The notes beneath the pieces were generated by a model. It had not been told where the DNA came from. It searched no databases and worked only from the letters and a program-made list of their open reading frames with translations. Shown here piece by piece: positions 1 to 44,528 of a stretch of DNA of 44,528 nt. This DNA is from a virus. The stretch is from IMG/VR virus record IMGVR_UViG_3300010231_000015. One strand, given 5' to 3'. Every line of letters begins with the position of its first letter. Within the stretch, counting starts at the first letter, position 1. Both the position numbers and the translations under genes were made by a program.

Positions 1-55
1 AAAAAAAAAGCCCGCCCACCCCGAAGGATGAGCGGGCCGAAAAGCGCGACTCGTT
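1..55. repeat. Exact 55-nt duplicate of the window end (44474..44528). This is an assembly circularisation overlap, not a biological terminal repeat.
   Basis: nt 1-55 (aaaaaaaaagcccgcccaccccgaagg...gcgactcgtt) are identical to the last 55 nt. The duplicate cuts through a terminator hairpin. Confidence 0.9.
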
Positions 56-79
56 GCTAGAGTCCCGCTTGGACTTACG

Positions 80-1120
80 TTAGTCGCTGAAGATCACGCC
101 AACAGCGTCGGGACGGCGTTGGCCGACCGTGTACATCTGATACGAGTCGAGGTTCGACTGGAACTCCTTGTGGTCGTCCCACACCTTGACCGTCATCGGC
201 TGAGCTTCAACCGTGACCAGCGCCTTCTGCGGGAAGAACACGACGAGTTGTGCCTTCGCTTCCGCAGCCGACACGTCGAACGACGCACCCAACGGATGAG
301 CGACACCAGCGGTTGGGAAGATCGGAGCTTCGATCACACGCACGCCGTTCAGCACGGCGATACGACGCTGAGCGTAGTCGTTCGTTGCCGACGCACCTTG
401 GAAGTCCACGTTCATGAGCTTCTTGTGTTCCAGCAGCACGTTGAACGCGTCAGGCGTGATGAGCGTCACGGTCTGCGCGAGGCCAGCACCGAGACGACGC
501 TTCACGAATTCCGTCAGCACGTCCTTGTGATTCTGGACGATGATGTCGGCGGCGAGTTCGTAGCCGGTCAGGTCACGCGACGGGTCAACGACATCCGAGC
601 CAGCGGCCAGCGCGGCTTGATAGCCGGTCATGACTGCCTTGATACCCGGATGGAACGAGCCTGCCAGCGATGCCGGGGGCACGAACGCCGAGCACTTGAT
701 AAGCTGAATGACGTGCGCTTCATCGAAGCTGATGGCGTGCGCCGAGCCGTGCTCAGCCGAGTACTCAGCCTTGAAGTCCGGCGACGTCCAGTCATCCTGA
801 TAGTCGAACGGGGTACGGATGTAGCACACCGTGTCAACCGTCACGATGAACTTCTCGTTAGCGATACGGCTCGAATCGAGCTTCTCACCGGAGCGACGGC
901 CCTTCACCGTAGCCGCGCCGATACGGTCGCCGCGCCACGTATTCGTTTGGTTCTGCACCGACTTGAAGTTCGTCAGACCCGAGGCACGGAACAGCGACTC
1001 GGCACGGAACGAGCCTTCGATGTCACCTTCGTATGCTTCGATATGGATGTCGGTGTCGGCGTTCGCGCCAGCCCACCAAGTACGAGTCAATTGACCAGCG
1101 TTGTCAACGGGAGTGGACAT
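80..1120 (-). CDS. Major capsid protein (T7 gp10 / phiKMV gp32-like)
   Basis: 346-aa ORF starting at ATG 1120, with AGGAG 9 nt upstream. It lies between the scaffold gene and a strong intrinsic terminator, as in T7, and the sequence is typical of podophage capsid proteins. Confidence 0.9.
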   Translation of the reverse strand: MSTPVDNAGQLTRTWWAGANADTDIHIEAYEGDIEGSFRAESLFRASGLTNFKSVQNQTNTWRGDRIGAATVKGRRSGEKLDSSRIANEKFIVTVDTVCYIRTPFDYQDDWTSPDFKAEYSAEHGSAHAISFDEAHVIQLIKCSAFVPPASLAGSFHPGIKAVMTGYQAALAAGSDVVDPSRDLTGYELAADIIVQNHKDVLTEFVKRRLGAGLAQTVTLITPDAFNVLLEHKKLMNVDFQGASATNDYAQRRIAVLNGVRVIEAPIFPTAGVAHPLGASFDVSAAEAKAQLVVFFPQKALVTVEAQPMTVKVWDDHKEFQSNLDSYQMYTVGQRRPDAVGVIFSD

Positions 1121-1180
1121 TGTGTAATTCTCCTAAACAGGTTGTGGACGAGAGCGCGAGTGCGCTCCCGATGTGAGGTC

Positions 1181-2104
1181 TTACAGACCCATCTGCTTGC
1201 CGAGTTGGCGGCGTGCCGTAAGCTCGCGTTCGCGCTCGGGGAAGTCGCGTGCGCGACGGTCGAGCTTGAGACGTTCAGCTTGGTACGCTTCCTTCGACAA
1301 GCCGAGGGCTGCGTCAGGTGCCCCACCGCCTGCGCGGACGTGGCCTTGCGGTGGCGTAGGGAGCCCACCGTTGTTCTTCACGAAGTCCAGTAACGACTCA
1401 ACAGCCGTGGAGATTCGCTTCGGGTTCGCGGAGTCGATGCTTTGCGCAACGAACTCCTTGAGGTACTTCGGGGCCGCAGTGTTGAACACTTGAACAGCGG
1501 CGTCCCAGCGCTCTTGACCACCGGCCTTCGTGTGAATTTCGGTGGTGAGACGGGAGACGGTATCGGTGACGTGCGTGACGAGGCCCTGTGCAACCTTGAT
1601 GAGCTTGTCCGCATTCGCACCAGCCTTCTCGCGGAGATACGCGGCGTCGATCAGTGACACGTCGCCACGGTCGATTGCATTACCAACTGCGCGAGCGAGG
1701 TCGATGTCCGGTGCGACGAGTTCGAACGTCGAGAACGTAGCCATGAGGTAATCGTCAGCCTGCGCTGCGGCCTTGGTGGCAGACAGTGCGGCGTCAGCGC
1801 CCATACCAACGTCCTCGAAGCCCGAGGTACGCGCCGGGGCAGCGGGCTTAGCCGGAACCGGGGCAGGTGTGGGCGTGCCAGCCTGCGACGCCTTCCATGC
1901 TTGGAAAGCAGCAAACTCAGCGGCGTCCGCACCAGCCGGTGCAGCGGGAGCAGGAACGAAACCCGGTGCCTGTGTCGTAGCAGCGGGGAGCGGCGGCGCT
2001 ACCGGGGTCGGCGCACCTTCGCGGCTGTGTTGATGCACGGTCGCGTCAGCGGGAACTGCCTTGCTCGGGTCGATGCCAGCAGGCACAGATACTTGATGGG
2101 TCAT
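1181..2104 (-). CDS. Scaffolding protein
   Basis: 307 aa with an Ala/Pro-rich N-terminal half and a charged helical C-terminal half. It sits between portal and capsid. AAGGA RBS 5 nt before ATG 2104. Confidence 0.7.
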   Translation of the reverse strand: MTHQVSVPAGIDPSKAVPADATVHQHSREGAPTPVAPPLPAATTQAPGFVPAPAAPAGADAAEFAAFQAWKASQAGTPTPAPVPAKPAAPARTSGFEDVGMGADAALSATKAAAQADDYLMATFSTFELVAPDIDLARAVGNAIDRGDVSLIDAAYLREKAGANADKLIKVAQGLVTHVTDTVSRLTTEIHTKAGGQERWDAAVQVFNTAAPKYLKEFVAQSIDSANPKRISTAVESLLDFVKNNGGLPTPPQGHVRAGGGAPDAALGLSKEAYQAERLKLDRRARDFPERERELTARRQLGKQMGL

Positions 2105-2113
2105 GTTCGTCCT

Positions 2114-3676
2114 TTAGTTGGTTTGGCCGGGGAGCGCACCGATAGCGGCTGCGTTCGCGGCGAGGTTGTCAGCGTTGGCGATCTGTTGATTGCCCTGCAC
2201 TTGCTGCTGCGCGGCTGCGTCAACCTTCGCTTGTTCCTCCTTACTGCGATGGAACTGCGTAGTGTCAACCGACTGGCCTGCGTACAGCACGTCCATGAGC
2301 TTGCGCGGGTCGATGCGGTTATCGAACTGCAACAGGGGTGCCACGACAGCCGCTGCGTCTTGCGCAGCGCTAATGAGGTTCTGAACCTCGATACCGCGTG
2401 ACAGCGCTGGGATACCCGCGATGATGTCGAGCTTGATGTCACCCGTCAGGATTCCCTTGAGGGCCTGCGGCTGAACCTCGGTCAGCAGCACATGGGCGGA
2501 CGGGACTTGGAACGACTCAGCCAAAGCCGAGTACTGTCCACCAAGCGCCGTGTTGGCCTCCTGTGCTTGCTGCCGAAGCTCGTATGCGGTGACGCGCTCG
2601 GCGTCCCGCGTGTTGCCGGTGTACATGAACGCTTTCGAGAGGTTCTGGAAGGCGTCCGCAATCTCAGCGCGCATGGCGGTGATCTTGTTACCGTCTCCCG
2701 ACTCCTGAACCTGCACAGCGCCGTTAGTGCCCTGCACATACTCGCCAGTCTCCGCGTCGTTCAGGTCGTCCACGCTAGTACCGGCACCCGGCGTAACGAG
2801 GTTGACGAACTTCATCGCGGCGATGCCGTAGAGTGCTAGCGCTTCCGACTTGTCGCTCAGGTTTGCGAAGCCTCCTGCGTAGTCCTCAACGAGCCCGCGA
2901 CCATAATGTTCGCCAGCGATGATTGACCACACAGGCGCTTGCCAAGGGCACAGGTGAATTGGGTACTCACCCGGCGTGCCGATGGGCATGCTCTCGATTT
3001 CCTGCATGACAAGCATCACGTCACCACTAGGGCGACGCGAGCGCGTGATGCGGGTGTAGACTTCAACGTTCGTGTCGTAACGATCCATGCGGTATTTGTT
3101 CGGATGTCGCGTAACGAGCATGGCCTGAATCTCAGGTGATAGTCCCGCGAACGATTCGAACTCCCGCAGCACGCAGTCCACAAGCTCGCCCTGCCCGTTG
3201 CGTCGGATACCGAACGATTGGAGGCCGTAAGTCGTGGTGCGCTTGTTCTTCGAGTCCCGGAACGTAAGCACGTTGCCGGTGACGATCAGATGCGCTACAG
3301 CCAGCGTCAACTGGTTGTAGCTCGAATTCAGGTAGAGTTGCTGTGACGCTTTCATTTCCCACTGAGCAAGCCCAGCGTTGAAATCGCTATCCTGAATCCC
3401 CTTGTCCTGAGCGTGCTTCCGCAGTCGCTCGCTGGGCTCGATCCCGAAGAACGGGCGATTAGCGGGGAACAGCAGAGCCGTGAGCTTCGCGGCAAGGTTG
3501 TTGACTAACAGCGCGCCGATCTCTTGGTAGTCGCGTTCGACCACCGTGGCGCTACCGTGATGACACAACTCGGCCATCAACTTCGGGAGCGTCCAGTGCG
3601 CATACTGCCTGCACTTAATCAGCACGCTGTCATCCCGATACTTTTCGAACAGCGTCTTAAATGTCGGGGCGTACAT
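2114..3676 (-). CDS. Head-tail connector (portal) protein
   Basis: 520 aa. AGGAGG RBS before ATG 3676. T7 gp8-like in size and in its position directly upstream of scaffold and capsid. Confidence 0.85.
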   Translation of the reverse strand: MYAPTFKTLFEKYRDDSVLIKCRQYAHWTLPKLMAELCHHGSATVVERDYQEIGALLVNNLAAKLTALLFPANRPFFGIEPSERLRKHAQDKGIQDSDFNAGLAQWEMKASQQLYLNSSYNQLTLAVAHLIVTGNVLTFRDSKNKRTTTYGLQSFGIRRNGQGELVDCVLREFESFAGLSPEIQAMLVTRHPNKYRMDRYDTNVEVYTRITRSRRPSGDVMLVMQEIESMPIGTPGEYPIHLCPWQAPVWSIIAGEHYGRGLVEDYAGGFANLSDKSEALALYGIAAMKFVNLVTPGAGTSVDDLNDAETGEYVQGTNGAVQVQESGDGNKITAMRAEIADAFQNLSKAFMYTGNTRDAERVTAYELRQQAQEANTALGGQYSALAESFQVPSAHVLLTEVQPQALKGILTGDIKLDIIAGIPALSRGIEVQNLISAAQDAAAVVAPLLQFDNRIDPRKLMDVLYAGQSVDTTQFHRSKEEQAKVDAAAQQQVQGNQQIANADNLAANAAAIGALPGQTN

Positions 3677-3685
3677 GCTGCCTCC

Positions 3686-4186
3686 TTACACGTTGATGCC
3701 AAGCGACGAAGCCAACCCCGTAGGGCTCCGCTTCTTCTTGCCGCTGTCATCCACGGTAGAGGCTGCGGCATCGGCTGAGCCGCCAGCGATTGTCAAATTC
3801 TTGTTCTCACCTGCGAGGTCCGTAGACGTGTTCGCTTTGGTGAGGGCTGCTTTCTCCGCTGCTGCGTTCGCTGCGGCTGCTTGCGAAGCGGCAATCGAAG
3901 CGGCGCGGTCAGGCGTTTGTTGCCCACCAGCCGCACCCGACACAGCCGCCTTCGGTGTTTCGAACAGCGATGCTTGGGACGGGTCGTTTCGCATGGCCGA
4001 GATAGTCGCGCCATACAGGTCTGCGTTCGGATCGCTACCACCGTTCGCGGCGTTGAAGATAGCCGTCGAATTCTTGTTGTAGTAATCCCGCACCCGAGGG
4101 TCCCACCCATCGTCCAGCGAGCCGCCGAACAGGGAGTTAAGGAGCCCCGACAATACCTTCCCACCTACCGGGTCGTTGAGTGCCAT
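3686..4186 (-). CDS. Small virion-associated protein (T7 gp6.7/gp7.3-like), paralog 2
   Basis: Start moved from the track's 4273 to ATG 4186, which has a GGGGA RBS and lies 10 nt after the upstream TAA. 166 aa. The C-terminus TDLAGENKNLTIAGGSADAAAS..KKKRSPTGLASSLGINV is paralogous to 4197..4604. Confidence 0.6.
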   Translation of the reverse strand: MALNDPVGGKVLSGLLNSLFGGSLDDGWDPRVRDYYNKNSTAIFNAANGGSDPNADLYGATISAMRNDPSQASLFETPKAAVSGAAGGQQTPDRAASIAASQAAAANAAAEKAALTKANTSTDLAGENKNLTIAGGSADAAASTVDDSGKKKRSPTGLASSLGINV

Positions 4187-4196
4187 GTCATTCCCC

Positions 4197-4604
4197 TTAG
4201 ACGTTGATGCCGAGGGTACTGGACAGGCCGGTCCCGGTGCGGCGCTTCTTGCTATCGTCTTGCGACGCTGCAATGTCTGCCGAACCGCCCGCGATAACGA
4301 GGTTCCGGTTTTCGCCGGTCAGGTCAGTCGCGTAGTTCTTGTTCATTTCGTTAAGCATGGCTTGTTGCTTGGCCGCTTCCGCGTCCGCTGCTGCCTGCTT
4401 ATCCGCTGCATCCTTCTGCGCAGCAAGCATGTCCTGCTGTGCCTTCTCTGCTGCCGTAGCGCCCATGTCCAAGATGTTCTTTTCACCTTGACCGGTGAGC
4501 GTTGGCAGTCCCAACTTTTCGAGGATCACGTCCCCGCCCCGAAGCGGGTCCAGCTTGCCGACGATACCGCCGATCCGGCTGAATGTCTTGCCGAGTCCAC
4601 TCAT
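4197..4604 (-). CDS. Small virion-associated protein (T7 gp6.7/gp7.3-like), paralog 1
   Basis: Start moved to ATG 4604 (GGAG RBS 6 nt upstream; the upstream gene stops at 4606). 135 aa. C-terminus TDLTGENRNLVIAGGSADIAASQDDSKKRRTGTGLSSTLGINV. Confidence 0.6.
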   Translation of the reverse strand: MSGLGKTFSRIGGIVGKLDPLRGGDVILEKLGLPTLTGQGEKNILDMGATAAEKAQQDMLAAQKDAADKQAAADAEAAKQQAMLNEMNKNYATDLTGENRNLVIAGGSADIAASQDDSKKRRTGTGLSSTLGINV

Positions 4605-4605
4605 G

Positions 4606-5028
4606 TCAAACTCCAATGAAGTAGGCTTCGCAGTGCTTGACAGCACCCGCCCGCTCATAGAGCCTGCTAAGTCCCGGCCTCAGCACTCCGTTACCTGAGA
4701 TAACGCCAATGCAGCCGTTGACCTTGGCGATGTACCGCATGCCCTCGATAGCGTCGTTGAACGTACCACCGGGCAATGCTCGGGTCAGCAGGAACTCGTA
4801 AAGCAATTCCTGTTTGCTGCTCCACGGCGCACCAACGTCATAGACGAGCAGATACCCGTCCATCAGCGCAGCGCGCAGTTCCCCACGCTTCAGCCTACCC
4901 CACACGATGCCGGGCGAGTTAGGGACTACGAAGGGATGAGACGCCATGCGTTTGCCGTGAGCGATAAGAGCCCTCATCGCTGCCAGCTTCTGCGCGGCAT
5001 CCCACTCACCAAACGGGACGACCTTCAT
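4606..5028 (-). CDS. Hypothetical protein (weak GNAT-like C-terminal pattern, unverified)
   Basis: 140-aa ORF with an ATGA start/stop overlap to the upstream gene. The segment ...GNGVLRPGLSRLYERAGA... loosely resembles acetyltransferase motifs A/B. Confidence 0.6.
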   Translation of the reverse strand: MKVVPFGEWDAAQKLAAMRALIAHGKRMASHPFVVPNSPGIVWGRLKRGELRAALMDGYLLVYDVGAPWSSKQELLYEFLLTRALPGGTFNDAIEGMRYIAKVNGCIGVISGNGVLRPGLSRLYERAGAVKHCEAYFIGV

Positions 5029-5249
5029 CGGCGCACCCGTTGCTTAATGTGCAGGATCACCGAGCGCTGGCCCGCAGAATGGCGTAGCTGTGCGTCGGTA
5101 GTAGTTCCACTGGCGACGCACTCGGGAAACACCGTTTCCAGATACGCGAGTTGCTGGGCTGTGAAGGCTACGTCCCTCAAGTTGTTGGCGTTCGTAAGAT
5201 CGCCCACATCGTTGAGGATGTCCTGTTGTGACAAACGTGTTGCTGTCAA
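5025..5249 (-). CDS. Hypothetical protein, first gene after the RNAP-distal spacer
   Basis: The track ORF runs to ATG 5294, but an AGGAGG (5262..5257) sits 7 nt upstream of TTG 5249, giving 74 aa. An ATG 5294 start cannot be excluded. Confidence 0.55.
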   Translation of the reverse strand: MTATRLSQQDILNDVGDLTNANNLRDVAFTAQQLAYLETVFPECVASGTTTDAQLRHSAGQRSVILHIKQRVRR

Positions 5250-5294
5250 GGTATGGCCTCCTAAACGCAAAGTGCCACGCCCTGCGATGTACAA

Positions 5295-5310
5295 GGTGTG
5301 GCACTCTTAG
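5295..5310 (-). promoter_or_regulatory. Motif-2 copy b (minus strand CTAAGAGTGCCACACC), a candidate phage-RNAP promoter
   Basis: Near-identical to 5421..5436 and to 27431..27447 on the plus strand. It lies about 45 nt upstream of the first late gene, and its GTGGCACT also forms one arm of an 8-bp hairpin with 5271..5278. Confidence 0.45.
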
Positions 5311-5420
5311 TAACCTGTTAGATACTGGATTACTCTATGTGTATCTCAGAGTAATACCTGTATGTACCTCTGTTTAATACTGTGTATCTCTGTCTCTCTT
5401 TCCTTCTCACCTTCGTTCAA
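5311..5420 (-). other. AT-rich spacer with GAGATACACA repeats and an 8-bp hairpin, a candidate replication origin or UTR
   Basis: GC content is visibly far below the genome norm. Minus-strand GAGATACACA occurs twice. ATTACTCT (5329..5336) pairs with AGAGTAAT (5348..5355) around an 11-nt loop. No ORF. Confidence 0.5.
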
Positions 5421-5436
5421 AGTGTGGCACTCTAAG
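5421..5436 (-). promoter_or_regulatory. Motif-2 copy a (minus strand CTTAGAGTGCCACACT), a candidate phage-RNAP promoter
   Basis: It abuts the RNAP stop codon (5437..5439) and is followed, in the direction of transcription, by the AT-rich block. Confidence 0.45.
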
Positions 5437-7866
5437 TCAACAGAAGAAGAACTCACTGTTCTTAATCTCTTGAAGGTTAAGACTACTCTTCTTCGGAGCC
5501 TCACCAGTACCACCTACTTCCCACAGGAAGTCTAGTAATACATCATTGTGAGTATAGAGATTGACAAATTCCTCTCTGAGTATGGAATTCATCTGCGCTA
5601 CATCACAAGGGTGCGTACCGAACGAGTCATGGATTGCTACCATCTGCAAGCCTTCCTTGTTCATCCTGTTAGCTGTCATGGTTAGGTGACTAGCATCTAA
5701 GGCATGCACGAAGTTAGGCGCTATGGCGTTCTGCATCTTGCTCGGGTTAGTAGAGTCCAAGGGCTCATAGATCATCACCCGATTCACACCACACGAGTTA
5801 ATGCGTACACGAACCTGCTCTACGTCTTGGTAATCGTGCTGCACCTTAAACCCGGTGGGTGTTGTCCATTCCATGCGCTGCCCTTTCGGTACAGTGCGGC
5901 ATGCTTCCTTCAACCAGCGCATTGCTTGCGCTGCCGCTGGGACCGTTGCCTCGATACCGCTGAATAGCATCTTTGCCCCGTAGGTTGCCACGTCGCAATT
6001 GCGCTGCCCTTCGAGCTTCACGTCCTCGCGGTCGTGCAAGGCTTCCTGCTCCAAGAACTCGGCGGTCCCGCGCAGCGTCGCGCCGTAGACGTAGGTCATG
6101 ACCGGCTTCTTGGCCTGAGAACGCGTTATACCGGCTCGGAGCCAGTGGTCCCTAGCTACCCCTTCGGCTCGCTGTCGGAGCGCCTCCACGGCCTCATTTG
6201 CCACCTTCGTGTAGATGTCCTGCTTGGCATCCCCGCCCGAGTCGAACAGGTTGACGTACTTGCCGCCAATCGGGTCGCGGAGCATGGCGCTGAAGTGCTG
6301 AAGGCCCGAGCATGTCGCGTCCTGATGGCACGGTACGCCCGTCTCATACGTCGCCGGGTTCCCGCTGCGGTACGCTTCACGAAGCTCCCACGCGGCGGCG
6401 AACATGCACCACGGCGAGTCACCCCACACGTCAGGGTGGTTTTCCGGCTCGTCAAGGGCTCGCTCAATCTCGGCCCAATGCTCATCCACCCAGCGAACGC
6501 GGGCCGCTGTGCGAGCCTTGTCGAAGCCGTAGGAGTTGGCGATCTGCACCTTGAGCGCGTCCACGCCGTACCGGCCTAGTGGCTTCTTGTCTGCGAAGTG
6601 CAACGCGCCCTTGGCTACGTCCGTGCCCTGCGGGTTCGGCGTGCCGTTGTAGTACCAGCGGCCTCGGGTATCCATCATCACGGAGAACCACAGGCGGGAC
6701 GTGTCGCGCAGCCCGAGCTTCAGGAACCCGGCGATCTCCTGCGTGTGGCCTCGCCACTTCTTCATGTCGGTGTAGTACTGCGTCATGGTCCGTTTCCAAG
6801 CCATGAACAGGGCCTTCTCGGCCTCGGTGCCGTCCTCCTTGATCCAATCCTCGGGCAAGGGAAACGGCGGCTTGGCGGGCTTCTCACGGCTCGGCAGGCC
6901 CATCGTGTTACCACCGCCCTGCCACGCCCTGCGGATAGCTTCGAGCGTCGGCTGATGCACCGTGTACGGGATCGACTGAAGGTAGTTGGCGCAGGCGAAA
7001 ACCTGCGGCATCTTCTCGGCAGTGAACTGCTCGCGGATACGGCGCTTCTCCGAGCGGCGCACGCGGCGCAAGCTCATGAGCGGGAACGCCTGCTGACGGC
7101 GCACGCTGAGATAGCCGCCGCCGTCCAAGCGCTCCCACGGCAGCGGCGGGCACTGCATGGCCCCTGCCCCACGATCCACGATACCATGCACGTCGCTTTG
7201 GTCGTAGTCGTTGAGGTAGTCCGCAATCTCGACCTCAAGCTGATAGATGACCATGCCACCGGGCATCGTCACCGGCTTCACGAGGCCCGCGAGGTAGCAG
7301 GCATCGAGTCCGAACTTGCCGACTTGTATGCACTCGCTATCCGACAGCGAGCTATCGAGTTCGCCCTTCATGACACGATCATATGCCACGTTGTACAGAC
7401 GGCGAAGGTGACCATAATCGACCGTGCCGTTGCGGCGTACTTGGTCGTGAATCTTCTCCATGTACATCGGGTTGACTTCCTCGGCCTCAGCGATGCGAAC
7501 CTCAGTCTCATACAGACGACCGATGCGCACGCAAAGCATCTGCGCTGACGCCACTGCGCGGCGAGTCTTAGCTCCTGAGTCCGAACACTGCGAGATACAC
7601 TCACGCATGGCGATGAGCGCGGCCTTGTCTGCCCCGACGCGGCGCACCCATGCCTTGTACTTGCCACCAGTGCCGCGTGTCTTTACGTCCATTTCCACGG
7701 CGATGAGGTCACGCACCGTGGCGAACATCTTGGCGGTAAGACGCTGGGCTCGCGGAGCCTCGGCGTCACCCGACGCAGCCGCGTCCTGCAACTCCTTCAA
7801 TCGTGCAACAGCAGCCTCGCTATCGCACTTCAACTCATAAGCTAGTTGCATGTCCTGCGGCGTCAT
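5437..7866 (-). CDS. Single-subunit DNA-directed RNA polymerase (T7 RNAP family)
   Basis: 809 aa. AGGAGG RBS before ATG 7866. Carries ...KKPVMTYVYGAT... (motif B-like) and ...VAIHDSFGTH... (motif C). Its position at the end of the DNA-metabolism block is the phiKMV-type arrangement. Confidence 0.95.
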   Translation of the reverse strand: MTPQDMQLAYELKCDSEAAVARLKELQDAAASGDAEAPRAQRLTAKMFATVRDLIAVEMDVKTRGTGGKYKAWVRRVGADKAALIAMRECISQCSDSGAKTRRAVASAQMLCVRIGRLYETEVRIAEAEEVNPMYMEKIHDQVRRNGTVDYGHLRRLYNVAYDRVMKGELDSSLSDSECIQVGKFGLDACYLAGLVKPVTMPGGMVIYQLEVEIADYLNDYDQSDVHGIVDRGAGAMQCPPLPWERLDGGGYLSVRRQQAFPLMSLRRVRRSEKRRIREQFTAEKMPQVFACANYLQSIPYTVHQPTLEAIRRAWQGGGNTMGLPSREKPAKPPFPLPEDWIKEDGTEAEKALFMAWKRTMTQYYTDMKKWRGHTQEIAGFLKLGLRDTSRLWFSVMMDTRGRWYYNGTPNPQGTDVAKGALHFADKKPLGRYGVDALKVQIANSYGFDKARTAARVRWVDEHWAEIERALDEPENHPDVWGDSPWCMFAAAWELREAYRSGNPATYETGVPCHQDATCSGLQHFSAMLRDPIGGKYVNLFDSGGDAKQDIYTKVANEAVEALRQRAEGVARDHWLRAGITRSQAKKPVMTYVYGATLRGTAEFLEQEALHDREDVKLEGQRNCDVATYGAKMLFSGIEATVPAAAQAMRWLKEACRTVPKGQRMEWTTPTGFKVQHDYQDVEQVRVRINSCGVNRVMIYEPLDSTNPSKMQNAIAPNFVHALDASHLTMTANRMNKEGLQMVAIHDSFGTHPCDVAQMNSILREEFVNLYTHNDVLLDFLWEVGGTGEAPKKSSLNLQEIKNSEFFFC

Positions 7867-7875
7867 CGGCCCTCC

Positions 7876-8094
7876 TTAAATGTCCATACCGTATGCGCCG
7901 ACAACCTCGGCGCGGAGTGAGAACGCAGCTTGCGCGTCGTACTCAGCGAGTTCGCGGAGAATCGTCACCGCTGCACTCGGGTTGCCAGATTCCATCGCTG
8001 CCAACACGAAGCGGCGTACATTCACGATGGTCTCCTGCCGCGCGGCCATCGTTTGATCCGGCCACGTCTCCAACTGTTCTGCTACTGCTTCCAT
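7876..8094 (-). CDS. Hypothetical protein
   Basis: Start moved to ATG 8094 (GGAGG RBS 4 nt upstream). 72 aa. Preceded by motif-1 copy A. Confidence 0.6.
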   Translation of the reverse strand: MEAVAEQLETWPDQTMAARQETIVNVRRFVLAAMESGNPSAAVTILRELAEYDAQAAFSLRAEVVGAYGMDI

Positions 8095-8114
8095 GTAACC
8101 TCCGTTGCGCTTCG

Positions 8115-8127
8115 TAAATTGCGAGTA
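8115..8127 (-). promoter_or_regulatory. Motif-1 copy A (minus strand TACTCGCAATTTA)
   Basis: One of six copies of TACTCGCAATTCA. Lies 20 nt upstream of ATG 8094. Confidence 0.45.
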
Positions 8128-8154
8128 CAACCGCCGACATCCCGACCCCGTACA

Positions 8155-9120
8155 TCAGAGCCGTCCGATCCAGCGACCGTCCTCATTGAGTTGCATCGGG
8201 ATTTGCATGGGCCGACCATTGAGAATGATCGTGCAGCCGACGATGGGCTTGTTCTTCGATTGCTTGCCATAGGCGAATGCGTAGCTCTTGTTGTCGATCA
8301 GGCATCCACCATAGGCACCCCAATAGAGGTAATCAGTGCTCGCGCAGTACTCGGTACTGAAATTGCCATGCGAGTGGCCGACCATGAGATTGCACCGGTT
8401 GTGAGCAGCATCTGCAAGGATGCCACTTGACTGGTGCTTAAACTTAACGTCGCCAAGAGGGGTATGTACGATCCACTCGAAGGCCCACGACCATCCCTTC
8501 GCACCGTGTCCGGGGAAGATGACATCGCGGTATCGCCGGATGAACTGGACGGGCAGGCCGTGCGCTTTTGCGCGTCGGTAAGCCATTGAGCCGTGATTCG
8601 AGGAACACACAAGCATGTTGGGGAACACTCGGTGCAACTGCTCCATGACAACCTTCCCGCGTTCGAGTTCGGGTCCTGCGCTGTCGAGGTTGGGGTCACT
8701 GTCGTGGAACGACATTGCGTGCATGTCAAGCTCGTCTCCCGCGTTGACGACAAGATCAATCGGGAAGGCTTTCTTCACTGCCTTCAGGAACGGGATCATG
8801 TCGGGATGGTTGTACGGCGCGTGCTGATCCGGGATGTGCAGGATGCAGCAGTACGTCTTGTTGAAGTCGGGCAAGATGCCGATGTCGTCGTCGGGGTCCG
8901 GTACACGCAGCTTGCGGTCGCTCTTGAGTTGACGATCCGTCGCTGCCATGTTGCCCTCGTTGTCGAGGAAGATGCGACGCCAGTAGCTGACGTTCTGCCG
9001 AGTGATCGGCACGCCTGCCTTGCGGCTGTAGACCTTGGCGGCGTCGCCGTTGTCGGGGTTCTTGACAAGGATTACTTCGTGTTGTTCTTTCGTGAACATA
9101 CGCATCAACTGTCCGCGCAT
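8155..9120 (-). CDS. HTH-like N-terminal segment fused to a calcineurin-like metallophosphoesterase
   Basis: 321 aa. The AGGAGGA RBS overlaps the stop codon of the upstream gene. Metallophosphatase motifs IPDQH, NAGDELD, SSNHG and VGHSHG are present. The N-terminal FTKEQHEVIL...GVPITRQNVSYWRR looks like an HTH. Confidence 0.7.
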   Translation of the reverse strand: MRGQLMRMFTKEQHEVILVKNPDNGDAAKVYSRKAGVPITRQNVSYWRRIFLDNEGNMAATDRQLKSDRKLRVPDPDDDIGILPDFNKTYCCILHIPDQHAPYNHPDMIPFLKAVKKAFPIDLVVNAGDELDMHAMSFHDSDPNLDSAGPELERGKVVMEQLHRVFPNMLVCSSNHGSMAYRRAKAHGLPVQFIRRYRDVIFPGHGAKGWSWAFEWIVHTPLGDVKFKHQSSGILADAAHNRCNLMVGHSHGNFSTEYCASTDYLYWGAYGGCLIDNKSYAFAYGKQSKNKPIVGCTIILNGRPMQIPMQLNEDGRWIGRL

Positions 9121-9128
9121 TGGTCCTC

Positions 9129-9671
9129 CTAGTAGAATTCGGGAAACTTGTGTTGGATGTACAGCTTGCGCTCGTCGCAGCCGTCACGATGCGTCGGCTT
9201 AATGCCGTACTGGATGCTCGGGAACTCGGGATGCACACGCACCAGCAGACGGCCTTGGTGTTCTTCGAACCATGCGTAGTTCAGCGAGCAGTCGAAGTCC
9301 TCCACCACGTTGTGCGGGTCGCCCTTGAACGTGAGTGTCTTGGCCGGTGTGTACACGAGGAACTGAACCTTCAGGTCGCGGTGATCCACGTCCACACCCA
9401 GCGCCGATTCAAAGACGTAGGCGAGGTTGCGGTCCTCGTTGACGTACTCCACATCGTCGCCAAGCTCCCGGCATTCGAAGTTCGTTGAGAGTTCTACCAC
9501 CCTGCGGAACGTCTCGGGCTCGTGGACTGTGTTCAGCACTACGAAGTCGTAGTCGTTCGGAGTGCGACCAAGGTAGTAGTCGCGGGCAGCGCCACCGCAA
9601 CAGACCACGTAGATACCGTAGTCGCGTAGGCGCTGAATCATGTTGTACACTGCTTCGAGTTCACGGTTCAC
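9129..9671 (-). CDS. Minimal class-II (CCA-adding/poly(A) polymerase-type) nucleotidyltransferase, head domain only
   Basis: 180 aa with a GTG start at 9671 (GAGGGG RBS). CCGGAARDYYLGRTPNDYDFVV matches GGxxRDxxLG-x4-DxD. EDFDCSLNYAW resembles the RRDFTxNA motif. There are no neck, body or tail domains. Confidence 0.65.
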   Translation of the reverse strand: MNRELEAVYNMIQRLRDYGIYVVCCGGAARDYYLGRTPNDYDFVVLNTVHEPETFRRVVELSTNFECRELGDDVEYVNEDRNLAYVFESALGVDVDHRDLKVQFLVYTPAKTLTFKGDPHNVVEDFDCSLNYAWFEEHQGRLLVRVHPEFPSIQYGIKPTHRDGCDERKLYIQHKFPEFY

Positions 9672-10119
9672 GTTGGCCCCTCATAGCTCGTTGCGCTTTC
9701 TGCTGTGCGCGTCGTTGTTTGGCGGCGAGGTTCCGGTCATTGCGTTTCTTCGCAGCGGTTTCCTCGGCGGACTTGTGCGTCGGGTAGATCATTGCGCAGC
9801 CCGGTCGCTCGTAGTAAGCCAGCAGCTTCTTGAGCCAGTCGATAATGTCGGGGTACGCATGCGACTTAGCTCCCCAGCTACCAGCCGCATTAGCGACCTT
9901 CCCTTCTCCTGAGTTGCAGGAGCGATGGAGGACGCCGCGTATCTCGCCGGTGTCGTGGTTGTGATCGACAACCCCTTCTTTCGGGATGCTAAGGTCAACG
10001 GGTTTGAGGCAGATTGCACACAGACCTCCTTGCACGATTTTGAGTTGCTTAATCTTCCACGCGGGCATCATGGCGCGGCTGAGCTTTCGCATACGCGGCT
10101 GCTCGTCTTGCTCGCTCAT
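9661..10119 (-). CDS. Recombination endonuclease VII (T4 gp49-like)
   Basis: 152 aa. AGGAGG RBS. Carries CAICLKPVD...VVDHNHDTGEIRGVLHRSCNSGEGK, the endonuclease VII DHxH..G.hRGhLC..CN signature. Confidence 0.85.
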   Translation of the reverse strand: MSEQDEQPRMRKLSRAMMPAWKIKQLKIVQGGLCAICLKPVDLSIPKEGVVDHNHDTGEIRGVLHRSCNSGEGKVANAAGSWGAKSHAYPDIIDWLKKLLAYYERPGCAMIYPTHKSAEETAAKKRNDRNLAAKQRRAQQKAQRAMRGQREP

Positions 10120-10185
10120 CGAGCCTCCTTCTAATCGTTAGGGACTCGATAGCCAGCGCAAGCCGGTTCCTATCGAGCCACTCGT

Positions 10186-11082
10186 TCACTTGAACCACGG
10201 TCGGCGCACGCACTCCGCGAGGTACTTCGCATTCGCGGCGGACCACGGTAGTTCGTTGAGGTAGAGCCATACGTTGTCCTTCGGATGACGAAGCAACCAC
10301 AGCATCCACGCCTCGGGCAACGGGTTCTGGTCAATCTCCCGGTATGCGTCGATTACCGTGTTAGCCAACGCTTCGATGTCGGTGATGGGGTCGAGCAGCT
10401 TGTGGGCGTCAACCGGGCCGATGTTCTTGCCTTTGTACTTCAGCAGGCCCTTCACGTTGTCGGCGGTATCGCCCATGACCATCTGCGCCCAAAAGAACTT
10501 GAGCGAGCGACCCAGCAGCTTCTTCTGCCCGCTCGGCGTCTCGTCAATCCATAGCTCACCGAACGGATCGGACGGCATCACCACACCACGCTTGATGTCG
10601 TAGTACGGATAGGGCGTCATGCGTAAGTCCTTGTCATCGGACCGCACCACGCCCTTCTCGCCAAGGTGATACGCCAGCATAATCATGGCGTCGTCCGCTT
10701 CCACGACCGTCTCCATGTGGACATCGAACTCATCCATCGCGCCGTCCTCGTATGCTGCCTCGCGCACCTGAGATAGAAGCGGAGGCTTTGCACCGCTATC
10801 CCGCTGCCCCTGATACGGCTTTACGCCGATGACGTTGAAGCGACCGGCCTTCGTACATTCCTCGTGCGTCAGGAACACTTCACCGTCGCTACAGTCAGCG
10901 AGGAAGATTTGCTCAAGGATCGAGGATTGGAAACGACGAAGGCCGGTGGCGACCGTCTTGACCGTGGCAGCAGCCACGTAGGCAGGACCGTCACCGTCGA
11001 TGATGAGGGTCTTGCCTGATTGGGAGGGAACAGCGAAGTCGTCGGCGGGCAGTGCATCTGTGTCCACGCCGTTGATAATCAT
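10186..11082 (-). CDS. 5'-3' exonuclease (T7 gp6 / FEN family)
   Basis: 298 aa with an ATGA overlap to the upstream gene. Carries LIIDGDGPAY, SDDKDLRM and GDTADNVKGL, which are PIN/H3TH-type motifs. Confidence 0.8.
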   Translation of the reverse strand: MIINGVDTDALPADDFAVPSQSGKTLIIDGDGPAYVAAATVKTVATGLRRFQSSILEQIFLADCSDGEVFLTHEECTKAGRFNVIGVKPYQGQRDSGAKPPLLSQVREAAYEDGAMDEFDVHMETVVEADDAMIMLAYHLGEKGVVRSDDKDLRMTPYPYYDIKRGVVMPSDPFGELWIDETPSGQKKLLGRSLKFFWAQMVMGDTADNVKGLLKYKGKNIGPVDAHKLLDPITDIEALANTVIDAYREIDQNPLPEAWMLWLLRHPKDNVWLYLNELPWSAANAKYLAECVRRPWFK

Positions 11083-11402
11083 AGCTTGGCAACGGCCTCG
11101 GTGAAGATTTCGAAGCCCATACGGGACGCAATCTCGAATTCGAGCATCGCTCCGCGTGAACGCTCCCAGCCTTTCAGCAGGTATATAGCGTCACAGTAGA
11201 TAAGCTCCTTGATGTCGTTGCGCATGAACTCGCGCCAGCGATCATCACCCGGCACCACGTCACCGTTGCCGGGATCGGGGTTGATGTTGGCCGGATTGAC
11301 CGGCTCGTGTCCCTCGGCTCGCAGCCGAATCTCCGCAGCCTTGAACGCTGGGTAGTTGTGCTCGGCGTAGCCCGACATCGGGCCAGCAATATAGACCTTC
11401 AT
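11079..11402 (-). CDS. DUF4406 / nucleoside 2-deoxyribosyltransferase-like protein
   Basis: Start moved to ATG 11402 (AGGAGG RBS 4 nt upstream). 107 aa. MKVYIAGPMSGYAEHNYPAF...VNP is typical of the DUF4406/NDT-like fold. Confidence 0.55.
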   Translation of the reverse strand: MKVYIAGPMSGYAEHNYPAFKAAEIRLRAEGHEPVNPANINPDPGNGDVVPGDDRWREFMRNDIKELIYCDAIYLLKGWERSRGAMLEFEIASRMGFEIFTEAVAKL

Positions 11403-11412
11403 CGGGCCTCCT

Positions 11413-11529
11413 TTAGAATGGGATGTCGTCCGCGCAGTCGTCGCAGACCCATACAGCGCGATTCGCCGTGGTGAACACACCCTTACGGCTGTCCTTCACA
11501 CCACGGCAACTCGTACACGTATGGGTCAC
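11413..11529 (-). CDS. 38-aa Cys4 zinc-ribbon micro-protein (not in the ORF track)
   Basis: The GTG start overlaps the upstream TGA (GTGA). Sequence MTHTCTSCRGVKDSRKGVFTTANRAVWVCDDCADDIPF (CxxC-x18-CxxC). Its TAA abuts the next gene's RBS. There is no clear SD sequence of its own. Confidence 0.4.
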   Translation of the reverse strand: MTHTCTSCRGVKDSRKGVFTTANRAVWVCDDCADDIPF

Positions 11530-12557
11530 TGAGCCAAAGGGACGCTAGGCACCACAGGAGCTACGGCAGGGGCCGCAACCGCAGCGACCGGAACAGCGGG
11601 AGCAGCGACCGGAGCGACCGGCGTAACCGCCACAGGGGCAGACGGTACTGCCGGGGCGGGAGCCACTGCGGGCGGTGTAGCGGGGACCGAAGCGGCTGCA
11701 ACGTTTGGGGCGACTGCCGGAGCAGCAGCGGCCACAGGAGCCGTCGCCGGGACGACCGGGGCCACAGGTGCCACCGCACCTACGGGAGCCGCTCCTGCGG
11801 GCTGTGCGCCAGCCGGGGCCACGCCCTGCTTCTGCGGCGTGCCTGCCGGGATCGGGCGGCTGTTCTGGATCAGCAGACCTTCGAGCGCCGAGCCACGGAA
11901 GTCGGTAGCGCCCGCGATCTTCTCCTGCACCCAGTTCTTCGACTTGCCTTGGTCGTTGGTGCCCTCGATGAACAGCGCGTCCCAGCCTTCGAGTGTCGGC
12001 ATTGCCCACGAGAACAGGAACAAGTCCTCGGTGCGCACAGCGGGGCATACGTACTCGGTCTTGTTGATGAGGTCGATGCCCGGACGCACGTCAGCGACGA
12101 TGCTCTTGGGCTCGGTGCCCGGTGCCGCCGTCTTGGAAACGTAGTCCTTGATTTCCACGAGGAACACATGGCCGTCACCGATCAGACCGGCGAAGTTCTT
12201 CGCAAGGCCCTTGTAGTTCATGGCCTTGAACCACTTGAAAGCCTTGGCCTTCTCGTTGCGGCTCTTGGTCATGTCGAACGTGTTGATGATGTACGGCGTG
12301 CCATCCTCGTTGACGTAACCCGGCGAGTACAGTGCGAAGCCGAGTTCGAATTGCAGGGCCGGGTCTTTGGCCTTGCCTTGGTGTACCGTGATGTGCTTGC
12401 CCTTCTCGATGTACTGCACGAGGCGAGCAACGGACCAACCTTCCGGCAAACGGCGACCGTAGTTACCACCGCCCGCTTGGGCTTCGTTCATGTCGTCGTC
12501 GCACTCGTTGAGTGCTGCGGCCATTGCTGCGATTTGTTCTTGGGTCATCGTGCTCAT
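11526..12557 (-). CDS. Hypothetical replication-module protein with a roughly 110-aa Ala/Pro/Val-rich C-terminal tail
   Basis: 343 aa. AAGGAG RBS. Preceded by motif-1 copy B. The globular N-terminal two-thirds are followed by ...APVAPVVPATAPVAAAAPAVAP... through to the C-terminus. Confidence 0.75.
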   Translation of the reverse strand: MSTMTQEQIAAMAAALNECDDDMNEAQAGGGNYGRRLPEGWSVARLVQYIEKGKHITVHQGKAKDPALQFELGFALYSPGYVNEDGTPYIINTFDMTKSRNEKAKAFKWFKAMNYKGLAKNFAGLIGDGHVFLVEIKDYVSKTAAPGTEPKSIVADVRPGIDLINKTEYVCPAVRTEDLFLFSWAMPTLEGWDALFIEGTNDQGKSKNWVQEKIAGATDFRGSALEGLLIQNSRPIPAGTPQKQGVAPAGAQPAGAAPVGAVAPVAPVVPATAPVAAAAPAVAPNVAAASVPATPPAVAPAPAVPSAPVAVTPVAPVAAPAVPVAAVAAPAVAPVVPSVPLAQ

Positions 12558-12582
12558 GCGTTCTCCTTGGAGTTAGTCGGAT

Positions 12583-12595
12583 TGAATTGCGAGTA
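12583..12595 (-). promoter_or_regulatory. Motif-1 copy B (minus strand TACTCGCAATTCA)
   Basis: Lies 25 nt upstream of ATG 12557 and just after a small AGGCC-gctg-GGCCT hairpin that follows the upstream stop codon. Confidence 0.45.
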
Positions 12596-12608
12596 GGCCC
12601 AGCGGCCT

Positions 12609-13310
12609 TTAAAGCAGGTTCGGGTAAAGCTCGTTCAGATGCTCGATGACCTTCTCGACCTCAGAGAAAGTCGCCTGTGTCGCTGCCTGATACGACCGGG
12701 GTTGCCGTGTCGGAACAGCGGGTTGACCGGGAATCACGACGCGGTTATCCACCAGCATCCCCGTTGCCTCGGCAGACAACAGGATCGTGCAGCACGCCTT
12801 GATCGCGCCAAGGTGATGCACGAGTTCCTTCGGGTCCACACGCTCACCGCTGGCGTACTGCAAGCAGTGCCGCATGATCGCGCCGATATACGTCATCAAC
12901 TCGACCGGCGTCTGCAAGTAGTTGTTCTCGCCGTACTTCCGCTTACCGGCGTGCAGCGCTGCCGACTCGTGAAGCTGGGCGATCATGTGGATCAGATGCA
13001 GCGGCGGCTTCTTGTCGCCGTACCGCTGCTTCGGGTTAGTCGGCGCGGTCGAGTTCGGGTGTGGTGGGCCGGGGTACAGCCTGTCCTTCAGCACGTCCCC
13101 GAGATTTGGCGCACAAGGTATGGCATCCTTAACGACCGTCGGAAACGGCTCGAAGCGGCTGACGTGCAGTTCTTCCGTGATCCCGTCGAGCAGCACGTAG
13201 TTAGGCCCGCGCGCCTCCCGAACTCGGTACACCTTGCCCTTCATCAACTTCTCGGGGCAATTACCAGCCCACGTACACACGACATAATCACCACGTTTAA
13301 ACAGATTCAA
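12609..13310 (-). CDS. SH3-like N-terminal domain plus a dATP/dGTP pyrophosphohydrolase-like (DUF5664-type) domain
   Basis: 233 aa. TTG start at 13310 with a GGGAGG RBS and a TTGA overlap with the DNAP stop. KPPLHLIHMIAQLHESAALHAGKRKYGENNY...IMRHCLQYASGERVDPKELVHHLGA fits the ..GxxKY..xNW...RH...GE..D.. pattern. Confidence 0.5.
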   Translation of the reverse strand: MNLFKRGDYVVCTWAGNCPEKLMKGKVYRVREARGPNYVLLDGITEELHVSRFEPFPTVVKDAIPCAPNLGDVLKDRLYPGPPHPNSTAPTNPKQRYGDKKPPLHLIHMIAQLHESAALHAGKRKYGENNYLQTPVELMTYIGAIMRHCLQYASGERVDPKELVHHLGAIKACCTILLSAEATGMLVDNRVVIPGQPAVPTRQPRSYQAATQATFSEVEKVIEHLNELYPNLL

Positions 13311-15853
13311 GCAGCCCTCCCGTATAGCTTCTCGACAGTCGCCGGATCATTCAGCACGCCTTCGTGCCAGTGCAACTTGTCTTTCATGTTGAGGCCGAAC
13401 TCCGCAGCAGCGGGGAACGGGACGTTGAGGTTGTAGCCGTACTTCTCGCTGAAGTAGCGCGGCAAGTCCTCCATGATCGCCTTGATACCGGCAAGCACGA
13501 TGTCCAGTACCGAGTGGTGACAATCGACGTAGATAGCATCGTGAACCGTATTAATCACGAACACGCGCCCGCCGAAGAAGTCGTTAGCGATGAGCCAACG
13601 AATCACACGGCCACTGATACCCTGCACGAAGAAGCCTGACTCGCCCTGAATCGGGTAGTTGCGCATCTGCGTCGGCTTGAACTCCATGACTTGCACGCGC
13701 TTGCGTTGCCCGCCTTCGAACACAGTGCGAACCTTCTCGTACTCGCGGAACTCGTAGCACGTACCGCCCACGGCCTTATAATGGCCACGGCCATACACGC
13801 GCCACTCACCACTGTCCGTCTGCTCCCGGAACAACTGACGTGTCGCCGCAACCATCGGGAACACTTCCTGATCGAAGTACGCTTCGACTCCGGGGAACAG
13901 TGCCTTCTCGCGGTCAATAAACGCCTGAGCTTCTTCGACCGGCATACCCGTAGAGAACGAGATACCCATAGCCGTAGCGCCGTACTGGTACGCAAACGCA
14001 GGCGGCTTGATGTCCGTCCGCATCGCATCGTACTTCGCATGCTCAGGGTGATCTTGGTTCTTGCACTTCTCCAAGACAGATTCATACGGCTCCCCGAGCT
14101 TCGCACTCAAGCGCAGGCAGTGCATGTCGATCTTGTCGAGCAGCGCCTTGATGAGTTGCTTGTCCTGAGAGAACGCCGCAAGCGTCACGACTTCTAGCGC
14201 GCTGTAGTCCAGTTCGCAAATAAAGCCGTTCTTGATGCCCCGCTTGATTTCGTCCATGCACAGGTCGAAGAACTCCTGCCCTATGAGGCCGACGCCCAGC
14301 GCGTAGATGAGCCACTTTGGAGACGAGAACCGCGACACGAACATGGCCTTCACGTCGCTCGTGTTACCACGCGGCAGGTTCTGGAAGTTCGGGCGGTTAG
14401 ACGACAGCCGCGTTGTCGCGGTCGCCGTTGTGTTCAACGTGTGATGCACGATGTTCAGGTCGTCCATGTACTGCAACATACCCGACACCTTCACCACGTT
14501 GCCCTCGTCGTCGTACTCCTTGCGCAAGTAGTACGTACCCATGTCCTTGTCCACCTTGTTGAAGGTATCCAAGTCCGTCAGCACCTTGCGGACGTTCTCC
14601 GGGAACTCCTTGCGCTTCGTCAGGAACTCTAACGAATCCTTGCCGGTGGCGATGACGGGCGACTCGTCGGCCAGCTTACGCTTGCCGGTGAACTCCTTCA
14701 GGAACTCCTCGCGGATCGTCTCGCTCAGCAGCGAGAGGTCGCACAGCGGCGGCGCATGATACAGGGTGTCCTCCCATATCAGTTTCTGCGTCGTCGTGTC
14801 CTCCCGAGTGACCTTGATGAGCCCCTTGTTCTTGCCGCTCTTGTAGCGTTCGAACGTGAAGCCGTGGTCGAACCCGGCAGTCTCCGGGTCTTTCCACTCG
14901 ATGCGCTCTTGCGGTGTGCCGCTGTCCATCAGCACAGGCATGTGCCCCTGCTCGTTGAGGAACACGGTCATCGCAACCGGGCCGGTCATCTTAACGGCGT
15001 CGCCCTTCTCCCATACCGGCGTACCGTCATCGTTGAACTTGGGCACGCGGTGCCGGTACTTGATCGGTCCGCCGAACAGCCACGCGCTCATGTGGAAGTC
15101 GCTCGTCTCCTTGAATTCCAACGCGCCGGGATAGCCACCACGGTATGCACGGAACGACTCACGCAGCGAGGCGATCTTGGCCTCACCTTCCTCAAGCTGC
15201 CGGAACGCAACCTCGGTGTCGATGAGCAGGCCCGAGTCCATCGCGTAGCAATTGAACAGCAGGCCCTCCATGCGCTCAAGCGCCATGTCCCACATGCCAC
15301 GCTCGGTAAGCTGCTGATACTGGCCGTAGAAGATGGTCCGCGTGTTCGCCACGTCGCCATGCGTCGGGCTGATGAGGTACTCCAACAGAAGCGCCGGGTC
15401 AATCTCAGACGTGAGTTTGCCCTGCTCCCACAGCGCCTTAACGCCGTCCACCTTGTGCGTCCCGCCGTACAACGGCGCAATCTCGTTGAGCGCCGGGTAC
15501 GTGTCCCGCTGATTGCTGAGCAGGTAGTGGGCGTAGGCCGTACAGAAGATGCGCCCGCCACGCTTCAGGAACTTATGAAGCTCCTGCCGCTGCTGCACGA
15601 GAGACCAGTCCAGTTCGAACGCGGCGTTGTGCATGACGATGAGCCACGCATCATCCGGGATCGAGAGCCAAGGCCGACTCGCGGCCTGTTCTTTCGACTC
15701 GTTGCGTATGTACTCGATAGCGCCGTCATACGGCTGCGTGTCGATGGCCCAGCCGTTCAGCACCACGTAGTTATCAGGACAACGCGGAGAGGCGACAGCG
15801 CCGAACCACGGCTTGTTCTCCGTCTCCAAGTCCCAAAACATGATGCGGCTCAT
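13307..15853 (-). CDS. DNA polymerase, family A, with 3'-5' exonuclease domain
   Basis: Start moved to ATG 15853 (GGGAGGA RBS, ATGA overlap with the ligase stop). 848 aa. Exonuclease motifs FWDLETE and NAAFELDW. Polymerase motifs DYSALEV (A), RTDIKPPAFAYQYGAT (B) and NTVHDAIYVD (C). Confidence 0.92.
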   Translation of the reverse strand: MSRIMFWDLETENKPWFGAVASPRCPDNYVVLNGWAIDTQPYDGAIEYIRNESKEQAASRPWLSIPDDAWLIVMHNAAFELDWSLVQQRQELHKFLKRGGRIFCTAYAHYLLSNQRDTYPALNEIAPLYGGTHKVDGVKALWEQGKLTSEIDPALLLEYLISPTHGDVANTRTIFYGQYQQLTERGMWDMALERMEGLLFNCYAMDSGLLIDTEVAFRQLEEGEAKIASLRESFRAYRGGYPGALEFKETSDFHMSAWLFGGPIKYRHRVPKFNDDGTPVWEKGDAVKMTGPVAMTVFLNEQGHMPVLMDSGTPQERIEWKDPETAGFDHGFTFERYKSGKNKGLIKVTREDTTTQKLIWEDTLYHAPPLCDLSLLSETIREEFLKEFTGKRKLADESPVIATGKDSLEFLTKRKEFPENVRKVLTDLDTFNKVDKDMGTYYLRKEYDDEGNVVKVSGMLQYMDDLNIVHHTLNTTATATTRLSSNRPNFQNLPRGNTSDVKAMFVSRFSSPKWLIYALGVGLIGQEFFDLCMDEIKRGIKNGFICELDYSALEVVTLAAFSQDKQLIKALLDKIDMHCLRLSAKLGEPYESVLEKCKNQDHPEHAKYDAMRTDIKPPAFAYQYGATAMGISFSTGMPVEEAQAFIDREKALFPGVEAYFDQEVFPMVAATRQLFREQTDSGEWRVYGRGHYKAVGGTCYEFREYEKVRTVFEGGQRKRVQVMEFKPTQMRNYPIQGESGFFVQGISGRVIRWLIANDFFGGRVFVINTVHDAIYVDCHHSVLDIVLAGIKAIMEDLPRYFSEKYGYNLNVPFPAAAEFGLNMKDKLHWHEGVLNDPATVEKLYGRAA

Positions 15854-16704
15854 TTGTCCTCCCTGATGCGGTGGAAGCGCGGGTGCCGATAGCCGCCTTG
15901 GCGGTCGCGCTCCATATACGTGAACTCGATCCACTTGCCGACGATCAACGATGGGATAGCCCAAATGGCGCGGGCGAAGTCGTGATCGAAGCCGGGGACG
16001 CTGCATGTGCTGCCGTCCTCCATCACCACGTCGAGCGAACCGGCGCGGTTGTGCGGCGTGCCGTCCTCAGCAATCGCTTGGTTCACCTTAACAACCACGC
16101 CATCCGCGTCGTTCTCGGGCTTGTACTTCAGCCAGCCATACGTGCGCTTGCCGAGTTCGTAGACGTGTTCCCAATCCTTGACCATGATGCCCTCGTAGCC
16201 TTGCTCTCGGGCGTGCAGGAACGCAGCCTCAACGCCTGCCTCGTCGTAGACGTGGACGCGCTGTGGGCGTAGCATGGGGATGCCGCGTGCCCTCGCATCG
16301 GATGCGACCTCATCAAGCTGCCAGCATCGTGCGCGGAACGCCTCCTTCCATTCCGGCATGTCGAACAGAAGGAACTCAATGGTCGAGCGCTTCAGGTCAT
16401 CCGGCAGTCCCTTTGAGCTACGCACATAGCTGTACGTATCATCGAAGCTTCCGTTTATCAACACGCCACAGTCCAGACGGCTATAGCCGTTAGCACCCAT
16501 GAACTGCTCGAACACAGGTGCCCAGCCGTCGAGGTTGTGCAGCGGCTTCTCCGCGTAGCTCAGGAAGCGAACCTGCCCGGCGATCACACGCACGTCAAGC
16601 CGGATTTCGTCCAGCTTAATCTCAGCCACAGCCGGGTACTTCAGCTTGTGCTTACCCTTGGCGAACGTGTGACCCTTCATCAACTTGTGAGTAGGGCCGC
16701 TCAC
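15850..16704 (-). CDS. ATP-dependent DNA ligase (T7 gp1.3-like)
   Basis: 284 aa with a GTG start at 16704 (GTGA overlap). AEIKLDEIR is motif I, with E where G is usual. Also EGIMVK (motif IV), WLKYKP (motif V), and a C-terminal ..GGYRHPRFHRIR. Confidence 0.85.
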   Translation of the reverse strand: MSGPTHKLMKGHTFAKGKHKLKYPAVAEIKLDEIRLDVRVIAGQVRFLSYAEKPLHNLDGWAPVFEQFMGANGYSRLDCGVLINGSFDDTYSYVRSSKGLPDDLKRSTIEFLLFDMPEWKEAFRARCWQLDEVASDARARGIPMLRPQRVHVYDEAGVEAAFLHAREQGYEGIMVKDWEHVYELGKRTYGWLKYKPENDADGVVVKVNQAIAEDGTPHNRAGSLDVVMEDGSTCSVPGFDHDFARAIWAIPSLIVGKWIEFTYMERDRQGGYRHPRFHRIREDK

Positions 16705-17057
16705 GGTAGAGCCACCGCAACGGGTTCGACATCCGGCTCACCGAGCCAGTGACGTTCAACGATACCCGCCGCGCAATCCACGCGCTCCTCTGCGGCTTGC
16801 GTCGTGGTGTACACCGAGACCATGCGGCCCGTCTCGGTGTCCTTCGTGTCGAAGCACACACGAATCCACCCCTCGTTTTCTAGGCGCTTCAGCACGCCGC
16901 AGAGCGTCGAGATACGGATACCCAGCATCTCGCTGAGTTCGCTCCGGGTGAAGTACGTCAAGTGCAGCTTGCGCAGCACGACGAGCTTCAGCCCCTTAAC
17001 TTGCAGCAGGCTGAGTTCGTGCGACTCGGCCTTGAGTGTGTTGGATAGTTTGCTCAT
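16701..17057 (-). CDS. Winged-helix (MarR-like) DNA-binding protein
   Basis: 118 aa. RSELSEMLGIRISTLCGVLKRLENEGWIRV..DTETGRMVSVYTT fits an HTH followed by a beta-wing. Confidence 0.55.
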   Translation of the reverse strand: MSKLSNTLKAESHELSLLQVKGLKLVVLRKLHLTYFTRSELSEMLGIRISTLCGVLKRLENEGWIRVCFDTKDTETGRMVSVYTTTQAAEERVDCAAGIVERHWLGEPDVEPVAVALP

Positions 17058-17152
17058 GCGTGGAACCCTCGGTAGATGGTGATGCCGAACACCGCGACAG
17101 ACGCGATGAACCGATAACCATACGCGCTCACTTCATGCGTAACCTTAATCAT
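17054..17152 (-). CDS. 32-aa transmembrane micro-protein (not in the ORF track)
   Basis: MIKVTHEVSAYGYRFIASVAVFGITIYRGFHA. ATGA overlaps at both ends, with the helicase stop and with the wHTH start. GGAGG lies 4 nt upstream. Confidence 0.5.
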   Translation of the reverse strand: MIKVTHEVSAYGYRFIASVAVFGITIYRGFHA

Positions 17153-18429
17153 GCACCCTCCGTCATAGTCCATGTGTTGAGAATCGGATCGAACGCAGTT
17201 TGGAACTGGTTCTGCCCGTTGTGCCCTGCTCGCGCCAGCTTGTTCTTCGGCGTGCTGATGCCGCGAACGCCGGGGTAGTTAGTCAGCGCGCCGCCCATGA
17301 TGACTAAATCGAGCGTCGTCTGAATGCCGGTCTTGCTGTTCTGCATAGCAGAGAGCGGCGGGTACAGCATGTCGAATCCTTCGGCGCTAACTTGGATCGT
17401 GCCCACATGCAGGAAGTCATGGATAGCGGCAAGCTCACGCATGCCATTCCACACTTCCTCTAACTGGCCGATGTCATTGGCAGCGCCGCCGCGATTGCTC
17501 ACGGCGCGGATACGTCCCGTCATGTCGGTGATGACCACAGCGGGGTTGTGGTGCTCGATGATCTGCTCCACCTGAGCTATGTTCTTGCCGTGAATGTTCT
17601 TCAGGCGGATAGCATCGCGCCGACCAATGGCCTCGGCGTATGCGCCCTCAAGCTGCCCCGCATTACTCATGGCGTACATCTGCTCACGAGTGAGGTTCAA
17701 CACGGTCTGCCACAGCCGGGTCGTGATGCGCTCGGCCTGCCCCTCGTTGATGAGGCACAGGATCGGACGGCCAGTGCTGAGAAACTCTTGCACGCGCTGC
17801 CTCGCCCAGCCCGCCATAAGGCGACACAGCAGGCTCGTCTTGCCCTTGTCAGTGGGCATCACCACCGCGACGTTGTGACCCGGCCTGAGCCCGCGTATCG
17901 TGTTTGAGAGGATCGGACCAAAGGCGTCGATCACCAAGCCGCCCTCGTCCGCGTCGTCGCGCAGGTAGTCAGCAATGCTGCCGTCTGCCCACTGCCCCAC
18001 GCCGCCCTGCTGCATTTCACGCGAGGCTTCGAGGGCGAGCGCCTTCAACTCATACGAGAGGTCTACTTCCTCGCCACGGTTGAAGCGGGCAATGAGCGCC
18101 GCTGCCCGGCCTGATAGGTCACGCTCGCGCAGCATGTTCTGCACGCCGTACACAGCCTCGGCATTGGGCTCGTTGTTGAGTTGGTTCACAAGGTGCTGCA
18201 CGATACCGACAGCCTCGGGACCGGCGCTTGGGTCGGCACGCAATGCGATGAGTGAGTTAAGCTGATCGACTTCGATCCGCTCGGCCTCGGGGAATGTCGC
18301 CCAATACAAGGCGTACCACGCGAGGACATTGGTCGTATCCGGCGAGAGCATTGCATCAGGCACGGACGCACGCAGCGTGTTATAACGCCGACGCTCTCGC
18401 AGTGCGTGCAAGATTAGTGCATCACTCAC
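17149..18429 (-). CDS. Replicative DNA helicase (DnaB / T7 gp4 helicase-domain-like)
   Basis: 426 aa. GTG start at 18429 with AGGAG 5 nt upstream. Walker A MPTDKGKTS. RecA-like core. Confidence 0.85.
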   Translation of the reverse strand: MSDALILHALRERRRYNTLRASVPDAMLSPDTTNVLAWYALYWATFPEAERIEVDQLNSLIALRADPSAGPEAVGIVQHLVNQLNNEPNAEAVYGVQNMLRERDLSGRAAALIARFNRGEEVDLSYELKALALEASREMQQGGVGQWADGSIADYLRDDADEGGLVIDAFGPILSNTIRGLRPGHNVAVVMPTDKGKTSLLCRLMAGWARQRVQEFLSTGRPILCLINEGQAERITTRLWQTVLNLTREQMYAMSNAGQLEGAYAEAIGRRDAIRLKNIHGKNIAQVEQIIEHHNPAVVITDMTGRIRAVSNRGGAANDIGQLEEVWNGMRELAAIHDFLHVGTIQVSAEGFDMLYPPLSAMQNSKTGIQTTLDLVIMGGALTNYPGVRGISTPKNKLARAGHNGQNQFQTAFDPILNTWTMTEGA

Positions 18430-18438
18430 TAGGGCTCC

Positions 18439-19275
18439 TTAATAAAAGATGTTGCGAACGTGGAGTTGAATCGCGTTTATCTCCATGTCCTTCGGGTCAA
18501 GCCCATCGGGGGCGCATGCGTCAACGCCGCCGACCGGCACACCAATGCCCGCAGCACGCAGCCGCGTGAGGTTAGTGGCTGAGCCTTTATGGCCCGCGAA
18601 GTCTCCGTCGTAGAAGCTCGCCACTGCCTCATAGTTCTTGAGCATGAGCATGAACAGCTTGTCATGGATAGCGGTGCCGAGCGTGCAGAACACGTCAACT
18701 GGAGTGCCTGCCTTGGCGAGCGCCCACTGGACTTTATAGTAGGAGAACAAGTCCTCCACCACCACGGCCCGCTTGCCGTGCTTCACGTTGCCAACGTAGT
18801 GCTGCCCGTTGTACGTGAGCCACTTCTCCGGGCTTCGGCCACTCGTGTCGCGGCCCATGTACTCGGTGTGAAACAAACCTGATGCGAGCAGCAGCTTGTG
18901 CGTCGGTACTAGTAGCCGGTGGCGCGACTCGGACCATACAACACCAGTGGGCAGATACCCGAAGTCCATATGCTTGGACGCGAGAAACTTGGCGAGGAAC
19001 TCGCGTTGGTACTCCACCAACTCACTGACGCGCTTAGCGTCGCCCGGTATCGTAAGCACCCGACTCTGCGGCGGTTCGCTCTGCACCAGCAGAACGTGCG
19101 ACTTCATTTCCACAGCACCAGCCTTGCAGCGTTGGCAGTAACACCACCATCTGTCAGGCGTGTTGCCGACCACCATAGCCGCGTCTCCCTCGTGCCCATG
19201 CACTACTCGGGACTGCTGATTGATGGCGCACTTCTTCGCCTTGTCCAGCCATTCTTCATTCCGTATGCGTGACAT
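18439..19275 (-). CDS. DNA primase (zinc-binding plus TOPRIM)
   Basis: Start moved to ATG 19275 (AGGAGG RBS). 278 aa. Cys/His cluster C..HGH...CYCQRC, then VVVEDLFS and FYDGDFAG, which are TOPRIM-like acidic motifs. Confidence 0.8.
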   Translation of the reverse strand: MSRIRNEEWLDKAKKCAINQQSRVVHGHEGDAAMVVGNTPDRWWCYCQRCKAGAVEMKSHVLLVQSEPPQSRVLTIPGDAKRVSELVEYQREFLAKFLASKHMDFGYLPTGVVWSESRHRLLVPTHKLLLASGLFHTEYMGRDTSGRSPEKWLTYNGQHYVGNVKHGKRAVVVEDLFSYYKVQWALAKAGTPVDVFCTLGTAIHDKLFMLMLKNYEAVASFYDGDFAGHKGSATNLTRLRAAGIGVPVGGVDACAPDGLDPKDMEINAIQLHVRNIFY

Positions 19276-19540
19276 ACTTCCTCCTGTGAATGCTATGCCT
19301 TGGTGGCAGTGTGCGACCTCCACCCTCCACGGATGGTGCTCTCTATGCTCGCGCAGTGGGCCTCACTGCGGTTCCCGCCCTTGGCCTTCGGGCTTCTTCC
19401 GCAGCGCCTTCACAATCCAGACGCTTGCACGCTACACAGGGCCAGCCGTCGCCAACCCTCATTCGCTATCTGAGCTACACCAAGGCACAGCACTCACATG
19501 CTGTGCGCCGACCTTATACCCTTGCGTCGGCCTAGCAAGA

Positions 19541-20107
19541 TTAAACCTGCTTGACGTCCACGATCTGCGACTCTTGGATCACGACCGTATCTGCGTCGAA
19601 GCCTTCACCGAAGTAAATCTTGAAGCGCTTGTCGCCGTTCTCCAACGTCTGCACGCCGACGACCGATGCCGTGACTTCCTTCGCCGTCTCGGCGCGGCCA
19701 ACGCGGGCCACGATCACCGAGCCCGCCTTCACGCTTTCGAGCAGATCGACGCTGCGGAACTGCGCTTCGAGCGTGATGAGCGCCGCGCTATCCTTCTGGA
19801 TGCGATCCTTGAGCGCCTCGATTTTCTTCGAGAGCTTCTCAGCCTTGCTCAGTTCCGGGGCCGGTGCTTGCGGCTCACCACCCGAAGAAGCCGCGCCAGC
19901 CTCGACCGGCGCGGCGGCTGCGTTTCCCACTGCGGGGGCCACGACGACCGGAGCGACTTCGGGAGCCGGGGCCGCTGCGCCGACATTCGGGAGAACGACA
20001 GGGGCGTTGGTGATCGTAGCAGCCGGTGCGGGGATGGACGCTTGGACGGCTTGTTGGATTGCTGCGGCTTGTGCGATTGCTGCTTGTTCCGGGGTAACGA
20101 TTGCCAT
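19541..20107 (-). CDS. Hypothetical protein with an Ala/Pro/Val-rich N-terminal half
   Basis: 188 aa. AGGAG RBS. Preceded by motif-1 copy C. The N-terminal region ...IPAPAATITNAPVVLPNVGAAAPAPEVAPVVVAPAV... is followed by a coiled-coil-like segment and a beta-rich C-terminus. Confidence 0.75.
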   Translation of the reverse strand: MAIVTPEQAAIAQAAAIQQAVQASIPAPAATITNAPVVLPNVGAAAPAPEVAPVVVAPAVGNAAAAPVEAGAASSGGEPQAPAPELSKAEKLSKKIEALKDRIQKDSAALITLEAQFRSVDLLESVKAGSVIVARVGRAETAKEVTASVVGVQTLENGDKRFKIYFGEGFDADTVVIQESQIVDVKQV

Positions 20108-20141
20108 GTGATAAATCTCCTATGAAGGTTGAAACGGAAAG

Positions 20142-20154
20142 TGAATTGCGAGTA
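20142..20154 (-). promoter_or_regulatory. Motif-1 copy C (minus strand TACTCGCAATTCA)
   Basis: Lies 34 nt upstream of ATG 20107. The flank GCC-TACTCGCAATTCA is identical to copy B. Confidence 0.45.
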
Positions 20155-20157
20155 GGC

Positions 20158-20256
20158 TTAGCGGCGCGGCCTATACGTCAGGACATGCTTGACTCCTAAC
20201 ACCGTGATAACCACGCCGCTCAGCACACCAGCGGTGTACGTGAGCAGCGCGTTCAT
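20158..20256 (-). CDS. 32-aa transmembrane micro-protein (not in the ORF track)
   Basis: MNALLTYTAGVLSGVVITVLGVKHVLTYRPRR. ATGA overlap with the upstream stop. Weak SD sequence. Confidence 0.4.
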   Translation of the reverse strand: MNALLTYTAGVLSGVVITVLGVKHVLTYRPRR

Positions 20257-20657
20257 GCGTCGGCCTGTTCCAGTGCGCCCTCGTCACCGTGTACCGGGTA
20301 CTCCGGGTTCGGCTTGATGGCGACGGCTTCGAGTTGCTCGCGGCCCTTGACCTTGGTGACGACGCGATCCGGCACGTCCACCGTGACATCTGCCGGTGCG
20401 AGACGCAGGCCGACGCCAGTGCCGAACGATTGCACGTCCGACACGAAGCCGACACGAACCACGTTGCGCAGAGCATGCTTCAACGCGAGACGAAGGAACT
20501 CGTCATCGTTCGTGTAGTGCTCCTTGTGCAGCTTGTTCAGATACTGCTCCCCGCCGTCAGCGGGTTCCTCGGCGGCCATGCTGCGCAGGTCTTTCAGTAC
20601 GGCGTCCGGGATCGTGATGCGCCCGTCGAGCGCCATTGTGAAGTGGAAGGTTTTCAT
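20253..20657 (-). CDS. Hypothetical protein (possible AbrB/SpoVT-like N-terminus)
   Basis: 134 aa with an ATGA overlap. LDGRITIPDAVLKDLRS weakly resembles the looped-hinge-helix DNA-binding motif. Confidence 0.6.
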   Translation of the reverse strand: MKTFHFTMALDGRITIPDAVLKDLRSMAAEEPADGGEQYLNKLHKEHYTNDDEFLRLALKHALRNVVRVGFVSDVQSFGTGVGLRLAPADVTVDVPDRVVTKVKGREQLEAVAIKPNPEYPVHGDEGALEQADA

Positions 20658-21046
20658 GCCTTGTCAGCGTCCTTGTGAGTCGTCACCATGATGCTTGCGA
20701 CGTGCTTGTTGTGGATGATGTGGACGCCCTTGTTGTTGACGCCCGCATGGGTGATGCGCCCTTGGATCGCAGGCAGGCCGTCTGCCATGATCGGGGAGCC
20801 GCGCTTCTGGTGGAACGCCGCGTTGCGTGTGCAGCGGAAGCGCTTCTCGCGACGCAACTGCGAACGCTGGGCGCGGTTCGGGTAGAACTCGGGCGTCGCC
20901 TCGACCGGCTCGGGCTTGGGCAGTTTGTCCCACAGGCCGCGCTCGATAGTGCCAAGCTCGTCGCTGATAGCTTGCGCCTCGTGGGTCTTGAAGCGGCCCG
21001 TAACGCTGAGCGCGCCGAGCAGTCGATTACCAATGTTGCCGAACAT
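20654..21046 (-). CDS. Hypothetical protein
   Basis: 130 aa. AAGGAG RBS 4 nt before ATG 21046. Confidence 0.65.
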   Translation of the reverse strand: MFGNIGNRLLGALSVTGRFKTHEAQAISDELGTIERGLWDKLPKPEPVEATPEFYPNRAQRSQLRREKRFRCTRNAAFHQKRGSPIMADGLPAIQGRITHAGVNNKGVHIIHNKHVASIMVTTHKDADKA

Positions 21047-21196
21047 AGGGCTCCTTATCGGGGTCTGTTGTTGTTGCGAAACTGGCCCGGTCGCAGACGA
21101 GTGTCATGCAAACGGGTATCGGGCGGCGTGCGCAGTGCTGCCTTGCGTGCTTCCTGCATCCACGCAGGCTCACGGCGCAACGCGTCAGCGAACGTG

Positions 21197-21565
21197 TCAG
21201 GCTTCTGCATGCTCGGTCGCCTTCTTGCGGACAATCGTAAGCTCGTCCTCGAACGACTTGAGCGCCGCGATCACAGCGTCGCGCGCCGTGTCGTGGTCCT
21301 TCTCGATAGCCTTCTTGGTTGCTTCGAACGCGGCCTGTGCAGCAGCCAATGCGCGCTGATAGTCAACCTTCGCGTCGAGCATGCGGGCTCGCGTTTCAAC
21401 GCCGATGTCCTGCAACTCTTTGCGCTTCAACGCGCTGCGCTTGGCAACGTCATTGAAGTGGTTGTTCAGTGCGGTTGCGTGCAGGCCGTGCAGCGTGTCA
21501 TACAACACGATGGCCGCTTGATGCAGGGCTTCGGTGATGCGAGCCGAGATACGTGCTGCGCTCAT
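21197..21565 (-). CDS. Hypothetical helical / coiled-coil protein
   Basis: 122 aa. AGGAG RBS. Motif-1 copy D lies 16 nt upstream. Confidence 0.65.
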   Translation of the reverse strand: MSAARISARITEALHQAAIVLYDTLHGLHATALNNHFNDVAKRSALKRKELQDIGVETRARMLDAKVDYQRALAAAQAAFEATKKAIEKDHDTARDAVIAALKSFEDELTIVRKKATEHAEA

Positions 21566-21581
21566 GTGAGAATCTCCTGAA

Positions 21582-21594
21582 TGAATTGTGAGTA
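21582..21594 (-). promoter_or_regulatory. Motif-1 copy D (minus strand TACTCACAATTCA)
   Basis: One mismatch to the consensus. It sits directly upstream of the RBS of 21197..21565. Confidence 0.4.
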
Positions 21595-21630
21595 CGGAAC
21601 GACGCGGCTACCGGGCCGCGCCGCCGTGGG

Positions 21631-21759
21631 TTACTCGGACGCTTCGGCGTTCGATGAGCCCGTCGAGACGAGGACCGGACCGTATTGATTGACCGTGATG
21701 GTGTTGACTGCGCAGCCCGAGAGAGCGACGAGGATCACAGCAGCGATGATTGCTTTCAT
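21631..21759 (-). CDS. 42-aa lipoprotein (not in the ORF track)
   Basis: MKAIIAAVILVALSGCAVNTITVNQYGPVLVSTGSSNAEASE has a signal peptide with an L-S-G-C lipobox. ATGA overlap with the upstream stop. GGAG 8 nt upstream. Confidence 0.6.
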   Translation of the reverse strand: MKAIIAAVILVALSGCAVNTITVNQYGPVLVSTGSSNAEASE

Positions 21760-22085
21760 TTGAGAAGCTCCTTGTGAGGATCGAACACTCGCACGCCTCG
21801 GAACATAATGCCCTCAGCCGCTTCATGCTCTACGAACTGTTTAACTGCTAGGTACACCGTCTTTATGACGGAATCTTGTGTAGCGCCATGCTCGATGAGC
21901 CAAGTGCGACCCCATTGCCACACTTCCTCTTGTGAGTTCACGCAAGGCAGCAGGCAACCAACTTGGATACCCACTAAGCCGAGGCCCAAAGGAACCGGCA
22001 CAACATCGAGCTTGTTGCCCACGACCTCAACGCGCAAGTCACGAACAATCGCGCTTACCTCGCGGAAGTCAAGCGCCTTACTCAC
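21756..22085 (-). CDS. Hypothetical protein
   Basis: 109 aa. The GTG start overlaps the upstream gene by 8 nt. No strong SD sequence. Confidence 0.5.
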   Translation of the reverse strand: MSKALDFREVSAIVRDLRVEVVGNKLDVVPVPLGLGLVGIQVGCLLPCVNSQEEVWQWGRTWLIEHGATQDSVIKTVYLAVKQFVEHEAAEGIMFRGVRVFDPHKELLK

Positions 22086-22263
22086 CAGTGTTCAGCGCGT
22101 CCGCTGCCTGCTGACAGTCCGCCGCCCGAGCAAACGAGGCTTCGCCCCAGCCATTCGTTTGCGTGTCGTAAATGCGCCAGCCGTCACCCTTCCACTGCGC
22201 TTGGTAGCGCTCGTTGGTAACAGTCGGGTCGTTCATCTTGCGAATCTCTTGTAGGCCGTGCAT
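22078..22263 (-). CDS. Hypothetical protein
   Basis: 61 aa. AGGAG lies 10 nt upstream of ATG 22263. Confidence 0.5.
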   Translation of the reverse strand: MHGLQEIRKMNDPTVTNERYQAQWKGDGWRIYDTQTNGWGEASFARAADCQQAADALNTGE

Positions 22264-22284
22264 GTGGTTGGTTCTCCTTCGTTG

Positions 22285-22713
22285 TTACTTCAGTTTGATA
22301 ATGCAGTAGCGAGTCGCTTCCGTGCTGCTCGCGCCGAATTTATGAATGGCCGCTGCTACCCTGTGCGCCTCCTTACACGAGGTCCAAGTGCGCGCTTCCC
22401 CATCGGCGCTGTGGAAGTAGAACTTCTCGCCGGTGACAAGATTCAACACGTAGTACCGCGTGTAGTCCACCCGCTCATCCATGCAGCGGTGCATCGTGCC
22501 GACTACCATAAGCGGGTACGTGTCACCGATGCTGTGGCGTTGCAGCCCGCCAGTGTTCGCGCCGTGGCCGGTGTACTCGGCGGCGAATGCTTTGGGCGCT
22601 GCGTTGCTACGCTCGCTGACGGCCAGCTTGAAGCCGTCTGCTTGTTGGTCACGGTACATGCTGGTCATGGCGTTCGGCTCCGATGGGTTGCCATACTTGT
22701 TTGTTCGAAACAT
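22285..22713 (-). CDS. Hypothetical protein
   Basis: Start moved to ATG 22713 (AGGAGG 4 nt upstream). 142 aa. Motif-1 copy E lies 41 nt upstream. Confidence 0.65.
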   Translation of the reverse strand: MFRTNKYGNPSEPNAMTSMYRDQQADGFKLAVSERSNAAPKAFAAEYTGHGANTGGLQRHSIGDTYPLMVVGTMHRCMDERVDYTRYYVLNLVTGEKFYFHSADGEARTWTSCKEAHRVAAAIHKFGASSTEATRYCIIKLK

Positions 22714-22754
22714 CAATCCTCCTACGCGATGTCGTCCACCACATGCACGCAGCA

Positions 22755-22767
22755 ACAATTGCGAGTA
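22755..22767 (-). promoter_or_regulatory. Motif-1 copy E (minus strand TACTCGCAATTGT)
   Basis: The core TACTCGCAATT is conserved. Confidence 0.4.
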
Positions 22768-22808
22768 CGCTGTCCGCCGCAAGCAGCACGTAGATGAGCG
22801 TATCCACG

Positions 22809-22976
22809 TTACACCAAGTAGGCGTAGTGGTTCACGAGGTCGCGGCTGTCGCGCTGCTGCTTGCGCGCCTCTTGCCGTTCGCGCTCAATCAATGCGCGCT
22901 GCTCGTTCACCTGTTGACGATCCGATTGAACGCGCTGCGGTTTCTTCTTGCGCTCAAAGCCAGTATTGCTGTGCAT
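22809..22976 (-). CDS. 55-aa basic coiled-coil protein (not in the ORF track)
   Basis: MHSNTGFERKKKPQRVQSDRQQVNEQRALIERERQEARKQQRDSRDLVNHYAYLV. The ATG directly follows the upstream TAA. GGAG 6 nt upstream. Confidence 0.5.
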   Translation of the reverse strand: MHSNTGFERKKKPQRVQSDRQQVNEQRALIERERQEARKQQRDSRDLVNHYAYLV

Positions 22977-23144
22977 TTAAATCTCCCTTGCTCGTGTACA
23001 GGTGATGATGTTGTTGGTCTTGCCGAAGTCTCGCAGGTTATCCCGCGACACCTGACAGTCATACTCAGAATCGAAGCCGTCAACTTGCATGACGACATCG
23101 GCCTTGCCGGTGCTGAGTAGCACCACGACGATTAGCGTCCACAT
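22977..23144 (-). CDS. 55-aa protein with an N-terminal hydrophobic (signal/TM) segment
   Basis: Start moved to ATG 23144 (GGAGGA 6 nt upstream). Sequence MWTLIVVVLLSTGKADVV... Confidence 0.55.
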   Translation of the reverse strand: MWTLIVVVLLSTGKADVVMQVDGFDSEYDCQVSRDNLRDFGKTNNIITCTRAREI

Positions 23145-23230
23145 AGCGTGTCCTCCACCTTGTGACATACTTCGCCGCGTTGCAGTTCGCGGCTACACCA
23201 CCAACAACGCGAGAAGTATCCGGCTTTCAT
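23132..23230 (-). CDS. 32-aa Cys-rich micro-protein (not in the ORF track)
   Basis: MKAGYFSRCWWCSRELQRGEVCHKVEDTLCGR (CxxC-x9-C-x7-C). GAGG 5 nt upstream. Overlaps the next start by 13 nt. Confidence 0.35.
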   Translation of the reverse strand: MKAGYFSRCWWCSRELQRGEVCHKVEDTLCGR

Positions 23231-23237
23231 GATGGCC

Positions 23238-23639
23238 TCAGAAGGGGATGCGAATGTTCTTCACTTCGCCAGTGTCGTCGGCCCGCCACAACGAACGGTC
23301 GATCCAGTCAAGCCGAGCTTGGCGGTAGTCAAGGTGTGACATTTCGTCCTTACTCTCGGGATGCGCGGCGTCGTAAGCGTGGTCGAACACACCTACGATG
23401 ATGAGCCCATCCACGGGCTTGGCGTTAAGTGCCTGCTGTACCTCATGGTATAGCTCAGCCGCCATTGTGATAATCCAGTTCGCGGTCACTTCCCCGAATA
23501 GCGCGCAGTCCTCGTGAATCTGCCGAACTGCGTCAGCGCCCACCGCCGTAATGGCATGGCACAAGAATGCATTATCGCCCGATGCGATGCGCTCGCGGGC
23601 CAGCGTCAGTAATTGGATATGGTTGCGTGGGAGTTCCAT
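23238..23639 (-). CDS. Hypothetical protein
   Basis: Start moved to ATG 23639, 1 nt after the upstream TGA, with GGGG upstream. 133 aa. Confidence 0.6.
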   Translation of the reverse strand: MELPRNHIQLLTLARERIASGDNAFLCHAITAVGADAVRQIHEDCALFGEVTANWIITMAAELYHEVQQALNAKPVDGLIIVGVFDHAYDAAHPESKDEMSHLDYRQARLDWIDRSLWRADDTGEVKNIRIPF

Positions 23640-23640
23640 G

Positions 23641-23883
23641 TCATGCCCCTTGACGTGATGCGACGATTGAAGTGCGTCCGTGAAACGAACGCTCGATGTT
23701 GACTGCTGCGTGATTGGGATAGCACGCGGCCCATTCCAGCCCGTCTGACAGGCTCGCGGCCTCGTGCCTATACCAATCACCCTCCCACAACACGGAGGCC
23801 GTCCAGCGCGTTTGTCGCCGGTCGTGGAGCCTGCATAAAACTTCGGCCACCGCGAAGATGGCCGACAAGATGAGAGCGATCAT
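23641..23883 (-). CDS. Hypothetical membrane-anchored protein
   Basis: Start moved to ATG 23883, 1 nt after the upstream TAA. 80 aa. N-terminal MIALILSAIFAVAEVL is a TM helix. Confidence 0.5.
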   Translation of the reverse strand: MIALILSAIFAVAEVLCRLHDRRQTRWTASVLWEGDWYRHEAASLSDGLEWAACYPNHAAVNIERSFHGRTSIVASRQGA

Positions 23884-23884
23884 G

Positions 23885-24136
23885 TTAGTTCCAAAGGTTG
23901 TCCACGTACTGCTCAGCTTGCCACTCGTAGCACTCACCCATCGTGACATCACCGCAGTCGGCCCACGCCTGCTCAGCTTCGGTGATGAACGTGACGGCAT
24001 CATCCCCTTGTAGGAAGATGTCCTCGTGCCTGCCTTTCAGGTCTACGATGCGCACAGTACCGCGAATGCTTGCAACATCGACGCGCACAAACTTCATGCG
24101 CGCCGCAGTCGCCTTAATGATGGCGGACAGTTTCAT
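23885..24136 (-). CDS. Hypothetical protein
   Basis: 83 aa. Motif-1 copy F lies 14 nt upstream. Confidence 0.6.
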   Translation of the reverse strand: MKLSAIIKATAARMKFVRVDVASIRGTVRIVDLKGRHEDIFLQGDDAVTFITEAEQAWADCGDVTMGECYEWQAEQYVDNLWN

Positions 24137-24150
24137 GATTAACGCCTATG

Positions 24151-24163
24151 GGAATTGCGAGTT
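24151..24163 (-). promoter_or_regulatory. Motif-1 copy F (minus strand AACTCGCAATTCC)
   Basis: The core ACTCGCAATTC is conserved. It follows the stop of the 40-aa micro-ORF. Confidence 0.4.
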
Positions 24164-24170
24164 GGCCGCG

Positions 24171-24293
24171 TTACTTCCGGCCAATGCAGGTAAGGAGCAA
24201 TGCCCACACGCCAGCGAACACACAGAACGCAAGCGACGCAAGCATCGGAAAGAACAGCAGGAACAGGAGTGCGCCGCAGATAGCTTCGATCAT
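24171..24293 (-). CDS. 40-aa transmembrane micro-protein (not in the ORF track)
   Basis: MIEAICGALLFLLFFPMLASLAFCVFAGVWALLLTCIGRK. AGGAG 6 nt upstream, overlapping the upstream TAG. Confidence 0.55.
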   Translation of the reverse strand: MIEAICGALLFLLFFPMLASLAFCVFAGVWALLLTCIGRK

Positions 24294-24302
24294 GTCACAC
24301 TC

Positions 24303-24557
24303 CTAGATCACGTAATCGGGATCAGTCGGCCCTTCGACAAACCAGCCAATCTCGGTGAGGTAGTCCGTCGCAATCTCAACCGCCTCGTCAGCGTCCATCA
24401 CGCCGCCGAAGTAGCTCCACACTGCAACGAACATAGGTTCGAATCCACACTGCCACCCTATGAGTCGTGCGTTCTCAGGCATTTCCGCCACGGTACGCAC
24501 GTTCAGGGAATTGTCGAGGCAGTGGCCGACATACTGTAATGCTTGCTCGCGCCGCAT
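24303..24557 (-). CDS. Hypothetical protein
   Basis: 84 aa. GGAAGG 7 nt upstream. Confidence 0.6.
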   Translation of the reverse strand: MRREQALQYVGHCLDNSLNVRTVAEMPENARLIGWQCGFEPMFVAVWSYFGGVMDADEAVEIATDYLTEIGWFVEGPTDPDYVI

Positions 24558-24559
24558 GG

Positions 24560-24781
24560 TCAGCCCTTCCTCTTGTGATGCGGCACGAACTCCCGAGCGC
24601 CGCGCATTGTGAACGCCAGATCGGGATAGCCGTCCTGCTCACACATGTCTGCCTGCATGTCGATGTACTCGTTGAACACCGACTCGTCATTACGAAACGA
24701 GGCTTTCTCCTTCGGCCATGCGTTGACGATGTAGTGGACCTCGTTCGCCCACCAATTGCGGCTTTGTGGCTTGCGTGACAT
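24560..24781 (-). CDS. Hypothetical protein
   Basis: 73 aa, tightly packed between neighbouring genes. Confidence 0.55.
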   Translation of the reverse strand: MSRKPQSRNWWANEVHYIVNAWPKEKASFRNDESVFNEYIDMQADMCEQDGYPDLAFTMRGAREFVPHHKRKG

Positions 24782-24782
24782 G

Positions 24783-25037
24783 TTACGCCCCTATGGGCTC
24801 ACCGTTGATGAGCCATTGCTTGCCGTTGAACGAAACGATGTCGCCACGTCTACGCGCCTGCTCAATGCGTGGCAACACCTTGACCTTGAATCGCGCCTCA
24901 GCCTGCTTAGCCTCAGCGTAACGCCCACTGTGCGAGCGCATGCCCGCACTGATAGCGCGGTTGCGTGTCGCCTCACACTTAGCCCTTGCGGGCTTCATGT
25001 GGGCGGGTGTGTTGTGGAAATATAGGCCGCTAATCAC
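24783..25037 (-). CDS. Hypothetical protein
   Basis: 84 aa. GTG start with AGGAGG 4 nt upstream and a GTGA overlap. Confidence 0.6.
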   Translation of the reverse strand: MISGLYFHNTPAHMKPARAKCEATRNRAISAGMRSHSGRYAEAKQAEARFKVKVLPRIEQARRRGDIVSFNGKQWLINGEPIGA

Positions 25038-25357
25038 GCGCCCTCCTTAATCTGTTGCGCCGCCTCTTTAGCGACGCAGACGGTATCGCTCAACGACCAC
25101 ATGGACGAATCGTTGAGTTGCTTGTTGACTCGCGCGCCGTGTGGCCGGATGAAACCATCCAGCATGTCCCACATGCGTAGCGGGATGTCGTTGAACCAGC
25201 GGTCAGTGGACGCCTTAATAGCAGGCTTGCCGATAACGCGCTCCACATACGACCGGATAGACGGCGTTACGAACTGAGCGTAGTACTCGCGGTGCAACTT
25301 CTCGCGTTGCGCCTCGCTCAGGTCGCTGTACATCACCATATACTCTCTGCGGTTCAT
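25034..25357 (-). CDS. Hypothetical protein
   Basis: 107 aa. AGGTG 6 nt upstream. Confidence 0.6.
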   Translation of the reverse strand: MNRREYMVMYSDLSEAQREKLHREYYAQFVTPSIRSYVERVIGKPAIKASTDRWFNDIPLRMWDMLDGFIRPHGARVNKQLNDSSMWSLSDTVCVAKEAAQQIKEGA

Positions 25358-25360
25358 GGC

Positions 25361-25642
25361 TCACACCTTGAACGTGACGGACGGCTCAGCGGAGCAGCAG
25401 ACCCAAATGACGCCAGCGCCAAACAGTGCCGGTGTCCATTGAGACTCCTTCTCTGCCTTGCGGCTCAGAAGCTCCTGAACTGCCGTGGCGTGAATGTCTA
25501 TCCACTCAGACAGTTCATAGGGATACGGAACTGCCGCACGCATATGGCCCATACGTGCAACAACTTGCGTACCGTGCTTGTCGGTTGCCGGTTCAACCTC
25601 AGTGTAAATCGCCGGATAAAGTGCTGTCATGGTAGTGCCCAT
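25361..25642 (-). CDS. Hypothetical protein
   Basis: 93 aa. First gene after the early terminator. AGGA 10 nt upstream. Confidence 0.55.
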   Translation of the reverse strand: MGTTMTALYPAIYTEVEPATDKHGTQVVARMGHMRAAVPYPYELSEWIDIHATAVQELLSRKAEKESQWTPALFGAGVIWVCCSAEPSVTFKV

Positions 25643-25663
25643 TGGTCGATGGTCCTCTCTGAG

Positions 25664-25692
25664 ATAGAAAAGGGCCGCATGGTTAGCGGCCC
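25664..25692 (-). terminator. Rho-independent terminator after the first long early gene
   Basis: Minus strand reads GGGCCGC-taaccat-GCGGCCC followed by TTTTCT (stems at 25686..25692 and 25672..25678). Confidence 0.7.
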
Positions 25693-25758
25693 TGAACGCC
25701 CGTTGATGGTCTCATCTTTGTTATTGTTCTACTTATCCCTCACTACCCCACCTGCGCC

Positions 25759-26337
25759 TTACTCTACGGTAGGCTGCTCAGCGGGAACAACCTTGATGCC
25801 TTCGTCACTTGCCAGCGCACGGAGCGCCGCGAGTTTGTCAGGCTGAACAAGACTCGTGTCCTGTTCTTTCTTCGTCAGCGCTGCCTCCGCTTTCTTCAGG
25901 ATGGAAGCGATGGCCTTCGCCAGATCGAACTGGTGATACTTCGGTTCCGGCGAGAAGCTCCAGAACGGCTCGGCAATCGCGGCGGCCATGTTGGCGTCGC
26001 TCATCACCTGCTCGCGCCGCTCTTTGACGTATGCGAGGTTGCCGTTGTCGTCCGTGGTGAACGCGCCGTAGTTGCAGAGCCAAGCCATGAGGCCCGCTTT
26101 GCGTGCCGATTGGCCCAGCGCCGCGACAAGCCGCGTTGCAACGTCGGGATCGTTGTGTTGCGCCGAGTGCATCAGCACCGAGCATGCTGCGCGGTGGATG
26201 TCAGTGTCGAGCTTTGCCGAACGCGATGCAATCGAGCCGATTGCTTTGTTCAGTTCCGCTTGAGTCTTGATGAGCGTGAAAACCGGCGCTGCCTTGGTCT
26301 TGCCGGTCTTGGTTGCTGCTTGTTTCGTGGTTGCCAT
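25759..26337 (-). CDS. Hypothetical early protein
   Basis: 192 aa. AGGAG 6 nt upstream of ATG 26337. First substantial ORF downstream of the early promoters. Confidence 0.75.
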   Translation of the reverse strand: MATTKQAATKTGKTKAAPVFTLIKTQAELNKAIGSIASRSAKLDTDIHRAACSVLMHSAQHNDPDVATRLVAALGQSARKAGLMAWLCNYGAFTTDDNGNLAYVKERREQVMSDANMAAAIAEPFWSFSPEPKYHQFDLAKAIASILKKAEAALTKKEQDTSLVQPDKLAALRALASDEGIKVVPAEQPTVE

Positions 26338-26961
26338 GATAAGCTCCTGTTCAGGTCAGGGTACTACGTTGGTAAGTGGTGCGCCCTGCCCTCAATGCCT
26401 AAGCATCAAGCCATCCCCGTACCAACATCATACGGCTACTAACAAGGCGCACTATTTACCACTCTTCAAAGTGGGTTTCTTGAGCATGCACTTTAACCGG
26501 GCACCATTCACTACCCGCCACCTCGTTACGCCCGCCTTTGCCGGTTTCCAGTCGTATCGCTCACTACCCTCATTGCTGAGTCTCGCTTGCTACCCGTCTG
26601 TACTCTCGTGCATCGCAGTCCCGTATGTCGGTTGCTATGCTCATGTCAGGGGTTCTGTTATGCTCCCCGTCCTAGGCCCAGTACTCTTCTGTACTGTGCT
26701 GCGTCCCTTCGTGCGTTATCGGTTGCAAACCGCGCCTTAGTGCGCCTTGGCTAACTCCTGATAGCGGGATTGCCTCTCAGGTATCACTGCCTAGCGCCTT
26801 GCAATTCTCGCGTCTCACTTGGCTACCCTCTGTATCGCCCGGAGTGGTCATCACCCGGATTGTCACTGACTACAGAGTCTTGCCTAGCTACCCGCACGGC
26901 TTGCTATCGCCGTACAACAGGTAAGTCTGCTGCTCACTGCTTACTGCCTACTACGCTTCGC

Positions 26962-26990
26962 ATGTTAGAGGCTAGTTCTTAGCGTGTCAA
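26962..26990 (-). promoter_or_regulatory. Sigma70-type early promoter P1 (TTGACA-17-TAACAT)
   Basis: On the minus strand, the -35 TTGACA is at 26990..26985 and the -10 TAACAT at 26967..26962. An A-rich stretch and the conserved 26-nt element lie immediately upstream. Confidence 0.6.
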
Positions 26991-27001
26991 CTACTTATTT
27001 G

Positions 27002-27027
27002 CTAGGTGCTAACCCTTAGATGCTTAG
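27002..27027 (-). repeat. Conserved upstream element, copy 1 (plus strand CTAGGTGCTAACCCTTAGATGCTTAG)
   Basis: Matches 27173..27198 at 25 of 26 positions. It sits at the same offset (171 nt period) from the -35 of P1 as copy 2 sits from P2. Confidence 0.8.
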
Positions 27028-27133
27028 GTACTACATGGTTGCAGTCTGAGCTACGGTACAAGGCATCAACTTTGTGTGAGCCGTACTAGCTAACCCACTC
27101 CTTACTGCGCTGTTCACTGCAACCACAGAACGG

Positions 27134-27161
27134 ATTGTATAGAGTCTACAGACGATTGCAA
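27134..27161 (-). promoter_or_regulatory. Sigma70-type early promoter P2 (TTGCAA-16-TACAAT)
   Basis: The -35 is at 27161..27156 and the -10 TACAAT at 27139..27134, both on the minus strand. Confidence 0.6.
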
Positions 27162-27172
27162 GCACTATTTCA

Positions 27173-27202
27173 CTAGGTGCTAACCCTTAGCTGCTTAGCA
27201 CC
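27173..27202 (-). repeat. Conserved upstream element, copy 2, containing an 8-bp inverted repeat (GGTGCTAA-n11-TTAGCACC)
   Basis: Arms at 27176..27183 and 27195..27202. Overlaps the stop codon of the 68-aa gene. Could act as an operator or as an RNA hairpin. Confidence 0.75.
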
Positions 27203-27393
27203 TTACGACCACGGTTAGTTCCTGCTCTACGCTTAGCCTGTAGTGCTTTAACCTGTTCCTTAGCAAAGGCTTCTGCCTGTTCCTTAGCAACCTGTTCCTC
27301 TATACCACTAGCTACTAACTCCCGGAGCTTACCAGCATACAGAGCATGGTATCTGCGCTGGTCAGCCCTAAGCCTATCCATTGATGCACCCAT
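27187..27393 (-). CDS. 68-aa highly charged helical early protein
   Basis: AGGAG 5 nt upstream of ATG 27393. Sequence MGASMDRLRADQRRYHALYAGKLRELVASGIEEQVAKEQAEAFAKEQVKALQAKRRAGTNRGRKVLSS. It is the first ORF in the sense direction within the terminal non-coding region. Confidence 0.65.
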   Translation of the reverse strand: MGASMDRLRADQRRYHALYAGKLRELVASGIEEQVAKEQAEAFAKEQVKALQAKRRAGTNRGRKVLSS

Positions 27394-27430
27394 AGTATCT
27401 CCTATCTATCTATGTGCTAACCAGTTTACA

Positions 27431-27452
27431 TTAGAATGCCACACTGTGGAAG
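27431..27452 (+). promoter_or_regulatory. Motif-2 copy c on the plus strand (TTAGAATGCCACACTGTGGAAG)
   Basis: 15 of 16 identical to minus-strand 5435..5420 (TTAGAGTGCCACACTT). It points away from all genes, into the GATACA-rich AT block. Confidence 0.45.
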
Positions 27453-27480
27453 CAGTCCAAAGCGATGAGCGGCGAGCCGA

Positions 27481-27651
27481 CAGGCGATACACGCGAAGCA
27501 AGACAGGATACATAGAGCTATACCATGTATGACATAGAGATACATAGATAGATACATAGATCACACTGTGTATGAGATAGATAGACACAGGATTAACACA
27601 CATGTATGCGAGCGATAAGAAACAGATAGCGCACACACTCAAGCGAGCGAA
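27481..27651 (+). repeat. AT-rich GATACATAGA-type repeat block bounded by GCGAGCCGA direct repeats
   Basis: GATACATAGAT(A) is tandem at 27539..27561. Related copies lie at 27507..27517 and 27531..27540, and GAGATAGATAGAC at about 27574. GCGAGCCGA occurs at 27472..27480 and 27652..27660. Confidence 0.75.
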
Positions 27652-27850
27652 GCGAGCCGAGTGTTAATACCTAAGCTCTGATGTCCTCCATATCCATAGA
27701 AGTGTAAATCCCATCATCACGCTTGCTATCATGCGCTGGATGTGCTAGGTGCATGCGCTGTGTAGCTGCTAGGCAACGTGAGCCAAGCCTGTTAGCACTT
27801 GACATAATGTACGTTAGCAACCACTAGGGTAGACACCTAGCATCTAGCGC

Positions 27851-27878
27851 TTGCATGCTGCGCTGGCTGTGGTACAAT
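27851..27878 (+). promoter_or_regulatory. Sigma70-like promoter on the plus strand (TTGCAT-16-TGG-TACAAT), antisense to all genes
   Basis: The -35 is at 27851..27856 and an extended -10, TGGTACAAT, at 27870..27878. A 6-bp hairpin GAGTGC-n10-GCACTC follows at about 27885..27906. No ORF lies downstream. Confidence 0.35.
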
Positions 27879-28003
27879 CGAAGTGAGTGCGTAAATCCTA
27901 GCACTCAGTGCGATGGCTCGATTGGGAGGGCCAAGGGGGAAAGTCAGGCCGTCGCGGGTCGGAGAGGGGCTCACAAAAATTTATCAAACTAGAGCCGCTA
28001 GTA

Positions 28004-28351
28004 TTACTCGCTACTCTTACCCTTCAAGTCTCGCTTACCCAACAGCCTTAGCCCGTAGCCATACAGGTAATCCGTAAGGTAGGCCATAGGCTCACCCTTA
28101 GACTCTATGTCGTAGGGTTTGATGCCCTTCATGTCCAAGATGTACAGCACGCAGTGGACTAGCTCATGCACCAACGTCCTAGCGTCGCCATCGAACACTC
28201 CCACTACCAAGCCATACTTCTTGTGCCAGCCGGTGAGCCCAGCGGCAGTGTCGCAGATCGGCGTGCCGGTTAAGCGAGCAAACTGCGCTGGGTCATCGGT
28301 GAAGGTCACGGGCTCGCTGTACGGATGCGCCCAGCACTTCACCGAGGCCAC
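28004..28351 (-). CDS. Small HExxH (zincin-like) putative metallopeptidase
   Basis: 115 aa. GTG start 2 nt after the upstream TGA. ...ARTLVHELVHCVLYILDMKGIKPYDIESKGEPMAY... is HExxH with Glu residues 17 and 21 aa downstream. It is the last gene on the sense strand. Confidence 0.6.
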   Translation of the reverse strand: MASVKCWAHPYSEPVTFTDDPAQFARLTGTPICDTAAGLTGWHKKYGLVVGVFDGDARTLVHELVHCVLYILDMKGIKPYDIESKGEPMAYLTDYLYGYGLRLLGKRDLKGKSSE

Positions 28352-28353
28352 GA

Positions 28354-28548
28354 TCAGCCACCCGCCGCGTCGGTGCTGTCAGCGATGGTCGCGTCGAGTT
28401 CAGTCTTTGCAGCGGCGAGGACGGTGGTGATGTCCTGCGAGTAATCGACCGGATTGCGGTTCACGTTCTGGCGGACGGCGGCGCTGGCGCGGTCGAGCGC
28501 GTTGGCGAGGTTGAGACGTTCTTGTTGGGTGCGGTTCTGCAAGCTCAT
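28354..28548 (-). CDS. Hypothetical 64-aa protein, paralog of 28658..28855
   Basis: AGGAGG 4 nt upstream. The C-terminus TVLAAAKTELDATIADSTDAAGG resembles ALASLKTLLDAAVADATPTPDA in its neighbour. Confidence 0.6.
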   Translation of the reverse strand: MSLQNRTQQERLNLANALDRASAAVRQNVNRNPVDYSQDITTVLAAAKTELDATIADSTDAAGG

Positions 28549-28657
28549 AGAGCCTCCTGTGGAAATGAGAGGGAAGGGCGTTATTCAGGCGCTGGGCGGG
28601 CTCGCGTACCCACGGCTATACCAACATAGCCTGAGAGGTCGCGAGCCCGTCAGGGCG

Positions 28658-28855
28658 TTATGCGTCGGGTGTCGGAGTTGCGTCGGCAACCGCTGCGTCG
28701 AGCAGGGTCTTGAGCGAGGCGAGGGCGGTGTCCGTAGCGGCGACCATTGCCGGGTTGCGGCTGTCGCTCCGGTAGACGAGCAGGGCCTTCAGGGTGTTCT
28801 CCATCGTGCCCGAGAGGGCATACACTTCGTTCGTGGTTTGGTTTGCAACGCTCAT
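28658..28855 (-). CDS. Hypothetical 65-aa protein, paralog of 28354..28548
   Basis: Start moved to ATG 28855 (AGGAG 6 nt upstream, just after the Rz1 stop). Confidence 0.6.
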   Translation of the reverse strand: MSVANQTTNEVYALSGTMENTLKALLVYRSDSRNPAMVAATDTALASLKTLLDAAVADATPTPDA

Positions 28856-28856
28856 G

Positions 28857-29147
28857 TCATTCTCCTTTGAGGATTGTGTCGGCCCACGCCTTGATGCTGG
28901 CGCGGTCGTCGTTGGCCCTGTCGAGTGCGTCGAGCAGGGCGTTTGTCCAGCGTGCCCACGATTCATTCGTGAGCGGGAAGGCCGGTCGAGCTACCTCGAT
29001 GGGCGAGGCGTATGCGACCGGATCAGGGACCGCTGGCGGGCTCGGCGCTTGAGGCAGGGCCGTACACCCCGAGAGCAGCAGCAACGTCATCAGGGACGCG
29101 CTGAGCAGCCCACGTAGGGTTCGCTTTGAGTGCGTTGTCGAGCGCAT
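28857..29147 (-). CDS. Outer-membrane spanin Rz1 (lipoprotein)
   Basis: Signal peptide ending at the lipobox LLLLSGC. The mature part is Pro-rich (PQAPSPPAVPDPV). It starts inside Rz in another frame and extends past it, which is the overlapped spanin architecture. An alternative start is ATG 29090. Confidence 0.75.
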   Translation of the reverse strand: MRSTTHSKRTLRGLLSASLMTLLLLSGCTALPQAPSPPAVPDPVAYASPIEVARPAFPLTNESWARWTNALLDALDRANDDRASIKAWADTILKGE

Positions 29148-29382
29148 CGGATCGTTCCTTGGTGCGTGCCGCTGTCGCGGCGTTGCGAGCCGCCCGCGTC
29201 TCAGACTGAGAGAGCAGGGCGGTGTTGGCTACACGGAGCGCTTTGACTTGCCCGCTGAGGGCTGTATTCGCGTCCTGAAGGCGATGCAGCGTGTCGCGGG
29301 TATATACCCACACCACGGAGCCGCCGAGCAGCGTGCAGAGGCACAGGGCCGCTGCGATGAGGTATGGCTTGATGCCAGTCAT
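29023..29382 (-). CDS. Inner-membrane spanin Rz
   Basis: Start moved to ATG 29382 (GGAGGG RBS, ATGA overlap with the endolysin stop). N-terminal TM helix IKPYLIAAALCLCTLLGGSVVWV followed by a coiled coil. Confidence 0.75.
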   Translation of the reverse strand: MTGIKPYLIAAALCLCTLLGGSVVWVYTRDTLHRLQDANTALSGQVKALRVANTALLSQSETRAARNAATAARTKERSDALDNALKANPTWAAQRVPDDVAAALGVYGPASSAEPASGP

Positions 29383-29906
29383 GGCGAGCCCTCCGGTAAG
29401 TCGCGGAGGCACAGCGCAAGCTCAGCGACGCGACGGTTGTACAGACCCCGGTGGACGTTCGTACCGGGCATAGTCCATTCGAGCAGCTTGCGGCACGCGG
29501 CGGCGGGACGGCCTGCGTTCAACAGGGTCACGTGGCCCGGTACGCGTCCCGACTTCAGGATGCACATACCGTCCTTCGTCCCGCGCTTGCCGGGGCCTAC
29601 GTTGTACGCGAAGCTCACCCACGCGTTGTACTCGCCATCGGTAAGAGGGCGGCTCACGCACGAGCGAACTGTAGCCGCTGCGATCTGCAAGTCCTTCACG
29701 GCCTGCGCGTCACACTCAGCGAGCGTGGCGTGGCCCTTGGCTGCGAGCGCACCCGTAGCACCACGACAGATAGTCGGGATGCCTAACGGGTCTCGGTATG
29801 TCCGAGTGGCAGGCGCTCCCTCGAAGCGGTCGATGGTGGACCATGCGCCGCCGAGCCCGAGACTAACCGCTAGGGCCGCTCCGGTCAGAACCTTCTTCAT
29901 GTCCAT
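29379..29906 (-). CDS. SAR endolysin (lysozyme, T4 E-like catalytic triad)
   Basis: 175 aa. Gly/Ala-rich weakly hydrophobic N-terminus VLTGAALAVSLGLGGAWS, then FEGAPATRTYRDPLGIPTICRG (E-x8-D-x5-T). Similar in layout to phiKMV gp45. Confidence 0.85.
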   Translation of the reverse strand: MDMKKVLTGAALAVSLGLGGAWSTIDRFEGAPATRTYRDPLGIPTICRGATGALAAKGHATLAECDAQAVKDLQIAAATVRSCVSRPLTDGEYNAWVSFAYNVGPGKRGTKDGMCILKSGRVPGHVTLLNAGRPAAACRKLLEWTMPGTNVHRGLYNRRVAELALCLRDLPEGSP

Positions 29907-30078
29907 CTTTCTTCCTCACGAGGTTGTTGTAGAACAGCCAGAACAACTGGCACAGGATCAACACCACTGAGAGGATCATGACCCAGCTTTGCAGCGGGAC
30001 ACCGAACACACTCAAGGTGATGTTGGTTGCAGCAGGAGCAGCCGTAGCCGCTTCCTTGAGTGTGTCTTTGATGCTCAT
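29863..30078 (-). CDS. Holin (probable pinholin partner of the SAR endolysin)
   Basis: 71 aa with a hydrophobic core and a charged C-terminus. ATGA overlap with the terminase stop. Lies immediately upstream of the endolysin. Confidence 0.7.
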   Translation of the reverse strand: MSIKDTLKEAATAAPAATNITLSVFGVPLQSWVMILSVVLILCQLFWLFYNNLVRKKDGHEEGSDRSGPSG

Positions 30079-31871
30079 TTGCGGCCCCTTCGCCGTTGCA
30101 CGAGCAGACGCGCACCAGCAGCCCGAATCTTCGGTTGCTCGTGGTCGTAGCCCATTGGGTTCTCCATGTACTCGCGGGAAGCCTCAGCCTTGCGCTTCTC
30201 CGCTGCCTTTTCCTCATCCTCTGCAAGCCGGTGCTTGTGGAACCGGACTGCACCAGCGACGGCCTCGATACGGTCGTCGTGGGGAAGGGAATTACGGTCT
30301 GTCGTGATGTTGGTCATTTGGCCCCACAGGCTGAACGCGCCGCGCTTCTCAATCGAGTGCTGGGCGTTGAACTTCTCGTCATCCTGTAACACCCGAGGAT
30401 GGACGACTAACCTGTGACGCTGCATCGCGCCGACGAGCGAGTCGATAATGCGTCGCTCCTTCTGCCCGGTGCTGTACTCACCCTCAACTGCCACGTCCTT
30501 GAAGAACGGGTCTTTGACTGCTGCCTTCTCAAGCTCACCGCGCAAGTTAATCTCGAACAGGCCGTGGCCCATGTTCGACTCAACCCGCACATGCTTGATT
30601 CCAAACTCCTTCAGGATAGCTAACAGTTTCTCCGCGTTGCCACCTACACCGTTGGTGAGGCCACCACGCAACCCGCCGACTGTGAGCAGGTGAATGTACG
30701 GCCCTAGTGCGCCGGTACACGCATAGCCCATTTCATCAGCGCCACCACCAGCGGGGTCAATGAACATCAGCAGGTCAGCCAGCTTCGAGTACCCACACTG
30801 CGCGAGGGCAGGGTAGTACATGCGCGTTTGAGGAACAGGGAAGTTAGCGCCCAAGGGGACCAGTAGCGACGCATCAGCGCGGTACGGGATGATCTCAGGC
30901 ACGTTCGTCCAATCGAAGTTAGCGATCATGATGTCGCTGAGCTTCAACTGTTGCCGCATTGCATCTGCAAGCGAAGTGTCCAACATGTACTGCAACTGGA
31001 AGCCCTCGGGGCCTTGATCCAGTTCCTTCTCGATTAGCGCTTCGTTGCCGTAGCGCTCGGGGTCGGTCGGCGCACCGCGCGAACCATCGAGCCCGTAGCC
31101 GTGTTGGAGCGCCGGGTTAGCCCGAATGCGCTCAGCAAGTAGTGGGGCCAGTCGATCACCATACTTCTCCATTTCCTCGTCAGAGGGGTAACGACCCGGC
31201 CAGATGCGAACCGTGAAGCCGCGTCCGGGGAGCGTGTTGTAAATCGAGTCCTTCGTCTGCGGCGTACCGAGATAAAGAATGTGCCCGTCTGCGCAGATGG
31301 AAGTGAACTCCTTCGACAACTGCAACAGGTGCGCGCGCTGCGTCATGGTCAAGCCGTTCTTCGTCGTCTCGATGTCATCGGGAATCAGAAGGTCGGCGCG
31401 CTTACCTTGCAACTGCGCTGTGATACCAACGCACGCTACCGATGGTGACTTGTCGATCACGCCGCGCAACGCGTAATGAATGTCGAAGCCATCGGTAATT
31501 GACGTGCGGTCCCCGGCGCTGCGATCAGGCCGAAGATACTCAAAGATGTCCCATGTAGTGATGAGCCTCACCACGAGCGTTGCAACTTCCGACGCTTGCG
31601 TTTCACCGCCCGAGACAATCAGTACTCGGGTTGCTGGGCGCTGCATCAGACGCCACACCGCATAGAGTGCGGCCAAGGTTGACTTGGCCTCACCGCGTTG
31701 TGCCATCACCATACGGAGTCGCGGGCCTGACTCCATGAACTCCGCGATGTCGGCTTGGATGTCCGTGAGACAGAAACCCAAGTACACCATGCCGTCCTCC
31801 GCGAACTTGCGGAATGACGAGTAATGCTCAGCCATGATAATGGCGTGTTCGAATCGCGTCTTTAAGTCCAT
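30075..31871 (-). CDS. Terminase large subunit (T7 gp19-like)
   Basis: 598 aa. Walker-A-like MAQRGEAKST. Size and position are typical of the T7 supergroup. Confidence 0.9.
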   Translation of the reverse strand: MDLKTRFEHAIIMAEHYSSFRKFAEDGMVYLGFCLTDIQADIAEFMESGPRLRMVMAQRGEAKSTLAALYAVWRLMQRPATRVLIVSGGETQASEVATLVVRLITTWDIFEYLRPDRSAGDRTSITDGFDIHYALRGVIDKSPSVACVGITAQLQGKRADLLIPDDIETTKNGLTMTQRAHLLQLSKEFTSICADGHILYLGTPQTKDSIYNTLPGRGFTVRIWPGRYPSDEEMEKYGDRLAPLLAERIRANPALQHGYGLDGSRGAPTDPERYGNEALIEKELDQGPEGFQLQYMLDTSLADAMRQQLKLSDIMIANFDWTNVPEIIPYRADASLLVPLGANFPVPQTRMYYPALAQCGYSKLADLLMFIDPAGGGADEMGYACTGALGPYIHLLTVGGLRGGLTNGVGGNAEKLLAILKEFGIKHVRVESNMGHGLFEINLRGELEKAAVKDPFFKDVAVEGEYSTGQKERRIIDSLVGAMQRHRLVVHPRVLQDDEKFNAQHSIEKRGAFSLWGQMTNITTDRNSLPHDDRIEAVAGAVRFHKHRLAEDEEKAAEKRKAEASREYMENPMGYDHEQPKIRAAGARLLVQRRRGRK

Positions 31872-31874
31872 AGA

Positions 31875-32159
31875 TTAAGTCCCGGTTGCGGCGTCCTCCT
31901 TAACCAAAGCGAGTGCCTTCTGTTTTCGTTCAGCGCGAATGCGCTCCTGCTCTGCGAACTTCTTCGCAAGCTCAGAGGTCGTGTCGCGCTCTGCTGGGTC
32001 GCATGTGATGTTGTTGTCCTTGAGGAACGACTTGATAACCGAGAGCGTTGCCGCGTCGGTAGGCATGTCGTCCTCAAGGTCGCGCGAGAGCGTGGCGTCC
32101 AACTGCTTCGCCAGCTTCTCGTGCAACTCCATCAGCGACTGAGTTGAAGCCGCTGCCAT
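31875..32159 (-). CDS. Terminase small subunit (T7 gp18-like)
   Basis: Start moved to ATG 32159 (AGGAGG 4 nt upstream). 94-aa helical acidic protein directly upstream of the large subunit. Confidence 0.65.
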   Translation of the reverse strand: MAAASTQSLMELHEKLAKQLDATLSRDLEDDMPTDAATLSVIKSFLKDNNITCDPAERDTTSELAKKFAEQERIRAERKQKALALVKEDAATGT

Positions 32160-32167
32160 TGATCCTC

Positions 32168-34102
32168 CTAAATGCTGGCCACCATCCACATGGTCGCGTT
32201 CTGGATAGTGCCTGTACCACCTGACACACTCGCCAAGATACGGCCCGAGTACAACCCGTCGCTTGTGATGGTCGGGCGGGCTCGACAGCTAAGGCCACCA
32301 AACGCGTTAGCTGCGAATGACTGGTACAAGGCTGTGTTACCTGATGCCGTGCCATTAATAGCGGGTTGGATGGCGGTGTACGCGCTTGCTGTATTGTTCA
32401 GCACCTGAGCGATCACGTTAAGGTCAAGTTCCTCACCGTCAGACCAAGCCACCATTGATAACCCGGAGCCAACTAGAGCGCCCGATGTATTGGTCAGGCC
32501 GATGCCGTTAGCGACCAAACCACGCACGCTGACTTGGCGACGGTTGAAGTACGACGCGACGTGAATGTCCGTGGCCTCGTTGTAACGAAAGATCGCTCCC
32601 GTGCCGACATACGCCATACCTACTAGCGTGCGCGTAGCGTCACCACTCTTGATACGCAACCCCGTAGCTGAGTTGATGGCGTGAGCGGTAGTACTTGCTT
32701 CCAACGTCATAACCCCGGCGCTCATGTACGCGTAGACGTAGTACAGCGTGCCCGCCGTCAGGCCCGCGTTGCTGAGGAACACACCAGCATTCGGGATGAC
32801 TTGCAGCGTACCGTTGATCGGCAGGTAGCGTCCGTTGTAACGCAGCAATGCAAGCTGAGTACTGCTAATGAATGCCAGCCTGCACTGACCCGCAATCAGC
32901 GAGTCCGCGTAGTTCCTCGTAGCCGCGTCTTGTGGGGCAACGGGATCAGCGACGCTCGTGATGACCTTGGAGCCAACGTCGAGCCCTTGACCAAGCGTGA
33001 CCTTACCAGTGTCAGGGTTGACAACCAGCGGGCGATCAAGCGATGTACCTGCTGCGTCGAAGCGAGCCAACACGAATTCCTTCGACGTACCGTCGAGCAG
33101 GGTAGTCCAACGGCGAACACCGGGAGTACCTACCGAGCCTTCCAGATAGTTCATGATGGCGTTGACACCGTTGCGGTACACTTCGATTGGTGAGTTGTAC
33201 TTACCAATGTTCGAGCCCGCGCTCGCGGCTGCATCCTCTGCGGACTGCGCTGCGTTTAGTGCGTACTGCTTAGCACTGTAGTTCGTGCCATCCACAGTCG
33301 TCGTCAACTGCATCGCCCACTGTGAGGCGAGGGTAGCGGACGTGGCCGAGTTCTGGCTATACGTCTGCGACTGGTCCCGATAACCCATCGACGCATCGCG
33401 TGCAGTCTCCGATGCTACGCGGGAGGCTTGCGACGCAGTAGCCGAACTGGACGAGGCTGTAGCACTATCTGCCGATGCGCTCGCGGAGTTAGCGGAGGCA
33501 GTAGCCGAGCCCGCTGCATTCAACGCGTACTGCTTGGCGCTGTAGTTGCCACCTGACACCGGAGAGGGCGTTTGCGTTGCCCACTGAGCAGCGAGGTTCG
33601 AACTTGCCAGCGACGAGCTTGCCGACGCAGCCGAGGCGTTAGCCGCTGCCCATGCTCCAGTGCCCTCAGCCTTCGCTTGACCGTAGGTGATGGCGTCGTT
33701 ATCCGCAACTGCGGGGCCGAGGTTCTTGAGCTTGTAGCCGTGGAAGTCAACATCGTTGAAGATGTCTGTCAGCGCTGCACCTTCAACCGCTTCTTGGTTA
33801 AGGTAGAGCAACTGCGTGAAGTCCGTATCCATCGTAGCGTTGTTGAACTTCGCCCCGTTGCTGAACACGTTGATAATCGAACTGATCTGCGACGTGCGCT
33901 TCAACAGCACTTCAACACCGTTAGGAACAACGGGAGTGAAGTTGATGCGCTTGTCGGTTGTCCCATTCCACGACCACGAGCCAGCAGGAGCAGGCAGACC
34001 ATCGAAGAACACATTGATGTCTGCCCGCTTCAAGTACTGGATCGAAACGTCGAGGTAGGACATAGACCCGGTGGACACCGCCCGCTGGGTACTATATGCC
34101 AT
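32168..34102 (-). CDS. Tail fibre protein (T7 gp17-type N-terminal adaptor domain)
   Basis: 644 aa. The N-terminus MAYSTQRAVSTGSMSYLDVSIQYLKRADINVFFDG... is T7-tail-fibre-like. Contains an internal repeat, ..GNYSAKQYALNAAGSA.. and ..TNYSAKQYALNAAQSA... Confidence 0.85.
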   Translation of the reverse strand: MAYSTQRAVSTGSMSYLDVSIQYLKRADINVFFDGLPAPAGSWSWNGTTDKRINFTPVVPNGVEVLLKRTSQISSIINVFSNGAKFNNATMDTDFTQLLYLNQEAVEGAALTDIFNDVDFHGYKLKNLGPAVADNDAITYGQAKAEGTGAWAAANASAASASSSLASSNLAAQWATQTPSPVSGGNYSAKQYALNAAGSATASANSASASADSATASSSSATASQASRVASETARDASMGYRDQSQTYSQNSATSATLASQWAMQLTTTVDGTNYSAKQYALNAAQSAEDAAASAGSNIGKYNSPIEVYRNGVNAIMNYLEGSVGTPGVRRWTTLLDGTSKEFVLARFDAAGTSLDRPLVVNPDTGKVTLGQGLDVGSKVITSVADPVAPQDAATRNYADSLIAGQCRLAFISSTQLALLRYNGRYLPINGTLQVIPNAGVFLSNAGLTAGTLYYVYAYMSAGVMTLEASTTAHAINSATGLRIKSGDATRTLVGMAYVGTGAIFRYNEATDIHVASYFNRRQVSVRGLVANGIGLTNTSGALVGSGLSMVAWSDGEELDLNVIAQVLNNTASAYTAIQPAINGTASGNTALYQSFAANAFGGLSCRARPTITSDGLYSGRILASVSGGTGTIQNATMWMVASI

Positions 34103-34111
34103 GATCCCTCC

Positions 34112-37100
34112 TTACTTCGATTGCTGCCCGTCCTTCAGCGTCTCGGCCATTGCTTTAACGCCGGGGATGATAGACAGCAGCGGGATTGAATTGATAGCAC
34201 CCGATGCGGCGGTGCCGAACTGCCCGTTAGCCAACGAGCTACCAGTCTTGTACAGCCGGTCGATTGCCATAAGGCCACTAGCGCCGAACTGCTGCTTGTC
34301 GCCGGATGCAACGCCCCACAGTTCCGACAGCAGGCCCATAGCACCCATCTGAGATAGGGCCGTGCTTGCTGCCGTGTTGAGGTCGAGCGGACCTTGGCCC
34401 TTGAGCATCGAGTTCGCTTGCGATGCGAGCATCGTCAGCGGGAACTGATACATCATGAGCAAGCCCATACCGCCGAAGCCTTCACGGCCTAGCGATCCAG
34501 CAAGCACCTTGTTATGCGCGCCGAGGACGAACGAGCGGAACGTGAAGATGAACTTGCCCACGCTAGAGAATTGCGCGAACGCGGGAATCTCGCCTGTTCT
34601 ATTCTTCAGCACCGCGTCATCCATCATCTTGCCAAGCGGGCCTCGAATCTGTGCCCACGTTGCATCGGACCATGCTGCCGTATTCAGGCCATTGGCCTTG
34701 ATGTCAGCAGCAACACTGCTCAAGGTATGGCCCTCTAAGCCGTACTTCGCAAGAGCCTGCTGCGCAGCCTTGTCGCCCAACGCACCCTTATGGAATACGT
34801 CCGCGACGAGATTACCGACAACGCGTGCTTGGTTGTGGTGGATGTAGTGCATCGCATTGATATACGGCACGATCTGCTTAGCCTGCTGCAACGACAGTCC
34901 AACGTGATCGCCCAAGCTCATTTCGAAGTTGTCCTCCATCTTTTGAATGTAAGGGCGAATCCGAAGGTCTTGCGACGAGTTGCGCGCGAGGATAGCGGCG
35001 AGCGATGCAGGGTCATGGTCGGCACCACCCATCAACGTCTTAAAGACCGGCAGGGTTCGCATGATCTCTTTCGTAGTCTTGATGAGACCGTACTTAGCCA
35101 TAGCGTTGGAGTACTCAGTCAACTGCCACAGGCCCGAGCCCGACAATCCCACCATCTGCGTGATTGCAGCGAGACGACGCATACCGTCACCGACTTCATC
35201 ACCAACCGGCTGACCCTTGATCGACGCAATGATGTTGTCGAACAGGGCCGCAGCTTTCTTGCGTGATCCCTCGTCGGCAACACCGTGCAGGAACTCGGTA
35301 CGCAGTTGGTCGATAGCCGTGGACGTATTAAGCGGCACGTCCTCACCCTTGGCGTTCTTGAACGACTTACGCGCGAGCGCTGAGTTGCCAGCAGCGTTGT
35401 CCAAGTAGCCGTCGAGGTTGCGTGCGACGTTCGTATCCAGCAAGTCCATCACCGAGATACGCGAGCCGTCTGCGAGTTGCAGGCTGTGCGACGTGTCCAT
35501 CGCAACGCGGTGCTTCAGTGCCGACGCCTTGCCTGCCTCGTCGGTTACGCCGGTGATGACTTCCATCGCCTTCTGGATACGGTCAGCCGTGATACCGGGA
35601 GTCTGCGCGAGGATGTCGCGCACTTCCTTGGCACCGCTGTTGCCAACGTGACCACGGAACGCTTGGTCCTCGAAGTACCCCTTACGGCGCGCGCGCTCGA
35701 TGATCGCAGCGGCGACATCAGAGATAGCATCGGCGTCCCACATAGGGTTAGCCTTCTGGATCGCAGAGGCAACCATCTTTCGGACTACGGAACGTGACTG
35801 CTTCTCCGTCACACCGTTGGCTGCGGCGATGCGATTCTCCATGTCCTCAATCTGCGTGACGCTCCACTTGCGCGGCGCATACCCAGCAGCTTCGTCCACA
35901 GCATCAGCACCCATCACACCAGCGGCCTGCATTTCCTTCAGCGCTTGCGCGGTTGCTGCATCGTGCGCATCGGCCAGCTTCGTAATCATCGGGTCTACTG
36001 ACGGATCAGCAGTCGGCAGGCCACGGCGAGCCGCAGTGTTACGGCGTTGCAGTTCAGCGTAGACTTGCTTCTCGATGTCGTGCTGAATCTCAGCAGACTT
36101 ACGCGGATTCAGGATGCGGTTACGCAACCCAGCACCACGCGATGCCATTGCTTCCTTCAGGCCGTCCTCATAGCGATACTGCAACTGCGAGAGGTCCGAG
36201 CGGATAGCCTGCTTCTGCGACACCACCGAATCGCCCGTCATGTTGACCGGATCATCAACCAGCAAGTCGGCAACCTTCTTGCCTGCGCTGCCGAGGCCGC
36301 TCACGGTCTTGTGCAATGACCACGAGATAGCGTTACCCGTCTTGGCTGCTGCGGATTCCATGCGCTTAACGATGGTCGCGGCCTGCTGTCCCGGCGTACC
36401 GGTAGGTGCAGTAGCGGGAGCGCTGTGCAGGCTCATACCCGGAACCTCGGCTGTGCCCTCGACCTTCACATTGAGCTTCGTGTTGATGAGTTCGTCGGTG
36501 AGGCCCAGCGCGCGCGTGAGCGCGTTCGTCTGCGTCGGCGGAATGCCCAACAGCTTGCGCACCGTGTCCACCATCTTCGAGAGCATGTTAGGCGCGCGTG
36601 AGCCCGCACCGACAGGCATACGTGAGAGGATCGTAGGCAAGCCGCCAATGTTGCCTGAGTACAAACCAGCGACGAACTCGTTCAGGTTCTTCGTGAGATA
36701 CGTCGCATCGTGAAGCTGAGACGCCGTGAGTCCCTCTGCGTCCTTCAGCCATACCCGCGTGCGGTTCAGCAAGTCCTGCAACTCAGCCGTGATCCTGCCG
36801 TGAGCCGTGCCGGGGTTCGCCATACCAAAAGCCAGCTTGTGAACCGTGAGACCGTGCATGACTTCGTGAAGCGCTGCGAACGCGCTCAGGTTCCGCTGAG
36901 GGAAGTGCGGGTTCGCTGCCATGTGTTCGGCAGTCGGCATGTGGACGCTGTGTGAGCCTGCCGAGTAGAACGGCGTAGCATTCCTATCCAGTTCCGACTC
37001 CATGACCTTGAGCTTGTTCAGCAGGTCAGGTTGTTCCTCGCGTAGCACGCGAATCATCGGGCCGAACTCGGCATCGTCCTCGAAGCGTCCGAGGTAGGTG

Positions 37101-38110
37101 TACGCATCGGTTACGGGATCACCCGCTTTGACGCCACGCTCGGCGAGCAACTCTTTGTTGCGGAACGTAGCCTCAAGCGTGGATTCCTCTGCCACTGCCG
37201 CACCCTTGGCGATGGTTGCGCCATCGGTGCCCACCAGCGCAGCCGTGCGCTCGACTTCCTGCTCCACGGTCGGCGTGGCGCGCGATACGGTCTCCTGCTC
37301 CGACACGATGCGCTTCTCTGCCCCGGTGGACTGTCCACGAACGTCAGCAGCGGCTTGGCCCAGCACGTCCGAGGGGTACTCAGGGTCAGCCTGCACCAGC
37401 CCCTTCTTGGGCCTGTACGCCATCGCCGTGGCCGCACCGCTCAGCAGTGCGGGCAGGATGATTTCGGTGTCGCTCATCGGGACCACCTGAGCCTGCACAG
37501 CGCCGAGGCCGAGGGTCGCAGTCGCGGCCATGACGCCAGCGGCCACGCGGCCCGTTTGCAGCGCCGTGGCGACGCCACCGGACGCGAGGTCGAGTGCTAG
37601 GTAGCCGGGATCGGCCATGCCCACCAGCGTCGATACAATCGGATGATCGCCCATCTGCGCATACAGCGCGCGCTGGGTCTGCGTGTTCTGCAACCGGTAG
37701 TTGAACTCATCCAGCGAGCGGGACTGCGCAAAGAACTTCTGCTCATCCTCGCTCATCATGAACGGGACTTGATTGATGTACGGCTTCGGATCGAAGTCGG
37801 GGTCGCGGTCGAAGTGAGGCATGTTGATGTAGTCCCACACACGCACAGGGCTCCATGACTTCGCAGCCGCGAGCGCAGCGTCACCCACTGTTGCCAGCGG
37901 GCGAGCGTTCTGCGCGATTGTGTTCTGACCGATAGCAGCGGACATGGTGCCCGCGCCGATCTCGGTTTGTGCTACCTTCTCGGGGGCCGACGCCTGTGCC
38001 GGTTCCGGCGTCGGAGCAGCACCCATCGGGTCGAACTCAGGCACAGCGTTTCCAGTGGGAGCGTCGCCCCCGTAGATACGCGGATCGACATTAACGATAG
38101 GTTCTGCCAT
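34112..38110 (-). CDS. Internal virion protein C (T7 gp16 / phiKMV gp37-like)
   Basis: 1332 aa. AGGAG RBS. Largest ORF, positioned after the gp15-like gene. Contains an HEVMH motif at aa 415-419. Confidence 0.8.
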   Translation of the reverse strand: MAEPIVNVDPRIYGGDAPTGNAVPEFDPMGAAPTPEPAQASAPEKVAQTEIGAGTMSAAIGQNTIAQNARPLATVGDAALAAAKSWSPVRVWDYINMPHFDRDPDFDPKPYINQVPFMMSEDEQKFFAQSRSLDEFNYRLQNTQTQRALYAQMGDHPIVSTLVGMADPGYLALDLASGGVATALQTGRVAAGVMAATATLGLGAVQAQVVPMSDTEIILPALLSGAATAMAYRPKKGLVQADPEYPSDVLGQAAADVRGQSTGAEKRIVSEQETVSRATPTVEQEVERTAALVGTDGATIAKGAAVAEESTLEATFRNKELLAERGVKAGDPVTDAYTYLGRFEDDAEFGPMIRVLREEQPDLLNKLKVMESELDRNATPFYSAGSHSVHMPTAEHMAANPHFPQRNLSAFAALHEVMHGLTVHKLAFGMANPGTAHGRITAELQDLLNRTRVWLKDAEGLTASQLHDATYLTKNLNEFVAGLYSGNIGGLPTILSRMPVGAGSRAPNMLSKMVDTVRKLLGIPPTQTNALTRALGLTDELINTKLNVKVEGTAEVPGMSLHSAPATAPTGTPGQQAATIVKRMESAAAKTGNAISWSLHKTVSGLGSAGKKVADLLVDDPVNMTGDSVVSQKQAIRSDLSQLQYRYEDGLKEAMASRGAGLRNRILNPRKSAEIQHDIEKQVYAELQRRNTAARRGLPTADPSVDPMITKLADAHDAATAQALKEMQAAGVMGADAVDEAAGYAPRKWSVTQIEDMENRIAAANGVTEKQSRSVVRKMVASAIQKANPMWDADAISDVAAAIIERARRKGYFEDQAFRGHVGNSGAKEVRDILAQTPGITADRIQKAMEVITGVTDEAGKASALKHRVAMDTSHSLQLADGSRISVMDLLDTNVARNLDGYLDNAAGNSALARKSFKNAKGEDVPLNTSTAIDQLRTEFLHGVADEGSRKKAAALFDNIIASIKGQPVGDEVGDGMRRLAAITQMVGLSGSGLWQLTEYSNAMAKYGLIKTTKEIMRTLPVFKTLMGGADHDPASLAAILARNSSQDLRIRPYIQKMEDNFEMSLGDHVGLSLQQAKQIVPYINAMHYIHHNQARVVGNLVADVFHKGALGDKAAQQALAKYGLEGHTLSSVAADIKANGLNTAAWSDATWAQIRGPLGKMMDDAVLKNRTGEIPAFAQFSSVGKFIFTFRSFVLGAHNKVLAGSLGREGFGGMGLLMMYQFPLTMLASQANSMLKGQGPLDLNTAASTALSQMGAMGLLSELWGVASGDKQQFGASGLMAIDRLYKTGSSLANGQFGTAASGAINSIPLLSIIPGVKAMAETLKDGQQSK

Positions 38111-38120
38111 TTAAATCTCC

Positions 38121-40847
38121 TTAATGAGTTACGGGCATGATGCCGCGCATGAGGTCGGTGTAGTACACACGACGAGCTTCGTGGGCCATCTTGTACTGAG
38201 GCGAATCGAACAGCGCCTTCATGGCTTCCTCTCGGTCGCCTGCCTTAACGGCCTTCACTACGCTGCTCGGCACACTCCCACCTTGGTAGGTGAGTTGCGT
38301 GAACAGCTTCAGCGCGTTCAAGTCGTGCTTGCCCGTCTCGCGTGCGTACTTCGCAGCGCTAACGAGAGCGTCATTCGACGCCTTGACAAACGAGTCGTTG
38401 ATTGCTTGCGGCGGTACGATGCCGGTGTTCGGGTCGGCCTTCGGGAAGTGGGTGTTCGTAGTGGACACACCTACGCCCACGGTCTGTACCCGCTTGCCGT
38501 CAACCACCTTGCCGCTTGCATCGTCATACGCACGGTCGCGCACGTCCTCAAACTTCACGAGGTCTTTACGGATGTCGAGGACTACTTGGTTCGGAACGCC
38601 AGCGGTGTTGTTGCCGTTGAACGTAACCGGCACACCAGTAGTGCCCTTGACCGTGATACCCTCACCGTCCGTTTTCATGAACTGCTCGCTGATGGAGTCC
38701 TGCTTGTCCTGCACAGCGCCAGCGATGAACTTCGGGTCGAGCGTACCGCCTGCGTTGACAAGCTCACCCTTGGGGCCGAACTCTTGCCATTGCAGTTGCG
38801 CGTTGCCATTGACCGTGTACGCGACGCGGTTGCCCTTACCTGCGGGATGCAACTCGCTAATCACGTCCGCGATAGTCTCAGGGCGCACGTTGCGATTTAC
38901 GCCGAAGAAGTCTTGGATCGTCGTACCGGACGGCAGACGCGGCAATACGAGAGGGCCGTCCTTCAGCACGAGGGTCCGGTCTGCCACCTTAGCGAGCGCG
39001 AGCCGTTGGCGCGCGTCGTCGGAGGCGTAGGGATTCTCGCGGCTGATGTAGGTCAGTTCCTCAAGCATCGCGGCCTTACTCTTGGCAAGCTCGGCCTGCA
39101 CACGCTCAGGGTTCTCAAACCACGACTGGCCTGCTGTGATCTTGTCTGTGTTGAGCGCAGTCTGCGAGCGCACGACATCCGGCAGCATGGACTTCAGCGT
39201 ACCCCACAGGCCACGCGGCTCGATGTCGGCAACTGCCTTCAAGTCTGCCTTAGCATGGTTCGCTGCCATCACGTCCTTCTGCTCTTTCGTGAGTCCAGCG
39301 GTCGCGGCGATCTGCTCCGCTGCGGCGTTGGCCGCGATGGTCGGATTGCCGGTGCGCTGTAACTGCTCGCGGTACGTCATGATCTTGGCGCGCGACGCGT
39401 CATCGAACGACGAGAGGTATGCACTCATCGCAGTCTTGTTGCCCTTCTGCTCAGCCGCGTCGAGCGTGCCCAACACAGTGTTGAGCATCTGCAACTGGCT
39501 CGGGTCGATGTTCTCGGACTGGCCGATTGCCATGACGGACGACTTGGTTAGCTCACCGACACCCTTGAACGCGGACTGCTGCCCGGTAGTCAAGCCGATC
39601 TGCAACAGGCCCGCAGTCGTCTCGGCAATGGACTTGCCATTGCGTGCAGCCGTCTGGATGTACGCGGTGTAGGCTTGCCCCTCGTCCTTGCCCGCAGCGA
39701 AGATGCCTTGCTGATTACCAGCGGCGTAGTCGCGTGCGAGGTTCCCGTTAGCCAGCTTCTTCTCGTTGGCCTCAGCCCATGCCTTCGTGAGACTCACGTT
39801 ATCGGCAGTGCTGAGCGCGCCGTTCTGAAGGAGTTGATCCTTGAACGCCTTGAAGTCCTCCCATGCCATCGGCGGCTTGGTCGGGTCGTTGAACGTAGCC
39901 TCCATCAAGCCACGCTGCTCCATCAGGTTCGACAGACGGAATGCTTCGGTGTCCTTGCGGGACTGCTCATACGACTTCGCCAGCTTGACTTGGGAGTCAA
40001 ACGGGAGTTGCTCAAGCATGGTCGAGTTCATACCCGGAACCTTCTGATCGCGCATGTGTTCATACAGCGTCAGGTGGTTCTTAGCAAGCGCCAACTGAGC
40101 ACCCTGCTCTGTCAGCTTCTGCTTCACGTCTTTCGTGAGGTTCGGGTTGTTCCACACGTTGCCGTAGAGCCCGCTGTACGCATCGTCGGCGGCGGCAAGG
40201 TATGCAGCCGGGTCCGTCTTGGACTTGTCCATCGCGTCGAGACGAACGCTCATGTCCGTCTGAATCGCGGTGCCGAGTTGGTCGATCACGAACTTCTGAT
40301 GTTCGCCTGCGTGCTTCGTAATCGCGGCGCGGTCGCTCGTCAACTGCTGAGCGAGGAACGACTTGCGCGCGTCGAGCGACATACCCTGAAGCATAGGCAA
40401 CAGCTTCTGACGTCGAGTCTCCAAGTACTGCTTGAAGTCCTCCGGGGATTGCTCGCGCATCTTCGTCATGTCCACCGAGGTCTGTGCCTCAGCGTCTGCC
40501 ATAGCGAGCCGCGCGCGTGTGTCACTGTAGCCTGCCGTGGACCAGTCACGCGTAAAGATGTTGCTGTCCACTTCTGACTGCGCCTTACCCGCACCAGCCG
40601 CAGCAGCCCCACGCAAATACGCTTCCTCCCGGTTCGTTGTGAGTTCGTTCTGCGCGAGCTTCGATACTGCCGGGAGCAGCGCTTGCGTGAGGTTGTCGAG
40701 GAACTCGTTATGAGGCGCTTGCGGGACATCGTTGTTGGCGAACTTGTTCACGTCAGGCTGTGCATTCTGCACGTTGATCGGAACAGCGCCCACTTGCGGC
40801 GCGCTACCAAAGTCGTATTGCTGAGCAGTGCGCTCAATAGCCGCCAT
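38121..40847 (-). CDS. Internal virion protein B with C-terminal lysozyme-like domain (phiKMV gp36-like)
   Basis: 908 aa. AGGAGG RBS. The C-terminal ..FEDVRDRAYDDASGKVVDGKRVQTVGVGV.. resembles the lysozyme E..D..T/G motif. Confidence 0.8.
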   Translation of the reverse strand: MAAIERTAQQYDFGSAPQVGAVPINVQNAQPDVNKFANNDVPQAPHNEFLDNLTQALLPAVSKLAQNELTTNREEAYLRGAAAAGAGKAQSEVDSNIFTRDWSTAGYSDTRARLAMADAEAQTSVDMTKMREQSPEDFKQYLETRRQKLLPMLQGMSLDARKSFLAQQLTSDRAAITKHAGEHQKFVIDQLGTAIQTDMSVRLDAMDKSKTDPAAYLAAADDAYSGLYGNVWNNPNLTKDVKQKLTEQGAQLALAKNHLTLYEHMRDQKVPGMNSTMLEQLPFDSQVKLAKSYEQSRKDTEAFRLSNLMEQRGLMEATFNDPTKPPMAWEDFKAFKDQLLQNGALSTADNVSLTKAWAEANEKKLANGNLARDYAAGNQQGIFAAGKDEGQAYTAYIQTAARNGKSIAETTAGLLQIGLTTGQQSAFKGVGELTKSSVMAIGQSENIDPSQLQMLNTVLGTLDAAEQKGNKTAMSAYLSSFDDASRAKIMTYREQLQRTGNPTIAANAAAEQIAATAGLTKEQKDVMAANHAKADLKAVADIEPRGLWGTLKSMLPDVVRSQTALNTDKITAGQSWFENPERVQAELAKSKAAMLEELTYISRENPYASDDARQRLALAKVADRTLVLKDGPLVLPRLPSGTTIQDFFGVNRNVRPETIADVISELHPAGKGNRVAYTVNGNAQLQWQEFGPKGELVNAGGTLDPKFIAGAVQDKQDSISEQFMKTDGEGITVKGTTGVPVTFNGNNTAGVPNQVVLDIRKDLVKFEDVRDRAYDDASGKVVDGKRVQTVGVGVSTTNTHFPKADPNTGIVPPQAINDSFVKASNDALVSAAKYARETGKHDLNALKLFTQLTYQGGSVPSSVVKAVKAGDREEAMKALFDSPQYKMAHEARRVYYTDLMRGIMPVTH

Positions 40848-40857
40848 GTGGGCCTCC

Positions 40858-41544
40858 TTACTGAATGGTGAAGTTGTTGGAAACCTGCCGTTGGGACATA
40901 GCCGAACTCAGGCTACCTTGCAGCCCGCCGAGCGTCGCCATACTGAAACTGGACGTGTCCGCTGCTGGCGCGTTGCCGAGGCTCATGTTGCCGCTCGCGT
41001 ACATGTTCGCAAGCGTGCCGAGCCCAGCAGCGATACCGGCCTGCGTCGGGTTCTGCATGTACGGCGCGATGTGGTTAGGCTTGACTGACGAGAGCAGCGC
41101 GTCCCGCCCTGCCATGACCGTCTGCTCGATCCCGATGTTTGCATTCTCCATCAGTTGTTCGAACGATTGATCGTAGCCGATCTGCGTCTCCGCGACCTTC
41201 TTCTGAATGTCTTGCGTCACTGCGTCAACGCTTGAGCCTACAGTCCCGCTCGCAGCGGCTTGGGCCTGATTAGCACCCAACGCCTCAATCCCCTTAGCGG
41301 AGAGGTCAAAGCCTTGCTGTGATGCCTGAAGCACCGCACGAGACTTCTGCAAGTTCTGCAAACCAATGCGGTAGCCGGTGCGGATCATGTTCGCCGTGTT
41401 GGCCTGCATGATCGCATCGTTCTGCGCATTGGCTTGCTTGAGAGACTGTGTGTAGGCTTGCGCCGCAGCGGTGTTCTGCATGTTTGCCTGCTTCGTTGCC
41501 TGCATTGCAGACATGGCGACAGCGGCAACGGCGAACCACCACAT
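40858..41544 (-). CDS. Internal virion protein A (T7 gp14 / phiKMV gp35-like)
   Basis: 228 aa. AGGAGG RBS. N-terminal hydrophobic MWWFAVAAVAMSA followed by a Gln/Ala/Asn-rich helical region. Confidence 0.7.
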   Translation of the reverse strand: MWWFAVAAVAMSAMQATKQANMQNTAAAQAYTQSLKQANAQNDAIMQANTANMIRTGYRIGLQNLQKSRAVLQASQQGFDLSAKGIEALGANQAQAAASGTVGSSVDAVTQDIQKKVAETQIGYDQSFEQLMENANIGIEQTVMAGRDALLSSVKPNHIAPYMQNPTQAGIAAGLGTLANMYASGNMSLGNAPAADTSSFSMATLGGLQGSLSSAMSQRQVSNNFTIQ

Positions 41545-41546
41545 AA

Positions 41547-43889
41547 TTACCTCCTACGCAACTTTTGGTTGTACCGGCACACGTACTCCAAGGAGAGGAT
41601 GTTCATTTCCCCAAGCCCCTCAGTGAACAGCACCAGCGTCGTTGTGTTAGCGTTCGTGCGGCACGGTAGGATTGCTACCGACTCACCATTCACGCGCGGC
41701 TTACCGAGGTCGAGTTCCTCGCTGCCCCAATACAATGCGGGCATGGTCTGCGTATCGTCCTCAACATCGGTAGATGCGTCCGCAACGATTGCCTCGTACT
41801 CGGCTGTGTTAGCAGTGCCTACCATGTACCGGAGGATCGTCAGCTTGTTGCTACTGATGACCACGCCGTTGCTATCCTTCACAAGTGGCGGCGTCGGACT
41901 GAACGATGAACGATACGGAATGCCAATCGTCACAGGGCCAGCCGGGAAGGATGGAACCGTGGTGACTTGCGTCGCGCTGCGCGCGTCGATACCGACTTCC
42001 TCGCCTAGCAGCGTGGAGTCCTTGTCCGATAGCCGTACCGTTTGGTATGCCGTCGAGTCAAGGAGCCGGATCGCATCCGGGATCGGCGCGAGGTTGTTCG
42101 TGACGGTCGCATCGGAGTACAGGTCAAGGTATGGCCTCCTATCCGCTTGGGCGGTCAGCGTCCCGATACGCGGGTCGATTGAGCCGATGGTGATGTTGCC
42201 GTTCTGCAAGAACACGAGATAAATGTTCGAGCCTGAGAAGAAGGCGTCTGCAATGTCGAACGGGAACGTCCAACGATGCCACGCCTGCTGTACCTTGCTA
42301 TCTGCGTCCCACAGGTACTCATGCACGATGAGCGTCCGGTAGTCCCGCGTGCTTGCGAACAACGCCATGTTCGCCACGGACGACGACACAGCGAAGCGGC
42401 AACGGCCTGCGAGGTACTTCGGCAGGTGACTCGTCACGTCACTCGATAGGTACTGCGAATCGGTGTATTGAGACGGGACCATTTCCATCACGCCGTAGAA
42501 GTCCAGTGAGCGCGGCGCGGGGTACATCAGCGTGCGGCCTGTAGGGATCGGCGCACACGTCATGTCGGCCTCATACGTCGAGGTCACGATGACGGATGCC
42601 GTCTGCGGCGTGACGGGTTGATTGCCACCCGGCACTAGCGCCTGATACTTCTCAGCGAACAGCAGCAAGTCCTTCTGAAACGGAATGCAGTACTGGTACG
42701 CTGCCGACGAGTTCGCGCTTGCCCCTACCTCAATCGGGTCACTCTGCAACACAGAGGTCACAGTGGAGCGATAGAAACGCTGGGGCAGGTTCGATGCGCT
42801 CATGTTCACCAGCGAGCCCGAGAGCAGCACCAGTCGCCCTTGGAACGCACCAACGCCGGTAATCCCTCGTGTGATGAAGTTAGGCGGCGGTGATGTAACG
42901 TCGTCCCCTGCGTAGCGGCCCTCGTAGTCCTGCTTCAGCACCCACGCCGAGCCGTTATAGCTGAGACGTACCGGCATGTTGGCGAGGGCACCCGGCGAAC
43001 CATACTGCCCGCACTCAACCCACGCGAGGCGCTGCGAGTCGTACTTGAAGTACGTGGGCCGGTTCACGTCACCAACGGACATCACGATGCCGTTAGCAGC
43101 CGCGTTCAGCTTTGCAGGAAGCTCGCCAGCGGTCTGCACGTAGCTCCCACCACTCGTGCTGATGTAGGTACTCGGCATCGGCGTAGACACCCGGAAATTG
43201 ACCCCGGCGCACCGCACGAAGATGTACGCACCGTACACGTCTACGTTAGTATAGACAACGTGGGTCGGGTCGATGGATGCGAGGATGTACGCAGCCAACT
43301 GGCCTGCGATGTACTCCGGGGTAGCCAAGGCAGCGTCGCCTGCGTGGGTGCCATCAGGAGTGCTGTACACCGCCGTATGTACAACAGCGGTGCCGTTGTA
43401 CCCGAGGTCTACGCGGTACGTCTGATTGAACGCACCCGTCTTAACATAGAACCACCCGGTATGTGATGGGTCTTGTAAGCCTGCCTGTGCGCCTGAGACG
43501 GTCGGCTTGATGCCTGTGTTGGCAATGATGAACTCGTCGCCCACGGTCGTAGCACGGAGGTTCGCACGCGGGCCGATGAGGTAGCTGCTTGTGAGTTGCT
43601 GAAGCAGCGCCCAATCCTGATTGAACACCGTCAGCGTGCCCGAGATACCGTTCAGCAGCAAGTTCACCTTCTGCCCGCCGATGTCGGTACTCCAACCCGT
43701 CATGTGATCACGGTCTGCGGTCGTGCCGGTCGTTAGCACGGTCTGCGCCCCCGGACGGCGACGGAGACCCGTCACTACATCAGAGAGCATGTTATCCTGC
43801 GCGGTCACTTGGCCGTCGAGGCGCTCGCGGGCCACTTGCTGCGATACGCCTTGAAGCTGTGACTTGGCGCTACCTTCGAAAGCGGCCAT
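41547..43889 (-). CDS. Tail tubular protein B (T7 gp12-like)
   Basis: 780 aa. Position and size are typical. Confidence 0.85.
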   Translation of the reverse strand: MAAFEGSAKSQLQGVSQQVARERLDGQVTAQDNMLSDVVTGLRRRPGAQTVLTTGTTADRDHMTGWSTDIGGQKVNLLLNGISGTLTVFNQDWALLQQLTSSYLIGPRANLRATTVGDEFIIANTGIKPTVSGAQAGLQDPSHTGWFYVKTGAFNQTYRVDLGYNGTAVVHTAVYSTPDGTHAGDAALATPEYIAGQLAAYILASIDPTHVVYTNVDVYGAYIFVRCAGVNFRVSTPMPSTYISTSGGSYVQTAGELPAKLNAAANGIVMSVGDVNRPTYFKYDSQRLAWVECGQYGSPGALANMPVRLSYNGSAWVLKQDYEGRYAGDDVTSPPPNFITRGITGVGAFQGRLVLLSGSLVNMSASNLPQRFYRSTVTSVLQSDPIEVGASANSSAAYQYCIPFQKDLLLFAEKYQALVPGGNQPVTPQTASVIVTSTYEADMTCAPIPTGRTLMYPAPRSLDFYGVMEMVPSQYTDSQYLSSDVTSHLPKYLAGRCRFAVSSSVANMALFASTRDYRTLIVHEYLWDADSKVQQAWHRWTFPFDIADAFFSGSNIYLVFLQNGNITIGSIDPRIGTLTAQADRRPYLDLYSDATVTNNLAPIPDAIRLLDSTAYQTVRLSDKDSTLLGEEVGIDARSATQVTTVPSFPAGPVTIGIPYRSSFSPTPPLVKDSNGVVISSNKLTILRYMVGTANTAEYEAIVADASTDVEDDTQTMPALYWGSEELDLGKPRVNGESVAILPCRTNANTTTLVLFTEGLGEMNILSLEYVCRYNQKLRRR

Positions 43890-43893
43890 GTGT

Positions 43894-44451
43894 TTATCCC
43901 CTCATTGCGCGGCGCAAGTTCTGATAGCGGCGCGATTGTTTGATCGTGTACTTACGTTGCCGTAGATGCTCCTGCTCCATCGCGGACTGTGCGATGTTGG
44001 CTTGGGCACTCCACGACTGCACGACTTGCTCAAGCCCGATGTCCGTCAGGTAGATGGACACGAGCGCGGTGTACAGCACGAAGTTCGCAGCGGACTGAGG
44101 CAAGTCCTCGAAGCCCATACGCTGAATCAACTTCCCGGAGATTTTGTCCGTGAAGATGTAGCTGCGCGTGGCTGCGTTGTAGAACTGCTCGCCTCGCTGT
44201 GTGACGATGCCGTACTGCGCATCAGCCACAAACGATAGCGTGTCCTCCGGTACGTCGATCCCGCCCTCGCTGTTCGGGAACAGGTCAACGTGGAATGTGT
44301 TGAACCACCAGCCGCCCTGTAAGCACAGGTCGATCTGTGCGTCGATCTCAGGGAGGATCACGCCGAGCGTCGGACTCTTGCTGTCGAGACTCGTTACGCG
44401 ATGCTCACCGAGCTTGGGCAGGATGCGATTCACTGCATCGAGTAGCAGCAT
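43894..44451 (-). CDS. Tail tubular protein A (T7 gp11-like)
   Basis: 185 aa. AGGAGGG RBS. First gene after the capsid terminator. Confidence 0.8.
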   Translation of the reverse strand: MLLLDAVNRILPKLGEHRVTSLDSKSPTLGVILPEIDAQIDLCLQGGWWFNTFHVDLFPNSEGGIDVPEDTLSFVADAQYGIVTQRGEQFYNAATRSYIFTDKISGKLIQRMGFEDLPQSAANFVLYTALVSIYLTDIGLEQVVQSWSAQANIAQSAMEQEHLRQRKYTIKQSRRYQNLRRAMRG

Positions 44452-44472
44452 GATCCCTCCTGAAGTTTAGAC

Positions 44473-44510
44473 AAAAAAAAAAGCCCGCCCACCCCGAAGG
44501 ATGAGCGGGC
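44473..44510 (-). terminator. Strong rho-independent terminator downstream of the capsid gene (T7 T-phi-like position)
   Basis: Minus strand reads GCCCGCTCATCC-TTCG-GGGTGGGCGGGC, a 12-bp stem with two G-U pairs and a tetraloop, followed by T10. It is duplicated at nt 1..37 by the assembly overlap. Confidence 0.85.
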
Positions 44511-44528
44511 CGAAAAGCGCGACTCGTT

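Follow-up and report, generated by a model that had tools for sequence, protein, structure and literature searches.

A conserved twin motif behind the RNA polymerase gene of a phiKMV-like phage marks very probable promoters of the phage's own RNA polymerase

The stretch of viral DNA analysed here (44,528 nt, referred to as the window) is a phage genome of the phiKMV-like type (Autographiviridae) whose genes lie on the minus strand. Its gene order is of the phiKMV type: the RNA polymerase (RNAP) gene ends the DNA-metabolism module and adjoins the virion genes. The RNAP matches T7 RNAP structures (E=1.8e-70) and shares 66-68% amino acid identity with the RNAPs of RSB3, VAC_51 and phiAp1, but only 36% with its counterpart in phiKMV/LUZ19. 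Its stop codon, TGA at 5439..5437, is followed by a spacer and a small gene that starts with TTG at 5249..5247; the AGGAGG ribosome-binding site (RBS) of this gene is at 5262..5257. Past this gene, PHROG matches identify genes for a 140-aa protein, virion structural protein(s), the portal (head-tail adaptor), the scaffold and the capsid. The features of the locus are as follows.

5437..7866, minus strand: single-subunit (T7-like) RNA polymerase gene, 809 aa (Pfam PF00940/PF14700)
5416..5435, minus strand: predicted promoter copy A (P_A), TTAGAGTGCCACACTTTGAA, 29.1 bits with a position weight matrix (PWM) from relatives only
5312..5400, minus strand: AT-rich leader block with AGATAC-type short repeats, GC 37-40%
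5329..5355, minus strand: small AT-rich hairpin, ATTACTCT-GAGATACACAT-AGAGTAAT, found by inverted-repeat search
5290..5309, minus strand: predicted promoter copy B (P_B), TAAGAGTGCCACACCTTGTA, 21.2 bits
5262..5305, minus strand: terminator-like hairpin (arms 5305..5292 and 5284..5271), then UUUGCGUUU
5245..5264, minus strand: degenerate third copy of the motif, TTAGGAGGCCATACCTTGAC, only 12.4 bits
5025..5249, minus strand: first gene 3' of the spacer, 74 aa, conserved (PHROG 6575), start fixed by protein alignment with ten orthologues

For comparison, ten relatives of the clade (RNAP 62-78% identical to that of the window, L013 being the closest) were found by protein search followed by contig look-ups; seven of them are represented by partial genomes. 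Achromobacter phage Axy21, with an RNAP identity of 48%, served as a more distant comparison. Peptide-pattern scans of viral, metagenome and genome contigs yielded almost no further relatives.

The spacer contains two copies of one motif, which the original prediction had proposed as candidate phage promoters. Both are found on the minus strand as described, CTTAGAGTGCCACACT at 5436..5421 and CTAAGAGTGCCACACC at 5310..5295, and the likeness extends to 23 nt with 20/23 identical positions (5437..5415 vs 5311..5289); in 300 Markov shuffles of the spacer, the best 23-mer repeat reached 18/23. P_A begins 1 nt and P_B 127 nt past the RNAP stop codon, and the predicted +1 positions, placed by register with T7, KP34 and LUZ19, are the G at 5418 and the G at 5292, respectively. 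The score of P_A compares with a mean best PWM score of 10.4 bits in shuffled sequence. In L013, the counterpart of P_B is the gene-proximal copy, reading TTTAAGAGTGCCACACTTTGGAGTACACATG at the same place. A third, degenerate copy had been overlooked: TTAGGAGGCCATACCTTG at 5264..5247 overlaps both the RBS and the start codon of the 74-aa gene and is probably a decayed promoter. In the relatives, the TTGGAG of the last copy acts as Shine-Dalgarno sequence, 6-9 nt 5' of the ATG.

A PWM built without the window, from 44 sites of the ten relatives (22.5 bits of information), detects exactly four strong sites in the window (21-29 bits), against a chance expectation of 0.02 sites per genome at >=18 bits. 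These are the two spacer copies (5435 and 5309, minus strand), one site at 34738 on the minus strand and one at 27431 on the plus strand. The last two sites, together with the region adjoining the plus-strand copy, are listed below.

34719..34738, minus strand: structural-region copy, TTAGAGGGCCATACCTTGAG, 22.3 bits
27431..27450, plus strand: antisense early-region copy (P_L, predicted promoter), TTAGAATGCCACACTGTGGA, 23.5 bits
27451..27680, plus strand: leader module following P_L, with homology to the spacers behind the RNAP gene in relatives

The clade consensus is TTAGAGTGCCAC-N3-TTGG, about 19 bp long, with the predicted +1 G at position 18. In nearly all copies this position is G, usually GG. 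Single-subunit RNAPs of the T7-like class prefer to start at G, and the motif matches the start preference of its enzyme class.

The motif is conserved in place and direction. Each of the ten relatives has one copy 0-15 nt past the stop of its RNAP gene and another directly adjoining the start of the small gene; in Axy21, twin motifs of its own variant flank an AT-rich block. Among the 55 motif matches listed, 49 are in sense orientation; of the six antisense matches, four correspond to the conserved copy at the left end, and a fifth makes up one half of a palindrome in RSB3. The structural-region copy lies inside the gene of a 1332-aa internal virion protein. The same site, with identical flanking bases, is found in RSB3, VAC_51 and phiAp1, the last with its own motif variant, and the TTA Leu codon is kept in all four complete clade genomes. 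Intragenic copies of the motif are invariant, with varying third-codon positions in the flanks. P_L points away from genes and has antisense counterparts in RSB3 (518), phiAp1 (614), VAC_51 (5155) and phiKMV (728). The copies that some relatives possess upstream of the capsid gene and in the nozzle gene are absent among the strong sites of the window, so not every conserved site is essential. Motif and polymerase also vary together: the specificity loop, which corresponds to T7 residues 739-770, is nearly invariant among genomes with a GTGCCAC core; phiAp1/L014 and L017 deviate in both loop and motif (three or four lineages).

A separate element, a CCCTACT(C/A)ACAAT box that was considered as a possible alternative promoter, occurs in five relatives and only in a degenerate version, CCAGTATCTAACAGG, in the window.

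The distribution of the four sites is that of mapped promoters in related phages. In LUZ19, four phage-specific promoters were mapped by ONT-cappable-seq, and the antisense promoter P001 is one of those established experimentally (Putzeys et al. 2024, PMC10914365). The same four-site distribution was recovered in the phiKMV sequence. LUZ19/phiKMV and the window thus each have four sites per genome, of which one starts only a few nt from the stop of the RNAP gene. The second site follows the first at 126 nt in the window and at 186 nt in phiKMV, upstream of the small gene in the former and inside it in the latter. The site in the internal-virion-protein gene is about 625 nt from the end of the gene in both, 626 nt in the window and 624 nt in phiKMV (position 34955), and both genomes have an antisense left-end site (27431 and -728, respectively). 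The initiation segment C.CAT(A/T)GGAG is common to the clade motif and the phiKMV promoter. This segment apart, the clade motif matches neither the LUZ19 consensus (GgtTATGTCACacACAnnGG) nor that of KP34. The upstream recognition half is TTAGAGTGCCAC in the clade but GgtTATGTCAC in LUZ19, and the distance from CAC to GG is 5 nt compared with 7 nt. Since neither consensus is matched upstream of about -8, homology to the mapped promoters is carried by position and by the initiation region. Promoter specificity appears to be clade-specific, as would be expected for an RNAP with 36% identity.

A similar arrangement is known from KP34, whose strong promoter, T(A/G)ATGTTACAGGAGTA, has 16 nt (Lu et al. 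2019, PMC6834552). The KP34 RNAP initiates in vitro at a promoter 5 nt past the stop codon of its own gene, with G as +1 (PMC6834552). Like the window, KP34 has few promoters per genome: one directly behind the RNAP gene, another in the structural region and a third close to the left end. It differs from the window in its unrelated, shorter promoter sequence, and a tandem second copy in the spacer is not described. An additional, weak promoter lies within the RNAP gene of KP34; there is no evidence of an equivalent in the window.

The suggested resemblance to SP6-type promoters is weak. SP6/K11-type promoters (ATTTAGGTGACACTATAG, AATTAGGGCACACTATAG) and the clade motif both start with TTAG and have a G-rich/CAC core placed similarly relative to the +1 G. 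Only 6/8 core bases align, and this needs a 1-nt shift. The initiation region is closer to the phiKMV segment; instead of the TATA melting box of SP6/K11, the clade motif has TTG(G).

Taken together, the occurrence of the motif at the same place in ten relatives, almost always sense-oriented, and its recurrence in the window at the positions of mapped LUZ19/phiKMV promoters bear out the promoter proposal: the twin motifs are very probably cognate promoters at which the phage's own RNAP would transcribe the late genes.

Promoter B overlaps an RNA hairpin. The 8-bp pairing originally described just upstream of the 74-aa gene is present and longer than described, spanning 14 positions, of which one is a mismatch and one a G-U pair (-25.5 kcal/mol); its 5' arm is the core of promoter B. 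The RNA fold of the whole spacer has a z-score of -3.55. Hairpins with U-rich tails occupy the same place in phiAp1 (-19.6 kcal/mol), L014 (-20.1 kcal/mol) and L017 (-40.8 kcal/mol), with the tail TTTGCGTTTAG common to phiAp1 and L014. The tail of the window, UUUGCGUUU, is a weak, interrupted U-tract, whereas the equivalents in these three phages are stronger. A simple consensus scan of 4900..5700 detected no canonical intrinsic terminator, the 5262..5305 hairpin included. Host sigma-70 promoters were likewise not detected in 4900..5700, and Rfam covariance models gave no match in 4900..5800 with E up to 1.

The AT-rich stretch between the twin motifs is also real. Compared with 59% GC in the window, it includes the second-lowest 100-nt interval of the genome. 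The repeat reported in it, GAGATACACA, is located at 5390..5381 and 5347..5338, and the reported 8-bp hairpin (5329-5336/5348-5355) pairs perfectly, with -9.8 kcal/mol when flanking bases are included. AT-rich inverted repeats are found at the corresponding place in VAC_51, L015, L016 and L018, as read from the spacer sequence, unfolded. Two of the four sense GATACA/TACACNAG matches of the genome fall into the block, where 0.02 would be expected, and an inverted GTATCT lies around 5320..5325. The only other cluster of GATACA/TACACNAG is downstream of the antisense promoter. There, the P_L leader has two parts, a conserved block rich in GC (AAGCGATGAGCGG...GCAAGACAGG) and, after it, an AT-rich block of GATACA repeats, and it contains the lowest-GC 100-nt interval of the genome (27501, 35%). 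The RNAP spacer of the window itself does not contain the GC-rich leader block. A large conserved RNA structure was considered for this block in the relatives and rejected, as the RNAalifold energy was only -3.8 kcal/mol and no more than a 3-bp hairpin core with covariation was prominent.

Genomes of this lineage may contain two modules, one after the RNAP gene and one at the left end, each made up of a predicted phage promoter, a conserved leader with a covarying small hairpin and an AT-rich repeat block. That these homologous promoter-leader modules of opposite orientation constitute a pair of transcription-primed origins, or a source of conserved non-coding leader RNA, is a tentative and rather improbable proposal.

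The origin function, as originally suggested for the spacer, deserves separate consideration. In T7, the primary origin comprises an AT-rich region and the promoters phi1.1A and phi1.1B, all located past gene 1, and work on T7 from the Richardson laboratory reportedly established this combination of tandem phage promoters and an AT-rich stretch. By analogy, the phage DNA polymerase would take over transcripts from P_A in the easily melted AT-rich block, and the left-end antisense module would act as a second origin in the opposite direction. With the tandem predicted phage promoters and the AT-rich stretch that directly follow the RNAP gene, the spacer resembles the T7 origin, and the two modules share promoter, conserved leader and GATACA-type repeats. 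In addition, the two lowest-GC 100-nt intervals in all four complete clade genomes are the RNAP spacer and the region beside the antisense promoter. In phiKMV, the RNAP-downstream spacer is the lowest-GC interval (second-lowest in the window), and only that spacer was seen among the lowest-GC intervals. However, the AT-rich region follows both promoters in T7, whereas in the window about 90 nt of 37-40% GC follow P_A and lie between P_A and P_B. The T7 RNAP gene lies about 15% into the genome, while that of the window is in mid-genome, at the middle/late boundary beside the virion genes. In RSB3 and VAC_51, the left-end AT-rich interval is at or upstream of the antisense promoter, and promoter and leader function alone would predict AT-rich spacers. 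GC skew runs monotonically, with no inflection at either module, and was set aside as uninformative for origins. No paper on origins in phiKMV-like phages was found in the literature searched. That the unit doubles as a T7-style transcription-primed replication origin is considered doubtful.

A further, unlikely explanation concerns the AGATAC-type repeats, which could be operator or iteron sites for a phage or host DNA-binding protein that tunes or times transcription from P_A and P_L, acting for instance as an activator or a roadblock. In the window and VAC_51, short repeats of both orientations form clusters only within the two modules; their sequence depends on the lineage, Axy21 having different repeats at the same place, and a MarR-family regulator is annotated in phiAp1. 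On the other hand, repeats of 6-9 nt arise easily in low-complexity AT-rich DNA, their number and spacing vary between relatives, and RSB3 and phiAp1 have no cluster at the threshold used.

It is highly improbable that the motifs, rather than being promoters, form one side of RNA hairpins acting as terminators or RNase processing sites, or are remnants of chance or duplication: copy B does pair with a downstream inverted copy and RSB3 has a palindromic motif pair at 15382-15411, but no inverted partner exists for copy A, for the structural-region copy or for most copies in relatives, the conserved element is directional, 19 nt long and ends in TTGG, none of which a hairpin half needs, its distribution copies that of mapped promoters, and chance is excluded by the PWM expectation and the Markov shuffles.

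With the twin motifs read as promoters of the phage RNAP, the following course of infection can be proposed. Host-driven transcription would make the RNAP first. The RNAP would then bind the roughly 19-bp motif at the boundary between the DNA-metabolism and virion modules, start at the position-18 G of P_A and P_B, and transcribe the structural genes over long distances. Further promoters would be the sense site in the internal-virion-protein gene and the antisense site at the left end. Transcripts from P_A, or read-through from the RNAP gene, would fold the hairpin at P_B and may thereby be attenuated, while those born at P_B would be without the 5' arm and could pass into the late genes. The AT-rich block would be the transcribed leader of P_A.

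The promoter layout is already known from phiKMV-like phages; the recognition sequence found here differs. No report of phage promoters for this clade was found, the motif string occurs in no paper of the literature searched, and the phiAp1 record has annotations of host promoters only. More widely, a genome-wide mining study of 2025 gave no definite promoter prediction for 741 of 1757 RNAP-encoding phage genomes. The present analysis provides a testable promoter consensus for the Burkholderiales-infecting phiKMV-like clade, which includes RSB3, phiAp1, VAC_51 and many uncultivated relatives. A new pair of RNAP and promoter could find use in orthogonal expression. If either module function, origin pair or leader RNA, were true, it would be one as yet undescribed for phiKMV-like phages. 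The four-promoter layout of LUZ19 appears to be conserved position for position, the intragenic site at about 625 nt included, down to an RNAP identity of 36%.

The window (44.5 kb) spans the complete length of a phiKMV-like podovirus genome, and virtually all of its genes lie on the minus strand. ORF 5437..7866(-) encodes a single-subunit RNA polymerase (RNAP), which contains Pfam domains PF00940 and PF14700 and is matched by T7 RNAP structures (E=1.8e-70). It shares 66-68% amino acid identity with the enzymes of the closest named relatives, the Ralstonia phages RSB3 and phiAp1 and the Variovorax phage VAC_51, 42% with LKA1 and 36% with phiKMV. A conserved, unassigned 74-aa gene follows the RNAP gene and precedes genes for a 140-aa protein, virion structural protein(s), portal, scaffold and major capsid protein. 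Since structural genes come after the RNAP gene, the spacer marks the boundary between the DNA-metabolism and virion modules, as in phiKMV, whereas the corresponding T7 spacer lies about 15% into the genome. The small gene is conserved in all relatives, including RSB3, where it is unannotated (L003, 21018..21242) and leaves an apparent 456-nt gap.

Late promoters of the phage RNAP are the best-supported reading of P_A and P_B, the twin motifs of this spacer. A PWM rebuilt without the window's sequence (44 sites, 22.5 bits of information, consensus TTAGAGTGCCACCCTTTGGA) detects four strong sites in the window, where chance predicts 0.02 at >=18 bits.

Strong promoter-motif sites in the window (first position, strand, score, location)
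5435, minus strand, 29.1 bits: P_A, 1 nt after the RNAP stop codon
27431, plus strand, 23.5 bits: P_L, antisense copy in the early region
34738, minus strand, 22.3 bits: structural-region copy inside the internal-virion-protein gene
5309, minus strand, 21.2 bits: P_B, second spacer copy

The original prediction described twin 14-nt motifs around an AT-rich hairpin block, and all its spacer sequences and coordinates were correct on re-reading: GAGATACACA is present twice, the 8-bp hairpin of the block pairs perfectly, and the block contains 37-40% GC versus 59% genome-wide, the second-lowest 100-nt window. Extended to 23 nt, the motifs agree at 20/23 positions, while spacer shuffles reach at most 18/23. 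The second predicted hairpin exists, but its stem comprises 14 positions (5305..5292 with 5284..5271; -25.5 kcal/mol) instead of 8 bp, and is followed by UUUGCGUUU. [quoted passage not shown] This copy is probably a decayed promoter, since RNA initiated at it would start with the start codon. A weak match, TAAGGATGCCATACCTTGTG at 13112..13131 (-) (12-17 bits), inside the ORF after the DNA polymerase gene, may represent a weak middle promoter or have arisen by chance.

The same spacer architecture is found in every one of ten relatives, three complete genomes and seven metagenomic contigs with RNAPs 62-78% identical to that of the window. In all ten, a motif copy stands 0-15 nt behind the RNAP stop codon, short repeats and small hairpins occupy an AT-rich middle, and the TTGGAG of the last copy also serves the small gene as its Shine-Dalgarno sequence. 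In phiAp1, L014 and L017 there is an extra middle copy, behind which stands a clear U-tract hairpin; the -25.5 kcal/mol hairpin of the window is its counterpart, including the common tail TTTGCGTTTAG. An iterative PWM scan of all eleven genomes yields 55 matches, of which 49 are sense-oriented and lie at conserved places. Further places in some relatives lie upstream of the major capsid gene (perfectly conserved TTAGAGGGCCACCCATTGGAGTAATGGGCG; VAC_51 30220, L015 16113, L016 8220, L018 8776, L019 6728) and inside the nozzle gene (perfectly conserved TTACTGTGCCATCCTTTGGAG; e.g. RSB3 28147), where the 20-nt motif is invariant and flanking third-codon positions are variable. The scan finds neither copy in the window or its closest relative, L013. 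Achromobacter phage Axy21 (L022, 68..330), with 48% RNAP identity, has the same layout, but its motif is another one, ATTA(A/G)AGCCGG(A/G)CATACTGG, and its AT-rich repeats also differ (GTAGTATAG and GTATGTACTAC types).

The box CCCTACT(C/A)ACAAT is conserved in the L005, L015, L016, L018 and L019 spacers, where it precedes the last promoter copy by 10-25 nt, and occurs in the window only in degenerate form (CCAGTATCTAACAGG, ~5312..5326). In RSB3, a palindromic motif pair (TTAGAAGCCCACC-CTAT-GGTGGCACTCTAA, 15382..15411) between ORF25 and the exonuclease gene could be a hairpin, terminator or bidirectional element.

Experiments on phiKMV-like phages have already established the four-site distribution seen in the window. 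In LUZ19, ONT-cappable-seq identified four phage-specific promoters with a common 20-bp motif, a pattern also present in 15 other Phikmvvirus species (PMC10914365). KP34 RNAP starts in vitro, backed by 5'-RACE, at a promoter that lies 5 nt behind the RNAP gene, and additional copies lie within the structural region and close to the left end (PMC6834552). In phiKMV, the LUZ19-type motif is found at +20491 (6 nt past the stop codon), +20677, +34955 and -728. The +34955 site precedes the end of the internal-virion-protein gene by 624 nt; the corresponding distances for its counterparts are 626 nt (window, 34738, in the homologous gene), 608 nt (RSB3) and 611 nt (VAC_51). A TTA leucine codon and its flanking bases are identical at this site in all four clade genomes, and the phiAp1 copy shows that phage's own promoter variant, which argues for selection on the DNA motif and not on the protein. 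phiKMV and the window's clade share the initiation region C.CAT(A/T)GGAG but differ in the upstream recognition half. The RNAP specificity loop, placed by mapping onto T7 residues 739-770, is nearly invariant among genomes with the GTGCCAC core and altered in phiAp1/L014 and L017, whose motifs deviate too; this co-variation, seen in few lineages, is suggestive.

P_A (5435..5416, predicted +1 G 5418) and P_B (5309..5290, predicted +1 G 5292) would launch late transcription. The start sites are predicted from motif position 18, an invariant G or GG, and from the G-start of KP34 and T7-type enzymes. P_B lies within the 5' arm of the terminator-like hairpin, which could form in RNAs from P_A or in read-through from the polymerase gene, but not in RNAs from P_B. 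Such a promoter-in-terminator arrangement would insulate late transcription from upstream transcription.

P_L heads a similar module at 27431..27680 (+), the genome's lowest-GC stretch, in which a conserved GC-rich block (AAGCGATGAGCGG...GCAAGACAGG) and AT-rich GATACA repeats follow the promoter. The same leader module follows P_A in the homologous RNAP-downstream spacers of relatives, which gives each genome two inverted module copies; in the window's own spacer, the GC-rich block is reduced to a GA-rich remnant resembling the phiKMV spacer. A small leader hairpin (alignment A2, columns 38-40/51-53; relatives' spacers and window 27470-27485) occurs as GGUUC-GAAA-GGACC, GAC-GAAA-GUC and GCC-GACA-GGC, with compensatory changes at all three pairs and 97% pairing (0/500 shuffles reach the observed score). 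This pattern indicates a function at the RNA level for the conserved leader region, in keeping with its transcription from the promoter next to it. The two modules are the two lowest-GC windows in all four complete genomes, the spacer after the RNAP gene has the lowest GC in phiKMV, and in the window and VAC_51 the short GATACA/TACACNAG repeats cluster only in these two modules. The low GC, the GATACA repeats and the covarying hairpin would also fit a T7-like transcription-primed origin, the other function originally proposed; a promoter-leader module accounts for them equally well, and an origin is considered unlikely. GC skew of the window is uninformative on this point, and a literature search found nothing on origins in phiKMV-like phages.

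A conserved AAAAGAGACAGATAGCGC box, which reads AAGAAACAGATAGCGC in the window, recurs in the left-end modules of phiAp1 (L004 ~412-430), RSB3, VAC_51 and the window (~27620-27640), ~190 nt downstream of the antisense promoter. An offset estimate puts the phiAp1 box at the edge of that phage's annotated 416-bp terminal repeat, so that transcription from the antisense promoter would run into the repeat. A 21-nt repeat (CTATTTCACTAGGTGCTAACC family) occurs four times, at intervals of 100-170 nt, at 26994..27422 (+ strand coordinates) in the early region; the copies may be early promoter or regulatory elements ahead of small early genes.

The clade's recognition sequence is unannotated in the records of RSB3, phiAp1 and VAC_51, and no report of it was found in the searchable literature; nor did the literature consulted describe the inverted promoter-leader duplication or a promoter inside a terminator-like stem. 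Promoter sets of the phiKMV type, in which tandem promoters lie behind the RNAP gene, are already established, and these two arrangements add further details.

Follow-up and report, generated by a model that had tools for sequence, protein, structure and literature searches.

Two adjacent genes for a head-only class-II nucleotidyltransferase and a metallophosphoesterase in an RSB3-like phage: enzyme identities, neighbourhoods and possible roles

In the window (the whole stretch of viral DNA analysed here, 44,528 nucleotides, IMG/VR record IMGVR_UViG_3300010231_000015), a gene for a small nucleotidyltransferase (NTase) is followed closely, on the same strand, by a gene for a metallophosphoesterase (MPE). 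Do these two proteins form a functional unit? A first-pass annotation of the sequence had proposed that they are a split, translationally coupled version of a bacterial CCA enzyme, serving RNA 3′-end repair or nucleotide signalling. The genome is that of an RSB3-like Autographiviridae phage, and both genes lie in its middle (DNA/nucleotide metabolism) cluster; neither belongs to the T7/phiKMV core, as the annotation had remarked. Both are new members of known, widespread and uncharacterised phage families, phrog_1614 for NTase and phrog_221 for MPE. The former was already noted in the literature, and our search of the literature on the two families returned no experimental work, only annotation-level notes and analogies.

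Layout of the locus

The features of the locus, in the order of transcription, are as follows.

9661..10119, minus strand: endonuclease VII (Pfam Endonuclease_7, E=7e-14)
9129..9671, minus strand: NTase, a stand-alone head-only class-II (CCA/poly(A)-type) nucleotidyltransferase (phrog_1614, Pfam, Foldseek, hhalign)
9546..9596, minus strand: NTase motif A, G26 G27 A A R30 D31 ... G35 ... P38 x D40 x D42, with the metal-binding DxD of the Pol-beta fold
9279..9293, minus strand: NTase motif B core, D127-C-S-L-N131, in which both D127 and N131 are kept by 90% or more of 75 diverse family members
9132..9263, minus strand: family-specific C-terminal region of NTase, residues ~137-180, a beta-hairpin and a helix (hhalign, model, conservation)
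9121..9131, minus strand: overlap of the NTase stop codon (TAG, 9131..9129) with the MPE Shine-Dalgarno sequence (AGGAGG, 9130..9125)
8155..9120, minus strand: MPE, 321 aa (phrog_221, E=8.8e-87, residues 1-319)
8911..9120, minus strand: N-terminal helical domain of MPE, residues ~1-70, five helices (model, conservation)
8158..8853, minus strand: catalytic domain of MPE, residues ~90-321 (metal-ligand motifs, model, Foldseek)
7876..8130, minus strand: 84-aa gene between MPE and RNA polymerase (50% identical to RSB3 gp30, E=2e-17)

As read from the window, the NTase frame (9671..9129, 180 aa) opens with a GTG that gives an 11-nt overlap with the end of the endonuclease VII gene, a start choice backed by the N-terminal alignment of 28 homologs. 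The MPE frame (9120..8155) opens with the ATG at 9120, 4 nt after its AGGAGG, and the intergenic gap is 8 nt. The overlap of the NTase stop with the MPE ribosome binding site is real, as the annotation had described it, but the coupling that had been read into it is not a special feature: spacings in the surrounding cluster vary between −11 and +66 nt, so that one of 8 nt does not stand out, and the overlap is ordinary, generic operon packing. A scan of the minus strand from 7700 to 11600 for sigma-70 promoters and terminators gave nothing above chance.

Endonuclease VII is a conserved upstream neighbour, of NTase in the window lineage and of MPE in most other lineages. The window holds no tRNA gene, and neither a kinase nor an RNA ligase was found beside the pair; the sole ligase of the window is an ATP-dependent DNA ligase encoded upstream of the DNA polymerase. 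An odd-looking plus-strand ORF of 424 aa at 119-1393 was discarded, since it runs antisense to genes for capsid and scaffold.

Identity of the two proteins

NTase matches the phrog_1614 profile over essentially its full length (residues 10-179, E=3.5e-24). Its Pfam match, PolyA_pol (PF01743), scores 23 bits, exactly the gathering cut-off, and covers residues 25-51 only. When the family profile was compared with PDB sequences, all significant matches were class-II enzymes (E=3e-4), and so were the best 29 Foldseek matches in the PDB (E from 4e-5) of an AF2 model with a pLDDT of 92.1. Finally, hhalign paired the family with full-length class-II enzymes at 98.1% (E=1.4e-13), over the head only. 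The full-length set consisted of CCA/PAP-like genes of large phages, collected by a scan of viral contigs with the NTase alignment A2; that scan retrieved mostly such genes, and was unusable for synteny. These comparisons confirm that NTase is, as the annotation had proposed, the head domain of a class-II (CCA/PAP-type) nucleotidyltransferase standing alone, and not an MNT-type protein.

The two signature motifs are present as first read, GGAARDYYLGRTPNDYDF at residues 26-43 and DFDCSLNYA at residues 125-133. The first is motif A, with both catalytic carboxylates in the expected pattern (GG-x-x-RD-x3-G-x4-D-x-D); it aligns with GGAVRDxxLGxxPKDYD of the full-length enzymes, and among 75 diverse family members G26, G27, D31 and D40 are invariant, and R30, K39 and D42 at least 90% conserved. 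In the second, the Arg-Arg of the canonical RRD of motif B is replaced by D125 and F126, a replacement found family-wide, so that the family profile 'eefDctLN' pairs with 'KRRDLTIN' of the full-length proteins. The hhalign alignment reaches no further than position 130 of the 195 in the family profile, ahead of motifs C and D, and on the other side spans only positions 25-144 of ~380-aa enzymes. No motif D (EDxxR) was found in the C-terminal region, either in the alignment or by hhalign; this region has an invariant R168 and a near-invariant K175, and has no counterpart in the full-length enzymes. NTase is thus devoid of motifs C, D and E, as well as of the neck, body and tail whose absence had already been pointed out. 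In class-II enzymes, the Arg-Arg of motif B is linked to ribose recognition, and motif D is the amino-acid template that chooses CTP and ATP. Lacking the Arg-Arg, motifs C, D and E, body and tail, NTase is therefore not a canonical CCA-adding enzyme. Compared with the class-II enzymes of known structure (PDB 6q52, 1miv, 4wby, 3aqk), it has the head fold in common, along with motif A and D-x3-N of motif B, but counts ~180 aa, with a C-terminal extension of its own, against ~400 aa.

NTase-like proteins are found in many Autographiviridae, and proteins of 150-260 aa from about 112 representative clusters can be aligned with the family profile from end to end. The nearest known relatives, Ralstonia phage RSB3 gp28 and Variovorax phage VAC_51 CAI3971392 ('nucleotidyltransferase', phrog_1614), are likewise head-only, with 180-190 aa, are 38-43% identical over the full length, and also directly follow endonuclease VII; they differ from NTase in what comes next, a phrog_403 exonuclease, in genomes without MPE. 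More distant are the putative 'tRNA nucleotidyltransferases' described in Autographiviridae (Evseev et al. 2020, PMC7693777): gp10 of Pectobacterium phage MA2, gp25 of Yersinia phage fHe-Yen3-01, gp20 of Klebsiella phage SU503, and the protein of Pseudomonas phage LKD16. Proteins of this type are small class-II heads too, found by structural matching (TM 0.55-0.72) and by the same family HMM, but are only ~20-30% identical to NTase and are usually encoded beside the DNA polymerase. NTase identity is 38-61%, compared with 44-81% for flanking genes, among which the exonuclease, endonuclease VII and RNA polymerase reach 67-81%, and with 86-89% for MPE: within its block, the NTase gene evolves fastest.

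The second protein is confirmed as a calcineurin-like metallophosphoesterase with intact metal ligands, in line with the motifs first listed for it (DQH, GDELD, NHG, GHSH). The ligands D98-Q-H100, G128-D-E-L-D132, N175-H176-G, H229 and G248-H-S-H251 are invariant in 43 homologs and account for the five motifs of the superfamily (DxH, GDxxD, GNH[DE], H, GHxH), with a deviation in motif III, which reads SNHG. Two loops of the model, 134-146 and 176-192, are highly conserved yet of low confidence. Searches with the sequence against the PDB and Pfam yielded nothing useful, and Pfam Metallophos (PF00149) matches 9 of the 43 relatives, the window protein itself falling below threshold. Foldseek brought up Vps29, Mre11/SbcD, LpxH and MJ0936 (E 9e-7 to 3e-4), and all listed matches belong to the MPE superfamily, with the possible exception of an integrative model (9a6c). 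At TM 0.3-0.4 these matches are generic, and they include the non-nuclease members LpxH and Vps29. The N-terminal helical domain (pLDDT about 90 at residues 11-60) is kept in most family members, with H14, Y31, Y46, W47, R48 and G56 invariant. The HTH-like character given to it in the annotation is putative: searched on its own, the domain matched no Pfam family and no PDB sequence.

The phrog_221 family is present in 642 phage records. Its members in Pseudomonas phage Eisa9 (ORF25, 60.6% identity) and in KP34-like, SP6-like and Pokrovskaiavirus phages are homologous to the window MPE over the full length, N-terminal domain included, and usually come after endonuclease VII; they differ in that an NTase is mostly not adjacent, or not even present. 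With Mre11/SbcD, Clostridium thermocellum Pnkp and mycobacteriophage A10ZJ24 Gp48 (PMC12287305), the window MPE shares the dinuclear calcineurin-like fold and the five metal motifs. The likeness is at superfamily level only (TM 0.3-0.4, ~10-14% identity), the window protein having neither the Mre11 capping/dimerisation domain nor a fused kinase or ligase. Mre11 and SbcD rank among its best fold matches, and all of these enzymes, Gp48 as an analogue, are precedents for an action of MPEs on DNA or on the ends of nucleic acids. As judged from their sequences, the features of NTase and MPE are far beyond chance (phrog_1614, E=3.5e-24; phrog_221, E=8.8e-87).

The phosphohydrolase domain of bacterial CCA enzymes such as that of E. 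coli is an HD domain, of a fold unrelated to MPE, and the Pfam search detected no HD family. The 'split bacterial CCA enzyme' is therefore an analogy only, and NTase itself, without motif D and the Arg-Arg of motif B, also speaks against it.

Distribution of the two genes

If the pair were a module, the two genes would be expected to travel together, and the annotation had named a lack of co-conservation as grounds against it. Co-conservation did not hold: all four presence/absence states occur. RSB3 and VAC_51, both complete genomes, have NTase and no MPE anywhere, and the complete genomes of KpV475, Eisa9, Axy09 and RoP3a have MPE and no NTase. Out of 80 MPE-bearing viral contigs, 15 have an NTase within 10 kb and 65 (81%) do not. 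Even in these 15, only 2 NTases are directly adjacent to MPE, and 10 are 5.2-6.5 kb away. The usual place of NTase is beside the DNA polymerase (ligase-NTase-DNA polymerase or DNA polymerase-NTase), and that of MPE is after endonuclease VII. Given this independent occurrence of the two families, NTase and MPE look like neighbours and not like a dedicated RNA-repair module.

Some observations nevertheless leave room for a functional link. The order endonuclease VII-NTase-MPE is found in the window clade (L007, L008, L010) and recurs in a more distant phage (L067, with identities of 47% for RNA polymerase and 27.5% for NTase), only 0.1-1 kb separates MPE from an upstream NTase in Drulisvirus, and NTase is present in 15 of 80 MPE-bearing contigs, versus 3 of 80 contigs bearing a DnaQ-like exonuclease.

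This exonuclease is what occupies the place of MPE in the sister phages. The backbones are collinear, endonuclease VII-NTase-[MPE or DnaQ-like exonuclease]-small gene-RNA polymerase, the 84-aa gene marking the downstream edge of the swappable slot, and in RSB3 and VAC_51 the gene after NTase encodes a DnaQ-like 3′-5′ exonuclease (phrog_403). The two were never found together, neither in 7 complete genomes nor in 160 sampled contigs (0/80 and 0/80), counts that are partly confounded by phylogeny. This non-co-occurrence suggests that MPE and the DnaQ-like exonuclease have equivalent nuclease-type roles. Two candidates were dismissed along the way: RSB3 gp29 ('DNA polymerase exonuclease subunit'), considered as a second type of MPE, is a DnaQ/RNase_H_2-type exonuclease, and Axy09_028, encoded downstream of MPE and considered as a DnaQ-like exonuclease, has a weak dNMP-kinase match.

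The slot also bears on the proposed signalling role, by which NTase would make and/or MPE destroy a cyclic or linear signalling nucleotide, as a counter to CBASS, Pycsar, Thoeris or type III CRISPR defence. The MPE superfamily has some members that act as phosphodiesterases on cyclic nucleotides, the fold matches include MJ0936, and both families are accessory and patchy. But MPE is encoded in the DNA-metabolism cluster, at a place that a DnaQ-like exonuclease can take instead, and neither protein matched a PADLOC model at E<=0.1. The 50 Foldseek matches listed for NTase include no CD-NTase, and OAS-like proteins come no higher than E about 3e-2; nearest in structure are class-II RNA 3′-end enzymes, which places NTase outside the defence-type groups (CD-NTase, MNT-HEPN, AbiEii-MenT). 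Moreover, the phage enzymes known to degrade such signals have other folds (2H, MBL, ring nucleases). We consider a signalling role very improbable.

Possible functions

We favour, with a probability of about 0.6, the reading that NTase and MPE are two separate accessory enzymes, adjacent in the window lineage and forming no obligate pair. NTase has an intact motif-B core (D-x3-N) along with the metal-binding DxD, and is probably catalytically active. By analogy, it would add one or a few nucleotides to a 3′-OH without a template, most probably on RNA, because every class-II enzyme characterised to our knowledge does so; a canonical selection of C, C and A would be impossible for it, and its fast evolution would fit an enzyme handling host-specific targets. 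The dinuclear MPE may act as a nuclease or phosphodiesterase on nucleic-acid ends during the DNA-metabolism phase, in a role equivalent to that of the DnaQ-like exonuclease. A phage MPE that damages DNA as a phosphodiesterase is a precedent (PMC12287305). The substrates of both families are what we infer here.

In the module first envisaged, MPE would unblock RNA or tRNA 3′ ends and the head-only NTase would rebuild the missing nucleotide(s). The block to be removed would be a 3′-phosphate, a 2′,3′-cyclic phosphate or a pyrophosphate that results from attack by a nuclease or toxin of host defence. Both enzyme identities on which this proposal was built have stood; the split version, co-conservation and coupling have not. 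In its favour, the genes keep their order and are tightly linked both within the window clade and in L067, they are nearly adjacent in Drulisvirus, and the partner of NTase in the sister phages is also of a 3′-end-processing type. Phages of Aeromonas and Pectobacterium have genes for a HAD_PNKP phosphatase and a P-loop kinase downstream of MPE, and the MPE domain of C. thermocellum Pnkp heals RNA 3′ ends (PMC2190708). Targets would also exist, as the defence toxins MenT (PMC10435456) and toxSAS (PMC11559606) attack the tRNA 3′ end. Against it, NTase is missing from most MPE-bearing contigs and MPE from RSB3 and VAC_51, the two genes are mostly 5-6 kb apart when both are present, NTase has neither motif D nor tRNA-binding domains, and MPE has no specific similarity to Pnkp-type phosphatases. 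Nor does the window have, next to the pair, the kinase and RNA ligase of a Pnkp-type end-healing system (kinase, phosphatase and ligase), or any tRNA gene. RNA 3′-end repair by this pair is a minority reading, and we hold it to be unlikely.

A broader version takes NTase and whichever enzyme follows it, MPE or DnaQ-like exonuclease, as a 3′-end remodelling cassette, in which the second enzyme would trim or deblock damaged tRNA or RNA ends and the head-only NTase would rebuild them. Ends that are pyrophosphorylated, extended or cleaved by host toxins are examples of what such a cassette could handle. We regard this as doubtful, at little more than one chance in ten.

Could NTase instead act on DNA, in connection with replication, for instance by extending primers or DNA 3′ ends in the manner of a terminal transferase, perhaps with dNTPs, MPE being an unrelated DNA nuclease? 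Its position directly beside the DNA polymerase in most lineages, or between endonuclease VII and the nuclease-type slot in the window, would suit this, and so would the family-wide loss of the Arg-Arg of motif B. Yet we know of no characterised class-II enzyme that acts on DNA, and neighbourhood is weak evidence in a co-directional 40-kb phage genome. The patchy, host-genus-biased distribution reported for the Autographiviridae 'tRNA nucleotidyltransferases' (PMC7693777), along with fast evolution, is better suited to a host-interaction role. An action on DNA appears improbable.

If the reading as two separate enzymes holds, the label 'tRNA nucleotidyltransferase' for the small Autographiviridae protein should give way to head-only class-II NTase of unassigned substrate, with no claim of CCA addition, and the NTase-MPE adjacency should not count as an operonic module. 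It would also mean that a well-populated family of ~180-aa class-II heads works without the parts that select nucleotides and bind tRNA. Were the remodelling cassette true, small podophages would have a new way of countering host defence, in which ends are rebuilt without a canonical tRNA-binding domain. For MPE, which over 600 sequenced phages carry, with many therapeutic Klebsiella phages among them, the mutual exclusivity and shared slot of phrog_221 and phrog_403 provide the first testable hint at a function.

The middle gene cluster

The window is a complete-length genome of an Autographiviridae-type podophage (44.5 kb, 59% GC, genes on the minus strand); among sequenced phages, Ralstonia phage RSB3 and Variovorax phage VAC_51 are closest to it. 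Read as transcribed, the middle cluster starts with primase, helicase, DNA ligase and DNA polymerase, followed by a dATP/dGTP-diphosphohydrolase-like protein, a phrog_862 protein, a DUF4406/nucleoside-deoxyribosyltransferase-like protein, a 5′-3′ exonuclease and endonuclease VII. Then come the two genes of interest, an 84-aa protein and the single-subunit RNA polymerase (RNAP). No tRNA gene was found in the window.

9671..9129, minus strand, nucleotidyltransferase (NTase), 180 aa
9120..8155, minus strand, metallophosphoesterase (MPE), 321 aa

The sequence features quoted for both ORFs in the first-pass annotation are all in place. The NTase gene starts at a GTG, shares 11 nt with the end of endonuclease VII, and its TAG stop overlaps the AGGAGG ribosome-binding site of MPE, the gap being 8 nt. 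A sequence scan revealed no promoter- or terminator-like signal between the genes of this region. Since gaps between neighbours in the cluster range from -11 to +66 nt, such tight spacing is the rule and does not mark a special pair.

The 233-aa protein at 12609-13310 (minus strand) matches Pfam dGTP_diPhyd_N (PF18909, dATP/dGTP diphosphohydrolase N-terminal, E=1.9e-22). The label 'endolysin; inhibits RNA polymerase', carried both by its top PHROG family (phrog_2252) and by the syntenic gene gp24 of RSB3, looks like an annotation error that has spread. The DUF4406/nucleoside 2-deoxyribosyltransferase-like protein (11079-11480, minus strand; Pfam E=8.5e-25; phrog_355) is a further nucleotide-metabolism accessory gene of the cluster, and it runs 4 nt into the start of the exonuclease. 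The ORFs of DNA polymerase (16006..13307, taken from the first start codon) and DNA ligase (16704..15850) share ~157 nt (15850-16006); as polymerase profile matches begin near residue 51, the true start is probably further downstream. The 424-aa ORF at 119-1393, the sole long plus-strand ORF of its region, was rejected as spurious: it runs antisense over the genes of the major capsid protein (1108..83, 88% identity to RSB3) and the scaffold protein (2104..1184, 50% identity to RSB3).

A nucleotidyltransferase reduced to the class-II head

The 180-aa ORF had been placed among class-II (CCA/poly(A) polymerase-type) enzymes, rightly so, as Pfam, PDB profile, structure and profile-profile matches agree. 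Sequence profiles group it there weakly but consistently: Pfam PolyA_pol scores exactly the gathering score (residues 25-51), and the NCBIfam near-misses that outrank a chance match to biotin repressor are without exception PcnB or CCA enzymes. Against PDB sequences, the sole significant matches of the family profile are E. coli poly(A) polymerase and CCA-adding enzymes. The 29 best PDB structure matches of the AlphaFold2 model (29 homologs, pLDDT 92.1, pTM 0.87) are all class-II CCA-, CC- or A-adding enzymes or poly(A) polymerase, while terminal uridylyltransferases, Pol mu and OAS-like proteins match at least 2 orders of magnitude more weakly. An MNT-type placement is excluded by the structure search and a PADLOC scan. 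Neither of these gave positive evidence for a nucleotide-signal module, the other role once proposed for the two genes, which we regard as very improbable.

Aligned profile to profile with full-length phage class-II enzymes (98.1% probability, E=1.4e-13), a set of 75 family members matches over the head only, through motif A and ending just past motif B, where 'eeFDCtLN' aligns to 'KRRDLTIN'. The motif B Arg-Arg is absent across the family, the alignment has no equivalent of motif C, of motif D (EDxxR, the template that selects the nucleotide) or of motif E, and neck, body and tail are absent from NTase. In their place stands a family-specific C-terminal beta-hairpin plus helix, with R168 invariant and K175 near-invariant. 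Judged from its motifs and domains, NTase is thus no CCA-adding enzyme in the defined sense. It is most probably catalytically active, because the catalytic carboxylates are kept in 75 of 75 diverse members. As to the nucleotide added and its acceptor, we infer that NTase would be a template-independent 3′-terminal nucleotidyltransferase, choosing the nucleotide and binding the substrate via its own C-terminal element. RNA would be the likeliest acceptor since, to our knowledge, all characterised class-II enzymes act on RNA 3′ ends; a link to DNA or replication instead seems rather unlikely.

NTase matches phrog_1614 ('nucleotidyltransferase', E=3.5e-24). Searched exhaustively with the family profile, 1.84 billion representatives yielded 168 relatives, ~112 of them 150-260 aa long and aligned end to end, and the divergent member gp10 of Pectobacterium phage MA2, as sole query, matched 227 phage records. 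The same small fold occurs in a viral structure library for RSB3, LKD16, LIMEzero, Cd1, PP2, Ninurta, fHe-Yen3-01, phiAS7 and others. Evseev et al. (PMC7693777) counted 37 of 46 Pectobacterium Autographiviridae, and 60 of >500 others, with a 'tRNA nucleotidyltransferase' whose role they left open; our literature search found no experimental characterisation of the family. NTase is the most diverged gene of the block in all 8 collinear relatives (L006-L011, L047 and L048; 38-61% identity), compared with 44-72% for the 84-aa gene, 67-81% for exonuclease, endonuclease VII and RNAP, and 86-89% for MPE. Fast divergence with invariant catalytic residues fits an enzyme tracking host-specific targets, a pattern that by itself does not specify them.

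The metallophosphoesterase

The second protein is indeed a calcineurin-like metallophosphoesterase: its five metal-binding motifs are all invariant, and 49 of the 50 listed structural neighbours have the calcineurin fold (Vps29, Mre11/SbcD, LpxH, MJ0936; E 9e-7 to 3e-4), the 50th being an integrative model (9a6c), which stands outside this count. It matches phrog_221 full-length (E=8.8e-87); Pfam Metallophos is reached by 9 of 43 close relatives and missed by the window protein. Homologs number 642 phage records (Klebsiella, Escherichia, Pectobacterium, Pseudomonas, Aeromonas, Vibrio and Proteus phages among them) and 756 protein clusters. The structural likeness (TM about 0.3-0.4) does not go beyond the superfamily, and therefore no substrate can be read from the fold matches.

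Residues 1-70 form a conserved, confidently predicted five-helix domain with no match among Pfam and PDB sequences. The label 'HTH-like' is plausible here, given a helix-turn-helix-like stretch around the invariant Y46-W47-R48. Residues 134-146 and 176-192 (8683-8721 and 8545-8595), flanking the active site, are among the most conserved segments of the family (H134, S137, F138, H139, D140, D142, P143; H176, G177, S178, A184, K185, G188). Model confidence for both is nonetheless very low, so these may be loops that bind the substrate and become ordered only when it is bound.

A HAD_PNKP-type phosphatase (Pfam PF25109) is the next gene after MPE in phages of Aeromonas and Pectobacterium, and in 25AhydR2PP a P-loop kinase-like protein comes next, a set resembling a split T4-Pnkp-like end-healing set. 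Yersinia phage fHe-Yen3-01 has a weak P-loop match one gene past MPE.

Coordinates of these phosphatase and P-loop matches downstream of MPE in other phages:
L015, 9966-11103
L014, 9951-10433
L013, 10112-10759

Association of the two genes and the shared slot

The first-pass annotation saw in the two genes a split CCA enzyme. This is an analogy only, because the phosphohydrolase domain of bacterial CCA enzymes is an HD domain, whereas the neighbour here is MPE. Co-conservation in relatives, expected of such a pair, largely failed. RSB3, VAC_51 and contigs L006, L009 and L011/L012 carry a DnaQ/RNase_H_2-type 3′-5′ exonuclease (phrog_403) directly after NTase, not MPE; among the closest NTase-bearing phages, only the window and L007, L008 and L010, three near relatives from metagenomes, have NTase then MPE. 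Complete genomes scanned by HMM show all combinations: RSB3 and VAC_51 have NTase without MPE, and KpV475, Eisa9, Axy09 and the SP6-like RoP3a MPE without NTase, even at E<=1. Phages with both genes mostly keep them well separated: in fHe-Yen3-01, MA2, 25AhydR2PP and K13PH07C1L, NTase adjoins DNA polymerase and MPE lies 4.5-6.5 kb downstream, after endonuclease VII.

Among 80 MPE-bearing IMG/VR contigs (10-kb flanks), NTase was absent from 65, 5.2-6.5 kb upstream in 10, 0.4-1 kb upstream in 3 (the Drulisvirus arrangement: DNA polymerase, NTase, small gene, optional HNH gene, MPE) and directly adjacent in 2. Its frequency given MPE, 19%, is about the overall literature rate for the virus family. 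In the Drulisvirus-like contig L120 (9496-9912), the NTase directly upstream of MPE has only 138 aa and may be a truncated or decaying copy.

These counts, and the lack of MPE in RSB3 and VAC_51, argue against a true two-step RNA 3′-end repair cassette. We still grant it a small chance, because L067, one of the two adjacent cases, repeats the order endonuclease VII-NTase-MPE-x-RNAP in a clearly more distant phage (RNAP 47%, NTase 27.5% identical) and NTase is rarer in exonuclease-bearing contigs (3/80).

MPE and the DnaQ-like exonuclease fill the same slot in collinear backbones, endonuclease VII-NTase-[X]-small gene-RNAP, and the small gene beyond it in the window has 50% identity to its RSB3 counterpart.

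Window 8155-9120, minus strand, MPE
RSB3 (L047) 17316-18119, DnaQ-like exonuclease

The phrog_403 protein has a C-terminal zinc ribbon and 1267 phage records. The two proteins never co-occurred in 7 complete genomes; in surveys L056-L215 the exonuclease was found in 0/80 MPE contigs and MPE in 0/80 exonuclease contigs, counts partly confounded by phylogeny. Alternation inside one tight clade suggests non-orthologous displacement, and gives the strongest hint so far of a nuclease or phosphodiesterase function of MPE at nucleic-acid ends, equivalent to that of the exonuclease in the sister phages. The Mre11/SbcD fold neighbours also point this way, and so does Gp48, an MPE of a mycobacteriophage that shows phosphodiesterase activity and disrupts the DNA of the host (PMC12287305).

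We therefore favour, with a probability of about 0.6, two independent accessory enzymes: NTase active at 3′ termini, MPE a nuclease or phosphodiesterase. Both add members to phage families that are known and annotated but uncharacterised, and the points of note are the head-only NTase architecture and the MPE/exonuclease exclusivity, each directly testable.

Follow-up and report, generated by a model that had tools for sequence, protein, structure and literature searches.

The left end of the window

The window analysed here, the whole 44,528-nucleotide stretch of the IMG/VR virus record IMGVR_UViG_3300010231_000015, represents a phiKMV-like podophage in which every long open reading frame (ORF) lies on the minus strand. 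Its genes follow the phiKMV-like order, with the RNA polymerase (RNAP) gene closing the DNA-metabolism block and the structural genes coming after it. Ahead of the first early ORF lies a region in which a plus-strand promoter, a purine-rich leader and an AT-rich block succeed one another and run, on that strand, toward a short near-invariant block, a hairpin and the predicted terminal repeat (Table 1). The last 55 nt of the window are identical to the first 55 nt; the window is therefore taken to be a circularly closed assembly in which the terminal repeat has collapsed to one copy.

Table 1. Positions of the features of the left-end region, of related sites elsewhere in the window and of the inverted motif in relatives.
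Feature	Position	Strand	Remarks
First early ORF, 68 aa	27187–27393	−	Divergent from the inverted promoter, starting 38 nt away from it; translation conserved in the metagenome contig L005
Motif TTAGAATGCCACACTGTGG	27431–27449	+	19-nt stretch used for the mismatch search
Inverted phage-RNAP promoter TTAGAATGCCACACTGT	27431–27447	+	Positions −17 to −1; predicted start G27448 or G27449
Conserved leader, GC-rich and purine-rich	27448–27505	+	Box A AGCGGCGAG at 27468–27476; box B GCAAGACA at 27498–27505
AT-rich block, GATACA and ATAGA words	27506–27612	+	Holds the 12-nt tandem repeat
Near-invariant block AAGAAACAGATAGCGC	27617–27632		Minus-strand (gene-sense) reading GCGCTATCTGTTTCTT; inner repeat edge
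Predicted direct terminal repeat, about 339 bp	27625–27963		Both boundaries homologous to RSB3; one collapsed copy
Hairpin ACACTC ... GAGTGT	27635–27664		Conserved loop GAGCGA-AGCGAG; just inside the repeat
Promoter after the RNAP gene	5435–5419	−	Directly after the RNAP stop codon; purine-rich leader and second AT block downstream
Co-directional paralogue module	5310–5435	−	Promoter 5435–5419, purine-rich leader, second AT block
Second post-RNAP promoter copy TAAGAGTGCCACACCTT	5293–5309	−	
Third core copy AGAGTGCCACAC	5296–5307	−	Core match
Promoter copy within the 1332-aa internal virion protein gene	34722–34738	−	626 nt before the stop codon of that gene
RSB3 inverted motif	518–507	−	Non-coding left-end region
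phiAp1 inverted motif	614–603	−	Non-coding left-end region
VAC_51 inverted motif	5155–5144	−	Non-coding left-end region; from the motif search
L005 inverted motif	5446	−	Non-coding left-end region

The window RNAP (5437–7866, minus strand) is 66–68% identical to those of the Ralstonia phages RSB3 and phiAp1 and the Variovorax phage VAC_51; among the matches listed, which do not include LUZ19, it is about 42–43% identical to those of phiKMV-group Pseudomonas phages (LKA1, 42.2%). At the DNA level, 35% of the first 25 kb of the window is similar to RSB3, with 77% identity. A blastn search of 26800–28400 against 50,697 phage records gave no match, indicating that conservation in the left-end region is confined to short blocks. 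Searching IMG/VR and a metagenome collection on the basis of the terminase yielded one informative relative, the contig L005 (the same contig as L055), and the more distant contigs obtained in this way have other promoter specificities.

The inverted promoter and its family

The sequence-only reading had matched the 19-nt stretch at the start of the module to a motif that it termed RNAP-distal and had considered it a possible promoter for the phage RNAP; the match was confirmed and the promoter reading is supported. At three or fewer mismatches, the sole other match in the window was 5417–5435 on the minus strand (16/19 identical), the number expected from 100 shuffles being 0; the inverted promoter and the site directly after the RNAP stop codon agree at 16 of 18 positions. 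A promoter matrix was then trained exclusively on sites from the relatives, with 200 Markov shuffles as the null (maximum 20.1, 95th percentile 15.4). Four window sites exceeded the shuffled 95th percentile, namely 5435(−) with a score of 27.3, 34738(−) with 23.8, 27431(+) with 22.5 and 5309(−) with 20.1. The score of 27431(+) thus lies above the null maximum, and this site is the only one of the four that faces away from the genes.

All of the promoter copies consist of 17 nt followed by G(G)A, the layout of T7 promoters, and in several of them the start coincides with the ribosome-binding site of the following gene. The site within the internal virion protein gene is also carried by RSB3 and VAC_51. 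In RSB3, phiAp1 and VAC_51, the motif follows the RNAP stop codon, ahead of the first late gene, and the layout seen after the RNAP gene of the window, with promoter, leader and AT block, is common to RSB3, phiAp1, VAC_51, LUZ19, Bertil and Axy21. No sigma-70-type promoter was detected at the tool threshold on either strand inside 27394–27660; the possibility that the AT-rich block doubles as an early host promoter for the adjacent ORF is therefore without support.

The leader and the AT-rich block

The leader is strongly conserved at the nucleotide level: it aligns in four phages, and nhmmer gave E-values of 1e-50 to 1e-66, and 2e-24 for L005. It does not code; no conserved plus-strand ORF was found downstream of the inverted promoter, and the small ORFs present there are not conserved. 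The module transcripts are purine-rich in sequence; by this measure, the corresponding segments take one of the top two places in the window and the top place in LUZ19.

Within the block that follows, 27508–27607 is the lowest-GC 100-nt segment of all 44.5 kb (GC 0.33, z −5.0), and the second lowest, 5308–5407 (0.36, z −4.5), is the block at 5.3 kb, so that two of the four promoters have the two lowest-GC segments of the genome directly downstream. GATACA occurs 11 times genome-wide on both strands, and 6 of the 11 occurrences are in the two modules, with a polarity matching that of their own promoter. The GATACA-rich AT block described from the sequence alone is confirmed in this respect. The 12-nt tandem repeat reported within it is also present, as two copies that are 100% identical (Tandem Repeats Finder), and occupies 27538–27561, starting one nucleotide earlier than the 27539 first given. 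The interval 27431–27660, which had been read as motif plus AT block throughout, holds as such up to the end of the block, and its last approximately 45 nt (27617–27660) constitute a separate repeat-boundary block and hairpin. Low GC content downstream of the promoter extends to the clade: positions +60 to +170 have a GC content of 0.35–0.47 in 5/5 members, compared with 0.58–0.62 for their genomes.

A leader that is non-coding and conserved at the nucleotide level could also belong to a discrete, trans-acting structured RNA encoded by two paralogous copies of the module. A weak consensus stem with some compensatory changes exists, and the 5.3-kb copy has a hairpin and a T-run approximately 155 nt downstream, which could end a short RNA. 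However, no Rfam 15 match was obtained at E ≤ 1 in 26000–29000, the consensus fold amounts to only −6.4 kcal/mol (z −1.8 for the 213-nt region), and no terminator follows the inverted copy, the LUZ19 transcripts running for kilobases (PMC10914365). A structured RNA of this kind is very improbable.

Paralogy with the module downstream of the RNAP gene

The sequence-only reading stated that the whole module is present twice. This is clear in the relatives, in which the leader of the inverted copy is paralogous to the leader after the RNAP stop codon (nhmmer E-values of 8e-15, 2e-8 and 1.5e-7; local alignment z-scores of 14, 12 and 9), but only modest in the window, where the two modules, promoters excluded, show a similarity z-score of 4.5 against shuffles and an nhmmer E-value of approximately 0.7. 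In the window, the post-RNAP module still has its purine-rich start and AT words but no longer the boxes. Downstream of the RNAP-proximal promoter, the GC trough is the lowest or second lowest in 5/5 genomes tested, LUZ19 included, and is extreme in Bertil and Axy21. At the left end of RSB3 and VAC_51, GC content is lowest at or upstream of the inverted promoter, not downstream of it.

The modest similarity between the two modules of the window is what would be seen if the resemblance were due to chance, or if the left-end copy were the decaying, now functionless relic of an inverted duplication. Against this stand the expectation of 0 chance matches to the motif and the fact that its position, orientation and spacing are conserved between genomes in which alignment of the flanking DNA is lost, and an explanation by chance or decay is scarcely credible.

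The terminal repeat and its inner edge

The presumption that the module lies near a genome end proved well founded. Both repeat boundaries in the window match those of RSB3 (inner, gcgctatc/TGT; outer, ..ccctc/TCCGACCC, with the boundary at the slash), and this homology places the predicted terminal repeat at 27625–27963. The repeat is an exact 324 bp in RSB3, 416 bp in phiAp1 and 478 bp in Axy21, and the left physical ends are alike, with TCCGACCC in RSB3 and the window and CCCGACCC in Axy21. Given the predicted repeat, G27448 lies 177 nt away from it and approximately 516 nt away from the physical end. RSB3 has the same start-to-edge distance of 177 nt and phiAp1 one of 181 nt; the value is approximately 160 nt in LKA1 and Axy21 and approximately 260 nt in LUZ19.

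The near-invariant block at this edge is identical at 16/16 positions among RSB3, phiAp1 and VAC_51, and the window copy has one difference (AAGAAACAG for AAGAGACAG). In the gene-sense direction, it reads GCGCTATCTGTCTCTTTT at the inner repeat boundary of RSB3 and phiAp1; the boundary of Axy21 carries TCTGTCTCTTTTCG, and those of LKA1, LUZ19 and KP34 carry a related pyrimidine/T-tract. The block lies within 8 nt of the measured repeat end in RSB3 (322 versus 324), phiAp1 (424 versus 416) and Axy21 (at 478). The arms of the adjoining hairpin differ in 5/5 phages with pairing kept, and RNAalifold gives a consensus of −8.4 kcal/mol in which 5/10 pairs show a compensatory change; the individual hairpin stems were no better than shuffles.

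In its sequence, the boundary block resembles the class II pause/termination signal of T7. The non-template strand of that signal carries a 7-nt core, ATCTGTT, with A, C or T before it, and any change abolishes the T7 signal; in T7, ATCTGTT is at 161–167, directly after the 160-bp repeat. The minus strand of the window reads CT-ATCTGTT-TCTT at 27627–27621, that is, the complete core preceded by T, T-rich after the core and situated, as in T7, at the inner repeat edge. The RSB3-clade relatives have ATCTGTC, 6/7 of the T7 core, and hence the clade as a whole is not strictly of class II. Avoidance of the ATCTGT hexamer on the sense strand, which a class II signal would lead one to expect, was not seen in this clade (window, 5 observed versus 5.6 expected), whereas the hexamer is depleted in T7, with 3 on the sense strand versus 6.8 expected and 15 on the antisense strand, all of these counts being small.

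The conservation at this edge raises the question of a DNA-level signal for packaging or repeat processing, recognized by terminase or a nicking enzyme, with the promoter-like motif serving as a protein-binding site or an accessory. The most conserved block coincides with the measured repeat boundary in RSB3, phiAp1 and Axy21, the pyrimidine/T-tract recurs at the boundary in LKA1, LUZ19 and KP34, the left physical ends are conserved (TCCGACCC), and the covarying hairpin adjoins the boundary. Such a signal accounts for 27617–27664, but not for 27431–27612; moreover, copies of the motif and leader are present downstream of the RNAP gene, a long way from any terminus, and the LUZ19 equivalent of the site is a mapped transcription start (PMC10914365). 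As an explanation of the entire locus, a packaging signal is quite unlikely.

Conservation of the inverted arrangement and equivalence with LUZ19 P001

The sequence-only reading had proposed looking for the same inverted arrangement in related genomes, and it is present, in the same place and orientation, in every relative examined. Approximately 230 nt downstream of the inverted motif align across genomes that are otherwise without detectable DNA similarity in this region, in a conserved order: the promoter, AAGCG..AGCGGCGA, ..GCAAGACA, the AT-rich GATACA/CCAGT block, AAGAGACAGATAGCGC and the hairpin. An unbiased search, in which each 18-mer of the 345-nt segment downstream of the RNAP stop codon was compared with its own whole genome, identified an inverted left-end promoter copy in LKA1, Bertil, Axy21, SnaR1, LUZ19, RSB3, phiAp1 and the window; in VAC_51, the inverted 18-mer match is to the leader, not the promoter. 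The promoter sequences diverge between lineages while the inverted arrangement is retained. This retention in at least six further lineages with diverged promoter sequences shows that the arrangement itself is under selection. A scan of IMG/VR for AAGARACAGATAGCGC returned 33 stretches, and in a profile search only RSB3 and phiAp1 carried the module, the others being chance matches.

An antisense promoter of this kind has been mapped experimentally in the Pseudomonas phage LUZ19, in which ONT-cappable-seq defined four phage-specific promoters, among them the antisense P001 (Putzeys et al., 2024; PMC10914365). The P001 motif was also found in 15 further Phikmvvirus species, and P001 transcripts are kilobases long and reach the right end of the genome, with antisense reads over gp47-49 (PMC10914365). 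The LUZ19 promoter copies were located at 21117, 21314, 35592 and 749(−), and the set of four is alike in LUZ19 and the window: two sites after the RNAP gene, one within an internal virion protein gene and a left-end antisense site. The structural-region promoter of LUZ19 is 624 nt before the stop codon of gp37, compared with the 626 nt of its counterpart in the homologous 1332-aa gene of the window. Both P001 and the window copy are located between the left terminal repeat and the first genes, opposite to all genes, and the CACAC..GG core of the window copy falls in register with that of the LUZ19 motif GgtTATGTCACacACAnnGG. Both leaders contain the boxes AGCGGCGAG and GCAAGACA, each of which occurs once in the whole LUZ19 genome, within the P001 leader. 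Alignment homology of the window leader to LUZ19 was not significant (z 2.0), the two unique boxes being its sole support. The two sites also differ: the promoter sequence of the window (TTAGAGTGCCAC..) is unlike that of LUZ19 (TTATGTCACACACA..), the distance from start to repeat is 177 nt versus approximately 260 nt, and the AT-rich word block of the window is absent downstream of P001 (GC 0.65). The AT-rich block is thus not needed for the antisense promoter generally.

The inverted promoter is real and conserved, and is of a kind already described in 2024. Judged by sequence and position, the window site is the equivalent of LUZ19 P001 in its clade, and 27431–27447 is very probably an active antisense phage promoter of the P001 type. 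The earlier description of this promoter as pointing away from all genes is correct for a monomeric genome, but the LUZ19 transcripts pass through the repeat and continue antisense to the last late genes.

The mappers of P001 hypothesized that the promoter blocks read-through into the early genes (PMC10914365). Applied to the window, the inverted promoter would be an insulator or antisense regulator that fires against read-through at the concatemer junction, shields the early genes and produces antisense RNA over the late genes, with the leader and AT-rich block being incidental. A conserved terminator-like signal, consisting of the hairpin and then TATCTGTTTCTT, faces incoming late transcription at the repeat edge, and its conservation there suggests that control of read-through matters at this point. 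If the terminator-like signal works, however, a second device would be redundant. Insulation also leaves unexplained the fixed spacing to the repeat edge and the duplication of leader and AT-rich block, in the same polarity, after an RNAP-proximal promoter that drives late genes. Insulation as the main role is the chief competing explanation, though less likely than not.

A possible origin-like role

The explanation of the locus as a whole that we put forward is that a promoter for the phage's own RNAP, placed back-to-front beside the left repeat, works as an origin-like unit, and we regard it as evenly balanced between right and wrong. For the function itself, an origin-like or repeat-processing role is tentatively favoured as the main one, at somewhat less than an even chance and by analogy with known origins, because it would explain the presence of an AT-rich block, a transcript rich in purines, a start kept at a fixed distance from the repeat edge and paralogy with a module located where T7 has its origin. 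Once made, the phage RNAP would start at approximately G27448, transcribe through the purine-rich leader with its boxes AGCGGCGAG and GCAAGACA and then through the most AT-rich approximately 100 bp of the genome, and enter the terminal repeat approximately 177 nt downstream. On a monomer, this would yield a run-off RNA of approximately 516 nt, and on a concatemer the RNA would carry on antisense into the last late genes. The promoter, leader and AT-rich block together would act like the promoter-plus-AT-rich origins of T7, with transcription opening or priming the DNA beside the repeat and thereby allowing both the end region and the repeat to be copied or processed. As a side effect, a head-on clash with late read-through may occur at the concatemer junction, where the conserved terminator-like signal faces the opposite way. 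Against an origin-like role stands the fact that a leftward primer on a monomer would run off the end after approximately 0.5 kb. The lack of an AT block downstream of P001, the place of the left-end GC trough in RSB3 and VAC_51 and the modest similarity of the two modules within the window also weigh against it.

A more specific form of this explanation would make the paired modules the replication origins of the group, with the left-end transcript priming leftward copying of the repeat; as a joint claim, this is unlikely. In it, the hybrid formed by the purine-rich RNA would end at the polypurine block GAAAAGAGACAGATAG (leftward strand) at the repeat edge and would prime leftward strand-displacement synthesis across the repeat, duplicating it for the maturation of concatemers. 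The route would mirror that of T7 from phiOR across the repeat to the concatemer-junction pause. The origin of the mitochondrial T7-like RNAP has conserved sequence blocks, and the two leader boxes may act like these.

Implications

What is new here is the paralogy of the leader and AT-rich block with the post-RNAP module, the fixed spacing to the repeat edge and the conserved signal at that edge. The antisense promoter of phiKMV-type phages is now also seen outside the genus Phikmvvirus, in no fewer than six further lineages. Any functional model is constrained by the fixed distance from start to repeat edge, the conserved leader boxes and the conserved repeat-edge signal, and, in this clade, also by an AT-rich block that is common to the module at the position of the primary origin of T7. 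Replication or repeat processing on the one hand and transcriptional insulation on the other can be tested directly in the cultivable phages RSB3, phiAp1 and LUZ19. The likely promoter consensus and physical ends obtained here also help to annotate the genome of an uncultured phage.

Comparison with T7 and KP34

In T7, phiOL, phiOR and phi1.1A/phi1.1B act in replication, and phi1.1A/phi1.1B with an AT-rich region form the primary origin, reportedly the subject of work by Saito et al. in 1980. The T7 origins are alike to the modules described here in that a phage-RNAP promoter is combined with AT-rich DNA, with one set right after the RNAP gene and one beside the terminal repeat. The tandem phi1.1A/phi1.1B promoters and their AT-rich stretch are in the same place as the post-RNAP module of the window, and at the left end of the window the promoter is immediately followed by an AT-rich segment, as at a T7 origin (27508–27607, GC 0.33). 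Orientation distinguishes the two: phiOL, phi1.1A/B and phiOR all run rightward, with the genes, in agreement with the earlier statement that the T7 end promoters run in the gene orientation, whereas the window copy is inverted and does not share the gene-direction orientation of T7 origins. phiOR also sends RNAP across the repeat, from the left, whereas the window copy enters it from inside, on the right, and the inverted promoter may be viewed as the mirror image of phiOR, which crosses the repeat from the other side. The T7 promoter A0 (nt 224) is alike in lying just inside the left end and pointing toward the terminus, away from all genes, but it is a promoter for the host (E. coli) RNAP, whereas the window copy is of the phage-RNAP type.

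In KP34, a copy of the strong promoter is present at nt 475–490, in the stretch that separates the left repeat (216 bp) from the early genes (Lu et al., 2019; PMC6834552), and, as in the window, additional copies directly follow the RNAP gene and occur in the structural region. The left-end copy of KP34 is on the gene-sense strand, opposite to that of the window. T7 likewise keeps a phage promoter in the interval from its left repeat to its early genes. Because the left-end promoters of KP34 and T7 run in the gene orientation, the role of the window copy need not match theirs.

Contig ends and terminal repeat

The first and last 55 nt of the window are identical; this identity is an assembler overlap, which indicates that the contig is circularly closed, and the terminal repeat is therefore present in a single copy. 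The inner boundaries of terminal repeats were compared among related phage records (L001, which is Ralstonia phage RSB3, and L002, L068, L069, L020 and L064). In all phiKMV-like and KP34-like genomes for which the repeat was measured, it is followed directly by a pyrimidine/T-tract signal (..CTGTCTCTTTTCG, TGCCTCTTTTGCCC, TGCCTTGCTTATTTTGCG), which reads as a polypurine block on the opposite strand. This tract may be a general signal for processing or termination at the edge of the repeat.

Early region

A leftward sigma-70-like promoter candidate (see the table), reminiscent of the leftward host promoter A0 of T7, is kept in RSB3 (141-114, TTGACA-16-TACCAT) and in the metagenome contig L005 (5024-4996, TTGACT-17-CATAAT), and the conserved word TTGACATAATGTACGTTA upstream of it is likewise common to these genomes. 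Two early promoters of sigma-70-like type were identified on the minus strand, at 26990-26962 and 27161-27134. Just upstream of them are the copies of a 40-nt direct repeat, 83% identical to each other; the repeat may be a shared regulatory site. A distance of 38 nt separates the start of a 68-aa ORF from the inverted promoter (the plus-strand phage-RNAP promoter candidate). This ORF begins upstream of the early promoters that could be recognised; its putative promoter could be situated inside the AT block that follows the inverted promoter.

Features of the window and of related phages, with coordinates and strands
Feature	Genome	Coordinates	Strand	Description
End identity	Window	1-55; 44474-44528		55 nt at each end
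Leftward sigma-70-like promoter candidate	Window	27853-27882	plus	TTGCAT-16-TACAAT with TG extension; within predicted terminal repeat
40-nt direct repeat	Window	26988-27027; 27159-27198
68-aa ORF	Window	27187-27393	minus	Good ribosome-binding site; protein-level conservation in L005
Exact 18-nt repeat	Window	5245-5262; 42123-42140	minus	AGGAGGCCATACCTTGAC
Hairpin	Window	5262-5304	minus	GTGCCAC-N19-GTGGCAC, then TTTGCGTTT; between promoter copies two and three
Promoter copy	Window	34722-34738	minus	Within internal virion protein gene (ORF 34112-38110), 626 nt before stop
Antisense promoter-core copy	RSB3	15400-15411	minus	Perfect 12-nt copy; intergenic gap ORF25/ORF26
Inverted promoter-like copy	SnaR1 (L066)	18791-18808	minus	Immediately after RNAP gene
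Inverted promoter-like copy	SnaR1 (L066)	26-9		Record start

Further copies of the promoter-like motif

The promoter-like motif has a second sub-type (GGCCATACCTTGA), to which the exact 18-nt repeat belongs and which also occurs at 34738 and 13131. The motif copy at 42142 lies inside a 780-aa ORF and scores below the null of the promoter matrix, yet a chance origin of the exact repeat is unlikely. Antisense or inverted copies were also identified in relatives: that of RSB3 overlaps a hairpin (GCCCACC/GGTGGGC), and that behind the RNAP gene of the Sphaerotilus phage SnaR1 points back into this gene and adjoins a forward copy at 18832.

The hairpin behind the RNAP-proximal promoter of the window may form the 3′ end of a short RNA begun at that promoter, and at the same place phiAp1 carries a clearer GC hairpin followed by TTCTTTGCGTTT. 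The promoter copy within the internal virion protein gene has counterparts at the same relative position in RSB3, VAC_51 and LUZ19, and it is the positional match of the structural-region promoter mapped in LUZ19.
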